Part shown: piece by piece, positions 1 to 64,000 of the stretch
How the letters are laid out: each line of letters begins with the position of its first letter
Numbering within the stretch: the first letter of the stretch is position 1
DNA from: Escherichia coli
GTDB taxonomy: Bacteria; Pseudomonadota; Gammaproteobacteria; Enterobacterales; Enterobacteriaceae
Strand: one strand, 5' to 3'
DNA length: 64,000 nucleotides
NCBI RefSeq assembly: GCF_003334815.1
Contig: NZ_QOWO01000008.1
The notes under the pieces: generated by a model
Database searches by the model: none
Told to the model about the DNA's origin: nothing
Seen by the model: only the letters and a program-made list of their open reading frames with translations
Made by a program: the position numbers and the translations under genes

Positions 1-512
1 TAGGGTTCGACATCGGCACTGCCGGTTCTAAACATCGGGCGATTCTGGCTATCGATGATCTGAATACGTAGACCTTCCTGGACCAGATCGATTTTGAGAT
101 GGGGACGTAACGCCCGCAGTTTCGGATCGGACTCTATCAACTGGTCGAGATCACCCCGCAATTTCCGCAATCGACTTTGCTCCATGCGTTTTTTCAGCTC
201 TTCGATGTTCGGCTGCTTATTCACTTCCCCCTGGCTTTGGGTGTAATCATCACCACCGCCGGGAATTGGGCTTTCACTATTAGAAATGCGATCGCCGCCC
301 GTAACCGCAGTCGCCAGTGGAGTCCGGAAGTACTCCGCAATCTGAATCAGCTCTTTTGGGCTGGAGATGGAGATCAGCCACATCACCAGAAAAAAGGCCA
401 TCATCGCAGTCATAAAGTCGGCATAAGCAATCTTCCACGATCCATGTGCTGCCCCGTGGCTTTTGGCTTTGCGTCGTTTGACGACAATAATCGGATGCGC
501 TTGATTCTTCAT
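1..512 (-). CDS. motB: Flagellar stator protein MotB, N-terminal part only (3' end runs off the window)
   Basis: Minus-strand ATG at 512-510 overlaps the motA stop (ATGA junction) and translates [33 protein letters not shown]..., the MotB N-terminus; open to position 1. Confidence 0.9.
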
Positions 513-1396
513 GCTTCCTCGGTTGTCGTCTGTTGTTGCGGATTTTTCACCGCACGCACATGCTCTTCCAGTTCAATAAACGACGGACGTTCGCTGGAAT
601 AGAGCGTTTTGCGACCAAACTCAACGGCGATAGGCGGTGCGTAACCGTTCAGATTAGAAAGCAGAGTGACTTTGACGCACTGCATCATTTTGCTGGTTTC
701 GGCGCTTTTCTGACGTAAAACAGTCGCTAATGGGGAAATAAATCCGTAAGCCAATAAAATGCCGAGGAAAGTCCCCACCATCGCATGTGCGATAAGCGCA
801 CCCAGCTCGGCGGCAGGACGATCGGCTGAACCTAACGCGTGAACGACCCCCATTACAGCCGCAACAATACCAAACGCCGGAAGTGAGTCCCCGACCAGCG
901 CCAGACTGTTCGCCGGGACTTCTGCCTCGCTTTCGTGCGTCTCAATCTCTTCATCCATCAGAGCTTCGATTTCGAAGGTGTTCATGTGACCGCTGATAAT
1001 CAGGCGCAGATAATCGACGATAAAATCAAGCATGACGCTATCCGCGAGGATGCGTGGGTAGCTGGCGAAGATCTCGCTCTCACGGGGATTTTCAATATCA
1101 CGTTCCAGCGAAAACATCCCCATCTGCCGCGATTTCGCCATCAACCGATAAAGCAGAGCCAGCAGATCCATATACATTGCTTTGGTGTATTTGGAGCGAC
1201 GAAACAGCAACGGCAGCGCCTTCAGCGTGCCTTTAATCGCTTTGCCATTATTGCCGACGATAAACGACCCAATCCCTGCACCGGCAATAATCACCAGTTC
1301 AGCGGGTTGATAGAGTGCTCCAAGGCTTCCACCGGTCATCAAATAACCGCCGAAAACTGTACCGAGAACAACCAGGTAACCTAATAAGATAAGCAC
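509..1396 (-). CDS. motA: Flagellar stator protein MotA (proton channel)
   Basis: 295-aa ORF in track; sequence matches recalled MotA; 4-nt overlap with motB start. Confidence 0.96.
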
Positions 1397-1464
1397 GACA
1401 TCATCCTTCCACTGTTGACCATGACAGGATGTTCAGTCGTCAGGCGTTAACGCGCGATTGGGGC

Positions 1465-1498
1465 AAAAAAAAGCAGCGGTACGTCGTTACCGCTGCTG
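1465..1498 (-). terminator. Intrinsic terminator downstream of flhC
   Basis: Minus-strand hairpin gcagcggtaacgacgtaccgctgc followed by U8 (A8 on + strand at 1465-1472), just after the flhC stop. Confidence 0.7.
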
Positions 1499-1522
1499 GA
1501 ATGTTGCGCCTCACCGTATCAG

Positions 1523-2101
1523 TTAAACAGCCTGTACTCTCTGTTCATCCAGCAGTTGTGGGATAATATCGGCAGGATTCTGGGAAAGTTTACGTCTTTT
1601 TACTGCCCGGGATGGCGGTTGACATAAGCTGCAGGCAAAGCTGCCAACAGGCTGGTGAGCGTGGGTAATAAAATTGCCGCCGCAGCAGTTGCAGCTGGAA
1701 AGTTGCAGTAATCCACTTTCAACAAACCGCACCAATGTCCAGGCACGGGTTAATGCCAGCAGTGGTCCTTCTTCTGCTTGTGGGCACTGTTCAAGGTATA
1801 AACGGTAGGCTTTGATCACCGCATCGACGCCATTACACAAACCGGTTTTCAGTAAAAACTGCCATGCATTACAGAACATCGAAGCATGAACGTTTTGTTC
1901 CCAGGTCATAAACCAGTCGGTTGAGAATGGCAGCATGCCTTTCGGCGGTGGGCTTCCGCGCAGTTCTTTATAAAGTTTTATCAGGCGTCCGCGACTTAAC
2001 TGTGTTTCGCTTTCCAGCATCTGCAAACGAGCGCCCAGGGTGATCAATTCCATTGCCAGCTGAATATCCCGCGCTTCCTGAACAATGCTTTTTTCACTCA
2101 T
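1523..2101 (-). CDS. flhC: Flagellar master regulator subunit FlhC
   Basis: 192-aa ORF matching recalled FlhC ([27 protein letters not shown]...). Confidence 0.97.
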
Positions 2102-2103
2102 GA

Positions 2104-2454
2104 TCAGGCCCTTTTCTTGCGCAGCGCTTCTTCAGGCTGATTAACATCATTCAGCAAGCGTGTTGAGAGCATGATGCCGGTATGAATTTGCTGGAGATCG
2201 TCAATGCGGGAATCTTGCGTCAACTGAGTAATCGTCTGGTGGCTGTCAAAACGGAAGTGACAAACCAGTTGATTGGTTTCTGCCAGCTTAACCATTTGCG
2301 GAAGAGTCAGTGCCGCTAACGTTGTCGCCATTTCTTCATTTATGCCGAGACGAAACATAGCGGACGCTTTGTCCTGAACAATCAAACGCTGTGCAAGTAG
2401 TAAATATGACAAGTTGATGTCATAAATGTGTTTCAGCAACTCGGAGGTATGCAT
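2104..2454 (-). CDS. flhD: Flagellar master regulator subunit FlhD
   Basis: ORF track gives 119 aa from 2463 ([10 protein letters not shown]...); recalled K-12 FlhD begins [24 protein letters not shown], so start set at 2454; either start is possible. Confidence 0.93.
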
Positions 2455-2715
2455 TATTCCCACCCAGAATAACCAACTTTATTTTTATGCGGTTTCACCG
2501 CACCCCGTGATGTCGCCGGGAAGCCCCGGTAAAAAATAATTAGCATTAGAATAGTTGCGATAAGCTGCAATAAGCAGAACCACCTTTTTGGTTTAATATG
2601 TCCTTACAAATAGAAATGGGTCTTTACACTTATCTAAGATTTTTCCTAAATCGACGCAACTGTACTCGTCACTACACGCACATACAACGGAGGGGGGCTG
2701 CGATTTTCAATAATG

Positions 2716-2731
2716 TGTGATGCAGATCACA
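2716..2731. promoter_or_regulatory. CRP binding site of the flhDC promoter
   Basis: Perfect palindrome TGTGATGCAGATCACA (TGTGA-N6-TCACA) about 270 bp upstream of the flhD start, consistent with the class I CRP site of flhDC. Confidence 0.75.
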
Positions 2732-3233
2732 CAAAACACTCAATTACTTAACATAAATGTATAAGTCATACTTTTGTTTTGGGTGTATTTCAATCTGTTA
2801 AAAAGTTTTTCGCTACGCTAGCAAGCAAAAATGAAACAGGAATAATCGAAATGGGATGTTGCGCACAGTCAAAATAACTCACCGTAAATAATCATCTGCT
2901 ATAAATAATCACTTTCATGCAATACCAGATAAGCTATTTTTAAACAGACACTTACCGCACAACAAACTAATTAAATACAAAGAAAGGCAACAATCAACTT
3001 AATGTTAATGAAATGTTTTACATATATTAACCACTTGTTTAATGCGGAGAATCAGTACACTATTTTCTTATAATTACATTTGAAATTATATGATCACCGG
3101 GAGTGATTGATTAATTGTCTTTACTAATAATCAGACTAATATTTACCTGTTTGACCGAGTTGGGATTGCGTCGTTTCTCCATTAGGAGTAAAGCTTTAAT
3201 GTCACCTGAAGTTCACAGAATAAGGAACAGGTT

Positions 3234-3662
3234 ATGAGCTATAGCAATATTCTTGTCGCTGTTGCGGTTACACCGGAAAGTCAGCAACTGCTGGCAAAAG
3301 CGGTATCTATCGCCAGGCCAGTAAAGGGACACATCAGTTTAATTACTCTCGCTTCCGACCCGGAAATGTACAATCAATTAGCTGCGCCGATGCTTGAAGA
3401 TTTACGCAGCGTGATGCAGGAAGAAACGCAAAGCTTTCTTGATAAGTTAATTCAGGATGCGGGGTATCCCGTTGACAAGACGTTTATTGCCTACGGTGAG
3501 TTAAGCGAACATATTCTGGAAGTATGTCACAAGCATCATTTCGATTTGGTGATTTGCGGTAATCACAATCACAGTTTCTTTTCGCGAGCATCCTGCTCGG
3601 CGAAAAGAGTTATTGCCTCAAGTGAGGTCGATGTGCTGTTAGTTCCACTTACGGGAGATTAA
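3234..3662 (+). CDS. uspC: Universal stress protein C
   Basis: 142-aa ORF with AGGAACAGG Shine-Dalgarno; matches recalled UspC (YecG). Confidence 0.93.
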   Translation: MSYSNILVAVAVTPESQQLLAKAVSIARPVKGHISLITLASDPEMYNQLAAPMLEDLRSVMQEETQSFLDKLIQDAGYPVDKTFIAYGELSEHILEVCHKHHFDLVICGNHNHSFFSRASCSAKRVIASSEVDVLLVPLTGD

Positions 3663-3668
3663 CCGCTC

Positions 3669-7021
<3,353 letters not shown>

Positions 7022-7035
7022 CATACTCTCCTTAC

Positions 7036-8550
7036 TCAGGCAACAGCCTGGCTGACTTTAGGCATCGCAAGGCTCAGTGCCTGACGCTCATCTGCCTGCT
7101 CGTGTAACAATTCACCGGCGATTTCACCTTCCCGCATCACCACAATCCGGTCGGCAACGCCGAGGACTTCAGGTAAGTCGCTGGAGGCAAACAGCACCGC
7201 CACGCCCTGCGCCGCCAGCGCATAAATTACGTTATATATTTCGTGCTTAGCGCCAACATCAATGCCGCGCGTAGGTTCATCCAGCAAAATGACCTTCATC
7301 TCTTCCGATAACCAGCGGCCCAGAATGGCTTTTTGCTGATTTCCGCCTGAGAGATTCATGATCAGTTGCTCCGCGCCCGGCGTTTTGATGTTGAGCGAAC
7401 GAATGTGGTGATCGGCATTGTTTTCTTCCCAACCGTTGTTGATTACACAACCGCCGAGCACATGTTTACGTCTGGCACTGATGTTGATATTGTCGCGAAC
7501 GGAGTGCACGGGAATAATGCCTTCCGCTTTGCGATCTTCCGGGCAGAGCATCATGCCTGCGGCAATGGCGTGGCTCGGTTTACGAATATCGATCGGCTGT
7601 TGGTCGATATAAACCTGACCGGCGGTGATTTGCGTCCCGCCAAACATGCCTTTCATTAATTCGCTACGCCCCGCCCCTACCAGACCAAACAGCCCAACAA
7701 TTTCACCACTGCGAACCGCCAGACTTATTGGCGTACGCACGCCTGGTGCTTTCACAGCATCAAGACGTAGGCGCTCCTCGCCATAACTACGCGGTTGCCA
7801 GCCGTAGATATCGCCAATGTCGCGCCCGACCATCGCCTGCACCAGCGCGTCGTGGTCAACCTGCTGCATATCGGTAAAGGTTTTGACATAACGTCCATCT
7901 TTAAAGACAGTAATGGCATCGCTGAGGGCAAATATTTCTTCCATACGGTGAGAAACGTATAAGATTACCCGCCCCTCTTTTCGCAGTTCACGAATAACGC
8001 GGAAAAGATTGTCGATTTCACGGGCAGAGAGGGAGCTGGTTGGCTCATCAAAGGCGATAATTTTGGCGTTACGCGCCAGCGCTTTGGCGATTTCAACCAT
8101 CTGCCACTGACCAATGGAGAGATATTTCAGCGGCGTGTCCGGGTCAATATCCATACCAAGATGTTTAAGTTGTAAACCCGCCTCATAATTCAGCAATGAG
8201 CGATTCACAATGCCGCCTTTATGCGGCAGCTGGCCGAGATAGATGTTTTCCGCGACGGTCATTTCCGGCACGAGATGCAGTTCCTGGTAAATAATCGCCA
8301 CGCCCGCGTTAAGTGCTGCGGTCGTGTCGGAAAAGGACATTTCCTGCCCATTAATCACTACAGAACCCGTGGTTGGCGCATAGTTGCCGCTGAGGATTTT
8401 TAAGAGAGTTGATTTTCCTGCGCCATTTTCACCCATCAACGCATGAACCTGACCGGCATAGCAGTCAAAACTAATATCCGTCAGCGCCTTAACGCCGGGA
8501 AACGTTTTACCGATGCCGCGAAATGAGAGATACGGGGTAGACTGTTGCAT
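7036..8550 (-). CDS. araG: Arabinose ABC transporter ATP-binding protein (duplicated ABC domains)
   Basis: Track ORF 519 aa; recalled AraG (504 aa) begins [17 protein letters not shown] at ATG 8550; two Walker A motifs ([18 protein letters not shown]). Confidence 0.95.
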
Positions 8551-8619
8551 AACGTCTCCGTGAATCACTGGTCGTTCACACCCCCTCTGCATCATGCAGA
8601 GGGGAATTTTTCCGGCAAA

Positions 8620-9609
8620 TTACTTACCGCCTAAACCTTTTTTCTCCAGTTCTTCTTTAAAGTTGTCACGCGTGATCAGTACCACGTCGGTAACTTCGGT
8701 AAATTTTGGCGGTTCAACGTCTTTTGCTACCCAGTTGTAAAGCATTTCGCTGGATTTATAGCCATGTACGTCCGGGCTTGGCAGCAGGGAACCGTAGAAG
8801 CCGGTTGCCTGTGCTTTAGACAGTTCGCTCACCGCATCCACACCGTTAATGCCAATGCCGATGATATCGGCCGCTTTAAAGCCCTGACCTTCCGTCGCGC
8901 GTACGCCGCCCAGCACGGTGCTGTCGTTCATACCGACGATCAGCCAATGTTTAACTTCCGGATGTTGAACCAGCATTGAGTTGGCAGCGTCAAATGCCCC
9001 CGGGATGTCGTTAGATTTGGTAGGTACCTGATAAATTTGTTTTTCCGGGAATCCGGCCGCTTTCAGCGCATCCATAGATCCCGTAGTACGGCGGCGGGCG
9101 GTATCCAGTTCGTTGGCGGTAATCGCCATCACCGCGCTTTCTTTGACATCCCAGCCACGTTTCTGCATCTCTTTATACAGTTCCTGGCCCTGACGTTCGC
9201 CAATTTTAGTCGCCGCCATCATCACCAGCGGAACGGTATCCATTGGCTTACCTTTGGCGTTAACAAACTGGTCATCCACGGCAATGACTTTCATATCGTA
9301 GCCACGCGCTTTCGCGACGATGGCAGAGCCGAGTTTGGGGTCCGGAGTACAAATAACGAAACCTTTTGCGCCACTGGCAGCCAGGCTGTCGATCGCGTTC
9401 AATGTTTTTTCGCCATCCGGCACGGCAATCTTAATAACCTCAAACCCTAAATCCTTCCCGGCTTTATCGGCAAACTTCCATTCGGTCTGGAACCACGGCT
9501 CTTCCGGTTGCTTCACCAGAAAACCGAGCTTCAGGTTCTCCGCCATAGCGGATTGTGACATAACGGCTGCCAGACCAATGGCTGCCAGGGCTTTAGTAAA
9601 TTTGTGCAT
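8620..9609 (-). CDS. araF: Periplasmic L-arabinose-binding protein
   Basis: Track ORF 346 aa; recalled AraF (329 aa) begins MHKFTKALAAIGLAAVMSQSAMA (signal peptide) at ATG 9609. Confidence 0.95.
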   Translation of the reverse strand: MHKFTKALAAIGLAAVMSQSAMAENLKLGFLVKQPEEPWFQTEWKFADKAGKDLGFEVIKIAVPDGEKTLNAIDSLAASGAKGFVICTPDPKLGSAIVAKARGYDMKVIAVDDQFVNAKGKPMDTVPLVMMAATKIGERQGQELYKEMQKRGWDVKESAVMAITANELDTARRRTTGSMDALKAAGFPEKQIYQVPTKSNDIPGAFDAANSMLVQHPEVKHWLIVGMNDSTVLGGVRATEGQGFKAADIIGIGINGVDAVSELSKAQATGFYGSLLPSPDVHGYKSSEMLYNWVAKDVEPPKFTEVTDVVLITRDNFKEELEKKGLGGK

Positions 9610-9860
9610 GGTTCTCTCCAGCTTTAGTGTCGTTTTGTGTAGGGCAAAAACGAATGACATTCGTTAAATTAATCGGAAAACAAAGCATTACCTTTTAACT
9701 AAAAGATAAGTGACTGTGTTGACATAGTTTTAGCGAGAAATTAATTCTCCATAGGAGAGCAATATCACATCGCAGAATTACAGTGAGAACGTGCATAAAT
9801 TTAGCGGGAAAAGACATAAGGGAAAGCCAATTTGTCAGACAAATTGTCGAATGCACAGCA

Positions 9861-9880
9861 GATTAATCCATAAGATTAGC
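9861..9880 (+). promoter_or_regulatory. Candidate AraC binding half-site upstream of araFGH
   Basis: ATTAATCCATAAGATTAGCC closely resembles the araBAD araI1 element (TATCCATAAGATTAGC); about 250 bp upstream of araF in inverted orientation. Confidence 0.5.
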
Positions 9881-10405
9881 CTGGAAATCCTTGTTGTCTT
9901 TGGTACCCATGCGGGATGTCTTCTTTTTAACCAGTCAATAGGCCGCATTACCTGGCGTTGAGTTTTTGAAATGGTGTAATAACCGCAACTCAAAGATGTG
10001 GAAAATGCACGTCATTCATTTCGTCATTAATTATCACTGTGCTCATTAATTAACAGAACACGTATAATGAGAGCCATCTCGCAAAAATGAAAAAACGTTT
10101 TATAAAATCATCACTTCATCATGAATTCAAATTCATTGATTAATATCAACAAGATACAAAAAGCACTATCATTAAAATTCATTGCAGTTACATTGATTTC
10201 ATCAATGAAATGTAAAAATATATAAACTTGATGATTTAAGCATTTTCTTATACCCGTTCAGACGTTATTCTTATTTCAGATCATCGTCAGAATTGACTCC
10301 ACGATCACATTTCGGACCGGCAGAAAGGAATTATTCTGCAAACAGTAATTATGGTGTTTTGATTTATCTTGCACCTCTCCACTTCTGGATATAAGGATAT
10401 TAGGT

Positions 10406-10909
10406 ATGGCAACCGCTGGAATGCTTCTCAAACTCAACTCTCAAATGAACCGCGAGTTTTACGCATCCAATCTCTACCTTCACCTGAGTAACTGGTGTTC
10501 TGAACAGAGTCTGAACGGCACCGCCACTTTCCTTCGCGCCCAGGCACAGAGTAATGTGACCCAAATGATGCGCATGTTTAACTTTATGAAGAGTGTCGGC
10601 GCTACCCCCATCGTTAAAGCCATTGATGTTCCCGGTGAAAAACTGAACTCTCTGGAAGAACTGTTCCAAAAAACGATGGAAGAATACGAGCAACGTTCTA
10701 GTACGTTGGCACAGTTAGCCGATGAAGCGAAAGAACTGAATGATGATTCAACCGTCAATTTCCTGCGCGATCTGGAAAAAGAACAGCAGCATGATGGTCT
10801 GTTGCTGCAAACCATTCTTGATGAAGTGCGCAGTGCGAAACTTGCGGGTATGTGCCCTGTGCAGACCGACCAACATGTTCTGAATGTCGTGTCACACCAG
10901 CTGCATTGA
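10406..10909 (+). CDS. ftnB: Ferritin-like protein FtnB
   Basis: 167-aa ORF matching recalled FtnB (YecI). Confidence 0.94.
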
Positions 10910-10954
10910 TCATCATCGGCGCTAATGCATTGCGCCGATGAAGGTTTTGAGAAA

Positions 10955-10989
10955 CCGCTGCCTCATCTGTTTGAAGCAGCGGTTTTTTT
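10955..10989 (+). terminator. Intrinsic terminator after ftnB
   Basis: Hairpin CCGCTGCCTCATCTGTTTGAAGCAGCGG followed by T7. Confidence 0.7.
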
Positions 10990-11239
10990 AATGGGATTCA
11001 CCCTGTGGGGTAAACTTGAGTTCAATAAGCGCGATGGCTTTTTGGATTGCCCGCATGGTGACCGGGTCTGCGGCGGCGGGATGGTTAGTAAAGTCGATAT
11101 TCTTCAGCTGACTGGACATTTTTTCACGAACTTCAACGGGCGCGATTACATCGAGAACATCCAGAATTTGTTTGATAACCAACTGGCAAGCAACCACATC
11201 AGAAACCAATTCCTGATCGGCATTCAGCGGCTGGGACAT
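10988..11239 (-). CDS. yecJ: DUF2766 family protein YecJ
   Basis: 83-aa ORF matching recalled YecJ. Confidence 0.88.
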
Positions 11240-11324
11240 CGTAAACTCCTGATAGCATTTTGAAAGCCGTTATAGTAGCGACTTCACATCTTCAGCGATA
11301 GTCACATCCACCGTCATCAGGACA

Positions 11325-11352
11325 CAAAAAAACCTGCCGGAGCAGGTTTTTT
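11325..11352 (-). terminator. Bidirectional intrinsic terminator (azuC side)
   Basis: A8-CCTGC-CGGA-GCAGG-T6: GC stem flanked by A and T runs, functional in both orientations; abuts the azuC stop. Confidence 0.7.
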
Positions 11353-11353
11353 G

Positions 11354-11440
11354 TTATCGGAACATATTGCCTGGCGGTACGTCTTTGAACGTCTTGCAAT
11401 AGTTATTGAACATACTTTTCAGGATTTTGCGCAGTTTCAT
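11354..11440 (-). CDS. azuC: 28-aa small protein AzuC, encoded on the dual-function AzuCR (IsrB) RNA
   Basis: Hand-translated minus-strand ORF MKLRKILKSMFNNYCKTFKDVPPGNMFR-stop, matching recalled AzuC; below the 60-aa ORF track cutoff. Confidence 0.85.
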   Translation of the reverse strand: MKLRKILKSMFNNYCKTFKDVPPGNMFR

Positions 11441-11702
11441 CGCGGCACTCCGACCATTTGTTATACAGGTGTTATTGTCTTTGCGCTTATAATATGACAA
11501 CCATCACAAAAATCAATCTTTATGTGATACAAATCACATAAATACCCCTTTAATGTTATAAAAATGATAATCAAAAAACAGCCCCCCTATTTCTGACACC
11601 TACAGATGGCAAGAAATAGCGCCTGCCAGGCGTCTTTTCCGGCCATTGTCGCAGCACTGTAACGCGTAAAATAGTGCTTTCTCTTACTCTTCTGGCTGGA
11701 CC

Positions 11703-12026
11703 ATGAGACTTCTGATTCTGACTCTTTCATTAATAACGCTGGCGGGGTGTACGGTTACTCGCCAAGCCCATGTGAGCGAAGTTGACGCGGCAACAGGTAT
11801 TGTACGGTTAGTTTATGACCAGGCTTTTTTGCAGCATGCCCATACCGATCGTTATGTCAGTCGCGGGATCGCCGATCGCGCATGCCAGCAGGAAGGCTAT
11901 ACCCACGCGGTCCCCTTTGGTCAGCCAGTAGGCAACTGTAGCCTTTTTGCGGGTTCCTTATGTTTGAATACGGAATTCACTTTGTCATATCAGTGCCATC
12001 ATTCCGCCTTCCCTGTCTTTCTCTAA
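11703..12026 (+). CDS. yecR: Lipoprotein YecR
   Basis: 107-aa ORF with lipobox LAGC; matches recalled YecR. Confidence 0.9.
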   Translation: MRLLILTLSLITLAGCTVTRQAHVSEVDAATGIVRLVYDQAFLQHAHTDRYVSRGIADRACQQEGYTHAVPFGQPVGNCSLFAGSLCLNTEFTLSYQCHHSAFPVFL

Positions 12027-12196
12027 ATATTTTAATCAGCGAGGGGATCTTCGCTGATTAAAGAAATAGCGGTAATGCGTTTTATTCCCATTCGTATTTT
12101 TAATAATTGAAGTTTATATTTTACCTTTTGCAAATAATAAAATAACAAATTATAGTGACGCCACAGCAACAAATATAACCTTTGTGGAGCACTATC

Positions 12197-12694
12197 ATGC
12201 TGAAACCAGAAATGATTGAAAAACTTAATGAGCAGATGAACCTGGAACTGTACTCTTCACTGCTTTATCAGCAAATGAGCGCCTGGTGCAGCTATCATAC
12301 CTTCGAAGGTGCTGCCGCGTTCCTGCGCCGTCACGCCCAGGAAGAGATGACGCATATGCAGCGTCTGTTTGATTACCTGACTGATACCGGCAATTTACCG
12401 CGTATTAATACCGTTGAATCTCCGTTTGCTGAATATTCCTCACTTGATGAGTTATTCCAGGAAACCTATAAACACGAACAATTAATCACCCAGAAAATTA
12501 ACGAACTGGCTCATGCTGCAATGACCAATCAGGACTACCCAACATTTAATTTCCTGCAATGGTATGTTTCTGAGCAGCATGAAGAAGAGAAACTGTTCAA
12601 ATCGATTATTGATAAATTAAGCCTGGCAGGCAAAAGCGGCGAAGGTCTGTATTTTATCGACAAAGAACTCTCTACCCTCGACACACAAAACTAA
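12197..12694 (+). CDS. ftnA: Ferritin FtnA
   Basis: Track ORF starts at 12182 (MWSTIM...); recalled FtnA (165 aa) begins [19 protein letters not shown] at ATG 12197. Confidence 0.95.
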
Positions 12695-12701
12695 TGCTCT
12701 C

Positions 12702-12730
12702 CGGCGGCAGGTTTACTGCCGCCGTTTCAA
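12702..12730 (+). terminator. Intrinsic terminator between convergent ftnA and yecH
   Basis: Hairpin CGGCGGCAG-GTTTA-CTGCCGCCG followed by TTTCAAAT. Confidence 0.6.
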
Positions 12731-12731
12731 A

Positions 12732-12971
12732 TCAGTGACGGCAAATCTTACTCTGATCGGTCGAAAAACCGTCTTTCGAAGGTATAAATTTGCCTTTTGC
12801 TGCCAGAAACGCTACCAGCTCTCCCGCTGTCATCCCTTCTGCCGAGCAGGTGTGAAAACGTGCCTGTTCACCAAAACGCGCTTTAATCGCAGCTTCCAGA
12901 CTGGCATGCGTATATTGCTCGCCTGATTCAATCATCATATTTAACACTTCATGACCGTGAATAGAGTCCAT
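12732..12971 (-). CDS. yecH: DUF2492 family protein YecH
   Basis: 79-aa ORF matching recalled YecH. Confidence 0.88.
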   Translation of the reverse strand: MDSIHGHEVLNMMIESGEQYTHASLEAAIKARFGEQARFHTCSAEGMTAGELVAFLAAKGKFIPSKDGFSTDQSKICRH

Positions 12972-13161
12972 CGTCCCTCCTCAAAAAAAGCCTAGCGTAG
13001 CGATTGCCGCTTATGAAGACTTTGCGCCAGCGCAGGACTGAATGCTTTTTATTGTACATTTATATTTACACCATATGTAACGTCGGTTTGACGAAGCAGC
13101 CGTTATGCCTTAACCTGCGCCGCAGATATCACTCATAAAGATCGTCAGGACAGAAGAAAGC

Positions 13162-14373
13162 GTGAAAAACAGAACCCTGGGAAGTGTTTTTATCGTGGCG
13201 GGAACCACAATTGGCGCAGGCATGCTGGCAATGCCGCTGGCTGCGGCCGGTGTTGGTTTTAGCGTTACGTTAATCTTGTTGATTGGGCTTTGGGCGTTGA
13301 TGTGCTACACGGCGCTATTACTGCTGGAGGTGTACCAGCATGTTCCGGCAGATACCGGTCTGGGCACGCTGGCAAAACGCTATCTGGGACGCTACGGTCA
13401 ATGGCTGACGGGCTTCAGTATGATGTTCTTAATGTATGCTCTGACTGCGGCATACATCAGCGGTGCCGGTGAATTGTTGGCCTCCAGCATCAGCGACTGG
13501 ACAGGTATTTCTATGTCGGCAACCGCTGGCGTGCTGTTGTTCACTTTTGTTGCCGGTGGCGTGGTTTGTGTCGGAACTTCACTGGTCGATTTATTTAACC
13601 GTTTTCTGTTCAGCGCCAAGATTATTTTTCTGGTGGTAATGCTGGTACTACTGCTGCCGCATATTCACAAAGTGAATCTTTTAACCCTGCCGTTGCAACA
13701 GGGGCTGGCTCTGTCTGCAATCCCGGTGATTTTTACGTCGTTTGGTTTTCACGGTAGCGTGCCGAGTATTGTCAGCTATATGGATGGCAACATTCGTAAG
13801 CTACGCTGGGTGTTTATAATCGGTAGTGCGATCCCCCTGGTGGCATATATTTTCTGGCAGGTGGCGACGCTTGGCAGCATTGATTCAACAACCTTTATGG
13901 GATTGCTGGCTAATCATGCTGGATTAAACGGGCTGTTACAGGCGTTACGCGAAATGGTGGCCTCTCCGCATGTTGAGCTGGCAGTGCATTTATTTGCTGA
14001 TTTAGCCCTCGCCACGTCATTTCTCGGCGTTGCGTTAGGCTTATTTGATTATCTGGCTGATTTATTTCAGCGTTCAAATACCGTTGGTGGACGGTTGCAA
14101 ACTGGTGCAATTACGTTTCTGCCGCCGTTGGCGTTTGCACTGTTTTATCCACGAGGATTTGTGATGGCGCTGGGTTACGCCGGTGTGGCGCTGGCGGTAC
14201 TGGCATTGATTATCCCTTCGCTGTTGACCTGGCAAAGCAGAAAGCACAATCCTCAGGCGGGTTACCGGGTCAAAGGTGGTCGTCCGGCGCTGGTGGTGGT
14301 GTTTCTCTGTGGTATTGCTGTGATTGGCGTGCAATTTTTGATTGCGGCAGGGTTGTTACCAGAAGTGGGGTGA
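13162..14373 (+). CDS. tyrP: Tyrosine-specific permease
   Basis: 403-aa polytopic ORF with GTG start; matches recalled TyrP. Confidence 0.95.
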
Positions 14374-14434
14374 TCAGATAGCCTCAAATTCCTTATTGGG
14401 TGCCAGAATTAACGCTGACACCCAATTTGGCCTC

Positions 14435-15100
14435 TTAATGCAGGCAGCACTGCTTAAATTTCTTACCACTACCGCACGGGCAAGGATCGTTACGCCCCGG
14501 TTTCTCTTCTGCTTTGATCGGTTGCTGAACAGCTTTTTCCTGCGGATGCGCCATCCAGTACGCATGTAGATCAAGCGCCGCCAGTCGAATGGCATCTACG
14601 CTCTCTTCAAACGCTTCTGGCGACATCTTTTCTACCCGCTCGAAGTTTTCCTCAGTACCGTGCAGCGCAATCGCCTCCAGCGCTGGTTTTAACGAATCGG
14701 GCAACGTTGACCAGTCAGAAAGTGCCACGCCCCGCATATAGCCAAAGCACCACTCCTCAACAATCGTCAGCTCGCTGCCATCAACTTCTCGCAAGCCGAA
14801 TAACGGCTCAAACTGCTCCGGGAATTCGTTCAGACGCTCTGCGGTATCGGCCATATGTTGAAAAGCCAGATTCATAAAGCGCGTCATCTCTTTCTCTGAC
14901 GCCCAGCGCGGCACATAGTCAGCCCCACCCCACACGGCAACCAGCCACTGTTCCGGTTCAATCTCTTGCGGAGAACTCAACACCGCCGTCAATAAACCGT
15001 CCAGCTCCGCCACATCAAGGATGGCGTGGTCAGTGTTGTATTTGGTCAGAATATCGTCCAGCCATTCCAACTCACTTTCGTTTAACGGTCCCGTTTTCAT
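14435..15100 (-). CDS. yecA: UPF0149/SEC-C motif protein YecA
   Basis: 221-aa ORF ending in the SecA-like metal-binding motif [13 protein letters not shown]; matches recalled YecA. Confidence 0.93.
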
Positions 15101-15226
15101 ACGCTTTTCCTTGTGGATCTCAACTCGCCAGCACCTATCTTACATGCCGGTCCGTATCAGAGATACTTTTTGAGTGGCTTTGCTGGTGATTAAAAATTAA
15201 GGAGGGTGTAACGACAAGTTGCAGGC

Positions 15227-15252
15227 ACAAAAAAACCACCCGAAGGTGGTTT
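15227..15252 (-). terminator. Intrinsic terminator of the glyW-cysT-leuZ tRNA operon
   Basis: Minus-strand hairpin AACCACC-TTCG-GGTGGTT followed by U7, 44 nt downstream of the leuZ 3' end. Confidence 0.75.
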
Positions 15253-15295
15253 CACGACACTGCTTATTGCTTTGATTTTATTCTTATCTTTCCCA

Positions 15296-15382
15296 TGGTA
15301 CCCGGAGCGGGACTTGAACCCGCACAGCGCGAACGCCGAGGGATTTTAAATCCCTTGTGTCTACCGATTCCACCATCCGGGC
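15296..15382 (-). tRNA. leuZ: tRNA-Leu (anticodon UAA)
   Basis: Reverse complement reads GCCCGGATGGTGGAATCGGTAGACACAAGGGATTTAAAATCCC...GGGTACCA, 87 nt with encoded CCA. Confidence 0.95.
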
Positions 15383-15394
15383 TCGGGAAGAAAG

Positions 15395-15468
15395 TGGAGG
15401 CGCGTTCCGGAGTCGAACCGGACTAGACGGATTTGCAATCCGCTACATAACCGCTTTGTTAACGCGCC
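15395..15468 (-). tRNA. cysT: tRNA-Cys (anticodon GCA)
   Basis: Reverse complement reads GGCGCGTTAACAAAGCGGTTATGTAGCGGATTGCAAATCCG...GCGCCTCCA, 74 nt. Confidence 0.95.
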
Positions 15469-15522
15469 AAATTCTTCAGGCCTTTCAGCCAGACATCCGC
15501 TTGACGCCGATGTCTTTTAAAC

Positions 15523-15598
<76 letters not shown>

Positions 15599-15749
15599 AT
15601 TCATCAAGCAATCAGTTAATCACTTGATTTTATTATCGTCTGGCAATCAGTGCCGCCGTTCGATGCGTTGCATTCTACTTACCTGGCGCGATGAGTCAAC
15701 GATATTTTTCACCACTTTTGATCGTTTGCTGAAAATTACGCCGAAACGA

Positions 15750-16298
15750 TCACTGATCAAGCAAATCTGCACGCGCAGCGCTCAAATATTGCAACATTGA
15801 CCACAGAGTCAGTACCGCAGCCACAAAGAAAAGTGCAATACCGGCGTACTCAACCCAAATGTTCGGACGCCACAGCAGCCATGCCAACGCCACCATCTGG
15901 GCAGTGGTTTTCACTTTCCCAATCCAGGAGACGGCCACGCTACTGCGTTTACCCAACTCCGCCATCCATTCGCGTAGCGCAGAAATAATAATTTCACGGG
16001 CGATCATCGTTGCCGCCGGTAATGTCACCCACCAGCTGTGATAATGCTCGGTTACCAGCACCATGGCGATAGCCACGAGAACTTTATCTGCCACAGGGTC
16101 AAGGAAAGCACCAAACCGGGTACTCTGGTTCCAGCGGCGTGCCAGAAAACCATCGAACCAGTCAGTCACCGCCGCGACGCAGAAAATGAGCGCGGCGGCA
16201 AACGGCGACCAGGTGACAGGCAGATAAAAGACCAATACAAAGAATGGGATAAGGATGACACGGAACAGTGTAAGCAACGTAGGGATATTAAATTGCAT
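15750..16298 (-). CDS. pgsA: CDP-diacylglycerol--glycerol-3-phosphate 3-phosphatidyltransferase
   Basis: 182-aa ORF matching recalled PgsA; CDP-alcohol phosphatidyltransferase motif region DWFDGFLAR. Confidence 0.95.
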
Positions 16299-16354
16299 AA
16301 TGACGGGTAACTATCTGTTGTCAGTAAGATTACCCCTATGTTGCTACAGAGACA

Positions 16355-18187
16355 TCAATGTTTCAACGACCAGAAGATCTTTTCTGCCAGACCTTGCGAA
16401 ATACCCGGCACTTTTGCAATTTCCTCGACGCTGGCGTTACGTAAACCTTGCAAACCGCCCATATATTTCAACAACATTTGCCGACGTTTTGGCCCGACGC
16501 CTTCAATGGTTTCCAGGGAACTGGTATTTTTGACCTTCGCCCGTTTTTTACGGTGCCCGCCAATCGCGTGATCATGTGATTCATCGCGAATATGCTGGAT
16601 AACATGCAGCGCGGGTGAATCTGGCGGCAAACTAAATCCCTCACCTTCCGGCTCAAAGAACAGCGTTTCCAGTCCAGCCTTACGATCTGCTCCTTTGGCA
16701 ACGCCAAGTAGCAGCGGATGATTTTTATCCCATGAGACATCCAGTTCGGCGAAGACATTTTTCGCCTGCGCAAGCTGGCCTTTGCCGCCGTCGATAAGGA
16801 TCACATCCGGGATCTTACTGTCGTCAATGGCTTTACCATAACGCCGACGCAGCACCTGATTCATCGCCGCATAATCATCGCCCGGCGTGATGCCTGTAAT
16901 GTTATAGCGCCGATACTCCGCACGCAGCGGGCCGTTAGCATCAAACACCACACAGGAAGCGACGGTTTGTTCGCCCATGGTATGGCTGATGTCAAAGCAC
17001 TCCATCCGCTTCACTTCCGGCAATTTCAACACGCTGGCAAGCGCGGTCAGTCGCTGGTGAACGGTAGATTGCTGCGAAAGTTTGCTGGTTAAGGCCGTCG
17101 CCGCATTGGTGCGCGCGAGTTTCAGATAACGCGCCCTATCGCCGCGAGGTTTGGTTTGAACATTAATCTTGCGTCCCGCCAGTTCTGAAAGGGAATCGGC
17201 GAGCAGCGTTTTATCGCTAAGATTAAAATCGAGCAGGATCTCACCCGGTAAGGTGCGCATCTGGCTGCCTTGTAAATAGAACTGGCCTACGAAGGTTTCT
17301 ACCACCTCGCTCAGTTCCGTACCGCCAGGCACTTTCGGGAAATAGCTGCGGCTGCCGAGCACTTTGCCCTGACGAATGAACAATACGTGGACACAAGCCA
17401 TGCCCGCATCGAACGCCACACCAATAACGTCGAGGTCGTCGCCGGTATTGGAAACGAATTGTTTTTCGGTGACGCGTCGCACCGCCTGAATTTGGTCGCG
17501 AATACGTGCAGCTTCTTCAAACTCCAGATTCTGGCTGGCAGTTTCCATACGACTAATGAGTTGCGTAAGCACCTGATCATCTTTGCCAGACAAAAACAGG
17601 CGCACATACTCGACCTGCTGAGCGTATTCTTCTTCACTCACCAGTCCTTCAACGCACGGTCCCAGACAGCGCCCTATCTGGTATTGCAGACACGGACGCG
17701 AGCGATTGCGATAAACACTATTTTCGCACTGGCGAATGGGGAAAATCTTTTGCAGTAGCGCCAGTGTTTCACGTACGGCATAGCCATTCGGGAACGGGCC
17801 GAAATATTCACCTTTGGCATGCTTCGCACCACGATGCATCGCCAGACGCGGGTGGGTATCACCACTCAGGAAGATAAAAGGATATGATTTATCATCGCGT
17901 AGCAAAACGTTGTAACGCGGCTGATAGAGTTTGATGTAGTTGTGTTCCAGCAACAGCGCTTCGGTTTCTGTGTGAGTAACCGTTACATCAATTTGCTGGA
18001 TCTGGGCGACCAGCGCTTCGGTTTTGCGCGAAGCGAGGTTGCTACGGAAATAGCTGGAAAGCCGTTTTTTCAGGTCTTTCGCTTTGCCGACATAGATAAC
18101 CGTACCACCAGCATCGTACATGCGATAAACGCCTGGCTGGCTGGTTACGGTTTTTAAAAACGCTTTTGCGTCAAACTGATCACTCAC
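16355..18187 (-). CDS. uvrC: Excinuclease ABC subunit C
   Basis: 610-aa ORF matching recalled UvrC; start overlaps uvrY stop by 4 nt. Confidence 0.96.
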
Positions 18188-18840
18188 TGACTTGATAATG
18201 TCTCCGCATTACACAGACCATGGCGAATTGCCAGGTGAGTCAGCTCAACATCGCCATGAATGTTTAGTTTACTGAACATACGATAGCGGTAGCTGTTCAC
18301 CGTTTTCGGACTGAGATTGAGCTGTTCTGAGATCTCATTGACCTTCTGGCCCTTGGTGATCATCAGCATAATCTGCAATTCACGTTCAGACAAACTGGCA
18401 AATGGGCTTTCTGTTTTTTCTGGTTCGATCTGGCTTAACGCCATTTGTTGAGCGATGTCAGAAGCAATGTAACGCTGCCCTGAATAGACAGAACGAATCG
18501 CACTCACGACTTCCTGCGGAGCCGCGCCTTTGCTGAGGTAGCCCGCAGCACCGGCCTGCATGACTTTCGCTGGTAAAGGGTTTTCTGTATGGACGGTAAG
18601 CATGATGATTTTGACATCAGCTGTGGAACGCGCGATTTTACGCGTCGCCTCAAGACCGCCAATGCCCGGCATACTCATGTCCATTAGCACCACGTCAACG
18701 GCATTTGTCCGGCACCACTTAACGGCGTCTTCACCGCACGATGCCTCACCGACGACTTTTATACCCTTTATATCTTCCAGAATGCGTCGTATCCCTGCGC
18801 GCACCAGTTCGTGGTCATCAACAAGTAGAACGTTGATCAA
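18184..18840 (-). CDS. uvrY: Response regulator UvrY (BarA partner, FixJ/LuxR family)
   Basis: 218-aa ORF with receiver domain and C-terminal HTH; matches recalled UvrY. Confidence 0.96.
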
Positions 18841-19298
18841 AGGAATATCTCCAGAAATAGGGATAACGCTACTGATAGTTAGTCATTCGTATATTAGCGG
18901 TTTTTATTGCAACTTTGAAACGTTAAAAATGGTGGGTATTCGATTTTTCTCTCGTTTTTGTCAATTCGATTGTCCACAGTTATGGTCACGCCCGTCACCA
19001 ACGGCTTACCGGATCGTTTCACAGTAAGCCCTGCGACGAAATGTGACAAAAATTACCTTTATTCAGCAAAAATGAAAATCAGCCCGCTGAATATGTAACA
19101 TTAATTAACCCGAACAATACGGGCAAAAAACATTCATGATAAAAATATTTATTGGTCATTATATTAACGCATTTAATAGCACCGTTGACGATACGCTCAA
19201 AAAACAACCACTGCTATTTTTAGCAAAGCTTATGGTATACTCCGCCGCCTTAACATTTTTCACCGCAAATTTTCATTGCAACATGACGAGGAAAATAA

Positions 19299-19523
19299 AT
19301 GAGTACGCCTGATTTTTCTACTGCCGAGAATAATCAAGAACTGGCAAATGAAGTCTCCTGCCTGAAAGCGATGCTGACGCTGATGCTGCAGGCGATGGGA
19401 CAAGCTGACGCGGGCCGCGTGATGTTAAAGATGGAAAAACAGCTTGCGCTGATCGAAGACGAAACCCAGGCTGCAGTATTTTCCAAAACGGTTAAGCAAA
19501 TTAAACAAGCCTACCGTCAGTAA
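19299..19523 (+). CDS. yecF: DUF2594 protein YecF
   Basis: 74-aa ORF matching recalled YecF. Confidence 0.88.
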
Positions 19524-19590
19524 TATAAAACCGGCTGATAGCGTGCCTTTCAGCCGGTTTTTGCATCTGGCACGCAGGACAGAAAAGAGA

Positions 19591-20313
19591 TCAAATTAAG
19601 CCAGTAGCGGCCGCGTAACAGGCAACCTGGGTCTTATTCGGTGCATTGATTTTTTTCTGCATGTTTTTCTGATGGAAATTGACCGTATTCTCAGAGATTG
19701 ACAAAATCATCGCTATCTCTGCTGATGTCTTCCCTTCCGCCGTCCATTTCAAAATTTCTTTTTCGCGCTTGCTGAAATTCATCTCTGGCGTCATCACTAT
19801 TTCATCATTTAAACGCATCAGAGCCATCAGACTTTCGCGCACCAGTAACTGCATTTTTAATTGCAGTTCATCACTAAGAATGGGTATTTCGCGCGCGCTG
19901 CTACGGGAAAAGGACAAAAAGCCCAGCGCCCGGTTTGGCAGCATTAAATACTGAGTGACACCGCGGCGTAAACCATGTGCGCGCGCGGCTTCCCATAACG
20001 GCTGTGCTTCGCTGAATAAGTCATCATTCCACATTAAATGGCCCTGACTAAAGTTTTCAGGGTTCAGCACCGGATCAATTGCGAGAAAGTTTTTTGCCTG
20101 ATAATAACTAACCCACGCCTCAGGGTAATTGGTGTAGAAAGCCACTTTAGGTCGCGTGAATGGTACCGGGTGGCGAACACATAACGAATAGTAATCGTAC
20201 TCTAGCTGCTGAGCCTGAAGCTCTATTTCATGGTAGACCTCTTCTGCGGCCTCCATCCTCTGAAAACGCAACAGCATCGTGCGACGCCAGCTGAAAAAAT
20301 CCGTATCCTGCAT
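19591..20313 (-). CDS. sdiA: LuxR-family orphan quorum-sensing regulator SdiA
   Basis: Track ORF starts at 20325 (MRFTMQDTDFF...); recalled SdiA (240 aa) begins MQDTDFFSWRRTMLLRFQ at ATG 20313. Confidence 0.94.
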   Translation of the reverse strand: MQDTDFFSWRRTMLLRFQRMEAAEEVYHEIELQAQQLEYDYYSLCVRHPVPFTRPKVAFYTNYPEAWVSYYQAKNFLAIDPVLNPENFSQGHLMWNDDLFSEAQPLWEAARAHGLRRGVTQYLMLPNRALGFLSFSRSSAREIPILSDELQLKMQLLVRESLMALMRLNDEIVMTPEMNFSKREKEILKWTAEGKTSAEIAMILSISENTVNFHQKNMQKKINAPNKTQVACYAAATGLI

Positions 20314-20542
20314 AGTAAACCGCAACGCCCCTGAGAGTGAGTATCATTTATAATGATAATTCAAACTATCACATAAATAAGATTTATATATAATTTATAT
20401 TATTCAGGCAATGAATTACTTTTGCAAGCCATCGCATTCTCTTATGTTATTAATGAGTTATGCTGATTTGTTAAGCTGTTTTATCACGCTTGAAATGGCG
20501 TCCCGCCCCGACAGGTGAATCGTCGGGGCTGATTTTTTCTTA

Positions 20543-21295
20543 TTATTGCAGCAGAAACTTCTCGAGGAACTGGCGGGTGCGAGGCTGCTGGGGATCGGCA
20601 AATAACGCTTTTGCTGCCCCCTGCTCGACTATCCGCCCCTGGTCCATAAAAATCGCCCGGTCCGCAACATCCCGGGCAAAGCTCATTTCGTGCGTCACAA
20701 TCACCATCGTGCGCTTTTCCTGCGCCAGCTGACGGATGGTGTTCAGGACTTCGCCCACCAGCTCTGGATCCAGCGCCGACGTTGGCTCGTCAAACAAAAT
20801 CACCTCAGGACGCATTGCCAGCGCACGTGCAATCGCAACACGTTGCTGTTGACCGCCAGACAAACGACGTGGATAGCTGGTTTCTTTACCGGCCAGCCCA
20901 ACTTTCGCCAACAGCTCGCGAGCGCGCGCCGTGGCCTCTTCTTTCGGTTCGCCTTTGACGATCACCGGCCCTTCAATAATGTTTTCCAGCACCGTACGAT
21001 GCGGAAACAAATTAAAGTTCTGGAAGACAAACCCGACGTGCTGACGCAACTGGCGAATCAGCGATTTTTGCTGACTTAATGAACGTGCAGTATCAATAGT
21101 GATATCGCCAACGGTGATAGTTCCCGCTTCCGGTTGTTCCAGCAGATTTATGCTGCGTAGCAACGTGGTTTTGCCGGAACCACTCGGACCGATAATTGCC
21201 ACCACTTCGCCAGGCTTTACCTCAAGGTCGATACCGTGCAGCACCGTCTGACCGTGAAATTTTTTCACCAGGTTCTTAACTTCAATGGCACTCAT
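20543..21295 (-). CDS. tcyN: Cystine ABC transporter ATP-binding protein
   Basis: 250-aa ORF with Walker A GPSGSGKTT and ABC signature LSGGQQQR; matches recalled YecC/TcyN. Confidence 0.94.
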   Translation of the reverse strand: MSAIEVKNLVKKFHGQTVLHGIDLEVKPGEVVAIIGPSGSGKTTLLRSINLLEQPEAGTITVGDITIDTARSLSQQKSLIRQLRQHVGFVFQNFNLFPHRTVLENIIEGPVIVKGEPKEEATARARELLAKVGLAGKETSYPRRLSGGQQQRVAIARALAMRPEVILFDEPTSALDPELVGEVLNTIRQLAQEKRTMVIVTHEMSFARDVADRAIFMDQGRIVEQGAAKALFADPQQPRTRQFLEKFLLQ

Positions 21296-21960
21296 TTTGG
21301 TTCTCTCTCCTGGCGATTAAGTTGATTCTCAAAATGGTTCTGCAACGTCGATAATACTGTCGCCATGATCCAGTAGATGAGCGAAGCCGCCAGGTACATG
21401 GTGAACACCTCCAGCGTGCGCGAGGTAATCAACTGCGCCTGACGGAACAGCTCCGGCACCTGAATTGTCGCGGCCAGCGACGTATCTTTTACCAGGCTGA
21501 TAAAGCTGTTCGACAGCGGCGGCAACGCCACCCGCGCCGCCTGTGGCAAAATCGCGCGACGCATAGTCTGCCATGGCGTCATACCAATACTGGCAGCTGC
21601 TTCCCACTGACCTTTATCAATAGAAGAAATGGCGGCGCGCAGCGTTTCGGCAGCATAGGCGGCAGTGTTGAGCGACAGACCAATCATTGCTGACGGAATG
21701 GGATCTAATTCGATACCAAACTGCGGCAGGCCGTAATAGATCATAAACAGTTGTGCGATGAGCGGTGTACCACGAAAAATAGAGATATAAAAACGCGCCA
21801 GCCAGCGCACGGGCCAGATTGGCGACAGGCGCATCAGCGCGAGAATAAACCCGAGCAGTAAGCCAAAAAACATGCCGCCGATACTGAGTTGCAGCGTATA
21901 CCCAGCCCCTTTCAGCAGGAACGGCAAGGAATCAATAACCAGTTGTATACTTTCTTGCAT
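21292..21960 (-). CDS. tcyL: Cystine ABC transporter permease
   Basis: 222-aa membrane ORF matching recalled YecS/TcyL; 4-nt overlap with tcyN. Confidence 0.93.
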   Translation of the reverse strand: MQESIQLVIDSLPFLLKGAGYTLQLSIGGMFFGLLLGFILALMRLSPIWPVRWLARFYISIFRGTPLIAQLFMIYYGLPQFGIELDPIPSAMIGLSLNTAAYAAETLRAAISSIDKGQWEAAASIGMTPWQTMRRAILPQAARVALPPLSNSFISLVKDTSLAATIQVPELFRQAQLITSRTLEVFTMYLAASLIYWIMATVLSTLQNHFENQLNRQEREPK

Positions 21961-21974
21961 GAGCGTTCCCGGAG

Positions 21975-23866
<1,892 letters not shown>

Positions 23867-23953
23867 ATTCACCCCGAATGTTGTTATGTCTGTTTGCAGT
23901 GTAGAGCCATTGTTTGTAAACACAAAAACAACTCCGCTACATCTTATTCTTAT

Positions 23954-24505
23954 TTAATATATATCAGAAGAAGGCAGGCTGGAGGATTTCTGCACAAGTC
24001 CGGTACAGGTTTGGCGCTGATAGTGTTGATACTTCCGTAACGCGATGCGGTAATTGTTGGTGCTGGTGGTGGGCAGCCACGGGGCGAGGATTTCATCAAG
24101 GAAACCGTCCTGCAGCTGTTCGAGGGAAATATTTTGCTCGTGTAGATGATTCCCCAAACGGCGCAAACGAACGACATATTCACGCACCGTACCTGGGCTC
24201 ATTTCAGTTTGCTCAAAAAGAAATTGCTTAAAGCCGATAATATCGAAAAAATCACTCTGCGTTTTGCAGTGTAAATCACCGCAAAATCGGCACAATGCCG
24301 CCCATGATTGTTGTTCCACTTGCCAGCCATTTTCATCAAGCAGCGTGTCCAGGCGGGAAATCTCGATTTTATTCACTATTTTGCCGTCGCGAACTAAGGT
24401 AATGCGATCGAGTAATTTACGGCAATGCGCACAATGGGTCTGGCTGTGTTTAAAGTCTTTAAGATAGCGGCTTAATGGCCGTCTTTTCAGGTGCTGCACC
24501 ATCAT
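23954..24505 (-). CDS. fliZ: Flagellar/curli regulatory protein FliZ
   Basis: Track ORF 195 aa; recalled FliZ (183 aa) begins MMVQHLKRRPLSRYLKDF at ATG 24505. Confidence 0.93.
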   Translation of the reverse strand: MMVQHLKRRPLSRYLKDFKHSQTHCAHCRKLLDRITLVRDGKIVNKIEISRLDTLLDENGWQVEQQSWAALCRFCGDLHCKTQSDFFDIIGFKQFLFEQTEMSPGTVREYVVRLRRLGNHLHEQNISLEQLQDGFLDEILAPWLPTTSTNNYRIALRKYQHYQRQTCTGLVQKSSSLPSSDIY

Positions 24506-24550
24506 TAAGAACTCCTGGTAGTCAAAGTTAAAGTGCGGCATTTACTGACG

Positions 24551-25270
24551 TTATAACTTACCCAGTTTAGTGCGTAACCGTTTAATGGCCTGGCTGTGTA
24601 ACTGACTGACCCGCGATTCCCCGACCTCCAGCACCGCGCCAATCTCTTTGAGATTCAGCTCTTCCTGGTAATAGAGGGTTAATACCAGTTTTTCGCGCTC
24701 CGGCAGCGTTTCGATAGCTTCCATCACCCGCTGGCGCAGATTACTGTCCAGCAGTTGTTGTAGCGGGTTTTCTCGCTGATGATCATCAGTAACCAGTTCG
24801 ATGCTATCGCCGTGCTCTTCGCGCCACTCATCGTAGGAGAAGAGCTGGCTGTTATTGGTGTCGAGCAACATTTGGCGATAATCGGCAATATCGATCCCTA
24901 AACGTTCCGCTACCTCAGTTTCCGTGGCGTTGCGGCCAAGTTCCTGCTCCAGTTGCCCTATTGCCTGTGCCACTTCACGCGCGTTGCGTCGCACGCTGCG
25001 CGGCACCCAGTCACGGCTGCGAAGTTCATCCAGCATAGCGCCACGGATACGCTGCACTGCGTAAGTTGTAAATGCCGTTCCTTGTAGGGCGTCATAGCGT
25101 TCGACGGCATTAAGTAACCCAATGCCGCCCGCCTGTAGCAGATCGTCAAGTTCCACGCTCGCGGGCAGTCGAACCTGCAGGCGCAATGCTTCGTGACGCA
25201 CCAGCGGGACATAACGCTGCCACAGCGAGTGTTTATCCATTACACCTTCAGCGGTATAGAGTGAATTCAC
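24551..25270 (-). CDS. fliA: Flagellar sigma factor sigma-28 (FliA)
   Basis: 239-aa ORF matching recalled FliA. Confidence 0.97.
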   Translation of the reverse strand: MNSLYTAEGVMDKHSLWQRYVPLVRHEALRLQVRLPASVELDDLLQAGGIGLLNAVERYDALQGTAFTTYAVQRIRGAMLDELRSRDWVPRSVRRNAREVAQAIGQLEQELGRNATETEVAERLGIDIADYRQMLLDTNNSQLFSYDEWREEHGDSIELVTDDHQRENPLQQLLDSNLRQRVMEAIETLPEREKLVLTLYYQEELNLKEIGAVLEVGESRVSQLHSQAIKRLRTKLGKL

Positions 25271-25391
25271 GATAAACAGCCCTGCGTTATATGAGTTATC
25301 GGCATGATTATCCGTTTCTGCAGGGTTTTTAATCGGACGATTAGTGGGTGAAATGAGGGGTTATTTGGGGGTTACCGGTAAATTGCGGACA

Positions 25392-25415
25392 GAAAAAACC
25401 CCGCCGGTGGCGGGG
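25392..25415 (-). terminator. Intrinsic terminator at the end of the fliC 3' UTR
   Basis: Minus-strand hairpin CCCCGCC-ACCG-GCGGGG followed by U6. Confidence 0.75.
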
Positions 25416-25447
25416 AAGCACGTTGCTGACAAATTACCATTCATGTT

Positions 25448-25546
<99 letters not shown>

Positions 25547-25589
25547 AATTTGGCGTTGCCGTCAGTCTCAGTTAATCAGGTTAGGACGA

Positions 25590-27302
25590 TTAACCCTGCA
25601 GCAGAGACAGAACCTGCTGCGGTACCTGGTTAGCTTTTGCCAGCACGGAGTTACCTGCCTGCTGAATAATCTGCGCTTTCGACATGTTGGACACTTCGGT
25701 CGCATAGTCGGCGTCCTGAATACGGGACTGCGCTTCGGACAGGTTGGTAGTGGTGTTGTTCAGGTTGGTGACTGCGGAATCCAGACGGTTCTGCACGGCA
25801 CCCAGGGAAGAACGGAATTTGTCTACGGATGCGATAGCATCGTCCAGCGCTTTCAGCGGATCCGTGGTCGCTTCAGATTTACCTGTAGCTTCAGTGGTCA
25901 GAGAGCCGTCAGCCGCTTTATACAGAGCCGCGCCGTCATCATCCAGAATATTGCCGTTAGCAAATTCGTGATAAGTTTCTGTGACAGTCTTGTTGGCCGC
26001 AGTCGTCAGTTCACCCTCAGCACCAATATTTACGGTCGCTCCACCTGTAGTAGCAGTTACTGCACCATCAGCGGCAACGTCATAAGACTGTGCGCCGTTA
26101 GCTACGGTATAAGCCTGACCGGTTAACGCAGTGTTCATATCTTCGGCGGATACCGTCGCGCCCTTAATATCCACATTGTTGCTAACCTGGGTGAAGTCAA
26201 CGGTCATGCCGCTGCCGAAGGTAATCTTCGCATCAACTGCATCATGACCATTCGCACCGTTGAAAATACCGTCCAACGTTGCCGCGGCTGGGCCGCCGGC
26301 CTGGTTTTTCGTCAGGTTACCGTCAGCACCAATGTATAAAGCATCGCCATTAGTATCCGTCAGGGTACCATCGCTGGCAATTTTAACTTCCTGAGCGCTA
26401 CCACCGATGGAGATCTGAGCCGTGTTATCGCCGTTTGCTGCATAGGCTTTCAGAACATCAGCAACTTTAGTTGAGCCCGCAGTACCATCACCATTAGTAA
26501 GTGCGGTTGCGTCAAATGAATAAGACTTGCTGGTTGCGTTGTAGGTATATGCAGTAGAAGCCGCTACGCCTAACCCATTGTTTGTGCCAGCATAACCGCT
26601 AATAGTGCTGCCGCCACTAACGCTAGCCAGCACATCGGTAGCTGTTGCTGCATTAAAGGTAGTAACAGTAGATTTAGTCCAGGTGCTATTGCCACTGACA
26701 ACTGCACTTTGGGAGAAGCCCGCAGCGGTCAGATCTGCTTCAGTGGCTTTTGCATTATCAACAGCGCCTTTACCGTTGACGTTGAAGCTGGTCAGCTTCA
26801 GTGTAGAAGAGTCGATTTTTTTCAGGTCAATCGTGATGGTTTCACCATCATTTGCGCCCACCTGAATTTTCATTGAACCGTCTTTGGACAACACATTCAC
26901 GCCATTGAACTGGGTCTGACCAGATACGCGGTCAATTTCATCAAGACGAGATTTGATTTCGTCCTGGATGGAGTCCAGGTCAGAATCGGAGTTAGTACCG
27001 GTAGTGGCCTGAACCGTCAGTTCACGGATACGCTGTAAGTTGTTGTTGATTTCGGACAGCGCGCCTTCGGTGGTCTGCGCAACGGAAATACCGTCGTTGG
27101 CGTTACGTGCAGCCTGAGTCAGGCCTTTAATGTTAGAAGTAAAACGGTTAGCAATCGCCTGACCCGCGGCGTCATCCTTCGCGCTGTTAATACGCAAGCC
27201 AGAAGACAGACGCTCGATAGAACTCGACAGCGCAGACTGGTTCTTGTTGATATTATTTTGAGTGATCAGCGAGAGGCTGTTGGTATTAATGACTTGTGCC
27301 AT
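25590..27302 (-). CDS. fliC: Flagellin (H-antigen); 570 aa with conserved D0/D1 termini and a central variable domain unlike the K-12 allele
   Basis: N-terminus MAQVINTNSLSLITQNNINKNQSALSSSIERLSSGLRINSAKDDAAGQAIANRF and C-terminus ...SKAQIIQQAGNSVLAKANQVPQQVLSLLQG are canonical; the central ~300 aa is Thr/Ala/Gly/Asp-rich. Confidence 0.96.
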   Translation of the reverse strand: MAQVINTNSLSLITQNNINKNQSALSSSIERLSSGLRINSAKDDAAGQAIANRFTSNIKGLTQAARNANDGISVAQTTEGALSEINNNLQRIRELTVQATTGTNSDSDLDSIQDEIKSRLDEIDRVSGQTQFNGVNVLSKDGSMKIQVGANDGETITIDLKKIDSSTLKLTSFNVNGKGAVDNAKATEADLTAAGFSQSAVVSGNSTWTKSTVTTFNAATATDVLASVSGGSTISGYAGTNNGLGVAASTAYTYNATSKSYSFDATALTNGDGTAGSTKVADVLKAYAANGDNTAQISIGGSAQEVKIASDGTLTDTNGDALYIGADGNLTKNQAGGPAAATLDGIFNGANGHDAVDAKITFGSGMTVDFTQVSNNVDIKGATVSAEDMNTALTGQAYTVANGAQSYDVAADGAVTATTGGATVNIGAEGELTTAANKTVTETYHEFANGNILDDDGAALYKAADGSLTTEATGKSEATTDPLKALDDAIASVDKFRSSLGAVQNRLDSAVTNLNNTTTNLSEAQSRIQDADYATEVSNMSKAQIIQQAGNSVLAKANQVPQQVLSLLQG

Positions 27303-27368
27303 GATTCGTTATCCTATATTGCAAGTCGTTGATTACGTATTGGGTTTCCACCCGTCGGCTCAATCGCC

Positions 27369-27395
27369 GTCAACCCTGTTATCGTCTGTCGTAAA
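27369..27395 (-). promoter_or_regulatory. Sigma-28 (class 3) promoter of fliC
   Basis: Minus strand reads TAAAGGTT-N11-GACGATAA (consensus TAAAGTTT-N11-GCCGATAA) upstream of the fliC start. Confidence 0.75.
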
Positions 27396-27497
27396 ACAAC
27401 CTTTAGAATTTTTTTCACAAACAGCCATTTTTTGTTAGTCGCCGAAATACTCTTTTCTCTGCCCCTTATTCCCGCTATTAAAAAAAACAATTAAACG

Positions 27498-27524
27498 TAA
27501 ACTTTGCGCAATTCAGGCCGATAA
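27498..27524 (+). promoter_or_regulatory. Sigma-28 (class 3) promoter of fliDST
   Basis: TAAACTTT-N11-GCCGATAA on the + strand, about 45 bp upstream of the fliD ATG. Confidence 0.75.
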
Positions 27525-27567
27525 CCCCGGTATTCGTTTTACGTGTCGAAAGATAAAAGGAAATCGC

Positions 27568-28974
27568 ATGGCAAGTATTTCATCGCTGGGAGTCGGGTCA
27601 GGCCTGGATTTAAGTTCAATCCTTGATAGCCTCACCGCCGCGCAAAAAGCGACGCTAACCCCTATTTCAAATCAGCAATCGTCGTTTACCGCTAAACTTA
27701 GCGCCTACGGTACGCTGAAAAGCGCGTTGACGACTTTCCAGACCGCCAATACTGCATTGTCTAAAGCCGATCTTTTTTCCGCCACCAGCACTACCAGCAG
27801 CACCACCGCGTTCAGTGCCACCACCGCGGGTAACGCCATCGCCGGGAAATACACCATCAGCGTCACCCATCTGGCGCAGGCGCAAACCCTGACCACGCGC
27901 ACCACCAGAGATGATACGAAAACGGCGATCGCCACCAGCGACAGTAAACTCACCATTCAACAAGGCGGCGACAAAGATCCGATTACCATTGATATCAGCG
28001 CGGCTAACTCGTCGTTAAGCGGGATCCGTGATGCCATCAACAACGCAAAAGCGGGCGTAAGTGCGAGCATCATTAACGTGGGTAACGGTGAATATCGTCT
28101 GTCAGTCACATCAAATGACACCGGCCTTGACAATGCGATGACACTCTCGGTCAGCGGTGATGATGCGCTACAAAGTTTTATGGGCTATGACGCCAGTGCC
28201 AGCAGCAACGGCATGGAAGTCTCGGTCGCCGCCCAGAATGCGCAGCTGACGGTCAACAACGTCGCCATTGAGAACAGCAGCAACACCATCAGCGACGCGC
28301 TGGAAAACATCACCCTGAACCTGAACGATGTCACCACGGGCAACCAGACGCTGACCATCACTCAGGACACCTCCAAAGCGCAAACGGCGATTAAAGACTG
28401 GGTGAATGCCTATAACTCGCTAATAGATACCTTCAGCAGCCTGACCAAATACACCGCCGTAGATGCGGGAGCTGATAGCCAAAGCTCTAGCAATGGCGCA
28501 CTGCTCGGCGACTCCACGCTGCGGACGATTCAGACGCAGTTGAAGTCGATGCTGAGTAATACCGTCAGTTCTTCCAGCTATAAAACGTTGGCGCAGATTG
28601 GTATCACGACCGATCCCAGCGATGGCAAACTGGAACTGGATGCCGACAAACTCACCGCTGCACTGAAAAAAGATGCCAGCGGCGTAGGTGCATTGATTGT
28701 TGGCGATGGTAAAAAAACCGGCATCACAACCACCATCGGCAGCAACCTGACCAGTTGGCTTTCGACAACGGGCATTATTAAAGCCGCTACCGATGGCGTT
28801 AGTAAGACTCTGAATAAATTAACTAAAGACTACAACGCCGCCAGCGATCGCATTGATGCGCAGGTCGCGCGCTACAAAGAACAATTTACCCAACTGGACG
28901 TTTTAATGACCTCGTTAAACAGCACCAGCAGCTACTTAACGCAGCAGTTCGAAAACAACAGTAATTCCAAGTAA
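27568..28974 (+). CDS. fliD: Flagellar filament capping protein FliD
   Basis: 468-aa ORF matching recalled FliD. Confidence 0.96.
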   Translation: MASISSLGVGSGLDLSSILDSLTAAQKATLTPISNQQSSFTAKLSAYGTLKSALTTFQTANTALSKADLFSATSTTSSTTAFSATTAGNAIAGKYTISVTHLAQAQTLTTRTTRDDTKTAIATSDSKLTIQQGGDKDPITIDISAANSSLSGIRDAINNAKAGVSASIINVGNGEYRLSVTSNDTGLDNAMTLSVSGDDALQSFMGYDASASSNGMEVSVAAQNAQLTVNNVAIENSSNTISDALENITLNLNDVTTGNQTLTITQDTSKAQTAIKDWVNAYNSLIDTFSSLTKYTAVDAGADSQSSSNGALLGDSTLRTIQTQLKSMLSNTVSSSSYKTLAQIGITTDPSDGKLELDADKLTAALKKDASGVGALIVGDGKKTGITTTIGSNLTSWLSTTGIIKAATDGVSKTLNKLTKDYNAASDRIDAQVARYKEQFTQLDVLMTSLNSTSSYLTQQFENNSNSK

Positions 28975-28998
28975 TCAATATTCATCGGGAGACAGGTC

Positions 28999-29409
28999 AT
29001 GTACGCGGCAAAAGGCACCCAGGCCTATGCACAAATTGGCGTCGAAAGCGCCGTAATGAGCGCCAGCCAGCAGCAGCTGGTCACCATGCTATTTGATGGA
29101 GTGCTGAGCGCACTGGTTAGAGCGCGCCTGTTTATGCAGGACAACAATCAGCAAGGCAAAGGCGTCTCTTTGTCAAAAGCGATCAACATCATTGAGAACG
29201 GACTGCGGGTGAGTCTTGATGAAGATAGCAAAGACGAATTAACCCAAAACTTGATTGCTCTTTATAGCTATATGGTCAGGCGTTTGCTGCAAGCCAATTT
29301 ACGCAACGATGTCTCCGCAGTCGAAGAAGTGGAAGCATTAATGCGCAATATTGCCGATGCCTGGAAAGAGTCGTTACTCTCCCCTTCTTTGATTCAGGAC
29401 CCAGTCTGA
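28999..29409 (+). CDS. fliS: Flagellin-specific export chaperone FliS
   Basis: 136-aa ORF matching recalled FliS. Confidence 0.95.
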
Positions 29410-29774
29410 TGAACCATGCACCGCATTTGTATTTCGCCTGGCAACAACTCGTCGAAAAAAGCCAGCTCATGTTACGCCTGGCAACGGAAGAACAATGGGA
29501 CGAACTCATCGCCAGCGAAATGGCGTATGTGAATGCGGTGCAGGAGATAGCACACCTGACTGAAGAGGTTGCCCCGTCCACCACGATGCAGGAGCAGCTC
29601 CGCCCGATGCTGCGCCTGATTCTCGACAACGAAAGCAAGGTAAAGCAGTTATTACAGATTCGTATGGATGAACTGGCGAAACTGGTCGGTCAGTCATCGG
29701 TGCAAAAATCGGTGTTAAGTGCCTATGGCGATCAGGGCGGCTTTGTGCTGGCTCCGCAAGATAACTTCTCGTGA
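29409..29774 (+). CDS. fliT: FliD chaperone / anti-FlhDC factor FliT
   Basis: 121-aa ORF matching recalled FliT; overlaps the fliS stop. Confidence 0.95.
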
Positions 29775-29851
29775 ATCTTAACGAGCTAATGGTTCGCGAA
29801 TAATCCGATTACGGCTACGCTTCTAATGTTCCCCTTGAATGGAGTCGAAGA

Positions 29852-31339
29852 ATGCGTAATCCCACGCTGTTACAATGTTTTCACTGGTATTACCCGGAAG
29901 GCGGTAAGCTCTGGCCTGAACTGGCCGAGCGCGCCGACGGTTTTAATGATATTGGTATCAATATGGTCTGGTTGCCGCCCGCCTATAAAGGCGCATCGGG
30001 CGGGTATTCGGTCGGCTACGACTCCTATGATTTATTTGATTTAGGCGAGTTTGATCAGAAAGGCAGCATCCCTACTAAATATGGCGATAAAGTACAATTG
30101 CTGGCCGCCATTGACGCCCTGAAACGTAATGACATTGCGGTGCTGTTGGACGTGGTAGTCAACCACAAAATGGGCGCGGATGAAAAAGAAGCTATTCGCG
30201 TGCAGCGTGTAAATGCTGACGACCGTACGCAAATTGATGAAGAAATCATTGAGTGCGAAGGCTGGACGCGTTACACCTTCCCCGCCCGTGCCGGGCAATA
30301 CTCACAGTTTATCTGGGATTTCAAATGTTTTAGCGGTATCGACCATATCGAAAACCCTGATGAAGATGGCATATTTAAAATTGTTAACGACTACACCGGC
30401 GAAGGCTGGAACGATCAGGTTGATGATGAATTAGGTAATTTCGATTATCTGATGGGCGAGAATATCGATTTTCGCAATCATGCCGTGACGGAAGAGATTA
30501 AATACTGGGCGCGCTGGGTGATGGAACAAACGCAATGCGACGGTTTTCGTCTTGATGCGGTCAAACATATACCGGCATGGTTTTATAAAGAGTGGATCGA
30601 ACACGTACAAGAAGTTGCACCAAAGCCGCTGTTTATTGTGGCGGAGTACTGGTCGCATGAAGTCGATAAACTGCAAACGTATATTGATCAGGTGGAAGGC
30701 AAAACCATGCTGTTCGATGCGCCGCTGCAGATGAAATTCCATGAAGCATCGCGCATGGGGCGCGACTACGACATGACGCAGATTTTCACGGGTACATTAG
30801 TGGAAGCCGATCCTTTCCACGCCGTGACGCTCGTTGCCAATCACGACACCCAACCGTTGCAAGCCCTCGAAGCGCCGGTCGAACCGTGGTTTAAACCGCT
30901 GGCGTATGCCTTAATTTTGTTGCGGGAAAATGGCGTTCCTTCGGTATTCTATCCGGACCTCTACGGTGCGCATTACGAAGATGTCGGCGGTGACGGGCAA
31001 ACCTATCCGATAGATATGCCAATAATCGAACAGCTTGATGAGTTAATTCTCGCCCGTCAGCGTTTCGCCCACGGTGTACAGACATTATTTTTCGACCATC
31101 CGAACTGCATTGCCTTTAGCCGCAGTGGCACTGACGAATATCCCGGCTGCGTGGTGGTCATGTCGAACGGGGATGATGGCGAAAAAACCATTAATCTGGG
31201 AGAGAATTACGGCAATAAAACCTGGCGTGATTTTCTGGGGAACCGGCAAGAGAGCGTAGTAACCGACGAAAACGGTGAAGCGACCTTCTTTTGCAACGGC
31301 GGCAGCGTCAGCGTGTGGGTTATCGAAGAGGTGATTTAA
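29852..31339 (+). CDS. amyA: Cytoplasmic alpha-amylase (GH13)
   Basis: 495-aa ORF without signal peptide; matches recalled AmyA. Confidence 0.95.
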
Positions 31340-31345
31340 ATTCAT

Positions 31346-31364
31346 CCCCGGCGGCAAGCCGGGG
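31346..31364. terminator. Terminator-like GC hairpin between convergent amyA and yedD
   Basis: CCCCGGC-GGCAA-GCCGGGG stem-loop between the two stop codons; flanking U-tract is weak. Confidence 0.45.
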
Positions 31365-31372
31365 AGATTTCA

Positions 31373-31786
31373 TTACGGCAGTGGCGTCGGTAACGGCGCT
31401 TTATCCAGCGCGGCGGCACACTCTGCCGTCGGGCGATCCACACGCTCCATCGTCATACCATCGTACTCAATGGTGTTACCGTCACGCTCAACCTCGTATA
31501 GCTCACGTTTTACGGTAACGTTAGTGAGATCATCAGACATCAATGTCAACTTACCCGGCACGGCAATCACCCGCTGCCACTGACGGCAATCAAGAGTATC
31601 GCCCTCTTTAGTGACAATCAGGCTGCCTATCGCTTCCGGGCTGACCAGCGCACGTTGCGGCCCTTTGGTCTGCCAGTAGCCCGCCAGCCAGTCCGGCGCG
31701 GGGGTTTTCACGACATTGTTATAGTTTTCGACTTCGGCACAGCCCGCCAGCAACATGAGCGCGCCTGCAATTGCGAGTTTTTTCAT
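31373..31786 (-). CDS. yedD: Lipoprotein YedD
   Basis: 137/138-aa ORF with lipobox LAGC; matches recalled YedD. Confidence 0.9.
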   Translation of the reverse strand: MKKLAIAGALMLLAGCAEVENYNNVVKTPAPDWLAGYWQTKGPQRALVSPEAIGSLIVTKEGDTLDCRQWQRVIAVPGKLTLMSDDLTNVTVKRELYEVERDGNTIEYDGMTMERVDRPTAECAAALDKAPLPTPLP

Positions 31787-31972
31787 CATTCGTCCTGCAT
31801 GAGAAGAAAAGAAGATTGTGGCATTAAAGCCCTGATGTCGCCAGCCTTTACAGGTTCAGAGAGAAATTTGATCTAACTATTATTTTTGTGAATTATTACC
31901 CCGAAAATAAATTTGCATGATGTATGATTCGCGACTCTTGTTTCAAACCTTCTGAGTTCAGAGGCTACATTC

Positions 31973-33178
31973 ATGTCATGGCAGCAATTCAAACACGCCT
32001 GGTTGATTAAATTCTGGGCACCCATCCCTGCGGTCATCGCGGCGGGTATTCTCTCCACTTACTATTTTGGCATTACTGGCACCTTTTGGGCTGTCACGGG
32101 TGAATTTACCCGTTGGGGCGGCCAGCTCCTGCAGCTGTTTGGCGTCCATGCTGAAGAGTGGGGTTATTTTAAAATTATCCATCTGGAAGGATCGCCATTA
32201 ACCCGCATCGACGGGATGATGATCCTCGGCATGTTTGGCGGCTGCTTTGCCGCAGCGCTGTGGGCCAACAATGTCAAACTGCGCATGCCACGCAGCCGTA
32301 TCCGCATTATGCAGGCCATTATTGGCGGTATTATCGCTGGTTTTGGCGCGCGTCTGGCAATGGGCTGTAACCTGGCGGCGTTCTTTACCGGTATTCCTCA
32401 GTTCTCGCTGCATGCCTGGTTCTTTGCCATCGCCACTGCCATTGGTTCATGGTTTGGCGCACGCTTTACCCTGCTGCCCATCTTCCGTATTCCCGTGAAA
32501 ATGCAGAAAGTTTCTGCCGCCTCACCGCTGACGCAAAAACCGGATCAGGCGCGGCGTCGTTTTCGTCTCGGGATGCTGGTCTTTTTCGGCATGCTGGGCT
32601 GGGCGCTGCTCACGGCGATGAACCAACCCAAACTGGGGCTGGCAATGCTGTTTGGCGTCGGCTTTGGTTTACTGATTGAACGTGCGCAAATCTGCTTTAC
32701 TTCGGCGTTCCGCGATATGTGGATCACCGGACGTACCCACATGGCGAAAGCAATCATTATTGGTATGGCGGTGAGTGCCATCGGGATCTTCAGTTACGTA
32801 CAGTTAGGTGTTGAACCCAAAATCATGTGGGCGGGACCAAACGCGGTAATTGGTGGTTTACTGTTTGGTTTTGGCATCGTGCTGGCAGGCGGCTGCGAAA
32901 CCGGTTGGATGTACCGCGCGGTAGAAGGTCAGGTGCACTACTGGTGGGTCGGTCTGGGCAATGTGATCGGCTCAACCATTCTGGCGTATTACTGGGATGA
33001 TTTCGCTCCGGCGCTGGCCACCGACTGGGACAAAATCAACCTGCTGAAAACCTTTGGCCCGATGGGTGGCCTGCTGGTGACATATTTGCTGTTGTTTACT
33101 GCGCTGATGTTGATTATCGGCTGGGAAAAACGCTTCTTCCGCCGTGCGGCACCGCAGACTGCTAAGGAGATCGCATGA
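31973..33178 (+). CDS. yedE: YedE family inner-membrane transporter (YeeE/YedE; sulfur/selenium-compound transport)
   Basis: 401-aa polytopic ORF matching recalled YedE. Confidence 0.92.
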   Translation: MSWQQFKHAWLIKFWAPIPAVIAAGILSTYYFGITGTFWAVTGEFTRWGGQLLQLFGVHAEEWGYFKIIHLEGSPLTRIDGMMILGMFGGCFAAALWANNVKLRMPRSRIRIMQAIIGGIIAGFGARLAMGCNLAAFFTGIPQFSLHAWFFAIATAIGSWFGARFTLLPIFRIPVKMQKVSAASPLTQKPDQARRRFRLGMLVFFGMLGWALLTAMNQPKLGLAMLFGVGFGLLIERAQICFTSAFRDMWITGRTHMAKAIIIGMAVSAIGIFSYVQLGVEPKIMWAGPNAVIGGLLFGFGIVLAGGCETGWMYRAVEGQVHYWWVGLGNVIGSTILAYYWDDFAPALATDWDKINLLKTFGPMGGLLVTYLLLFTALMLIIGWEKRFFRRAAPQTAKEIA

Positions 33179-33408
33179 AAAATATCATTCCTGATTACCG
33201 TCTTGATATGGTGGGTGAACCCTGCCCTTATCCGGCAGTCGCAACCCTTGAGGCGATGCCGCAGTTAAAAAAAGGTGAGATCCTGGAAGTGGTGAGCGAC
33301 TGTCCGCAGTCGATCAATAATATTCCACTGGATGCTCGTAATCACGGCTATACGGTGCTGGATATTCAGCAAGACGGGCCGACCATTCGTTATTTAATTC
33401 AGAAGTAA
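33175..33408 (+). CDS. yedF: TusA-like sulfurtransferase-fold protein YedF
   Basis: 77-aa ORF with TusA-type CPxP motif (EPCPYP); 4-nt overlap with yedE. Confidence 0.92.
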   Translation: MKNIIPDYRLDMVGEPCPYPAVATLEAMPQLKKGEILEVVSDCPQSINNIPLDARNHGYTVLDIQQDGPTIRYLIQK

Positions 33409-33516
33409 TCCCTCATTCCCGCTGTGGCCAACAGCGGGAATATCGTTGCCTCTGTACCACATAGATTTTACCCGCCCCCTCTCCTATTCTTTTCAGTGTG
33501 CTCTCAGGAGGTTGCT

Positions 33517-34185
33517 ATGTGTGGACGCTTTGCCCAATCCCAAACGCGTGAAGATTACCTTGCGCTTCTCGCGGAAGATATTGAACGCGATATTCCCTAT
33601 GATCCCGAACCCATTGGCAGATACAACGTCGCGCCGGGAACCAAAGTTCTTCTGCTCAGTGAACGTGATGAACACCTTCATCTGGATCCGGTTTTCTGGG
33701 GATATGCTCCCGGATGGTGGGATAAACCGCCGCTGATTAACGCCCGCGTAGAAACTGCGGCCACCAGTCGTATGTTTAAACCGCTCTGGCAACATGGTCG
33801 GGCAATCTGTTTTGCCGATGGCTGGTTTGAGTGGAAAAAAGAAGGCGACAAAAAACAGCCTTATTTTATCTATCGTGCTGACGGACAACCTGTTTTTATG
33901 GCCGCGATAGGTAGCACACCGTTTGAGCGCGGTGACGAAGCCGAAGGATTTTTAATTGTCACTGCAGCAGCAGACCAGGGTCTGGTAGATATTCATGACC
34001 GCCGCCCGCTGGTACTGTCGCCAGAAGCTGCGCGGGAATGGATGCGGCAAGAGATTGGCGGTAAAGAAGCATCAGAAATTGCTACCAACGGCTGTGTGCC
34101 AGCAAACCAGTTCACCTGGCACCCGGTATCGCGCGCGGTAGGTAATGTCAAAAACCAGGGCGCGGAGTTAATTCAACCTGTTTGA
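33517..34185 (+). CDS. yedK: SRAP (SOS response-associated peptidase) abasic-site processing protein YedK
   Basis: Track ORF starts at 33424; true start ATG 33517 follows AGGAGG and gives MCGRFAQSQ... (catalytic Cys2); 222 aa matching recalled YedK. Confidence 0.93.
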   Translation: MCGRFAQSQTREDYLALLAEDIERDIPYDPEPIGRYNVAPGTKVLLLSERDEHLHLDPVFWGYAPGWWDKPPLINARVETAATSRMFKPLWQHGRAICFADGWFEWKKEGDKKQPYFIYRADGQPVFMAAIGSTPFERGDEAEGFLIVTAAADQGLVDIHDRRPLVLSPEAAREWMRQEIGGKEASEIATNGCVPANQFTWHPVSRAVGNVKNQGAELIQPV

Positions 34186-34577
34186 TAAGCCAGGAGACTA
34201 TTGATCAATAATACTGCGTCATAAGAAATCTCTATTAGACAAAGTAGACGCTCCTTCCACATGCGCCACAAGAAACCTCTATTCCAGTGACACAATTACG
34301 CCTGATTATTTCCCTAGCCCGGAATATGAATAAAAACATCAACAAAGATTAAATTATTCAAACGTTACTGTTGCGTCTGCGGTCGTAACAACATCCGACG
34401 TGGTGATGTGTATCAAATGAGGCCTCTGATGATCAGAGGGTTTATCGCGTATACGGATCGTGGATGGCAGAAAACTTTCAGAATCAGGTTTCCATTTTAA
34501 ACCAGAAATTGAGTGAGTTTGCCCCATCCATGCCCCACGCGGTGAGATCGGATGTAATTAACAACAGGTTACAAAAC

Positions 34578-34892
34578 CTACACCTGCATGCTCATCACTT
34601 CCTGATACGCCGCCACCAGCTTATTACGCACCTGAATCCCCATTTGCATAGAAACTGAGGCTTTTTGCATATCGGTCATCACATCGTTTAACGCCACGCC
34701 GGGTTCACCGAGAGTGAATTTTTCTGCCTGCGTGCGGGCAGCTGTTTGTGTATCACTAATGCGATCGAGCGCGGCGTGCAGCTGCCCGGCAAAACTAATG
34801 GTCGGTTGCGGCAGTGATTCCTGCGCACGCGCACTCATCGCCGTAGCCTGTAACTGGCTGATAACCCCTTCAATCCCCTGTATCGCTGACAT
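34578..34892 (-). CDS. fliE: Flagellar hook-basal body protein FliE
   Basis: Track ORF 114 aa; recalled FliE (104 aa) begins [24 protein letters not shown] at ATG 34892. Confidence 0.95.
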
Positions 34893-35106
34893 TCTCGTCT
34901 CCCGGATAATTTCTGGTAGCAAAGCCTACCAGTAAGTCAATAAGACAAAGGCGCTAAATAACAACAAAAAAACGGGTTTATTGGCGGATAGAAAAAAACG
35001 AAAGCACAAATAATGGGAGCGTCAATTTTTCGAGTTTGCTGACCCGGGAGTGAGTCTTGTTCCACTTTGCCAATAACGCCGTCCATAATCAGCCACGAGG
35101 TGCGCG

Positions 35107-38431
<3,325 letters not shown>

Positions 38432-38432
<1 letters not shown>

Positions 38433-39805
38433 TGACCACGCGCCTGACTCGCTGGCTAACCACGCTGGATAACTTTGAAGCCAAAATGGCGCAGTTGCCT
38501 GCGGTACGTCGCTATGGGCGATTAACCCGCGCTACCGGGCTGGTGCTGGAAGCCACCGGATTACAATTGCCGCTCGGCGCAACCTGTGTCATTGAACGCC
38601 AGAACGGCAGCGAAACGCACGAAGTAGAAAGCGAAGTCGTTGGCTTTAACGGTCAACGGCTGTTTTTAATGCCGCTGGAGGAAGTGGAAGGTGTCCTGCC
38701 CGGCGCGCGGGTTTATGCCAAAAACATTTCGGCTGAAGGACTGCAAAGCGGCAAGCAGTTGCCGCTCGGTCCGGCGTTATTAGGTCGCGTTCTGGACGGC
38801 AGCGGTAAGCCGCTCGATGGCCTGCCCTCCCCCGATACGACGGAAACCGGTGCGCTGATTACCCCGCCATTTAACCCGTTGCAACGTACACCGATTGAAC
38901 ATGTGCTGGACACCGGCGTGCGCCCAATCAATGCCCTGCTTACCGTTGGGCGCGGGCAGCGTATGGGTCTGTTTGCTGGTTCTGGTGTCGGTAAAAGTGT
39001 GCTGCTGGGGATGATGGCCCGTTACACCCGCGCCGATGTCATTGTCGTGGGTTTAATTGGTGAACGCGGACGCGAAGTAAAAGATTTTATTGAGAATATC
39101 CTCGGTGCCGAAGGACGTGCACGCTCAGTGGTGATTGCCGCTCCGGCGGATGTGTCTCCACTCCTGCGAATGCAAGGTGCCGCCTATGCCACGCGCATTG
39201 CCGAAGATTTTCGCGATCGTGGTCAGCATGTGTTGCTGATTATGGACTCCCTCACCCGCTACGCGATGGCCCAGCGTGAAATTGCGCTGGCGATTGGCGA
39301 ACCCCCCGCCACCAAAGGTTATCCACCGTCGGTGTTTGCCAAATTACCGGCACTGGTCGAGCGTGCCGGAAATGGCATTAGCGGCGGCGGCTCGATTACC
39401 GCGTTTTATACCGTGCTCACTGAAGGCGATGACCAGCAGGATCCGATTGCCGACTCCGCGCGGGCGATCCTCGACGGTCACATTGTGCTGTCTCGCCGAC
39501 TGGCGGAAGCCGGGCACTATCCGGCTATCGATATTGAAGCGTCGATCAGCCGCGCAATGACGGCGTTGATCAGTGAGCAACATTACGCGCGAGTGCGCAC
39601 CTTTAAACAGCTGTTGTCGAGTTTTCAGCGTAACCGCGATCTGGTTAGCGTCGGCGCGTATGCCAAAGGCAGCAATCCGATGCTCGATAAAGCCATCGCC
39701 CTGTGGCCGCAGCTGGAGGGCTATTTACAACAAGGCATTTTTGAACGTGCGGACTGGGAAGCGTCTCTCCAGGGGCTGGAGCGTATTTTCCCGACAGTGT
39801 CATAA
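38432..39805 (+). CDS. fliI: Flagellum-specific export ATPase FliI
   Basis: 457-aa ORF with Walker A GSGVGKS; matches recalled FliI; TAATG overlap with fliH. Confidence 0.97.
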
Positions 39806-39823
39806 CCCAGGAGATAACGGCAG

Positions 39824-40267
39824 ATGGCAGAACATGGCGCGCTGGCGACCCTGAAAGATCTGGCAGAAAAAGAGGTAGAGGATGCCGCGCGCCTGCTGGG
39901 TGAAATGCGTCGCGGATGTCAGCAGGCGGAAGAACAGCTCAAAATGCTGATCGATTATCAGAATGAATATCGCAATAACCTCAACAGCGATATGAGTGCC
40001 GGGATGACCAGCAACCGCTGGATCAACTATCAGCAGTTTATCCAGACGCTGGAAAAAGCCATTACTCAGCATCGCCAGCAACTTAATCAGTGGACGCAGA
40101 AAGTTGACATTGCCCTGAACAGCTGGCGAGAAAAGAAACAACGTTTGCAGGCCTGGCAGACACTGCAGGAACGGCAATCCACGGCGGCACTGCTTGCAGA
40201 AAACCGCCTCGATCAGAAAAAGATGGATGAGTTCGCCCAGCGCGCCGCCATGAGGAAACCTGAATGA
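39824..40267 (+). CDS. fliJ: Flagellar export protein FliJ
   Basis: 147-aa ORF matching recalled FliJ. Confidence 0.95.
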
Positions 40268-41391
40268 TTCGCTTAGCGCCCTTGATTACCGCCGACGTTG
40301 ACACCACCACATTGCCTGGCGGCAAAGCCAGCGATACTGCACAAGATTTTCTCGCGTTGTTGAGCGAAGCATTAGCAGGCGAGACAACTACCGACAAAGC
40401 GGCCCCCCAGTTGCTGGTGGCAACAGATAAGCCCATGACAAAAGGCGAGCCGCTGATCAGCGATATTGTTTCCGACGCGCAACAAGCGGATTTACTGATC
40501 CCTGTGGATGAAACACCGCTTGTCATCAACGACGAACAATCCACATCAACACCGTTAACCACCGCTCAGACGATGACGTTGGCTGCGGTGGCTGACAAAA
40601 ATACGACAAAAGACGAAAAAGCGGATGATCTGAATGAAGACGTCACCGCAAGCCTGAGCGCCCTTTTTGCGATGTTGCCGGGTTTTGACAATACGCCCAA
40701 AGTGACTGATGTGCCGTCAACCGTGTTACCGGCAGAGAAACCAACGCTCTTCACAAAACTGACTTCTGCGCAACTCACAACAGCACAGCCTGATGATGCC
40801 CCCGGCACACCAGCTCAGCCATTAACACCGCTGGTAGCAGAAGCCCAGAGTAAAGCGGAAGTCATCAGCACACCTTCACCGGTGACCGCTGCCGCCAGCC
40901 CGCTAATCACTCCACACCAGACACAGCCACTGCCCACCGTCGCCGCGCCTGTTTTGAGTGCACCGCTGGGTTCTCACGAATGGCAACAATCATTAAGCCA
41001 GCATATTTCGCTGTTCTCCCGCCAGGGGCAACAAAGTGCAGAGTTGCGTCTGCACCCGCAGGATTTAGGTGAAGTGCAAATCTCCCTCAAAGTGGATGAT
41101 AACCAGGCGCAAATCCAGATGGTTTCACCACATCAGCACGTACGCGCCGCCCTGGAAGCAGCGCTGCCGGTACTGCGTACGCAGCTGGCCGAAAGTGGCA
41201 TTCAGTTAGGGCAAAGCAACATCAGTGGCGAAAGCTTTAGTGGTCAGCAGCAGGCCGCTTCCCAGCAACAGCAAAGCCAACGCACAGCAAACCATGAACC
41301 TCTGGCGGGGGAAGACGACGATACGCTTCCGGTTCCCGTCTCTTTACAAGGGCGTGTAACAGGCAACAGCGGCGTTGATATTTTCGCCTAA
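40264..41391 (+). CDS. fliK: Flagellar hook-length control protein FliK
   Basis: 375-aa ORF with Pro/Thr/Ala/Gln-rich linker; matches recalled FliK; 4-nt overlap with fliJ. Confidence 0.95.
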
Positions 41392-41495
41392 CGTCAGAGG
41401 TAGCACCGTAATCCGCGTCTTTTCCCCGCTTTGTTGCGCTCAAGACGCAGGATAATTAGCCGATAAGCAGTAGCGACACAGGAAGACCGCAACAC

Positions 41496-41960
41496 ATGAC
41501 TGATTACGCGATAAGCAAGAAAAGCAAGCGATCGCTTTGGATCCCGATTCTGGTATTCATTACCCTCGCGGCCTGTGCCAGCGCAGGTTACAGCTACTGG
41601 CATTCGCATCAGGTTGCCGCTGACGACAACGCGCAGCAACGCGTCGTGCCCTCACCGGTCTTCTACGCGCTGGATACCTTCACGGTCAATTTGGGCGATG
41701 CGGATCGCGTGCTTTATATCGGCATAACCCTGCGCCTGAAAGATGAAGCTACCCGCTCGCGGCTGAGTGAGTATTTGCCGGAAGTCCGTAGCCGTTTGCT
41801 GTTACTGTTTTCGCGTCAGGATGCTGCCGTACTGGCGACAGAAGAAGGCAAGAAAAACCTGATTGCCGAGATTAAAACCACGCTTTCCACCCCGCTTGTT
41901 GCCGGGCAACCGAAACAGGATGTCACCGACGTGCTGTATACCGCTTTTATTCTGCGATAA
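41496..41960 (+). CDS. fliL: Flagellar basal body-associated protein FliL
   Basis: 154-aa ORF matching recalled FliL. Confidence 0.95.
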
Positions 41961-41964
41961 CGAC

Positions 41965-64000: not shown

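Follow-up and report, generated by a model that had tools for sequence, protein, structure and literature searches.

The DNA analyzed here is a 64-kb stretch of the Escherichia coli chromosome (hereafter the window) whose left end carries the flagellar genes motA, flhC and flhD, followed by uspC in the opposite orientation and then by otsA and otsB (Table 1). The open reading frames of the window and the RefSeq annotation of homologous loci indicated the same genes. The flhD-uspC intergenic region comprises positions 2455-3233, i.e. 779 bp when counted from the RefSeq ATG codon of flhD, whereas the coordinates of the original prediction gave 770 bp, because a GTG codon located upstream in the same frame (the old flhD start) extends the open reading frame to position 2463 and thus moves the boundary to 2464. 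The GC content of the interval was 34.9-35.0% versus 49.6% for the whole window, and it dropped to 27-33% across positions 2700-3200; the intergenic region was thus found to have both the size and the AT richness that had been predicted for it. With uspC divergent to flhDC and with flhC and motA downstream, the locus has the arrangement expected of a native flhDC promoter.

Table 1. Features of the flhDC locus and of other parts of the window (strand: -, leftward; +, rightward;., not stranded)
Feature	Position	Strand	Remarks
motA	509-1396	-	left end of the window
flhC	1523-2101	-	192 aa, sequence identical to K-12 FlhC
flhD	2104-2454	-	116 aa from ATG at 2454 (start per RefSeq annotation of homologous loci)
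flhDC 5' leader	2455-2652	-	198 nt, identical to K-12
Inferred flhDC transcription start (+1)	2652	-	from leader length and published IS positions
Putative -10 hexamer, TACAGT (sense strand)	2659-2664	-	4/6 consensus positions
Putative -35 hexamer, TTGTAT	2682-2687	-	17-bp spacer to -10; best hexamers given the +1
AT-rich putative upstream silencing region	2700-3200	.	31% GC; common to the divergent uspC promoter; K-12 differences here only at 2716 and 3117
cAMP-CRP site, perfect core TGTGA-N6-TCACA	2716-2731	.	centre at -71.5 from the inferred +1
SNP	2716		T in window, C in K-12 (+ strand)
TTAA, IS5 hot-spot target	2748-2751	.	-96 to -99; unoccupied; occupied by IS5 in W3110 (PMC5100188)
CATAAATG, IS1 target duplicated in MG1655	2752-2759	.	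-100 to -107; single copy in window
CTAG, published IS5 target	2818-2821	.	-166 to -169; unoccupied (PMC5100188, PMC5493358)
CTAA (TTAG sense), IS5 target	2967-2970	.	-315 to -318, 516 bp upstream of the flhD ATG; unoccupied (PMC1174868, PMC11237407)
SNP	3117		G in window, A in K-12
uspC	3234-3662	+	142 aa; ORFs and RefSeq annotation of homologous loci
otsA, then otsB	otsA 3669-5102	-	beyond uspC
leuZ-cysT-glyW tRNA cluster	15296-15598		expected place
DsrA	47105-47191		expected place
RseX	55527-55616		expected place

The central claim of the original prediction was that this region contains neither a transposase ORF nor the terminal repeats of an insertion sequence (IS). We found no transposase ORF or fragment and no ORF longer than 40 aa in positions 2455-3233, and none of the six frames of the interval showed a stop-free run longer than 49 aa, with 14-21 stops per frame. 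When IS1 and IS5 terminal repeats were searched for in the whole 64-kb window, allowing up to 2-3 mismatches, none was found, and BLAST of the full-length IS1 (taken from MG1655) and IS5 (taken from W3110) elements against the window gave a best E value of 0.14. A repeat search of the interval yielded weak repeats at chance level only, and Rfam provided no matches within it, either at the gathering threshold or at E <= 1. Moreover, the interval is single-copy within the window and was found at a median of one place per genome, which argues that it is not mobile DNA, since mobile DNA would be multi-copy. The most decisive evidence against an IS comes from the comparison with other genomes: dozens of non-K-12 isolates, whose sources include livestock, humans and the environment, matched positions 2300-3400 (1101 bp) at 100% identity in a single alignment without gaps, and the interval is collinear and gap-free with thousands of E. 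coli genomes. ORF, repeat, BLAST and alignment evidence were hence in agreement with the claim, and neither IS terminal inverted repeats nor a transposase fragment, both of which had been named as evidence that would count against it, turned up on alignment.

The flhD upstream regions of MG1655 and W3110, which the original prediction proposed as references, aligned with the window both to the left and to the right of their IS1 and IS5 elements, and once these elements had been removed the alignment was free of gaps. The 779 bp contained 0 indels and two SNPs (99.8% identity). In MG1655, a 768-bp IS1 is flanked by an 8-bp duplication of CATAAATG, and in W3110 the IS5 element is flanked by a duplication of TTAA; both targets are single-copy in the window and lack a flanking duplication, and the sequence ACTTAACATAAATGTATAAG, which runs across the K-12 IS target sites, is intact and single. 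Because only two SNPs separate the window from K-12, the sites mapped in K-12 are all conserved by identity. It had also been stated that several K-12 laboratory lineages carry IS1 or IS5 at this place and that such insertions raise motility, and this is well documented by the IS1 of MG1655, the IS5 of W3110 and published work (PMC4726332, PMC5100188, PMC1174868, PMC9478672). According to this literature, MG1655 contains IS1, RP437 and W3110 contain IS5, and BW25113 and EPEC contain none (PMC4726332), and in K-12, flhDC is expressed more strongly and motility is higher when IS1 or IS5 is located at -96 to -476 (PMC5100188, PMC1174868, PMC9478672, PMC5289928). In the window, the stretch from about -96 to -476 relative to the flhDC start contained no IS1, IS5 or other IS.

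An insertion might have gone unnoticed if the interval concealed a miniature element, the scar of an excised element or the degenerate remains of an IS. Small remnants can indeed occur at this locus, as judged from strain HS-02, in which a 173-bp insert whose end resembles IS1 lies exactly at the IS1 site of MG1655; nevertheless, the interval showed no indel when compared with the IS-excised K-12 sequences or with thousands of other genomes, it is single-copy, as are CATAAATG and TTAA within it, and it contains no IS ends. The gap-free alignment, the single-copy targets and the lack of IS ends essentially refute such a hidden element, which we regard as extremely improbable.

The 99.8% identity of the interval to K-12 could also suggest that the window originates from a K-12 stock without an IS at this locus, for instance one resembling BW25113 or the MG1655 stock CGSC 6300. 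However, the surrounding sequence differs from K-12 at several places. Besides the SNP in the CRP site, FlhD shows one conservative difference (I84 in the window, V84 in K-12; window 2203-2205) and so does UspC (Q62 in the window, H62 in K-12; window 3417-3419). The fliC gene (25590-27302) encodes a 570-aa flagellin versus 498 aa for K-12 H48, and the yedK-fliE spacing is 392 bp (34186-34577) versus 2210 bp in W3110, a segment of about 1.8 kb with yedL and a yedN (DUF5503) pseudogene being missing between the two genes. Furthermore, the 12-kb fliC region was 100% identical to that of chicken, calf, seawater and human isolates (FDN-24, FDN-9, MB06232 and 52F4) and 99.6% identical to that of many pig isolates. 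The CRP-site SNP, the FlhD and UspC residues, the FliC length and the lack of the yedL-yedN segment thus refute a K-12 origin, for which the chance that is left is negligible, and because the strain is not K-12, a comparison with K-12 stocks says little about it. The flagellar ORFs of the window (flhDC, motA, fliA, fliC, fliD, fliS, fliT and fliE-R) are full-length, and the tRNA and small RNA genes listed in Table 1 lie where they are expected. A pair of REP elements was observed at 25448-25531, between fliA and fliC, where it overlaps an Rfam ES036 match (25484-25525), and it accounts for the about 24 places per genome obtained on searching positions 22000-34000.

To place the IS-free state within the species, positions 2600-3100 were compared with complete E. 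coli genomes. The segment was uninterrupted in 5239 of the 5420 genomes matching it (96.7%), a genome being counted as uninterrupted when one place covered at least 80% of the query, whose length had been set so that even IS1 would split the match; 163 extra places corresponded to genomes in which an insertion of at least 750 bp had divided the match. K-12 derivatives, e.g. strain 3A, O16:H48 CV601gfp and MG1655, account for many of the interrupted records. Since the IS-free state is the norm of the species (about 97%), its observation in the window is not distinctive: the state is real but ordinary, and everything about the region is already known.

Some interrupted loci, whose junctions were read by eye in NT1N31, HS-02 and 30859_5#12, deserve a separate mention. 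The top-ranked 100% matches in two pieces came from NT1N31, NT1N34 and NCTC9008, and they were rejected as cases of promoter activation, as their IS1 lies inside the flhD coding sequence, near codons 11-14, with flanks otherwise 100% identical to the window. In the NT1N31 locus the element occupies positions 623-1390, and the accompanying 9-bp duplication, GTTGATGTC, corresponds to window 2414-2422; these insertions are likely motility knock-outs in natural isolates. In isolate 30859_5#12, the intergenic region is broken near window position 3043 (about -391) by an IS1-bounded segment (about 4745-8430 of its locus), in which two IS1 copies bound a DUF3800 pseudogene and an abortive-infection family gene. 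The insert of HS-02 (953-1125 of its locus) is strikingly G-poor and immediately precedes CATAAATG. Over roughly its final 50 nt it resembles an IS1 end, and it may represent what is left of an IS1, a miniature element or an artefact of assembly.

The anatomy of the promoter was then read from the position of the transcription start. Taking the flhDC leader to be 198 nt long, transcription would start at position 2652, and with this +1 four independent published IS5 positions, taken like the other IS target positions from papers quoting the primary work, fall on the expected tetranucleotides (TTAA, CTAG and CTAA). The putative -10 and -35 hexamers that fit this start best share, taken together, 8 of their 12 bases with the consensus, and the core promoter is invariant across seven strains of several phylogroups, including B2 and O157:H7. 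A consensus promoter and terminator scan of positions 2400-3300 called nothing; this silence is expected of an activator-dependent promoter that matches only 8 of 12 consensus positions, and it says nothing for or against the promoter. The leader contains, at +5 to +18 (window 2635-2648), the sequence TAGGAAAAATCTTA, which would be the RcsAB box, and the flhDC leader would also carry target sites for CsrA and for small RNAs. With regard to the most distant of the IS5 targets in Table 1, the published position of TTAG is about -311 to -319 (PMC5100188, PMC1174868).

The original prediction placed a CRP palindrome at 2716-2731, and the sequence TGTGATGCAGATCACA was found exactly there, as a slightly better match than the K-12 reference site. 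Counted from the inferred +1, its centre shows one of the canonical class I CRP spacings (PMC11894529), and perfect TGTGA-N6-TCACA cores occur three times in the 64-kb window versus 0.03 expected by chance. The two further perfect cores lie at 11523-11538 and 55338-55353, one of them about 85-100 bp upstream of the position of azuC (by synteny with W3110) and the other preceding the gene for the RseX sRNA by about 175 bp. The difference between the window and K-12 affects the last base of the flhDC palindrome, at -64 in the half-site proximal to the promoter, which on the flhD sense strand is A in the window (TGTGATCTGCATCACA) versus G in K-12 (TGTGATCTGCATCACG). The base of the window is also present in LF82 (B2), O157:H7, TUM14664 and HS-02, and the G of K-12 was found, besides MG1655, in one natural isolate from Mali (203740). 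Searched as a 76-bp segment, the window allele was matched exactly by 2848 of 5379 genomes; for the K-12 allele, searched as a 66-bp segment, the figure was 399 of 5358. By these counts, the CRP allele of the window is that of the majority of the species and the K-12 reference carries a minority allele.

The presence of a SNP inside the CRP core raised a question about whether the strain, although IS-free, behaves as the poorly expressed IS-free K-12 does. If the A at -64 that completes the palindrome led to better cAMP-CRP binding, the strain would show good flhDC expression and be motile without any IS, and a tightly regulated promoter with low motility would not follow from the IS-free state. 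The wide distribution of the allele, which includes B2 strains and O157:H7, is consistent with this alternative, and single-base changes in the cAMP-CRP region, reportedly described by Fahrner and Berg in 2015, are said to be able to stimulate flhDC in K-12. On the other hand, the changed base is the outermost and least critical of the TGTGA motif, a literature search found no stated or measured effect of the -64 base, and among natural isolates the correlation between motility and PflhD activity is poor (PMC5289928). We consider this alternative unlikely. Slightly more doubtful still is the related idea that K-12 is the oddity, i.e. that a lineage-restricted change of TCACA to TCACG weakened the CRP activation of flhDC and partly explains why IS elements, which restore motility, are so readily fixed in K-12 stocks; if this were true, strains with a perfect CRP site would be adequately motile without an IS.

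Taken as a whole, the data favor the view that the window belongs to a non-K-12 E. coli and that its flhD-uspC intergenic region, including the promoter as read above, is native and uninterrupted; to this view we assign a probability of about 0.95. The claim that the strain has the native flhDC promoter stands, given that the region is free of IS1, IS5 or any other insertion and differs from K-12 by 2 SNPs and 0 indels. From what can be read in the DNA, nothing contradicts this native-promoter explanation, in which the start site and the hexamers have been assigned by us. According to this explanation, flhDC would be read leftward from a weak sigma-70 promoter (-35 TTGTAT, 17-bp spacer, -10 TACAGT, +1 near 2652) that would depend on cAMP-CRP bound at the perfect palindrome, centred at -71.5 in a class I geometry, and the transcript would start with the 198-nt leader bearing the sites for post-transcriptional control. 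The approximately 580 bp of AT-rich upstream DNA would be bound by repressors, both nucleoid-associated and specific ones, that hold expression low, and the IS1 or IS5 elements that landed at about -96 to -476 in laboratory K-12 stocks would have relieved this silencing and raised motility. For the CRP dependence, the repression and the effect of an IS we rely on the literature, in which the AT-rich upstream region is reported to bind RcsAB, OmpR, Fur, IHF, LrhA, MatA, YjjQ and H-NS, with CRP as the activator, and is also described as a segmented, duplex-destabilized region and a target of IS5 insertion; K-12 is the sole source of this regulator literature on flhDC (PMC5493358). Because the known landing sites are all intact and empty in the window, the promoter would be in its ancestral, repressible state, and tight regulation with low motility is what an extrapolation from IS-free K-12 stocks would suggest.

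From a practical point of view, flhDC of this strain would be under native control, a result of little wider importance. The landing sites at 2748-2759, 2818-2821 and 2967-2970 would be open to motility-activating insertions in soft-agar or resting culture, and events of this kind are known to give rise to secondary mutations and to be traded off against acid survival and growth (PMC11237407). A PCR spanning 2455-3233 is a valid screen for IS insertions. The sole point of wider interest is that the CRP site of the K-12 reference is a minority allele.

Three known states of this region can be compared with the window. The IS-free K-12 region, as found in BW25113 and in poorly motile MG1655 stocks, has the same length, the same order of elements, the CRP centre at -71.5, the same -35 and -10 hexamers, the 198-nt leader, the IS target tetranucleotides and uspC; it differs in having TCACG at the CRP half-site and A at 3117, where the window has the complete palindrome and G. 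In the IS-activated K-12 stocks (the sequenced MG1655 stock with IS1; W3110, RP437 and MC1000 with IS5), the flanks and the targets at 2748-2759 are identical to those of the window, which in contrast has neither an IS nor a target duplication and keeps the AT-rich upstream DNA contiguous with the promoter. Finally, the flhDC promoter of natural isolates (e.g. O157:H7, LF82 and B strains) shares with the window an identical core promoter and perfect CRP palindrome, although B2 strains diverge from it by up to about 5% further upstream.

Follow-up and report, generated by a model that had tools for sequence, protein, structure and literature searches.

In the arabinose system of Escherichia coli, the regulator AraC acts through operators of several designs, of which araO2 is a single half-site that loops over approximately 210 bp to araI1. 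The site analyzed here lies in the control region of araFGH. Hendrickson et al. 1990, Hendrickson, Flaherty & Molz 1992 and Lu et al. 1992 are said to have distinguished two AraC sites in this region, araFG1 close to the promoter and araFG2 farther upstream. In these same studies, CRP was reportedly located between araFG1 and RNA polymerase, and the promoter is said to have only a weak -10 element and to require no -35 element. The deletion of araFG1 reportedly abolishes arabinose control, and the deletion of araFG2 is said to have a slight effect. No looping was reportedly found in the original characterization, and the 1992 study is said to have compared the core promoter of araFGH with galP1.

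Published work depicts the regulatory region of araFGH as containing two sites for AraC, one for CRP, the -10 and -35 elements and a start site, and an araF reporter was found to be silent in an araC mutant. According to a paper citing Johnson & Schleif 2000, the araFGH promoter is bound by AraC, which aids the recruitment of RNA polymerase. The araF gene has been described as having both sigma-70 and sigma-S promoters and as being repressed by a small RNA. In Maciag et al. 2011, araF is reported to have a second promoter that depends on sigma-S, and such a promoter could alter the relation of the distal AraC site to a start site. The sequence of the distal site gave no match in the texts of the papers that we searched.

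The analyzed DNA is a 64-kb stretch (the window), in which the region of interest corresponds to araH-araG-araF / ftnB of E. coli, with araG and araH located downstream of araF according to the alignment to an annotated genome. The flagged bases fall within the araF-ftnB spacer, which is 796 bp long. The 1-kb stretch around them has a match with at least 95% identity in 5,419 of the 5,426 complete E. coli genomes. Two loci among the species representatives that are also labelled Escherichia coli (L003 and L004) share only approximately 75-79% identity with the window over the 350 nt upstream of araF, against 95% identity or more over 1 kb in each of the 5,419 complete E. coli genomes that match. 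Both loci probably come from cryptic Escherichia lineages. The half of the spacer that is near ftnB (10050-10300) is strongly AT-rich (23-29% G+C) and contains short direct and inverted repeats, for example TCATTAATTATCA / TCATTAATTAACA. Fur boxes upstream of ftnB were considered and rejected, the best match being merely 11/19. The features discussed below are collected in Table 1.

Table 1. Positions in the window of the regulatory features and genes around the araF-ftnB spacer.
Feature	Position	Strand	Description
Distal operator, half-site A (araI1-like)	9856-9872	+	CAGCAGATTAATCCATA; 1 mismatch to TAGC-N7-TCCATA
Distal operator, half-site B (araI2-like, weaker)	9877-9893	+	TAGCCTGGAAATCCTTG; 2 mismatches
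Near-palindrome	9829-9847 (core 9830-9844, centre 9837)	none	CAATTTGTC-A-GACAAATTG; conserved in most of 80 araF upstream regions
Proximal tandem AraC operator, presumed araFG1	9781-9818	+	half-sites 9781-9797 (CAGTGAGAACGTGCATA) and 9802-9818 (TAGCGGGAAAAGACATA); 5/20 mismatches
CRP-like site	9769-9754 (centre 9761.5)	minus	TGTGATATTGCTCTCC; top CRP-like score in the spacer
Weak -10 candidate	9734-9727	minus	GC-TAAAAC; sole -10 candidate, no recognisable -35
Predicted araF 5' untranslated region	9610-9720	minus	approximately 111 nt; conserved blocks
araF coding sequence	8620-9609	minus	encodes the substrate-binding protein of the arabinose ABC transporter; placed by aligning the window with annotated E. 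coli genomes
ftnB start	10406	plus	from alignment to an annotated genome

Anatomy of the distal AraC operator

The flagged 20-mer, ATTAATCCATAAGATTAGCC, occurs once in the window, on the plus strand at 9862-9881. The earlier note had the right sequence, but its coordinates, 9861-9880, were one base too far to the left. The 20-mer includes TCCATA (the 3' box of half-site A), AGAT (the 4-bp linker) and TAGC (the 5' box of half-site B). Thus it is not a half-site, as had been proposed, but spans the junction of the two 17-bp half-sites of a full two-half-site operator. The claimed near identity to araI of araBAD holds, with 17 of the 20 positions identical and 15 of them in an unbroken run (ATCCATAAGATTAGC), although the part of araI that it resembles is the half-site junction rather than the core of araI1. 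Two further claims agree with the sequence. The site was placed about 250 bp upstream of the araF ATG, and the 20-mer lies 253-272 nt upstream of it; the site was said to point away from araF, and the araI-like reading is on the plus strand, with araF on the minus strand. The araI reference used in these comparisons was checked in real genomes, where a 74-nt stretch with TAGCATTTTTATCCATAAGATTAGCGGATCCTACCTGA, oriented toward araB, occupies part of the araC-araB spacer; 28 nt separate its end from the start of araB.

The distal operator as a whole (9856-9893, 38 bp) is a direct repeat of two half-sites in a 21-bp register, separated by a 4-bp linker, which is the geometry of araI1-araI2. For its evaluation we used the half-site consensus TAGC-N7-TCCATA, which was checked against araI1 as it occurs between araC and araB. 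With three mismatches in the 20 specified positions, the distal operator is the sole tandem site with no more than four mismatches in 64 kb. Among 60 first-order Markov random sequences, none contained a tandem site with three or fewer mismatches, and the mean count at up to four mismatches was 0.07. Lone half-site matches with up to two mismatches showed no enrichment in the window (36 found versus 43 expected), so that the tandem test alone is informative. At position 9856, where half-site A of the distal operator begins, the window carries a C (CAGC); the consensus T (TAGC) is present in most other Escherichia and Citrobacter representatives, and A is found in Enterobacter. No other position of this box is less constrained; its conservation is 0.56.

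Conservation of the two operators across the Enterobacteriaceae

We compared 80 araF loci, one per species, from Escherichia, Citrobacter, Enterobacter, Klebsiella, Leclercia, Buttiauxella, Cedecea, Mangrovibacter, Pantoea and other genera. A tandem AraC-type site was found in 72 of these loci, and its distance from the ATG is identical or almost identical among them: -282 to -285 in most loci and approximately -260 in the Buttiauxella- and Cedecea-type loci, which have a shorter leader. In every case where a site was detected it was inverted, and a forward orientation was observed in none of the 80 loci. At the position of half-site A, many of the other genera match the consensus boxes without a mismatch (TAGC...TCCATA).

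The alignment of the 80 sequences demonstrates that conservation follows the boxes, as would be anticipated for DNA that a protein contacts. In half-site A, the boxes have a mean conservation of 0.92 versus 0.72 for the spacer, and in half-site B the respective values are 0.89 and 0.55; the boxes of the proximal operator are conserved at 0.93. Overall, box columns range from 0.89 to 0.93, the 7-nt spacers from 0.55 to 0.78 and the 4-nt linker from 0.41 to 0.68, while the DNA farther upstream is at 0.53. Conservation drops to background exactly where the distal site ends, from 9894 onward. The spacing between the elements is also constrained. The distal and the proximal operator are 75 bp apart in 68 of the 80 loci and 74 bp apart in the remaining 12, and the proximal operator is located 35 bp from the centre of the CRP-like site in all 80. 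Thus the upstream site, supposedly the minor one, is at least as conserved as the essential proximal site, and its spacing to that site is fixed.

At 9856-9893 we find the half-site boxes, the 21-bp direct repeat, a location in the control region of an AraC-dependent operon and box-specific constraint, all of them features expected of an AraC operator. Judged by its sequence and that of its orthologs, this element is a genuine, evolutionarily conserved AraC operator upstream of araFGH, already known and ordinary, which we take to be araFG2, the upstream AraC site of this operon. The tandem anatomy, the inverted orientation and the cross-genus conservation also support the suggestion of the earlier note that the site fits the AraC-site architecture of the araFGH promoter. 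What has been achieved here is the re-identification of a classical regulatory element from sequence alone, with little new biology. It is nevertheless useful as a positive control for such sequence reading, since the orientation, the distance and the family given in the earlier note are all borne out.

The araFGH promoter, its leader and the midway near-palindrome

Between the distal operator and araF, the control region contains a second tandem AraC operator, which presumably is araFG1, the proximal AraC site reportedly essential for arabinose induction. It shares the inverted orientation of the distal operator and matches the consensus less well (five versus three mismatches). Next toward araF is the CRP-like site, the TGTGA half of which is practically invariant across genera, followed by the weak -10 candidate; a GCTAAAAC block at the -10 region is conserved across genera as well. 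Since a promoter scan of the araF-ftnB spacer found no consensus sigma-70 promoter, the transcription start was placed from the CRP geometry alone: class II positioning of CRP (-41.5) would put the start of araFGH near 9720-9722. When numbered from this predicted start, the CRP-like site is centred at -41.5, the proximal operator at approximately -79.5 and the distal operator at approximately -154.5; the distal operator would extend from approximately -136 to -173, and the 20-mer from -142 to -161.

Several additional sequence patterns were observed in the core promoter. At 9731-9758, a TAGC box and a TCCATA box, both perfect, have 13 nt between them versus the usual 7, and this arrangement is almost invariant across genera. 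Within the same segment, the inverted repeat TCTCC-ATA-GGAGA at 9746-9758 is also almost invariant across genera. In addition, an 18-nt direct repeat (9723-9740 / 9794-9811, 83%) ties the core promoter to the proximal AraC operator.

The leader of araF contains the conserved element UGCCCUAC (9646-9639, minus strand), the complement of the first eight nucleotides (1-8) of Spot 42 RNA, with a duplex energy of -13.5 kcal/mol. The full-length duplex of Spot 42 with the araF leader was no better than those of shuffled sequences (47 of 200 were as good), and only the 8-bp seed with the 5' end is notable. In E. coli strain J3 (locus L083, 365-1132), the leader is interrupted by a 768-bp IS1 located 46-54 nt upstream of the ATG. 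The insertion has a 9-bp target duplication (window 9655-9663) and cuts araF off from its AraC/CRP-dependent promoter. The same split match with an annotated IS1 transposase was observed in two further genomes.

A near-palindrome is located between the two AraC operators, and its centre (9837) is the exact midpoint of the operator centres at 9799.5 and 9874.5. The positions of its core are conserved at 0.70-0.96, with the exception of the centre base (0.42) and one other position (0.56), while its flanks are at approximately 0.45-0.55. It is missing in three Citrobacter loci, and several genera have an asymmetric variant. We found no further copies of the palindrome in the window beyond weak matches at chance level. 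A CRP-like or a Fur-like site was rejected as its identity by comparison with CRP and Fur sites; its pattern, T-GT-N3-AC-A, is reminiscent of operators of the GntR/FadR type. To our knowledge, no factor has been assigned to a palindrome between the two AraC operators. The changes in this element across genera are asymmetric between its halves, and because they are not symmetric, binding by a dimer is unproven. If the palindrome does bind a regulator, it would constitute an undescribed input to araFGH.

Role of the distal operator and comparison with known systems

Taking these observations together, the flagged bases very probably are the centre of the distal operator araFG2, an auxiliary AraC site upstream of the proximal AraC and CRP activation region. 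By analogy with araI1-araI2, one arabinose-bound AraC dimer would occupy both distal half-sites. Since the operator is at approximately -154 and inverted, direct contact with RNA polymerase of the kind made by araI2 is ruled out. Activation would be exerted mainly by the proximal operator (9781-9818) together with CRP at approximately -41.5, on a promoter whose -10 element is weak and which lacks a -35 element. We infer an auxiliary role for the distal operator, which most likely serves as a high-affinity AraC landing site that modestly tunes occupancy or output. The two operators are predicted to be on the same helical face, 75 bp or approximately seven turns apart. If the effect of deleting the distal site is truly slight, however, its strong conservation across genera is not fully explained by an auxiliary role.

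One way to account for this conservation, which we consider unlikely, is that the distal operator forms one arm of a phased module composed of an AraC operator, 11 bp, the 15-bp near-palindrome core (9830-9844), 11 bp and the second AraC operator. A dimeric factor that binds the palindrome would then join two AraC dimers in a higher-order complex, and high-affinity arabinose uptake would thereby receive a second physiological input. Such a three-part module, if true, would explain both the conserved distal site and the exact 75-bp spacing despite the reportedly slight effect of the deletion on plasmid reporters.

The same spacing could also reflect a repression or anti-activation loop, an explanation to which we give somewhat less credence still. 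Without arabinose, one AraC dimer would bridge a distal and a proximal half-site, as in the case of araO2-araI1, and keep araFGH off until arabinose releases it. In favour of such a loop, the two AraC operators share one helical face and keep a strictly conserved distance of 75 bp, and the conserved element midway between them could be the site of a bending protein. However, both operators are complete tandem pairs and not isolated half-sites like araO2, the distance of 75 bp is very short for a loop, and the original characterization reportedly found no looping and little change when the upstream site was deleted.

The outward orientation suggests a further alternative, in which an unannotated, divergent promoter on the plus strand, directed toward ftnB, uses the element as its activator site in the manner of araI. 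Relative to plus-strand transcription the site is indeed oriented as araI is, and its pointing away from araF would thereby be explained; yet the remaining evidence makes this very improbable. There is no promoter-like site downstream on the plus strand, and conservation is at background beyond the I2-like half-site (9894 onward), exactly where -35 and -10 elements would be needed. In addition, the proximal operator, oriented in the same way, is directed at the distal operator rather than at a gene, the ftnB start is more than 500 bp away from the flagged AraC site, and the araF-ftnB spacer contains no credible Rfam RNA. Finally, a functionless chance resemblance to araI, for which one could cite only that single half-site matches with up to two mismatches are as frequent as expected in the window, has a negligible probability: no second tandem arrangement of this quality exists in the window, the random sequences contain none, and the explanation is effectively refuted by the conservation pattern, in which boxes, spacing, orientation and position are retained in 72 of the 80 loci from many genera while the spacers drift.

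An auxiliary AraC operator thus remains the preferred reading, and it can be placed among known arrangements as follows. The araFGH promoter resembles the co-dependent promoters that combine class II CRP with an upstream activator of the AraC family, in having a CRP-like site at approximately -41.5 (as numbered from the predicted start), a weak -10, no -35 and the activator site upstream of CRP; unlike them, it has an extra distal operator and a central palindrome. The distal site shares with araO2 and araO1 of araC-araBAD the property of being upstream AraC-binding DNA that does not touch RNA polymerase. It differs from araO2, an isolated single half-site engaged in looping, in being a complete two-half-site operator 75 bp from its partner, and hence does not belong to the araO2 type of looping operator. 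It is similar to the presumed araFG1 (9781-9818) in belonging to the same promoter and in its inverted orientation, tandem geometry and cross-genus conservation; in contrast to the distal site, araFG1 has five rather than three mismatches and is fixed at 35 bp from the CRP centre.

The site can also be compared with araI of araBAD. A site of the araI type that contacts RNA polymerase faces its promoter, with the I2 half-site abutting the -35 region, whereas the araF distal site is inverted, is located at approximately -154 and is separated from RNA polymerase by an AraC operator and a CRP site, which places it outside that type. Nevertheless, both operators consist of two 17-bp TAGC-N7-TCCATA half-sites arranged as a direct repeat with a 4-bp linker, the first half-site strong and the second weak, and they share 15 consecutive identical bases across the junction and 24 of 38 positions over the full 38-bp sites.

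Follow-up and report, generated by a model that had tools for sequence, protein, structure and literature searches.

The inverted repeat that follows ftnB in the stretch of Escherichia coli DNA analysed here (64,000 nt of contig NZ_QOWO01000008.1, referred to as the window) probably encodes an RNA hairpin that, used from both strands, determines where mRNAs end between ftnB and its convergent neighbour yecJ. On the minus strand, published data place the 3' end of steady-state yecJ mRNA 3-7 nt beyond the hairpin base, in antisense overlap with the ftnB stop codon. The best-supported role of the element thus lies on the strand opposite to the one chosen in the first-pass annotation, which had tied the repeat to the 3' end of ftnB. 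The element is a conserved, single-copy mRNA 3'-end stem-loop of a well-known kind; no new mechanism is implied, and the practical consequences are small.

Architecture of the ftnB-yecJ gap

Between positions 10000 and 12000 the window is identical to E. coli K-12 MG1655, with MG1655 coordinates equal to window coordinates plus 1976519. The convergent genes are separated by 78 bp, and this gap contains two inverted repeats (Table 1).

Table 1. Features of the ftnB-yecJ region in window coordinates.
Feature	Position	Strand	Remarks
ftnB coding sequence	10406-10909	plus	stop TGA 10907-10909
Palindrome (hairpin element)	10913-10941	either strand as RNA	perfect 10-bp stem, 9-nt loop (10923-10931)
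Second hairpin and T7 run	10949-10989	either	14-bp imperfect stem, arms 10952-10965 and 10972-10985; T7 10983-10989
yecJ coding sequence	10988-11239	minus	convergent with ftnB; stop codon 10988-10990
yecJ mRNA 3' terminus	10901-10913; peaks 10906, 10907, 10910	minus	published Term-seq and TRS maps
ftnB mRNA 3' terminus	10944-10952; peak 10945	plus	TRS 2023, weak support
Antisense-ftnB stretch with mild C>G	10653-10886	minus	includes Rho position at window 10719

The first repeat consists of two arms, TCATCGGCGC (10913-10922) and GCGCCGATGA (10932-10941), which an inverted-repeat search found to be complementary over 10 bp at 100%, and of a 9-nt loop, TAATGCATT, that differs from its own reverse complement. 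Inside the loop lies an 8-bp palindrome, AATGCATT (10924-10931), whose axis is offset by one base from that of the arms and which is therefore simply loop sequence; if the loop is read in register with the arms, one of its four pairs is symmetric. A spacer of 3 nt (TCA) separates the ftnB stop codon from the stem, or 4 nt if the 9-bp version of the stem is counted. The first-pass annotation had described a near-perfect 27-bp palindrome at 10911-10940, with 9-bp perfect arms around a self-complementary core, beginning 2 nt after the ftnB stop. The inverted repeat is indeed present, but several details had to be revised: the arms are 10 bp long, the annotation's own 27-mer is located at 10914-10940, the spacer is that given above, and the object is a stem with a loop, the supposed core being shifted by one base relative to the arms and variable among strains and species.

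The 27-mer pattern, with up to three mismatches, occurs once in the 64-kb window, whereas shuffles predict 0.04 occurrences, and the window contains 13 perfect hairpins (arms of 10 bp or more, loops of 3-15 nt) against 0.87 in Markov shuffles. The repeat is non-random, yet hairpins of its class, mostly terminators, are common in the window.

The second inverted repeat lies 10 nt downstream of the palindrome on the plus strand, where, judged from its sequence, the hairpin with its T7 run looks like a canonical ftnB terminator. In transcripts of the opposite strand, this hairpin is the first of the yecJ 3' UTR, with only UUUCUCAAAA, a UUUCUC tail, after its stem. The real terminator had been placed at 10955-10989 in the first-pass annotation; a hairpin and a T-run do occur there, at 10952-10985 and 10983-10989, but among the RNA 3' ends listed for this region in Adams 2021 and TRS 2023 none falls at the T7 run (MG1655 19875xx). 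The T7-run hairpin, which one would readily annotate as the terminator of both genes, is thus not the place to which the listed RNA ends map.

When a region of 101 nt around the palindrome is folded as RNA, two separate hairpins form on both strands, with agreement between the minimum-free-energy and centroid structures and with folding z-scores of -5.66 and -5.85 for the two strands. The palindrome stem alone reaches -18.9 kcal/mol on the plus strand and -18.3 kcal/mol on the minus strand. The first-pass annotation had named absorption into the terminator structure as the outcome that would speak against a separate element; in these predictions, the palindrome folds apart from the downstream hairpin on either strand. 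A search of Rfam 15 over positions 9500-13000 (E <= 1) gave no match overlapping 10900-10990. A consensus scan for promoters and terminators over 10300-11500 called no terminator and missed the T7-run hairpin as well, so that it is uninformative on terminators; its sole promoter-like match lies at 11249-11276.

RNA 3' ends mapped on the two strands

Three published data sets place minus-strand ends at window positions 10906-10910. For growth in LB to OD 0.4, the Term-seq table of Adams 2021 (PMC7815308) has an entry at MG1655 1987429 (window 10910), three nt past the hairpin, where the RNA ends in ...GCGCCGAUGAUGA (also given as ...CAUCGGCGCAAUGCAUUAGCGCCGAUGAUGA). This entry is labelled 'antisense ftnB', carries 22,904 reads, low among the minus-strand values of the table, and is recorded in one of three growth conditions. 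In TRS 2023 (PMC10687069), an entry of Supplementary Data 3 gives a minus-strand terminus at 1987420-1987432 with its peak at 1987425 (753 reads, p 1e-78 to 1e-96), labels it 'Primary yecJ' and folds it with the identical 10-bp stem at -21.4 kcal/mol, while Supplementary Data 2 of the same study, from a separate RNAtag-seq set, has a minus-strand peak at 1987426 (p ~1e-17 per library in three libraries). The yecJ entry in Supplementary Data 4 sets the 3' UTR at 83 nt, and in the 3'-UTR table of that study this UTR bears no flag as a separate transcript (PMC10687069). The first-pass suggestion of an RNA stem-loop that stabilises a 3' end is thus borne out as far as a stem-loop at a stable 3' end is concerned, but the well-supported end is that of the convergent yecJ, which had not been foreseen, and the ftnB end is weak. 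In addition, a published Term-seq sheet other than that for LB OD 0.4 includes an internal yecJ 3' end at window 11188 (minus strand; MG1655 1987707), 51 nt into the coding sequence.

On the plus strand, an entry of TRS 2023 Supplementary Data 2 (PMC10687069) gives a terminus at 1987463-1987471, with its peak at 1987464 and the label 'Primary ftnB'; the entry gives a value of 0.58 and, for its three libraries, p 5.8e-5 / 0.23 / 1.7e-7. To judge from the order of the sheets, this end apparently comes from the Term-seq data of Dar and Sorek. The peak falls within a short U-run (10945-10948) that is separated from the hairpin by AAGG.

The 3' ends on which this account relies are present already in published genome-wide tables, and the locus itself is without published discussion. 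Neither ftnB nor yecJ appears in the TERMITe and RepRanger supplements, and a search of the ftnB literature found only control by CsrA through the 5' UTR, and nothing on the 3' UTR. Published Term-seq 3' ends also lie in the ftnB 5' UTR, at window positions 10337 and 10380 (plus strand; MG1655 1986856 and 1986899), which puts them 69 and 26 nt ahead of the start codon; transcription that stops prematurely, or processing, in the CsrA-bound leader may account for them.

Conservation of the stem and divergence of the tails

In a blastn search (word size 11, E <= 10) of 5426 complete E. coli genomes, the site is single-copy (median 1) in 5415. The idea of a REP or other dispersed repeat was rejected on the grounds of one copy per genome and of no further copy in the window with up to three mismatches, and inspection of 10913-10941 found the REP consensus (of the GCCGGATG...CATCCGGC type, with its flanking tetranucleotide) to be absent. 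The first-pass statement that the element is not a REP sequence is upheld by these counts, and the proposed search for the motif elsewhere in the genome returned this single place. The element is genus-specific and vertically inherited.

Within E. coli, many strains carry an extra A (TCATACATCGG...), which cuts the stem to 9 bp; the loop variants include TAATGCGTT, CAATGCATT and TAATGCAATT, and in STLEFF_29 the right arm carries a T-to-A substitution. In the O157:H7 lineage, whose exact variant occurs in 308 of the 5426 genomes, the stem has two uncompensated G-to-A changes. On the plus strand these yield C-A and A-C mismatches, on the minus strand tandem G-U pairs, and the stem is weakened to -7.7 kcal/mol (plus) and -8.8 kcal/mol (minus). 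Since this lineage carries a weakened stem, a strong stem is not indispensable.

Beyond E. coli, representative loci were fetched by way of FtnB, and a CGGCGC...GCGCCG hairpin lies a few nt past the ftnB stop in all six of the other Escherichia loci (MOD1-EC7003, E69, E. whittamii, SCPM-O-B-8794, E. albertii and E1V33). A spacing of 9 or 10 nt separates CGGCGC from GCGCCG, and the loops of these loci differ in sequence and in length (6-10 nt); loops seen at the site, E. coli included, are TAATGCATT, TAATGCGTT, CAATGCATT, TAATACATT, TCATGTATT and ATAAAAAGAT. The stem starts 3 nt past the ftnB stop in K-12 and 5-6 nt past it in other variants and species. One pair outside the core has changed from U-A to C-G in two Escherichia lineages, a compensatory substitution. 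Pairing that is conserved around a loop that is free to vary fits an RNA structure and speaks against a protein operator.

Pair counts lie above shuffled and slid controls for the two strands alike, paired cells amounting to 75.3% (plus) and 78.0% (minus). The six core pairs are nearly invariant, and the covariation consists of few independent events that cannot assign the selected strand. G-U pairs are kept on the minus strand alone for the two O157 G-to-A changes and for the C9 change, and U-G on the plus strand alone in E69. An assignment of the strand from wobble pairs, three events for the minus strand against one for the plus strand, was tried and set aside as indecisive, the difference between the O157 stem energies of the two strands also being small.

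At the equivalent place in Salmonella and Citrobacter, the FtnB-fetched loci contain no homologue of the hairpin and have a REP-like element or other hairpins instead. In Salmonella and several Citrobacter, a REP-like GCCGGAT...ATCCGGC follows ftnB, which suggests, from sequence comparison, that different hairpins may fill one 3'-end role across genera. Conservation in E. coli and Salmonella had been proposed as a check in the first-pass annotation; the structure is kept across the genus Escherichia, but it has no homologue in Salmonella. The REP-like GCCGGATA...TATCCGGC was seen between ftnB and yecJ, at about positions 2005-2110 of the fetched loci, in Salmonella enterica subsp. diarizonae and arizonae (L015, L018) and in Citrobacter (L022, L025-L027).

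The tails of the hairpin vary more than its stem. On the plus strand, the tail is AAGGUUUUG in K-12 (4 U in 8 nt), AAGUUUUUG in most E. coli (5 U) and AUUUUUUG in MOD1-EC7003 (6 U). On the minus strand, the tail that follows the palindrome in K-12 is UGAUCAAU, with 3 U in 8 nt, and neither this tail nor that of the second hairpin (UUUCUCAAAA) appears to resemble that of an efficient intrinsic terminator. The minus-strand tail of E. whittamii, SCPM-O-B-8794 and E1V33 is UUUUAUUA, terminator-like for yecJ, so that the U-rich tail lies on the yecJ side in these three and on the ftnB side (AAGUUUUU) in the E. coli lineage.

Two E. coli genomes carry rearrangements at the locus. In TUM2820 (L053, NZ_CP135688.1 1892119-1892266), where ftnB is annotated as a partial pseudogene, a deletion running between the GCGCCG of the palindrome and the GCAGCGG of the second hairpin (window equivalent 10938-10982) fuses the palindrome GCGCCG to the T7 run, and the result, CGGCGC TAATGCATT GCGCCG TTTTTTT, is a textbook intrinsic terminator. 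In Z1323CEC0019 (L007, NZ_CP148401.1), an IS3-family element, IS1203, is inserted at the extreme 3' end of ftnB (window ~10900), just upstream of ...CAGCATTGATCAT, and leaves the palindrome and yecJ intact.

Proposed routes to the two ends and competing explanations

On the minus strand, yecJ transcription would pass the sequence of the second hairpin (10985 to 10952) and then the palindrome, and would enter antisense ftnB, where Rho would halt it about 200 nt beyond the palindrome; 3'-to-5' exonucleases would trim the RNA back to the palindrome hairpin, which has no U-tail and would cap the mRNA. Termination by Rho followed by trimming is, in our analysis, the most likely route to the yecJ end, and it would parallel the behaviour described by Dar and Sorek 2018 (PMC6061677), in which Rho-dependent E. 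coli transcripts end precisely just past stable stem-loops without U-tails and evidence is given that such stem-loops protect against PNPase and RNase II. Supplementary file 2 of Adams 2021 (PMC7815308) includes a bicyclomycin-sensitive (Rho) position at MG1655 1987238 (minus strand; score 3.88, p 1.7e-6). This position is 191 nt downstream of the palindrome 3' end on that strand and is a regional measure, unspecific for this end; direct non-canonical termination at the palindrome hairpin may be an alternative route. The minus strand from window position 10886 to 10653 has 24-29% C against 18-23% G, a mild enrichment. On the plus strand, the palindrome hairpin probably acts on the poorly expressed ftnB mRNA either as an intrinsic terminator, weak and the first of two, or as a place where trimming halts, and the second hairpin with the T7 run would act as a back-up terminator. 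The plus-strand hairpin with a tail resembling that of a weak terminator matches the weak mapped ftnB end.

Comparison with known systems shows partial agreement with several of them. Rho-dependent transcripts have protective stem-loops (Dar and Sorek 2018, PMC6061677), and the element resembles these in its stable, GC-rich stem, which lacks a U-tail on the minus strand, and in the precise 3' end of the steady-state RNA shortly beyond that stem; the bicyclomycin-sensitive region and the mild C>G further downstream may be another point of likeness. It differs from them in that a terminator-like hairpin, which is read through, precedes it as the first of the yecJ 3' UTR, and in that the yecJ end lies over the stop codon of a convergent gene. 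Somewhat like intrinsic terminators, including tandem or bidirectional ones between convergent genes, it has a plus-strand GC-rich stem with U4-U6 within 3 nt and a mapped ftnB 3' end inside a U-run, weakly and in one data set. Unlike them, it has a 9-nt loop and, in K-12, a U-run that is short and interrupted, it was missed by the terminator scan, and in K-12 the strong 3' end belongs to the minus strand, whose tail is not rich in U. With REP and BIME elements at mRNA 3' ends it has in common that it is an extragenic palindrome without a U-tail, located in a convergent gap and placed to block exonucleases, whereas it is single-copy, genus-specific and vertically inherited and lacks the REP consensus.

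Among the competing explanations, a brake on ftnB translation termination is unlikely, although it is compatible with a role in 3'-end formation: a terminating ribosome would have to melt the stem and could stall there, which would lower FtnB output. The plus-strand hairpin has the stability given above, and in K-12 it begins 3 nt after the TGA, slightly further away in other variants and species. REP hairpins less than 16 nt from a stop codon are described as stalling terminating ribosomes (Liang, Rudd and Deutscher 2015, as cited in PMC12306157), and the ftnB element is likewise a stable hairpin within that distance. However, the effect is described for REPs, to which this element does not belong, the short spacing may merely reflect the compactness of the 78-bp gap, and the only well-supported in vivo signal is on the opposite strand. 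That the hairpin is a mere part of the ftnB intrinsic terminator, or a chance palindrome without a role, is very unlikely; its position 10 nt upstream of the canonical-looking terminator and the textbook terminator created by the TUM2820 deletion can be cited in favour, but the two hairpins are held apart in the minimum-free-energy and centroid folds of both strands, the hairpin is kept across Escherichia species despite diverging flanks, 0.04 matches are expected by chance, and the RNA 3' ends listed in the published tables adjoin the palindrome, with none at the T7 run.

A role in small-RNA biology or in DNA binding finds even less room. The Hfq-binding module of small RNAs has a layout of hairpin, U-rich linker and U-tailed terminator, which is similar to that of the ftnB 3' region. 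On the plus strand, the hairpin, AAGGUUUUGAGAAA and the terminator with its U7 follow one another in this order, and the ftnB 3' UTR could on this account yield a small regulatory RNA; this is highly improbable, however, since Rfam gave no match at E <= 1, the linker is A-rich, not U-rich, in other Escherichia species, and the literature search on ftnB, UTRs and Hfq led only to CsrA at the 5' UTR. Moreover, no 3' end is found at the U7 run among the entries listed, and the TRS 2023 3'-UTR table entry for yecJ (PMC10687069) is likewise without a separate-transcript flag. The first-pass annotation had also offered a dimeric protein-binding site on DNA, and a DNA operator for a dimeric regulator is scarcely tenable. 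In its favour can be cited the perfect 10-bp arms and, inside the loop, AATGCATT, which may loosely resemble an NsrR half-site. Against this stand the off-axis position of that core and its variability within E. coli and between species, the compensatory arm change from T-A to C-G, which keeps the pairing and not the sequence, the half-site spacing of 9 or 10 nt, the location between two convergent 3' ends, with the sole promoter-like match of the scanned region well away from it, and the lack of further genome copies.

A further proposal, possible though doubtful, builds on the preferred reading of an RNA hairpin used from both strands. One hairpin would be terminal to both convergent mRNAs, which would share complementary 3' ends of at least ~36 nt, and the polarity of the terminator would have switched within Escherichia evolution, so that in E. 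coli, with the U-rich tail on the ftnB side, yecJ would rely on termination by Rho and subsequent trimming. With a stem that starts only 3 nt beyond the stop codon of ftnB, translation termination of that gene and yecJ 3'-end formation could also interact. More generally, a palindrome just past the stop codon of one gene may belong to the transcript of its convergent neighbour. The 83-nt yecJ 3' UTR overlaps the ftnB stop in antisense, and engineering or deleting the 3' end of ftnB therefore alters the yecJ mRNA too.

Further features were observed in the neighbouring azuC region. Two sub-threshold Rfam matches, to STnc370 (33.4 bits, gathering threshold 54) and rsmX (23.4 bits, gathering threshold 56), lie at window positions 11294-11358 (plus) and 11327-11407 (minus), over the AAAAAACCTGC-CGGA-GCAGGTTTTTT hairpin of the azuC/AzuR terminator, and probably reflect mere resemblance to a terminator; mapped minus-strand 3' ends are located at 11323-11325, at this terminator. 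Upstream of the azuC/AzuR unit (minus strand), a perfect 10-bp inverted repeat at 11519-11542, TTTATGTGAT ACAA ATCACATAAA, contains TGTGA-N6-TCACA, presumably a CRP-type site.

Follow-up and report, generated by a model that had tools for sequence, protein, structure and literature searches.

The window analysed here is a stretch of 64,000 nucleotides from an Escherichia coli genome, and the locus under study is the spacer between yecJ and yecR (11240..11702, 463 bp), in which azuC is placed by annotation between yecJ and yecR/ftnA. Alignment of this spacer with E. coli K-12 MG1655 gave 463 identical columns out of 463 (gaps=0). The features recognized in it, listed in the order in which the minus strand is read, are the following.

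11523..11538, no strand assigned: distal CRP box, a perfect TGTGA-N6-TCACA found by pattern search, centred at about -48.5 and overlapping the published FNR site
11489..11516, minus strand: sigma-70 promoter with -35 TTGATT, a 16-nt spacer and -10 TATTAT, found by consensus scan
11493..11508, no strand assigned: proximal CRP box with one mismatch, found by pattern search, centred at about -18.5 and overlapping the core promoter
11324..11482, minus strand: AzuCR transcript (AzuR / IsrB / IS092), from the RefSeq azuR span and the published start to 3' end
11465..11471, minus strand: FnrS pairing site CACCUGU, complementary to the FnrS 5' end GCAGGUG (FnrS sequence taken from K-12)
11448..11451, minus strand: Shine-Dalgarno GGAG, 7 nt upstream of the ATG, read from the sequence; GG.G is invariant and the A nearly so in 58 sequences
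11354..11440, minus strand: azuC CDS, 28 codons plus TAA (87 nt), encoding the small amphipathic membrane protein AzuC, 100% identical to K-12 b4663
11369..11398, minus strand: predicted AzuR base-pairing segment (transcript nt 85-114, codons 15-24), from a local-duplex calculation
11326..11352, minus strand: intrinsic terminator made of A6, CCUGC, a UCCG loop, GCAGG and U7, from its fold, its run lengths and a Term-seq 3' end

The identification of azuC, which the initial annotation had proposed from the letters of the sequence, is borne out by the 100% identity of the spacer to K-12 and by the RefSeq annotation, in which a CDS named azuC occupies the position equivalent to 11354..11440 both in K-12 and in an identical strain. 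A RefSeq ncRNA, azuR, is annotated in K-12 as well, at 1987843..1988001, which corresponds to 11324..11482 of the window (window coordinates are K-12 coordinates minus 1976519, a conversion valid only within 2752..25868). In K-12, azuC is b4663, and azuR is also named isrB, IS092 or b4434. The alignment to K-12 that had been suggested as a check was run; since the 463-bp spacer is 100% identical to K-12 and holds no indel, a frameshift in azuC is ruled out. The AzuC peptide matched the NCBIfam equivalog NF033642, “stress response protein AzuC”, with 75.9 bits over residues 2-27 (cutoff 30, E = 1.3e-21), and one protein accession, WP_010723106.1, is common to the 6 E. coli strains checked. A scan of the 48-aa TTG-initiated frame that ends in azuC against one copy of Pfam-A, probably an older one, returned no match; PF28150 is listed in the protein database for all homologues of this 48-aa frame, which was also the query used in the protein homologue search. 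The azuC gene and the AzuCR transcript have been annotated in K-12 since 2008-2010, and both functions were worked out in 2022.

The locus agrees with azuCR of K-12 in its spacer, in its flanking genes (ftnB, yecJ, yecR and ftnA) and in its promoter, CRP boxes, FnrS site, ORF and terminator; no difference exists at the locus, and the comparison differs only in that the host strain of the window is not K-12. Relative to MG1655, and noted at 1..2760 and 25868..26847, this strain lacks the IS1 upstream of flhD, has a different central region of fliC, which does not align, and is 97.5-99.4% identical elsewhere. Nothing contradicts the identification of azuC, which this strain difference leaves unaffected. 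Because the window strain is not K-12, experimental evidence is carried over from K-12 on the strength of the identical sequence, and translation, GlpD binding, target repression and the effects of CRP, FnrS and ProQ are taken from published work on K-12. The analysis itself established the sequence identity, the anatomy and conservation of the locus, the purifying selection on the peptide, its amphipathicity and the complementarity to cadA. That the locus is azuCR of E. coli, including the account of promoter, protein and RNA given here, is in our judgement very nearly certain.

Conservation was assessed at two scales. Within the species, 5420 of 5426 complete E. coli genomes contain the spacer locus, 6 genomes being without a match and 10 having a partial match only. 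In the O157:H7 strain Vac_07.1, azuC is absent together with the whole otsBA-araFGH-ftnB-yecJ-azuC stretch; an IS1203 element (IS3 family) lies there between yecR and a remnant universal-stress-protein gene (annotated UspA, in the position of uspC by synteny). Across genera, a scan with a degenerate codon pattern found an intact azuC ORF of 27-28 codons in 57 species-representative genomes from about 25 genera of Enterobacteriaceae, including Escherichia, Citrobacter, Enterobacter, Klebsiella, Raoultella, Leclercia, Lelliottia, Buttiauxella, Cedecea, Siccibacter and Franconibacter. This pattern was derived from the peptide and fixes 14 of 27 codons, so that the resulting set is biased to conserved peptides. 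In the alignment of 58 sequences, the promoter hexamers, CRP half-sites, FnrS block, Shine-Dalgarno sequence and terminator are conserved or nearly invariant. A sample independent of the ORF was formed by five E. coli alleles picked among the ones least identical in DNA to the spacer as a whole. In these alleles the 162 bases upstream of the CRP box show 19 variable columns, counting indels as well as substitutions; one base is changed in the 87 of the ORF (third position of codon 5, synonymous) and 0 in the terminator, and the same AzuC accession is annotated in all five.

Transcription of AzuCR has been reported to start at K-12 position 1988001, which is 11482 in the window (PMC8915982), and the -10 hexamer found by consensus scan ends 7 nt upstream of this start. 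The -35 hexamer is almost invariant and the -10 highly conserved in the 58-sequence alignment. The span first proposed for the gene, 11325..11440, holds for the ORF and the terminator and has to be extended by a 42-nt 5' UTR and the promoter, to about 11540. Both CRP boxes keep their half-sites across genera while their 6-nt spacers vary (58 sequences), and within E. coli the five divergent alleles change the distal box in its spacer only. In K-12 azuCR is repressed by CRP (PMC8915982), and the position of the proximal box, over the core promoter, fits this repression. The published FNR site (K-12 1988039-1988058, PMC12266141) falls at 11520..11539. Perfect TGTGA-N6-TCACA sequences also occur at 2716..2731 and 55338..55353, and the window holds six matches to the CRP consensus with one mismatch or fewer, versus 1.9 expected by chance.

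Pairing of the sRNA FnrS has been placed 25-31 nt upstream of azuC's ORF (PMC8915982), and the block around this site, AACACCTG(C/T)ATAACA, hardly varies from genus to genus among the 58 aligned sequences. A second minus-strand 3' end, 4 nt upstream of the azuC ATG, is given by Adams et al. 2021 in their Term-seq tables at K-12 1987963 (window 11444); it implies an AzuCR 5' fragment of about 39 nt carrying the FnrS pairing site; a further 3' end is listed inside yecJ, at K-12 1987707.

At the other end of the transcript, the minus strand reads A6 (11352..11347), CCUGC (11346..11342), the loop UCCG, GCAGG (11337..11333) and U7 (11332..11326), that is, a GC-rich stem of 5 bp lengthened by A-U pairs and followed by the U-run. 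A minus-strand 3' end is mapped at K-12 1987844 (window 11325), one base beyond the U-run, in published Term-seq tables; the published length of 164 nt (PMC8915982) would put the end at 11319. The 45-nt terminator segment folds at -18.0 kcal/mol on the minus strand (z = -5.6, 0 of 200 shuffles as good). In the 58 sequences 99.4% of the cells of the helix pair, with almost no variation, and neither covariation nor compensatory changes were found in this alignment, in which the stem hardly varies; for this reason the structure rests on thermodynamics and on the mapped 3' end. The consensus terminator scan did not list the azuC terminator, probably because its stem extends into the U-run. In six sequences, from Cedecea, Buttiauxella, Dryocola and Enterobacter sp., 12-15 extra bases separate the azuC stop from the terminator, and in Intestinirhabdus alba the stem differs (TCGGC.../...CCGG) and yecJ is not adjacent.

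The hairpin had been described as a symmetric A8-stem-T6 terminator directly after the ORF. Its symmetry, its T6 and its place one base past the stop are as described, and the A8 is in fact an A7: read on the plus strand, the element is A7 (11326-11332), the stem and T6 (11347-11352). A further part of that description was that it acts in both directions, and here the structure stands, with A- and T-run flanks and a fold on both strands (-14.3 kcal/mol and z = -3.0 for the 45-nt segment on the plus strand), whereas a function on the plus strand is not supported. A functional bidirectional terminator would stop azuCR on the minus strand and transcription arriving on the plus strand from the ftnB/yecJ side, and the near invariance of the A-run in 58 genomes, although it is non-coding, could be cited for it together with the symmetry. 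However, yecJ points the same way as azuC in 54 of 57 genomes, which leaves the hairpin without a convergent partner, and ftnB, the sole plus-strand gene facing it, has its own terminator-like hairpin about 340 nt earlier. Among the Term-seq 3' ends listed, that at K-12 19878xx is on the minus strand only, and no plus-strand 3' end at 19878xx is found among the table entries listed. The conserved A-run has moreover another explanation, as a feature of ProQ ligands (PMC7367173), and we consider a bidirectional function unlikely.

The hairpin on the ftnB side was read by eye at 10953..10988 (plus strand), in the gap between the convergent genes ftnB and yecJ, as AAACCGCTGC...GCAGCGG and then T7. 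It probably serves as the terminator of ftnB; its minus-strand tail is TTTCTC only, and it looks weaker for yecJ.

In ProQ ligands the terminator hairpin is preceded on its 5' side by an A-rich motif, which base-pairs with the U-tail and disfavours Hfq (Stein et al. 2020, PMC7367173). AzuCR resembles these RNAs in having A6 directly before the stem and able to pair with the U-tail, and differs from them in that it also binds Hfq and in that the main text of PMC7367173 has 0 mentions of IsrB or AzuC. In K-12, AzuCR co-precipitates with ProQ, its level falls and the RNA is destabilised in a proQ mutant, and it binds Hfq as well (PMC8915982). The A-run would therefore be better explained as a ProQ-type A-rich flank than as a device for plus-strand termination, an interpretation that we infer from the shape of the element and from these reports.

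Directly downstream of azuC and co-directional with it lies yecJ (DUF2766, function unknown), an arrangement found in 54 of 57 genomes and also in E. coli, the start of yecJ being 160-220 nt after the azuC ATG in most of the 57. On the other side, yecR lies about 550 nt upstream of azuC in Escherichia, versus about 2.9 kb in most other genera. Between the terminator and yecJ, a TACTAT at 11272..11277 (minus strand), about 25-30 nt upstream of the yecJ Shine-Dalgarno sequence, is kept in at least 80% of 58 genomes and its flanks are not. From this pattern it is probably the -10 of a promoter of yecJ's own; no conserved -35 partner was seen in the 58 genomes.

This arrangement raises the possibility of translation-coupled attenuation, in which azuC would be a leader ORF and a ribosome at its stop codon would sit over the 5' arm of the hairpin, so that transcription could continue into yecJ. 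The conserved adjacency of the two genes would suit such a device, as would the stop codon, which in 42 of 58 sequences lies 1 nt from the A-run, and the 3' end placed by Adams et al. 86 nt upstream of the yecJ ORF. If it were true, the azuCR locus would gain a third, cis-acting role. On the other hand, the conserved TACTAT suggests a separate promoter for yecJ, the distance from stop to terminator is 12-15 nt in the Cedecea/Buttiauxella-like group, and the peptide, unlike typical leader peptides, is strongly conserved and has a function in trans (PMC8915982). The text of PMC8915982 describes the 164-nt RNA only and no longer species. Attenuation of yecJ is, in our estimation, decidedly improbable, even more so than termination on the plus strand.

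The ORF itself starts with the ATG at 11440 and ends with the TAA at 11356..11354 on the minus strand; its translation, MKLRKILKSMFNNYCKTFKDVPPGNMFR, followed by the stop, is read exactly as first reported, an intact frame of 28 codons. As had also been pointed out, this is below the 60-aa threshold for ORFs, and the program-made ORF list has azuC only within a 48-aa ORF initiated at TTG (11354..11500), whose tail it forms. Within 2 kb around azuC the same list has 33 ORFs of 20 aa or more, and a length of 28 codons alone is not beyond chance expectation here. That azuC is a real gene follows instead from its identity to K-12 azuC, from the HMM score and from the pattern of conservation.

Variation in azuC is concentrated at third codon positions and is mostly synonymous. 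Over 56 distinct sequences pN/pS is 0.12 for all codons; because the search pattern had fixed 14 codons, the ratio was recomputed on the 13 free ones, giving 0.26. Among these free codons V21, P22, P23, M26 and F27 are invariant despite synonymous change. By this comparison, the AzuC peptide is under purifying selection in about 25 enterobacterial genera, as judged from substitutions. The peptide has a net charge of +6 and consists of an amphipathic, cationic helix and, after it, a conserved VPPG-x-MF tail. For residues 1-21 the helical hydrophobic moment is 0.53-0.60, which 0.6-1.4% of shuffles surpass. This computed amphipathicity and charge fit the published description of an amphipathic, membrane-associated protein that binds GlpD. 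In K-12, AzuC is membrane-associated, binds GlpD and raises its dehydrogenase activity (Raina et al. 2022, PMC8915982), and its translation is documented by SPA tagging and ribosome binding (PMC8915982). Ribosome profiling, which had been proposed as a check of translation, lists azuC among the sORFs most strongly induced in severe acid stress (PMC10746267). Although short ORFs are common around azuC and the RNA was originally described as the sRNA IS092/IsrB (PMC8915982), there is next to no chance that the ORF is a fortuitous frame within a purely non-coding IsrB, as first annotated: such an RNA is excluded by the substitution pattern (the low pN/pS, third-position variation and invariant residues over about 25 genera) and by the published detection of the protein (SPA tagging, ribosome binding and ribosome profiling), and the Shine-Dalgarno sequence kept at a fixed spacing and the NCBIfam equivalog match also speak against it.

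The transcript is a regulator in its own right. The dual function stated for K-12 in the initial annotation, that of a small protein AzuC and a base-pairing RNA AzuR/IsrB, agrees with the experiments of Raina et al. 2022 (PMC8915982), in which AzuR represses cadA and galE (PMC8915982). Duplexes with these targets were predicted by a windowed local duplex search. Transcript nt 85-114 paired with positions -15..+14 of cadA, at the ribosome binding site, at -26.9 kcal/mol, 1 of 100 shuffles being as good. The same nt 85-114 may pair with galE +713..+739, predicted at -26.9 kcal/mol, which is the best duplex restricted to the ORF; unrestricted searches favoured other regions. The coding and pairing regions overlap, and translation and riboregulation therefore compete.

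This overlap sets AzuCR apart from otherwise similar systems. SgrS/SgrT of E. coli, VcdRP of Vibrio cholerae and AzuCR all belong to carbon metabolism and combine, in a short transcript, a small protein with a base-pairing RNA; SgrS and VcdRP keep their coding and pairing regions apart, whereas in AzuCR the pairing region lies within the ORF and the two activities compete (PMC8915982). In contrast to SgrS and VcdRP, AzuCR also depends on ProQ more than on Hfq (PMC8915982).

When AzuCR was compared with Rfam 15, no family was matched at its gathering score, and none of the matches was a family named IsrB, AzuR or IS092; this missing match says little against AzuR membership. The best match was the Salmonella sRNA family STnc370, with 33.4 bits versus a gathering score of 54, obtained through the terminator hairpin only. 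Its sub-threshold matches, at 11294..11358 on the plus strand and 11321..11404 on the minus strand (33.4 and 27.0 bits), rest almost wholly on a near-identical terminator hairpin, AAAAAAACCUGCC..GCAGGUUUUUU. The scores being below threshold, the resemblance to STnc370 was taken as that of generic terminators.

The predicted pairing segment differs by one base at most within Escherichia. Across genera, the synonymous sites of codons 15-24 are as variable as elsewhere in the ORF, with no extra constraint outside Escherichia: third-position entropy is high, 1.2-1.8, at codons 17, 21 and 23, within the segment, and low, 0.37-0.72, at codons 2-9, including L7 and R4, which are 4- to 6-fold degenerate. 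If there is any constraint at the RNA level across genera, it thus seems, from these entropies, to act at the 5' end of the ORF and not in the pairing region. With no extra synonymous constraint on the pairing segment beyond Escherichia, the protein-coding gene may be the older part and riboregulation a recent addition specific to the lineage, a reading that is more likely than the attenuation of yecJ.

The mode of action that we assign to azuCR begins at the sigma-70 promoter, which fires a minus-strand transcript at 11482 and which cAMP-CRP represses through the two boxes, one of them overlapping the core promoter. The transcript, of about 160 nt, stops at the strong intrinsic terminator one base past the stop codon, and GGAG-N7-AUG drives translation of the 28-residue AzuC. 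In anaerobiosis the sRNA FnrS pairs with the 5' UTR and blocks the synthesis of AzuC. The AzuR segment inside the ORF is predicted to pair with the ribosome binding site of cadA and a site within galE, and both genes are repressed.

The finding is correct and already known: azuC/AzuCR is a well-studied dual-function small gene, and the locus has little weight as a discovery since both of its functions were published in 2022 (PMC8915982). Its interest is first that of a positive control, in which a reading of raw sequence recovers a real 28-codon gene that length filters miss. The yecJ-yecR spacer is densely functional, with a promoter, two CRP boxes, an sRNA target site, an ORF and a terminator. 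To what is known of azuCR the comparison adds small refinements, namely purifying selection on the peptide over about 25 genera, a tight linkage to yecJ, and a terminator symmetry that would be better understood as a feature of a ProQ ligand.

Follow-up and report, generated by a model that had tools for sequence, protein, structure and literature searches.

Which transcript ends at the GC-rich hairpin that stands between sdiA and tcyN in Escherichia coli, and is that transcript a new one? The question is raised by a 64,000-nt stretch of E. coli DNA (contig NZ_QOWO01000008.1; referred to here as the window, and numbered from its first letter), in which a palindrome and a T-run at 20505-20538 are oriented against both of the neighbouring genes. 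The hairpin and its U6 tail are almost certainly the Rho-independent terminator of SdsN, a known trans-acting small RNA (sRNA) encoded between sdiA and tcyN. SdsN was reportedly first described by Hao, Updegrove, Livingston and Storz (Nucleic Acids Res 2016, 44:6935). The terminator is therefore already known: it belongs to a gene whose characterisation dates from 2016 and which figures in the annotation of the reference genome. The same palindrome also lies at the 3' end of tcyN on the other strand, and it is this second position that raises the questions of function and origin considered below.

A one-sided terminator hairpin

The open reading frames (ORFs) place the window in the E. coli uvrY-yecF-sdiA-tcyN-tcyL-dcyD region. 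The sequence-only reading that drew attention to the site had the gene layout right, with sdiA at 19591-20313 and tcyN at 20543-21295, both on the minus strand. The locus contains the following features.

19591-20374, minus strand: sdiA coding sequence (annotated at 19591-20313) and its 61-nt leader, with a primary 5' end at 20374
20349-20354, plus strand: TATAAT, the likely -10 element of SdsN178 judging by its sequence and its position 7 nt upstream of 20361
20361-20401, plus strand: 5' extension of SdsN178, its start obtained by arithmetic from the isoform length and the common terminator
20389-20394, plus strand: TATAAT, the likely -10 element of SdsN137 judging by its sequence and its position 7 nt before 20402, where the annotated sRNA starts
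20402-20538, plus strand: SdsN137 (sdsN, b4719), from annotation and gap-free alignment
20403-20410, plus strand: nt 2-9 of SdsN137, UUCAGGCA, the perfect complement of UGCCUGAA at the start codon of narP
20422-20450, plus strand: promoter-like site TTGCAA-N17-TGTTAT, read from the sequence, inside SdsN137
20435-20465, plus strand: conserved SdsN core, nt 34-64, CATTCTCTTATGTTATTAATGAGTTATGCTG, from alignments of Escherichia species
20500-20542, minus strand: 43-nt tcyN 3' UTR, which begins just after the stop codon and runs as far as the mapped 3' end
20505-20529, plus strand: stem-loop, GCCCCGAC / 9-nt loop AGGTGAATC / GTCGGGGC, from the sequence and from folds of both strands
20530-20538, plus strand: UGA spacer and U6 tail, the T6 run occupying 20533-20538
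20543-21295, minus strand: tcyN (yecC) coding sequence, from the ORF list and annotation, with its stop codon at 20543-20545

Read directly, the plus strand at 20505-20538 is GCCCCGAC-AGGTGAATC-GTCGGGGC-TGA-TTTTTT. The two arms of the stem (20505-20512 and 20522-20529) form 8 bp, seven of them G-C pairs, around a loop of 9 nt, and the tcyN stop codon, which reads TTA on the plus strand, lies 4 nt beyond the end of the T6 run. As RNA, the plus strand folds at -17 kcal/mol with the 8-bp stem formed, and three added pairs place the U-run directly against the helix. The hairpin on the minus strand equals it in stability (-19 kcal/mol, z = -3.3) and is followed by GGGACGCCAUUUCA, which contains no U-tract; past the extended stem, three of nine nucleotides are U. 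The plus strand thus shows the hallmarks of an intrinsic terminator, a GC-rich stem closed by a short loop with a U-tract next to it, and lacks the second U-rich tract, on the minus strand, that would characterise a bidirectional terminator, the minus-strand tail being the sequence just given. The hairpin almost certainly ends a short plus-strand transcript as an intrinsic terminator, and the sequence-only reading, which had described a terminator at this position on the plus strand only, was correct in both respects.

The hairpin at 20505-20538 is no chance feature. A strict pattern, in which the stem is perfect, 8 bp or longer and includes six or more G-C pairs, the loop measures 3-10 nt and a 9-nt window holds six or more T, occurs six times at four distinct sites in the 64 kb, and in 100 dinucleotide-preserving shuffles it occurs 0.22 times on average and twice at most, so that a hairpin of this strictness is about 20 times rarer in shuffled sequence. 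The element is the sole plus-strand site for this pattern in the window; the terminator of the sRNA DsrA is another of the sites. A consensus terminator scan with a loop limit of 3-8 nt does not list 20505-20538, and the only reason for this is that its 9-nt loop exceeds the 8-nt limit.

SdsN and the other readings of its sequence

The curated MG1655 record, NC_000913.3, gives an ncRNA gene sdsN (b4719, 'small regulatory RNA SdsN') at 1996921-1997057 (+), in the interval that separates sdiA from tcyN, both of which are on the other strand. Gap-free alignment shows that SdsN137 is identical in the window and in K-12 at 134 of 137 positions, without indels, and that the two share the locus, the strand, the 5' and 3' coordinates and the terminator. 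The three substitutions in the window (20477, 20487 and 20504) spare both the conserved core and the 8-bp stem; a fourth, outside the sRNA, is in sdiA. The annotated 3' end, 1997057, corresponds to 20538, the last T of the T6 run, and it is from this coincidence that the hairpin is identified as the SdsN terminator. A covariance model of SdsN built from Escherichia scores 158.8 bits in the window, which was itself part of the training set.

The sequence-only reading knew of no annotated sRNA here, and in this it was mistaken, given that the annotated gene b4719 ends exactly at 20538. The omission may be due to the absence of SdsN from Rfam and from the automatic annotations that were sampled: among 20 automatically annotated E. 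coli genomes, sdsN was annotated in none, and only tcyN and sdiA lay under the match; the curated K-12 record is the one place where the gene is listed. A search of 19000-22000 against Rfam at E <= 1 matched no family, and a gathering-score search of the whole window returned no match at the hairpin site; Rfam 15 appears to contain no SdsN model. Elsewhere in the window, Rfam gathering-score matches were obtained for DsrA (47105-47191, minus), RseX (55527-55616, plus) and three tRNAs (15299-15598, minus), together with a borderline match to ES036 (CssrF) at 25484-25525 (plus; 38.1 bits against a threshold of 37.6). The region itself is almost ubiquitous in the species: of 5426 complete E. coli genomes, 5376 contain a 261-bp stretch around the hairpin with an identity of at least 90%, and in 5369 of these the match extends over at least 80% of the stretch. 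In one E. coli genome, NZ_CP107140.1, the match is limited to 95 nt on the tcyN side (167-261 of the 261-nt query), which means that this strain has lost or replaced the 5' part of sdsN together with the sequence towards sdiA.

Evidence on the plus-strand 3' end that the sequence-only reading placed at about 20538 is divided. The curated annotation ends there, but among the curated 3' ends that Adams et al. 2021 obtained by term-seq (LB at OD 0.4 and OD 2.0; M63) there is no plus-strand entry near 1997057, which low expression of SdsN in those conditions could explain.

According to PMC5736990, SdsN137 and SdsN178 arise from two RpoS-dependent promoters and share a common terminator, and the dependence of SdsN on sigma-S is likewise stated in PMC9262595 and PMC8139620. 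The sRNA is described as Hfq-dependent and as repressing narP through pairing at its translation initiation region, control of narP being lost in the pairing mutant SdsN137-1 (PMC9262595). It is also described as repressing the nitroreductase NfsA and the NO dioxygenase HmpA (nfsA, hmpA) and as protecting against nitrofurans (PMC8139620, PMC7038943). In the window, nt 2-9 of SdsN137 (UUCAGGCA) pair perfectly with UGCCUGAA, positions +2 to +9 of narP, with an energy that by itself is not above background. At the level of sequence, this 8-nt match would fit the published repression of narP by pairing of SdsN137 at the initiation region. Windowed duplex predictions for SdsN137 against the initiation regions of nfsA, narP and hmp gave energies no better than those of random 90-mers, and full-length duplex predictions for SdsN targets returned long duplexes without meaning.

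These features suggest a simple course of events, in which RNA polymerase would start at either promoter, near 20361 or at 20402, transcribe the conserved body, pause on the U-run and be released by the 8-bp GC stem, yielding isoforms of 178 and 137 nt with a common 3' end at 20538. In Hfq-dependent sRNAs the terminator hairpin and the 3' oligo-U serve Hfq binding and stabilisation. By analogy, the hairpin and U-run of SdsN should double as such a module, whilst the single-stranded parts upstream would pair with the nfsA, hmpA and narP mRNAs and bring about the repression described in the literature.

Compared with known terminators, that of SdsN resembles the terminator of DsrA, as in both cases a short sRNA, linked to sigma-S and dependent on Hfq, ends in a GC-rich stem and at least six U. 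It departs from the canonical terminators of Hfq-binding sRNAs in three ways: the 9-nt loop is longer than usual, the U-run begins 3 nt past the perfect stem unless three weaker pairs extend that stem, and the hairpin is common to a convergent mRNA.

Two further readings of the SdsN sequence have to be considered. The sequence-only reading proposed a sigma-70 promoter, TTGCAA-N17-TGTTAT, at about 20425-20455. Both hexamers are present with the 17-nt spacing, slightly further to the left (20422-20450), but they lie inside SdsN137 and correspond to no described promoter, and as the source of the known isoforms the site is rejected on account of this internal position. The site is also absent from the results of a promoter scan of the window, because TGTTAT has no A at its second position. 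An unannotated plus-strand transcript of about 80 nt, running from this site to the terminator, is very improbable. Its length is unlike that of the described 178- and 137-nt forms, and its start would be near 20457, whereas the shorter isoform of SdsN, which we take to be about 124 nt long, would start near 20415. A form other than those of 178 and 137 nt does exist, according to a review that counts three SdsN isoforms (PMC8139620), and this, with the spacing of the hexamers, is what favours such a transcript. The conservation of the stretch is already explained by the body of the sRNA, and is uninformative as to promoter function because the hexamers are embedded in that near-invariant body.

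The second reading, that SdsN is a dual-function RNA which also encodes a 35-aa ORF at 20411-20518 (+), can hardly be credited. The ORF starts with ATG and spans 35 codons in both the window and K-12, but in E. albertii and strain E69 it is cut short by a stop at codon 8, and its start codon is lost in strain SCPM-O-B-8794; in addition, its C-terminal half is not conserved and no convincing Shine-Dalgarno spacing precedes it. A coding SdsN is rejected on the grounds that the 35-codon ORF is broken in three Escherichia lineages, and SdsN is therefore taken to be non-coding.

The minus strand: sdiA leader and tcyN 3' end

A plus-strand RNA from this locus was initially envisaged as antisense to the sdiA leader. 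Supp. Table 1 of PMC10667835 lists a primary 5' end of sdiA at 1996893 (-), with A-U-G as its first bases; this corresponds to 20374, where the bases of the window match the published start. SdsN178 would share about 14 nt with the leader, which SdsN137 does not reach, so that the antisense relationship is marginal for the longer isoform and non-existent for the shorter. The sdiA and SdsN genes are essentially divergent.

Several other observations concern sdiA. The 5' end at 20374 belongs to a block, CTAWCACATAAAT, conserved in every genus sampled, and the sdiA and SdsN promoters stand back-to-back within about 40 bp of AT-rich sequence. The leader contains a Fur-box-like palindrome, TGATAATCATTAT, which matches GATAATGATAATCATTATC at 17 of 19 positions in Salmonella and at 16 of 19 in Citrobacter koseri, and which recurs in other genera; it lies roughly 19-40 nt ahead of the start codon of sdiA. 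Escherichia has a degraded version (12-13 of 19 positions), at 20340-20362 in the window, where the presumed -10 element of SdsN178 is found. A literature search combining 'sdiA' and 'Fur box' returned no paper on Fur control of sdiA by title or abstract. The lists of Adams et al. 2021 include a minus-strand 3' end internal to sdiA (K-12 1996471, window 19950) and a region of Rho-dependent termination antisense to sdiA on the plus strand, downstream of yecF (K-12 1996249, about 19728 in the window).

At the tcyN end the palindrome has a second role to be weighed. Supp. Table 3 of PMC10667835 records a minus-strand 3' end at 1997019, which is window position 20500, 5 nt past the hairpin. In those tables this end accounts for 0.62 of local ends in the wild type and for 0 in a pnp mutant. 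The same values, falling from 0.62 to 0 in an rnb mutant, appear on a later sheet, which was taken as the RNase II wild-type sheet by its position before that headed 'RNase II ends in delta-rnb'. Supp. Table 7 of the same source gives an operon boundary of 1997018-2001819 for the fliA-tcyJ-dcyD-tcyLN transcript. On the minus strand the palindrome would thus form the 3'-terminal hairpin of the fliAZ-tcyJ-dcyD-tcyLN transcript. In these published K-12 data a stable hairpin after the stop codon is accompanied by an exonuclease-dependent 3' end nearby, as expected of a structure at which exonucleases halt. The mature 3' end of tcyN most likely results from 3' exonuclease trimming back to the hairpin and not from efficient intrinsic termination, because the end depends on two 3' exonucleases and the minus strand has no U-tract.

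It is accordingly probable, in our judgement, that the hairpin primarily or additionally stabilises the 3' end of the tcyN mRNA, with PNPase and RNase II trimming read-through transcripts to about 5 nt from the stem. The sequence-only reading had offered a structural element of the tcyN 3' end as its alternative, and the minus-strand end 5 nt past the stem bears this out. The stability of the minus-strand fold also argues for such a role, as does the comparison with other genera described below. Against it, the mapped end comes from a single dataset, in the supplementary tables of PMC10667835, and the lists of Adams et al. 2021 contain no minus-strand 3' end at the site. A stabilising role in tcyN does not compete with termination of SdsN, with which it is compatible; the element would then be one of dual use.

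Full-length RNA profiling has reportedly revealed shared or bidirectional terminators between convergent genes throughout the E. coli genome. The SdsN/tcyN palindrome is like these in that RNA 3' ends lie beside it on both strands, and differs from them in having a U-tract on one side only, the minus-strand end being apparently a product of exonuclease trimming. That it acts as a true bidirectional intrinsic terminator, releasing both SdsN and tcyN transcripts efficiently, is unlikely. The two genes do converge on one hairpin with 3' ends recorded on either side, and an A-run upstream of the hairpin on the minus strand mirrors the U-run of the plus strand. However, the minus-strand tail GGGACGCCAUUUCA offers only three U among the nine nucleotides that follow the extended stem, and the disappearance of the minus-strand end in exonuclease mutants points to the trimming of a longer read-through RNA. 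The stabilising role finds a nearer parallel in the 3' stabilising hairpins of operons ('selective RNA processing and stabilisation', PMC10667835), with which tcyN shares a stable hairpin closely following the final stop codon and a 3' end, here 5 nt downstream, that requires PNPase and RNase II; the tcyN hairpin is set apart from them in that its opposite strand is an sRNA terminator. The last 39 nt of SdsN are fully complementary to the tcyN 3' UTR, forming a cis-antisense pair (20500-20538) that includes both hairpins.

Conservation and origin of the shared hairpin

The comparison across genera covered 80 loci encoding SdiA relatives, with one genome per species. In 77 of these tcyN is upstream of sdiA on the same strand, and the spacer between them, usually 208-323 nt long, was extracted. 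Spacers of 1505 nt in a Pluralibacter MAG (L064) and of 572 nt in Klebsiella indica (L080) suggest insertions. Enterobacterial sdiA loci also occur in records labelled Terrisporobacter mayombei and Chryseobacterium sp. 18061 (L070, L079), which are probably contaminated or mislabelled; the T. mayombei record is a 503-bp contig with 97% identity to E. coli SdiA.

Within Escherichia, seven sequences were compared, from E. coli lineages, E. albertii, E. whittamii and one further species. The first 70 or so nucleotides of SdsN137 are nearly invariant, nt 34-64 being identical at 30 of 31 positions, and nt 70-104 drift. The T-run is kept in all seven sequences, as T6 in six and as GT5 in E. albertii. 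Across the eight stem pairs, 91% of cells are paired, as opposed to 30-54% when the partner columns are slid, and RNAalifold returns the same helix from the Escherichia alignment. Two of the eight pairs show compensatory double changes, one from A-U to G-C and the other from C-G to U-A, and the loop varies freely. This covariation is modest, as 14 of 500 shuffles reach the observed score and the sequences are only seven and related. Conservation of the stem is therefore seen within Escherichia, with compensatory changes at two of the eight pairs; the Escherichia hairpin is unalignable with those of other genera.

Outside Escherichia the picture is different. In the 71 other loci, the SdsN body could not be aligned and the covariance model built from Escherichia detected nothing, its best hit (16 bits, E = 1.9) being on the wrong strand; among the 77 sdiA-tcyN loci, the SdsN body and T-tract are confined to Escherichia. 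Most other genera nevertheless have, no more than about 15 nt past the tcyN stop codon, a stable hairpin whose sequence is unrelated, and in none does a T-run follow on the sdsN strand. In Enterobacter, Lelliottia and Silvania the stem UUUGCUCCAG...CUGGAGCAAA is followed by UUAUUCUC, which is U-rich on the tcyN strand, and in Pluralibacter the tail on that strand has eight U in 9 nt. The recurrence of a hairpin just after tcyN in most of the 71 loci, with a T-run or a detectable SdsN in 0 of 71 and with many U-rich on the tcyN strand, favours the role of the element in stabilising the tcyN 3' end.

A possible, though doubtful, account of its origin is that a young, Escherichia-restricted SdsN gained its terminator by exapting an older tcyN 3' hairpin, through the acquisition of a T-run on the opposite strand and of two upstream -10 elements. 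The basis for this scenario is positional and comparative, and it is held as doubtful because the hairpins of the other genera do not align with that of Escherichia.

With respect to prediction, an sRNA terminator was correctly recognised from sequence alone by the asymmetry of its hairpin, a result of value for calibration. The locus also exposes an annotation gap, since 5369 of the 5426 complete E. coli genomes contain the region, and yet SdsN appears to have no Rfam model and is listed in none of the 20 automatic annotations sampled. If the element is of dual use, convergent transcription or pairing could couple the flagellar/cystine operon, and read-through into sdiA, to a sigma-S-dependent sRNA. 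The restriction of SdsN to Escherichia and the hairpin that it has in common with tcyN may not have been stated in the literature, and SdsN/tcyN would provide a tidy example of how new sRNAs acquire their terminators.

Follow-up and report, generated by a model that had tools for sequence, protein, structure and literature searches.

The gene at positions 25590..27302 (minus strand) of the window, by which we mean the whole 64-kb stretch of Escherichia coli DNA analyzed here, is an intact predicted fliC gene of the bacterial flagellin (FliC/FljB) family, and its sequence assigns it to the catalogued H32 allele. The best overall explanation, in which we have very high confidence, is that this fliC-H32 gene encodes a flagellin with outer domains of the H6/H7 family, that its transcription is driven by FliA, and that it lies within a large recombined block on a K-12-like chromosomal frame. 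According to this explanation, the conserved D0/D1 helices of FliC would build the filament core, and the ∼317-residue centre would fold into outer domains at the filament surface that bear the serotype-specific epitopes. Transcription would start from a FliA (σ28) class 3 promoter and end at an intrinsic terminator ∼175 nt past the stop codon. The H-type difference from K-12 would have arisen when a large segment of the chromosome, fliC included, was exchanged by homologous recombination.

The open reading frame list gave fliC as 570 codons plus a stop codon, with a product that begins MAQVINTNSL and ends QVLSLLQG. The gene is flanked on one side by fliA (24551..25270, minus strand) and on the other by the divergent fliD-fliS-fliT genes (27568..29774, plus strand), followed by amyA. 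Both the open reading frame map and a collinear alignment with K-12 showed that the order fliZ-fliA-fliC-fliD-fliS-fliT corresponds to the canonical enterobacterial position of fliC, and the entire window is collinear with positions 1975744-2042127 of K-12 MG1655, from motB/motA to zinT. Pfam searches located Flagellin_N (PF00669) in residues 5-140 (E = 1.4e-46), the enterobacterial “FliC” middle domain PF12445 in residues 347-473, and Flagellin_C (PF00700) in residues 483-568 (E = 5e-32). Together with the alignment to K-12 fliC, the two terminal matches mark out a 5′ conserved part comprising the D0/D1 N-terminal helices (26821..27302, minus strand; approximately codons 1-160) and a 3′ conserved part comprising the D1/D0 C-terminal helices (25590..25868, minus strand; approximately codons 479-570 plus the stop codon). 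Between them lies the central hypervariable region (25869..26820, minus strand; approximately codons 161-478), which is predicted to form the surface-exposed outer domains that set the H antigen.

We compared this protein with FliC of K-12 MG1655 (H48; PDB 8CXM represents the K-12 core). The two share the locus, the promoter architecture, and the conserved D0/D1 regions, but the K-12 protein has 498 residues and is 72 residues shorter than the 570-residue FliC of the window. BLASTP aligned residues 1-195 at 86% identity and residues 452-570 at 80% identity, the proteins being identical from approximately residue 479, and it gave no alignment between residues 195 and 452. At the DNA level, the blastn alignment to K-12 stopped at 25868 and resumed at 26821, the window having 952 bp in place of 736 bp in K-12; neither blastn nor BLASTP detected similarity to K-12 over 25869-26820 (approximately residues 161-478). 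Relative to K-12, dS and dN were 0.31 and 0.027 in the 5′ conserved end of fliC and 0.19 and 0 in the 3′ conserved end.

The original prediction, made from the letters of the window, had described canonical N- and C-terminal D0/D1 regions around a central domain (approximately residues 180-480) wholly unlike that of K-12, a length of 570 residues against about 498, and an H antigen different from that of K-12. Pfam and the BLASTP comparison with K-12 confirmed the canonical ends; the variable block was found to span approximately residues 161-478, with nothing aligning there; and both lengths proved to be exact. The different antigen type can now be named as the catalogued H32, the protein being identical to FliC of the O70:H32 strain 1303. 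It had been allowed that the centre might match the K-12 allele after all once the two were aligned; the alignment was run, and the centre gave no match.

To place the allele, we relied on comparisons with complete genomes, six of which carry a fliC 100% identical to that of the window. Strain 1303, whose serotype is given as O70:H32 in its genome announcement (PMC4384141), encodes an identical 570-residue protein (WP_001507509.1) at the same locus and with the same flanking genes, the DNA being 99.8% identical over the gene and 100% identical in the centre. The differences between the two genes are three synonymous changes in the 3′ conserved end (25656, 25665, and 25668), with no non-synonymous ones. 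A record entitled “E. coli O10:H32 strain NMBU-W12E19” also matches the 24-kb neighbourhood of fliC at 99.8% identity, and the label H32 as used here is the one that the depositors gave to these two strains. The exact protein corresponds to UniProt Q9AL29 and is present on at least 1000 contigs. When the central 952 bp were searched in 5426 complete E. coli genomes, 67 genomes matched at ≥99% identity, 155 at ∼93%, and 75 at 60-80%, and none fell between 95% and 99%. These central identity classes (≥99% versus ∼93%), together with the 21 residues by which the protein differs from the H30 flagellin, identify the allele as H32 rather than H30. That the H32 allele resides at a hypervariable, recombining locus is already known; both the hypervariability of fliC and its recombinational exchange are well established (Hu and Reeves 2020, PMC7018530).

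H30 and H32 form one of four related pairs of H antigens (Hu and Reeves 2020, PMC7018530). The fliC-H30 gene of ST361 (O9:H30; WP_000079738.1) matches fliC-H32 in length (1713 bp, 570 residues) and in domain layout, and the proteins align without gaps at 96% identity. Of the 570 residues, 21 differ, nearly all of them lying between positions 199 and 479; the genes differ at 103 nucleotides, with the centres 93% identical in DNA. Strains named ST361, which belong to a lineage reported to be O9:H30, are found in the class of 155 genomes at ∼93%. Between the central regions of H32 and H30, dS was 0.21 and dN 0.031 by the Nei-Gojobori method; the resulting dN/dS of 0.14, coming from one pair of alleles, gives no gene-wide signal of positive selection, and two alleles are too few for site-level tests. 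This comparison shows an old split maintained mainly under purifying selection, and it speaks neither for nor against positive selection acting on a small number of epitope sites.

Three other E. coli fliC alleles, encoding 561, 559, and 557 residues, are 75-80% identical to H32 overall, and their centres align with it throughout; the H30/H32 centre is thus part of a wider family of alleles. The centre of a 546-residue E. coli flagellin shares 87% identity with that of H32, which makes this protein an intermediate variant, neither H32 (≥99%) nor the H30 sequence that we examined. Outside E. coli, the closest genus-named match to the central domain was in Atlantibacter hermannii (46%), two unnamed matches reached 51-60%, and matches in Yersinia, Pantoea, Ramlibacter, Variovorax, and Citrobacter had identities of ∼34-41%. 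With 46% as the best genus-named match, this search revealed no recent interspecies donor of the central domain.

We next turn to the family to which the outer domains belong. Among solved structures, the closest was the flagellin of EPEC O127:H6 (PDB 7SN7/7SQJ, identified as such in PMC8931119), which gave a single end-to-end phmmer alignment (E = 6e-171). Identity to this flagellin was 96% in residues 1-175, ∼32% in residues 176-478, and 95% in residues 479-570; it has 548 residues as compared with 570 here, and the centre of the alignment contains 34 gapped columns. The Achromobacter flagellin 7SQD also gave a single end-to-end alignment (E = 3e-121), whereas the K-12 and Salmonella flagellins matched the FliC of the window at the termini only in the same search. 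The flagellins of EHEC H7, EPEC H6, and Achromobacter possess three outer domains, D2-D4, that dimerize or tetramerize into an “outer domain sheath” (Kreutzberger et al. 2022, PMC8931119); the outer domains of K-12 are of the Salmonella type and are unrelated to them (PMC8931119).

In an AlphaFold2 model, built on an alignment of seven sequences, most 10-residue blocks between residues 181 and 470 had pLDDT values of 81-94, and confidence in D0 was low; it is a model of the monomer that does not reproduce the inter-domain geometry. When the model was compared with the PDB by Foldseek, the filaments of H7, Azotobacter, H6, and Achromobacter (E values of 1e-38 to 1e-28) ranked above Salmonella-type flagellins (∼1e-21), and the top five matches were 7SN4 (two chains), 9N59, 7SN7, and 7SQD. 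The global TM score was only ∼0.35, which we attribute to the use of a monomer model without inter-domain geometry and to the low-confidence D0 helices, and because of this low confidence and the poor global geometry of the model, the Foldseek ranking was used qualitatively only. By sequence, the outer domains of H32 are homologous to those of the H6/H7/Achromobacter family and not of the K-12/Salmonella type, and the predicted fold ranks with this family as well. By analogy with these relatives, the H32 flagellin may form a sheath as well.

The surroundings of the gene were examined for signals of expression. A search of the window with the σ28 consensus TAAAGTTT-N11-GCCGATAA, allowing two mismatches, returned four matches as compared with 0.68 expected by chance. 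One of them, TAAAGGTT-N11-GACGATAA at 27405..27379 (minus strand), lies upstream of fliC and resembles a class 3 promoter, and from the known fliC promoter of K-12 and the sequence match we infer that it is probably a FliA-dependent promoter. A second match, TAAACTTT-N11-GCCGATAA at 27498..27524 (plus strand), faces fliD. On the other side of the gene, the 3′ UTR (25390..25589, minus strand) contains REP-like palindromes; its ends are approximate and were taken from a terminator scan and the sequence, with the K-12 alignment block 2752-25868 running through it. It ends in a putative intrinsic terminator at 25415..25399 (minus strand), where CCCCGCCACCGGCGGGG precedes a run of T.

By position, this 3′ UTR matches the FliX sRNA region of K-12, in which fliX is annotated directly downstream of fliC. 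An Rfam scan of the 3′ UTR gave nothing specific beyond a borderline match on the opposite strand, to the ES036 (CssrF) sRNA at 25484-25525 (plus strand; 38.1 bits versus a gathering score of 37.6). This match lies within the REP-like palindromes on the strand opposite to fliC and is probably one to a repeat element, of no real meaning. The proteins of the flagellar system itself were checked against K-12, and all 22 that were compared (21 flagellar or motility proteins and SdiA) aligned essentially from end to end and contained no stop codons. This check took in motA, flhDC, fliA, fliZ, fliD-T, the fliE-R genes except fliL, and sdiA. As far as the window can be read, nothing in it argues against the expression of fliC.

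A scan for mismatches with K-12 revealed a mosaic. Positions 1-19032 of the window contained five differences (0.03%); from 19033 onward there were abruptly 19-23 differences per kb, and divergence then continued at 1-2% through fliC to the end of the window. This places the left recombination breakpoint at 19032..19033, in the uvrY-yecU intergenic region. Values of dS relative to K-12 were 0 in motA and flhC, 0.02-0.09 in sdiA, fliZ, fliA, fliD, fliS, fliT, amyA, fliF, and fliI, and highest (0.19-0.31) in the conserved ends of fliC. Beyond the window, our results are those for a proxy genome, FDN-24, which is 100% identical to the window over positions 12000-36000 and has a net 62 bp of indels in 36000-64000. 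In FDN-24, the 38 kb alignable to the left of the window differ from K-12 by 0-0.1%. To the right, the sequence remains 1-2% divergent over at least 134 kb that could be aligned, as far as K-12 position 2,160,000, with peaks of 5-8% beside the O-antigen cluster. The divergent stretch of FDN-24 spans the his operon, an O26-family O-antigen cluster (wzx/wzy), and the colanic-acid (wca) genes, and reaches mdtC. No right-hand breakpoint was found within the 134 kb aligned past the window in this genome, in which divergence never falls back to zero.

Taken together, and with the extent read from FDN-24, a K-12-like clonal frame appears to be interrupted by a divergent block, at least 165 kb long, in which the H locus and the O locus both lie. 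Since the frame is shared up to the uvrY-yecU spacer and fliC lies in the divergent sequence beyond it, homologous recombination of a large segment would account for the H-type difference from K-12, and either lineage may have been the recipient. In comparison with the H32 strain 1303, the window was identical across the fliC centre, the 5′ end of fliC, and fliD-fliT, and the rest of 19591-33302 was nearly identical. Differences from strain 1303 were gathered in two patches, one with 16 differences at 25075-25668 (the fliA-fliC spacer and the 3′ conserved end of fliC) and one with 33 differences at 30046-32461 (amyA-yedD), which suggest further small exchanges around the H32 allele.

Other features of the window were recorded during these comparisons. 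The window lacks the IS1H element that K-12 MG1655 carries upstream of its flhDC genes; at ∼2752-2759 the alignment with K-12 jumps from 1978502 to 1979271, the IS1H site, and the region upstream of flhDC is uninterrupted. Also missing are yedL and the yedN pseudogene of K-12 (∼1.9 kb, K-12 positions 2010549-2012430), with a 67-bp remnant at 34244-34311, between yedK and fliE. The FliD cap protein (27568-28974, plus strand) is 100% identical to that of K-12, all 26 nucleotide differences in its gene being synonymous (dS 0.08, dN 0). The yedS porin gene (55899-57116, plus strand), a pseudogene in the K-12 annotation, is an intact open reading frame of 405 residues from the first ATG, and the kilobase that contains it is the most divergent aligned stretch of the window (14.5% from K-12). 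Rfam matches to DsrA (47105-47191, minus strand), RseX (55527-55616, plus strand), and three tRNAs at the positions of leuZ-cysT-glyW in K-12 (15299-15598, minus strand) were found at the expected syntenic places.

Several readings other than a recombined, FliA-driven fliC-H32 were weighed. The closest relative of H32 is H30, and an equal length of 1713 bp and 570 residues, a protein identity of 96%, and the relationship of the two antigens reported by Hu and Reeves could all lead to one being taken for the other. The centre, however, is 93% identical to the ST361 (O9:H30) cluster and 100% identical to the strains labelled H32, with no genome at 95-99%, and the protein differs from the ST361 allele at 21 amino acids and from that of strain 1303 at none; that the allele is in fact H30 is therefore extremely unlikely. 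An intact fliC might also not be the determinant of the expressed H antigen, either because the strain possesses a second flagellin locus of the flkA, fllA, or flmA type together with a repressor of fliC or because it is non-motile. Such loci occur in some E. coli (Hu and Reeves 2020, PMC7018530), and our view of second flagellin loci extends over 64 kb of the genome. Against this reading, the fliC open reading frame, its putative σ28 promoter, fliA, flhDC, fliD-T, and the fliE-R genes that were checked are all intact in the window; H32 is a standard H type in the literature, and strain 1303, with the same fliC, is reported as H32. We consider such a silent or superseded fliC very unlikely, and we favor an H32 flagellin that would be expressed, assembled into filaments, and exposed at their surface as the H antigen.

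The centres of flagellins are classic immune targets, and on this ground the difference from K-12 could be ascribed to divergence in situ under immune selection instead of recombinational replacement. Several results speak against this reading: the centre has no similarity to K-12 in DNA or protein and differs by 72 residues in length, in strain 1303 the same allele has flanks that locally carry a different haplotype, and the dN/dS of 0.14 relative to H30 gives no overall signal of positive selection. The abrupt step from 0.03% to ∼2% at 19033 effectively refutes divergence in situ, the probability of which we regard as negligible. In favoring recombinational replacement, we retain part of what had been predicted. 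An allelic replacement at fliC under immune selection had been proposed, to be sought in the synonymous divergence of the flanks, and the flanks did yield a genuine recombination mosaic with a sharp breakpoint at 19032/19033; the divergent block, however, is far larger than a fliC-sized cassette and runs past the end of the window. The appeal to immune selection found no demonstration in the sole close pair of alleles, H32 and H30, given the low dN/dS of their centres.

These results type the strain from which the window derives as flagellar H32 and place its H and O loci, as far as FDN-24 represents it, within a single large recombined block whose background is K-12-like. They describe a textbook case of serotype reshuffling in E. 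coli, of limited practical value and raising no open question. A mildly forward-looking point is the apparent membership of H30 and H32 in the sheath-forming family of flagellins. We know of no structural study of H32 or H30 filaments, and to our knowledge the effects of sheath-forming flagellins on motility have been studied for H6 and H7 only. With somewhat less than even confidence, we propose that H32 and H30 filaments may carry a sheath of the H6/H7 type with a dimer or tetramer lattice of its own, which would alter their waveform and tumbling in viscous media, and, separately, that the H32 allele and the O-antigen cluster may have moved together in one replacement of more than 165 kb within a frame of the ST10-like type that is otherwise identical to K-12.

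Follow-up and report, generated by a model that had tools for sequence, protein, structure and literature searches.

The 392 bp that separate yedK from fliE in this Escherichia coli strain very probably constitute the most reduced of the common forms of an old prophage remnant, the one represented in K-12 by intG and PR-G, and not an unoccupied site. Three segments make up the spacer: from 34414 to 34597 a fossil attL-type junction, from 34202 to 34413 some 210 bp of non-native DNA, and from 34186 to 34201 about 16 nt that are probably native; all positions refer to the window, the whole 64-kb stretch of DNA that was analysed. As a structural polymorphism at a cryptic prophage remnant that is already known, this compact layout is ordinary and has been sequenced before. 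It occurs in about one fifth of complete E. coli genomes, its integrase fossil is already annotated in K-12, and it matters little beyond bookkeeping. What changes is the reading of the locus: the site is not empty, the live att site is the last 20 bp of fliE and not the repeats in the spacer, and two gene-sized indels set the window apart from K-12.

Anatomy of the yedK-fliE interval

The genes yedK and fliE are convergent, and the yedK stop codon (TGA) occupies 34183-34185. Both the list of open reading frames and the sequence itself place no intact gene in the 392 bp up to the fliE stop at 34578, which bears out the roughly 390 bp of non-coding DNA described by the initial annotation. The parts of the interval, with the evidence for each, are as follows.

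33517-34185, plus strand: yedK (SRAP / SOS-response-associated peptidase), 222 aa; list of open reading frames and RefSeq annotation of identical DNA in strain CP53
34186-34201, no strand: 16 nt, TAAGCCAGGAGACTAT, probably native intergenic DNA; the same 16 nt precede a second att core in emrE-class strains
34202-34214, no strand: block A, 13 nt between the native stretch and R1; common to K-12 by alignment, without a phage match
34215-34236, plus strand: R1, repeat copy 1 (TGCGTCATAAGAAATCTCTATT); repeat search, pattern search and shuffles
34237-34261, no strand: inter-repeat segment of 25 nt, with the yedL cassette point at 34244/34245; BLAST blocks against K-12 and junction sequences
34262-34283, plus strand: R2, repeat copy 2 (TGCGCCACAAGAAACCTCTATT); repeat and pattern search
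34284-34316, no strand: right part of block B, with the yedN/espR4 insertion point; BLAST blocks and junction sequences
34317-34413, no strand: block C, common to K-12, 5′ of the recognisable integrase fragment; alignments
34414-34561, plus strand: int', pseudogene fragment, ortholog of K-12 intG / cryptic prophage PR-G; phage Int homology and multiple alignment
34562-34577, no strand: phage-side arm, CAACAGGTTACAAAAC, the P' side of the fossil attL; identical in phage attP, absent 3′ of fliE in Salmonella
34578-34597, no strand: 20-bp att core, CTACACCTGCATGCTCATCA, equal to the fliE stop and last 5 to 6 codons; flanking direct repeats, prophage junctions and phage attP
34578-34892, minus strand: fliE (flagellar hook-basal body protein), 104 aa; list of open reading frames and RefSeq annotation

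The 16 nt beside yedK would be the only stretch of the spacer native to the yedK-fliE intergenic DNA, and it is after 34201, where these shared 16 nt end, that the window departs from emrE-class strains. The G+C content of the spacer is 41.8%, between 33.7% for the yedN islet found in other strains and 52-54% for yedK and fliE. No promoter or terminator was predicted in the spacer, no Rfam family matched 34000-35150 at E<=1, and NCBIfam searches with the small spacer ORFs and the int fragment returned no match.

The 3′ region of fliE (window 34390-34590, minus strand) folds at -60.7 kcal/mol and is more stable than its shuffles (z = -2.6), with a hairpin that spans the stop codon and the phage arm. 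Judging from this predicted fold, the phage-derived DNA at the fliE 3′ end may contribute to fliE termination. The window does not come from strain CP53, the source of the RefSeq annotation: the two are identical over 33900-34900 but 96.8-98.7% identical elsewhere, with the flagellin region of the window unmatched (window 1-15222 and 25848-26803 differ). Beyond the tRNA genes leuZ-cysT-glyW (15296-15598) the window is K-12-like (yecA, tyrP, ara-sized ORFs), and CP53 carries an integrase-bearing island instead.

The integrase fragment and its attachment core

In the phage search, the right part of the spacer matched the integrase of Escherichia phage IdasGreatGrand (PP925829). Window 34425-34559 corresponds to its last 45 aa, of which 40 (89%) are identical to Int residues 387-431 and which include the catalytic-Tyr region, and at the DNA level identity is 87% across 34414-34597 (184 nt), through the int stop. 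The phage protein (434 aa) carries the PF12167 Arm-DNA-bind_2 (1e-25) and PF00589 Phage_integrase (2e-17) domains, and homology to this full-length integrase identifies int' as a remnant of a tyrosine (lambda-type) integrase. It does not encode a functional enzyme, as it lacks the full catalytic domain and an open reading frame: about 45 codons are recognisable, with a 1-nt frameshift near 34423, and a tblastn search with the phage protein detected no homology upstream of them, including in block C (34317-34413).

The same DNA is annotated in K-12. MG1655 intG (2012502-2012780) aligns to window 34381-34658 at 96.4%, so that block C from 34381 onward lies inside DNA called intG there, and RefSeq flags the gene (b1936) as "cryptic prophage PR-G". 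An 11-bp deletion at 34561|34562, common to K-12 in the multiple alignment, removes the integrase stop codon. This loss accounts for a 64-codon ORF (34464-34658) extending antisense into fliE, and with it for the overlap of b1936 and fliE in MG1655. Pseudogene status matches the annotation in K-12 and, for other strains, that of PGAP, which marks an "integrase" fragment inside the same compact spacer. The initial annotation held that the K-12 remnant genes are absent here; this is right for yedL and yedN, and intG is retained.

The att core of this integrase family is the last 20 bp of fliE (34578-34597). In IdasGreatGrand the int stop is followed by CAACAGGTTACAAAAC-CTACACCTGCATGGACATCA, and the last 20 nt of the CTACACCTGCATGGACATCA stretch are the reverse complement of the fliE stop and final codons. 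The phage sequence CAACAGGTTACAAAAC-CTACACCTGCATG(GA)CATCA matches window 34562-34597, which places the core next to int, and the window core is identical to phage attP except for a GCT/GGA variant at a Ser codon. That codon, the third from the end of fliE (34591-34593, Ser of ...M-S-M-Q-V), is AGC in the window, K-12, a yedL-only strain (L004) and a further retrieved locus (L005), and TCC in emrE-class and intact-prophage genomes, as in phage attP. On comparison of these sequences, the AGC/TCC swap, which falls into two codon families, marks phage-supplied fliE ends.

Two copies of the core flank larger remnants in other strains. The emrE-class strains, named for the DLP12-like genes that they carry at this locus, have a second 20-mer core 16 nt after the yedK stop (at 9028-9047 in locus L090, where the 16 nt and the core together span 9012-9047, and at 6067-6086 in L006), and the DLP12-like remnant is thus flanked by direct core repeats. 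Nissle 1917 and the type strain are among the 456 genomes in which the yedK-side core junction is intact. In addition, six genomes carry a full-length integrase abutting fliE. In one of them, UTAK-1, an intact P22-like prophage with tailspike, Arc, xis and int separates fliE from an older integrase fragment; its int is 98.4% identical to that of IdasGreatGrand and abuts fliE. The far junction reads old int', arm, core and then the phage P-arm TATGACCATG. Both prophage junctions of UTAK-1 carry the core, and the site is in use by intact prophages.

Tandem TGCCCCA motifs occur within int' at 34520-34526 and 34531-34537, and the P arms of IdasGreatGrand and the UTAK-1 prophage have them again at a depth of about 110 nt. 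Lying on either side of the core, these motifs are candidates for arm-type integrase binding sites.

In the window, no significant second att core was found in 34186-34413, and the far boundary of the old prophage therefore cannot be placed in this allele. A 14/19 match at 34286-34304 was considered as a second core and rejected, being no better than shuffles. When a synthetic virgin junction, built from the yedK end, the 16 nt and the core running into fliE, was compared with 5,426 complete E. coli genomes, none matched it over its full length. Together with the integrase fragment and the phage arm in the spacer, this speaks against the earlier description of the spacer as an ancestral empty site.

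The direct repeat and the two K-12 inserts

The stop-to-stop distance between yedK and fliE in MG1655 is 2,210 bp, and RefSeq places yedL, the yedN pseudogene (b4495) and intG within it. The initial annotation stated that K-12 lacks the compact junction, which is correct, and named these genes rightly with an interval of about 3 kb, which should be about 2.2 kb. BLAST of the window against the K-12 locus (L001) yielded three collinear blocks. Window 33428-34244 equals L001 3302-4118 and reaches 59 nt beyond yedK in K-12; window 34245-34311 equals L001 4722-4788, a 67-bp block sitting between K-12 yedL and yedN; and window 34308-35100 is 97.7% identical to K-12 DNA, from 269 nt before the fliE stop onward.

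K-12 thus differs from the window by two separate inserts split by the retained 67-bp block, and the single horizontally acquired islet proposed earlier gives way to two independent ones. The first is a 603-bp yedL cassette at 34244|34245, made up of 51 nt of upstream sequence, the yedL CDS and a 72-nt terminator-bearing tail. The second is a yedN/espR4 islet of about 1.2 kb, comprising the gene and about 80 nt upstream, with a fuzzy junction between 34308 and 34309-34316; the BLAST blocks overlap here, at 34308-34311. The yedL-only strain L004 has the same yedN-empty junction as the window. The junction sequences of both inserts revealed no target duplication, terminal inverted repeats or mobility gene. 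The K-12 layout yedK-yedL-yedN-intG-fliE is not that of the window, and the junction is split in all K-12 derivatives, so the strain is indeed non-K-12 at this locus, as had been suggested, with yedL and yedN absent.

The imperfect direct repeat noticed in the initial annotation is real and longer than first described. The repeat search defines a 22-nt unit, TGCGYCAYAAGAAAYCTCTATT, at 34215-34236 and 34262-34283, with a 47-nt spacing and 19/22 matches, a score reached by none of 2,000 shuffles of the spacer. R1 and R2 differ by three T/C transitions, and the pattern search found only these two copies in the window. K-12 keeps both, R1 at 59 nt upstream of the yedL start and R2 downstream of yedL, where they bracket the yedL cassette only, with yedN and intG outside. 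The cassette junction lies between the repeats, at a distance of 8 nt from R1 and 17 nt from R2, and the yedN islet junction lies 25 nt to the right of R2. The expectation that K-12 island junctions fall at or between the repeat copies accordingly holds for yedL and fails for yedN.

The repeats had also been proposed as an attachment-site scar. As the attachment site of the resident integrase they were rejected, since the core is the last 20 bp of fliE; the 22-nt repeat has no similarity to this core, and no copy of it was found outside the locus in the rest of the window or among 100 retrieved loci. Judged by eye rather than computed, it bears no convincing resemblance to dif or integron attC sites, and the repeat region folds no better than shuffles (z = -0.07). 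A single-copy allele, with yedN and without yedL, exists in 389 genomes. The repeats may have mediated the deletion behind this allele; that they are the ends of a small yedL cassette is less likely.

Allele frequencies, origin and relatives of the compact form

Among the 5,426 complete E. coli genomes, the compact window-type junction with both insertion points empty was found in 1,015, the yedL cassette in 1,287 and the yedN/espR4 islet in 1,531. An emrE-int' junction (the DLP12-like remnant emrE-ybcL-ybcM, with or without nmpC) is present in 2,597, and the single repeat copy (yedN present, yedL absent) accounts for 389. All four combinations of yedL and yedN presence and absence exist. There are two different yedL-less junctions, the window type and the single-repeat type, and at least one of them must have arisen by deletion. 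In the flanking 1 kb, divergence among strains with the compact allele reaches about 4.5%, which indicates that the allele is old. Structural class does not track flank similarity: yedK of the window is 1.0% from that of an emrE-class strain versus 4.0% from K-12, and int' diverges by up to 12.8% between alleles. This lack of correlation points to old alleles whose history recombination has scrambled.

Several further features of the locus were observed in other strains. Between E. coli strains (loci L001-L091), divergence is 1-6% for yedK and 0.2-3.4% for fliE-fliF, so the yedK side of the interval appears unusually divergent or recombinogenic. An O157-like contig (L097, 9012-13185) carries a unit of about 1.95 kb in tandem, yedL-espR-int' followed by a partial yedL-espR-int', with two integrase fragments and two LRR effector genes between yedK and fliE, and probes for yedL and yedN each hit two places in O157:H7 genomes. 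In the yedL-only strain 2017-02-2CC (L101, 1447-1503), the 3′ tail of the cassette contains an 18-aa ORF that PGAP annotates as a "cyclic lactone autoinducer peptide". This call is probably a spurious small ORF, and the ORF is not present in the window.

Outside Escherichia, the DNA after the fliE stop in Salmonella is unrelated and the arm part is absent; the Salmonella yedF-fliE interval holds a different gene and no yedK, and has been described as variable (PMC5122947). A YedK search of the genome collection gave no Escherichia outgroup and, among other Enterobacteriaceae, mostly non-syntenic paralogs. The sole syntenic match was Franconibacter pulveris (L082, 7001-10260), with the order yedF, yedK, a 393-aa acyltransferase, an integrase fragment and fliE. 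An int' beside fliE in this species indicates that the end of fliE is targeted by this integrase family outside Escherichia too. The left 235 bp of the spacer had no match in 50,697 phage records or to the P arms of IdasGreatGrand and UTAK-1, and it is their position that points to a prophage origin. A literature search on intG, yedN, yedL and a fliE attB found no account of phage integration at fliE.

We propose that the last 20 bp of fliE are the integration target of temperate phages whose tyrosine integrase is of the IdasGreatGrand type, and that these phages bring their own copy of the fliE codons, so that the gene stays intact. An ancient integration would have left an integrase gene beside fliE, and later deletions would have removed nearly all of the prophage except for some 150 bp at the end of int, the arm of 16 nt and the core (34414-34597). 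In other strains, the non-native DNA to the left (34202-34413) is host to two accessory units, the 603-bp yedL acetyltransferase cassette between the repeats and the ~1.2-kb LRR type III effector gene yedN/espR4. With neither unit, the window represents the cargo-free allele. Both this order of events and the native status of the ~16 bp beside yedK are what we infer from the arrangement of the alleles.

How the window came to lack the two units is less certain, and we lean only modestly toward yedL and yedN having been prophage cargo lost here by deletion over their later insertion elsewhere. Prophage decay usually leaves accessory genes beside an integrase tail, as Franconibacter illustrates; the two yedL-less junctions call for at least one deletion; and neither insert bears an insertion signature. 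On the other side, each indel tightly fits a single gene unit, which random deletion would not obviously predict. It is accordingly possible, if less probable, that the window-type sequence (R1, 25 nt, R2, block B, block C) is the older one, that the integrase fossil predates both units, and that yedL and yedN were inserted later elsewhere. The tidiness of each K-12 insert, the existence of all four combinations, the age of the compact allele and the foreign G+C of the yedN islet (33.7%) would all suit such a history. It would, however, require two independent insertions at most ~65 nt apart, by elements without target duplication, terminal inverted repeats or a mobility gene, and the single-repeat allele would still need a separate deletion, while cargo by a decayed integrase is already what prophage decay usually leaves.

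In a reading that we consider unlikely, a recombinase acting in trans would move a non-autonomous yedL element of roughly 650 bp, composed of one repeat and the 628 nt that lie between the two, and the 22-nt repeats would serve as its att-like sites; the single-repeat allele would then be the true empty site and the window an internally deleted element that kept both ends. The repeats do bracket yedL in K-12, a single-copy allele does exist in 389 genomes, and its one copy resembles R1 on its left side and R2 on its right (both as in K-12 and the window), as a single crossover would leave it; the O157-type R2, however, already has T at position 5, so this hybrid reading is not required. Moreover, the repeat is confined to this locus and has no convincing dif/attC resemblance by eye or special secondary structure, the cassette with its repeats was never seen elsewhere, the extra O157-type copy being a local tandem duplication, and a plasmid-borne yedL homolog lies among IS elements without the 22-nt repeats. 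As for a truly unoccupied ancestral target in which the integrase-like stretch is a chance resemblance, nothing beyond the lack of intact genes in the spacer speaks for it, and its probability is negligible: it is refuted by the homology to phage int-attP (40/45 residues and 87% DNA identity over 184 nt), by orthology to annotated intG and by live prophage junctions at the same core.

With at least five common alleles, the locus offers a simple structural marker, and it illustrates how phage copies can periodically replace the final codons of a flagellar gene. Of its relatives, K-12 intG (b1936) is orthologous DNA with the same 11-bp loss of the int stop and the same core in fliE; the window differs from that locus in having neither the 603-bp yedL cassette nor the ~1.2-kb yedN pseudogene. 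The DLP12-type remnant (emrE-ybcL-ybcM-nmpC) also sits between yedK and fliE and has the int' tail and core in common with the window from 34442 onward, but it has both 20-bp cores and several phage-borne genes, whereas the window has one core and none of these genes. IdasGreatGrand and the UTAK-1 prophage have the integrase C-terminus, the 16-nt arm and the 20-bp core in common with the window; the IdasGreatGrand integrase is complete, whereas the window retains its last ~45 codons, frameshifted, and no other phage gene. Phage 21 and e14 integrate into the 3′ end of icd and bring a replacement copy of that end. The fliE system resembles these icd phages in that the target gene stays intact and the phage supplies the terminal codons, and differs in the length of the duplication, which is ~20 bp at fliE versus ~165 bp at icd.
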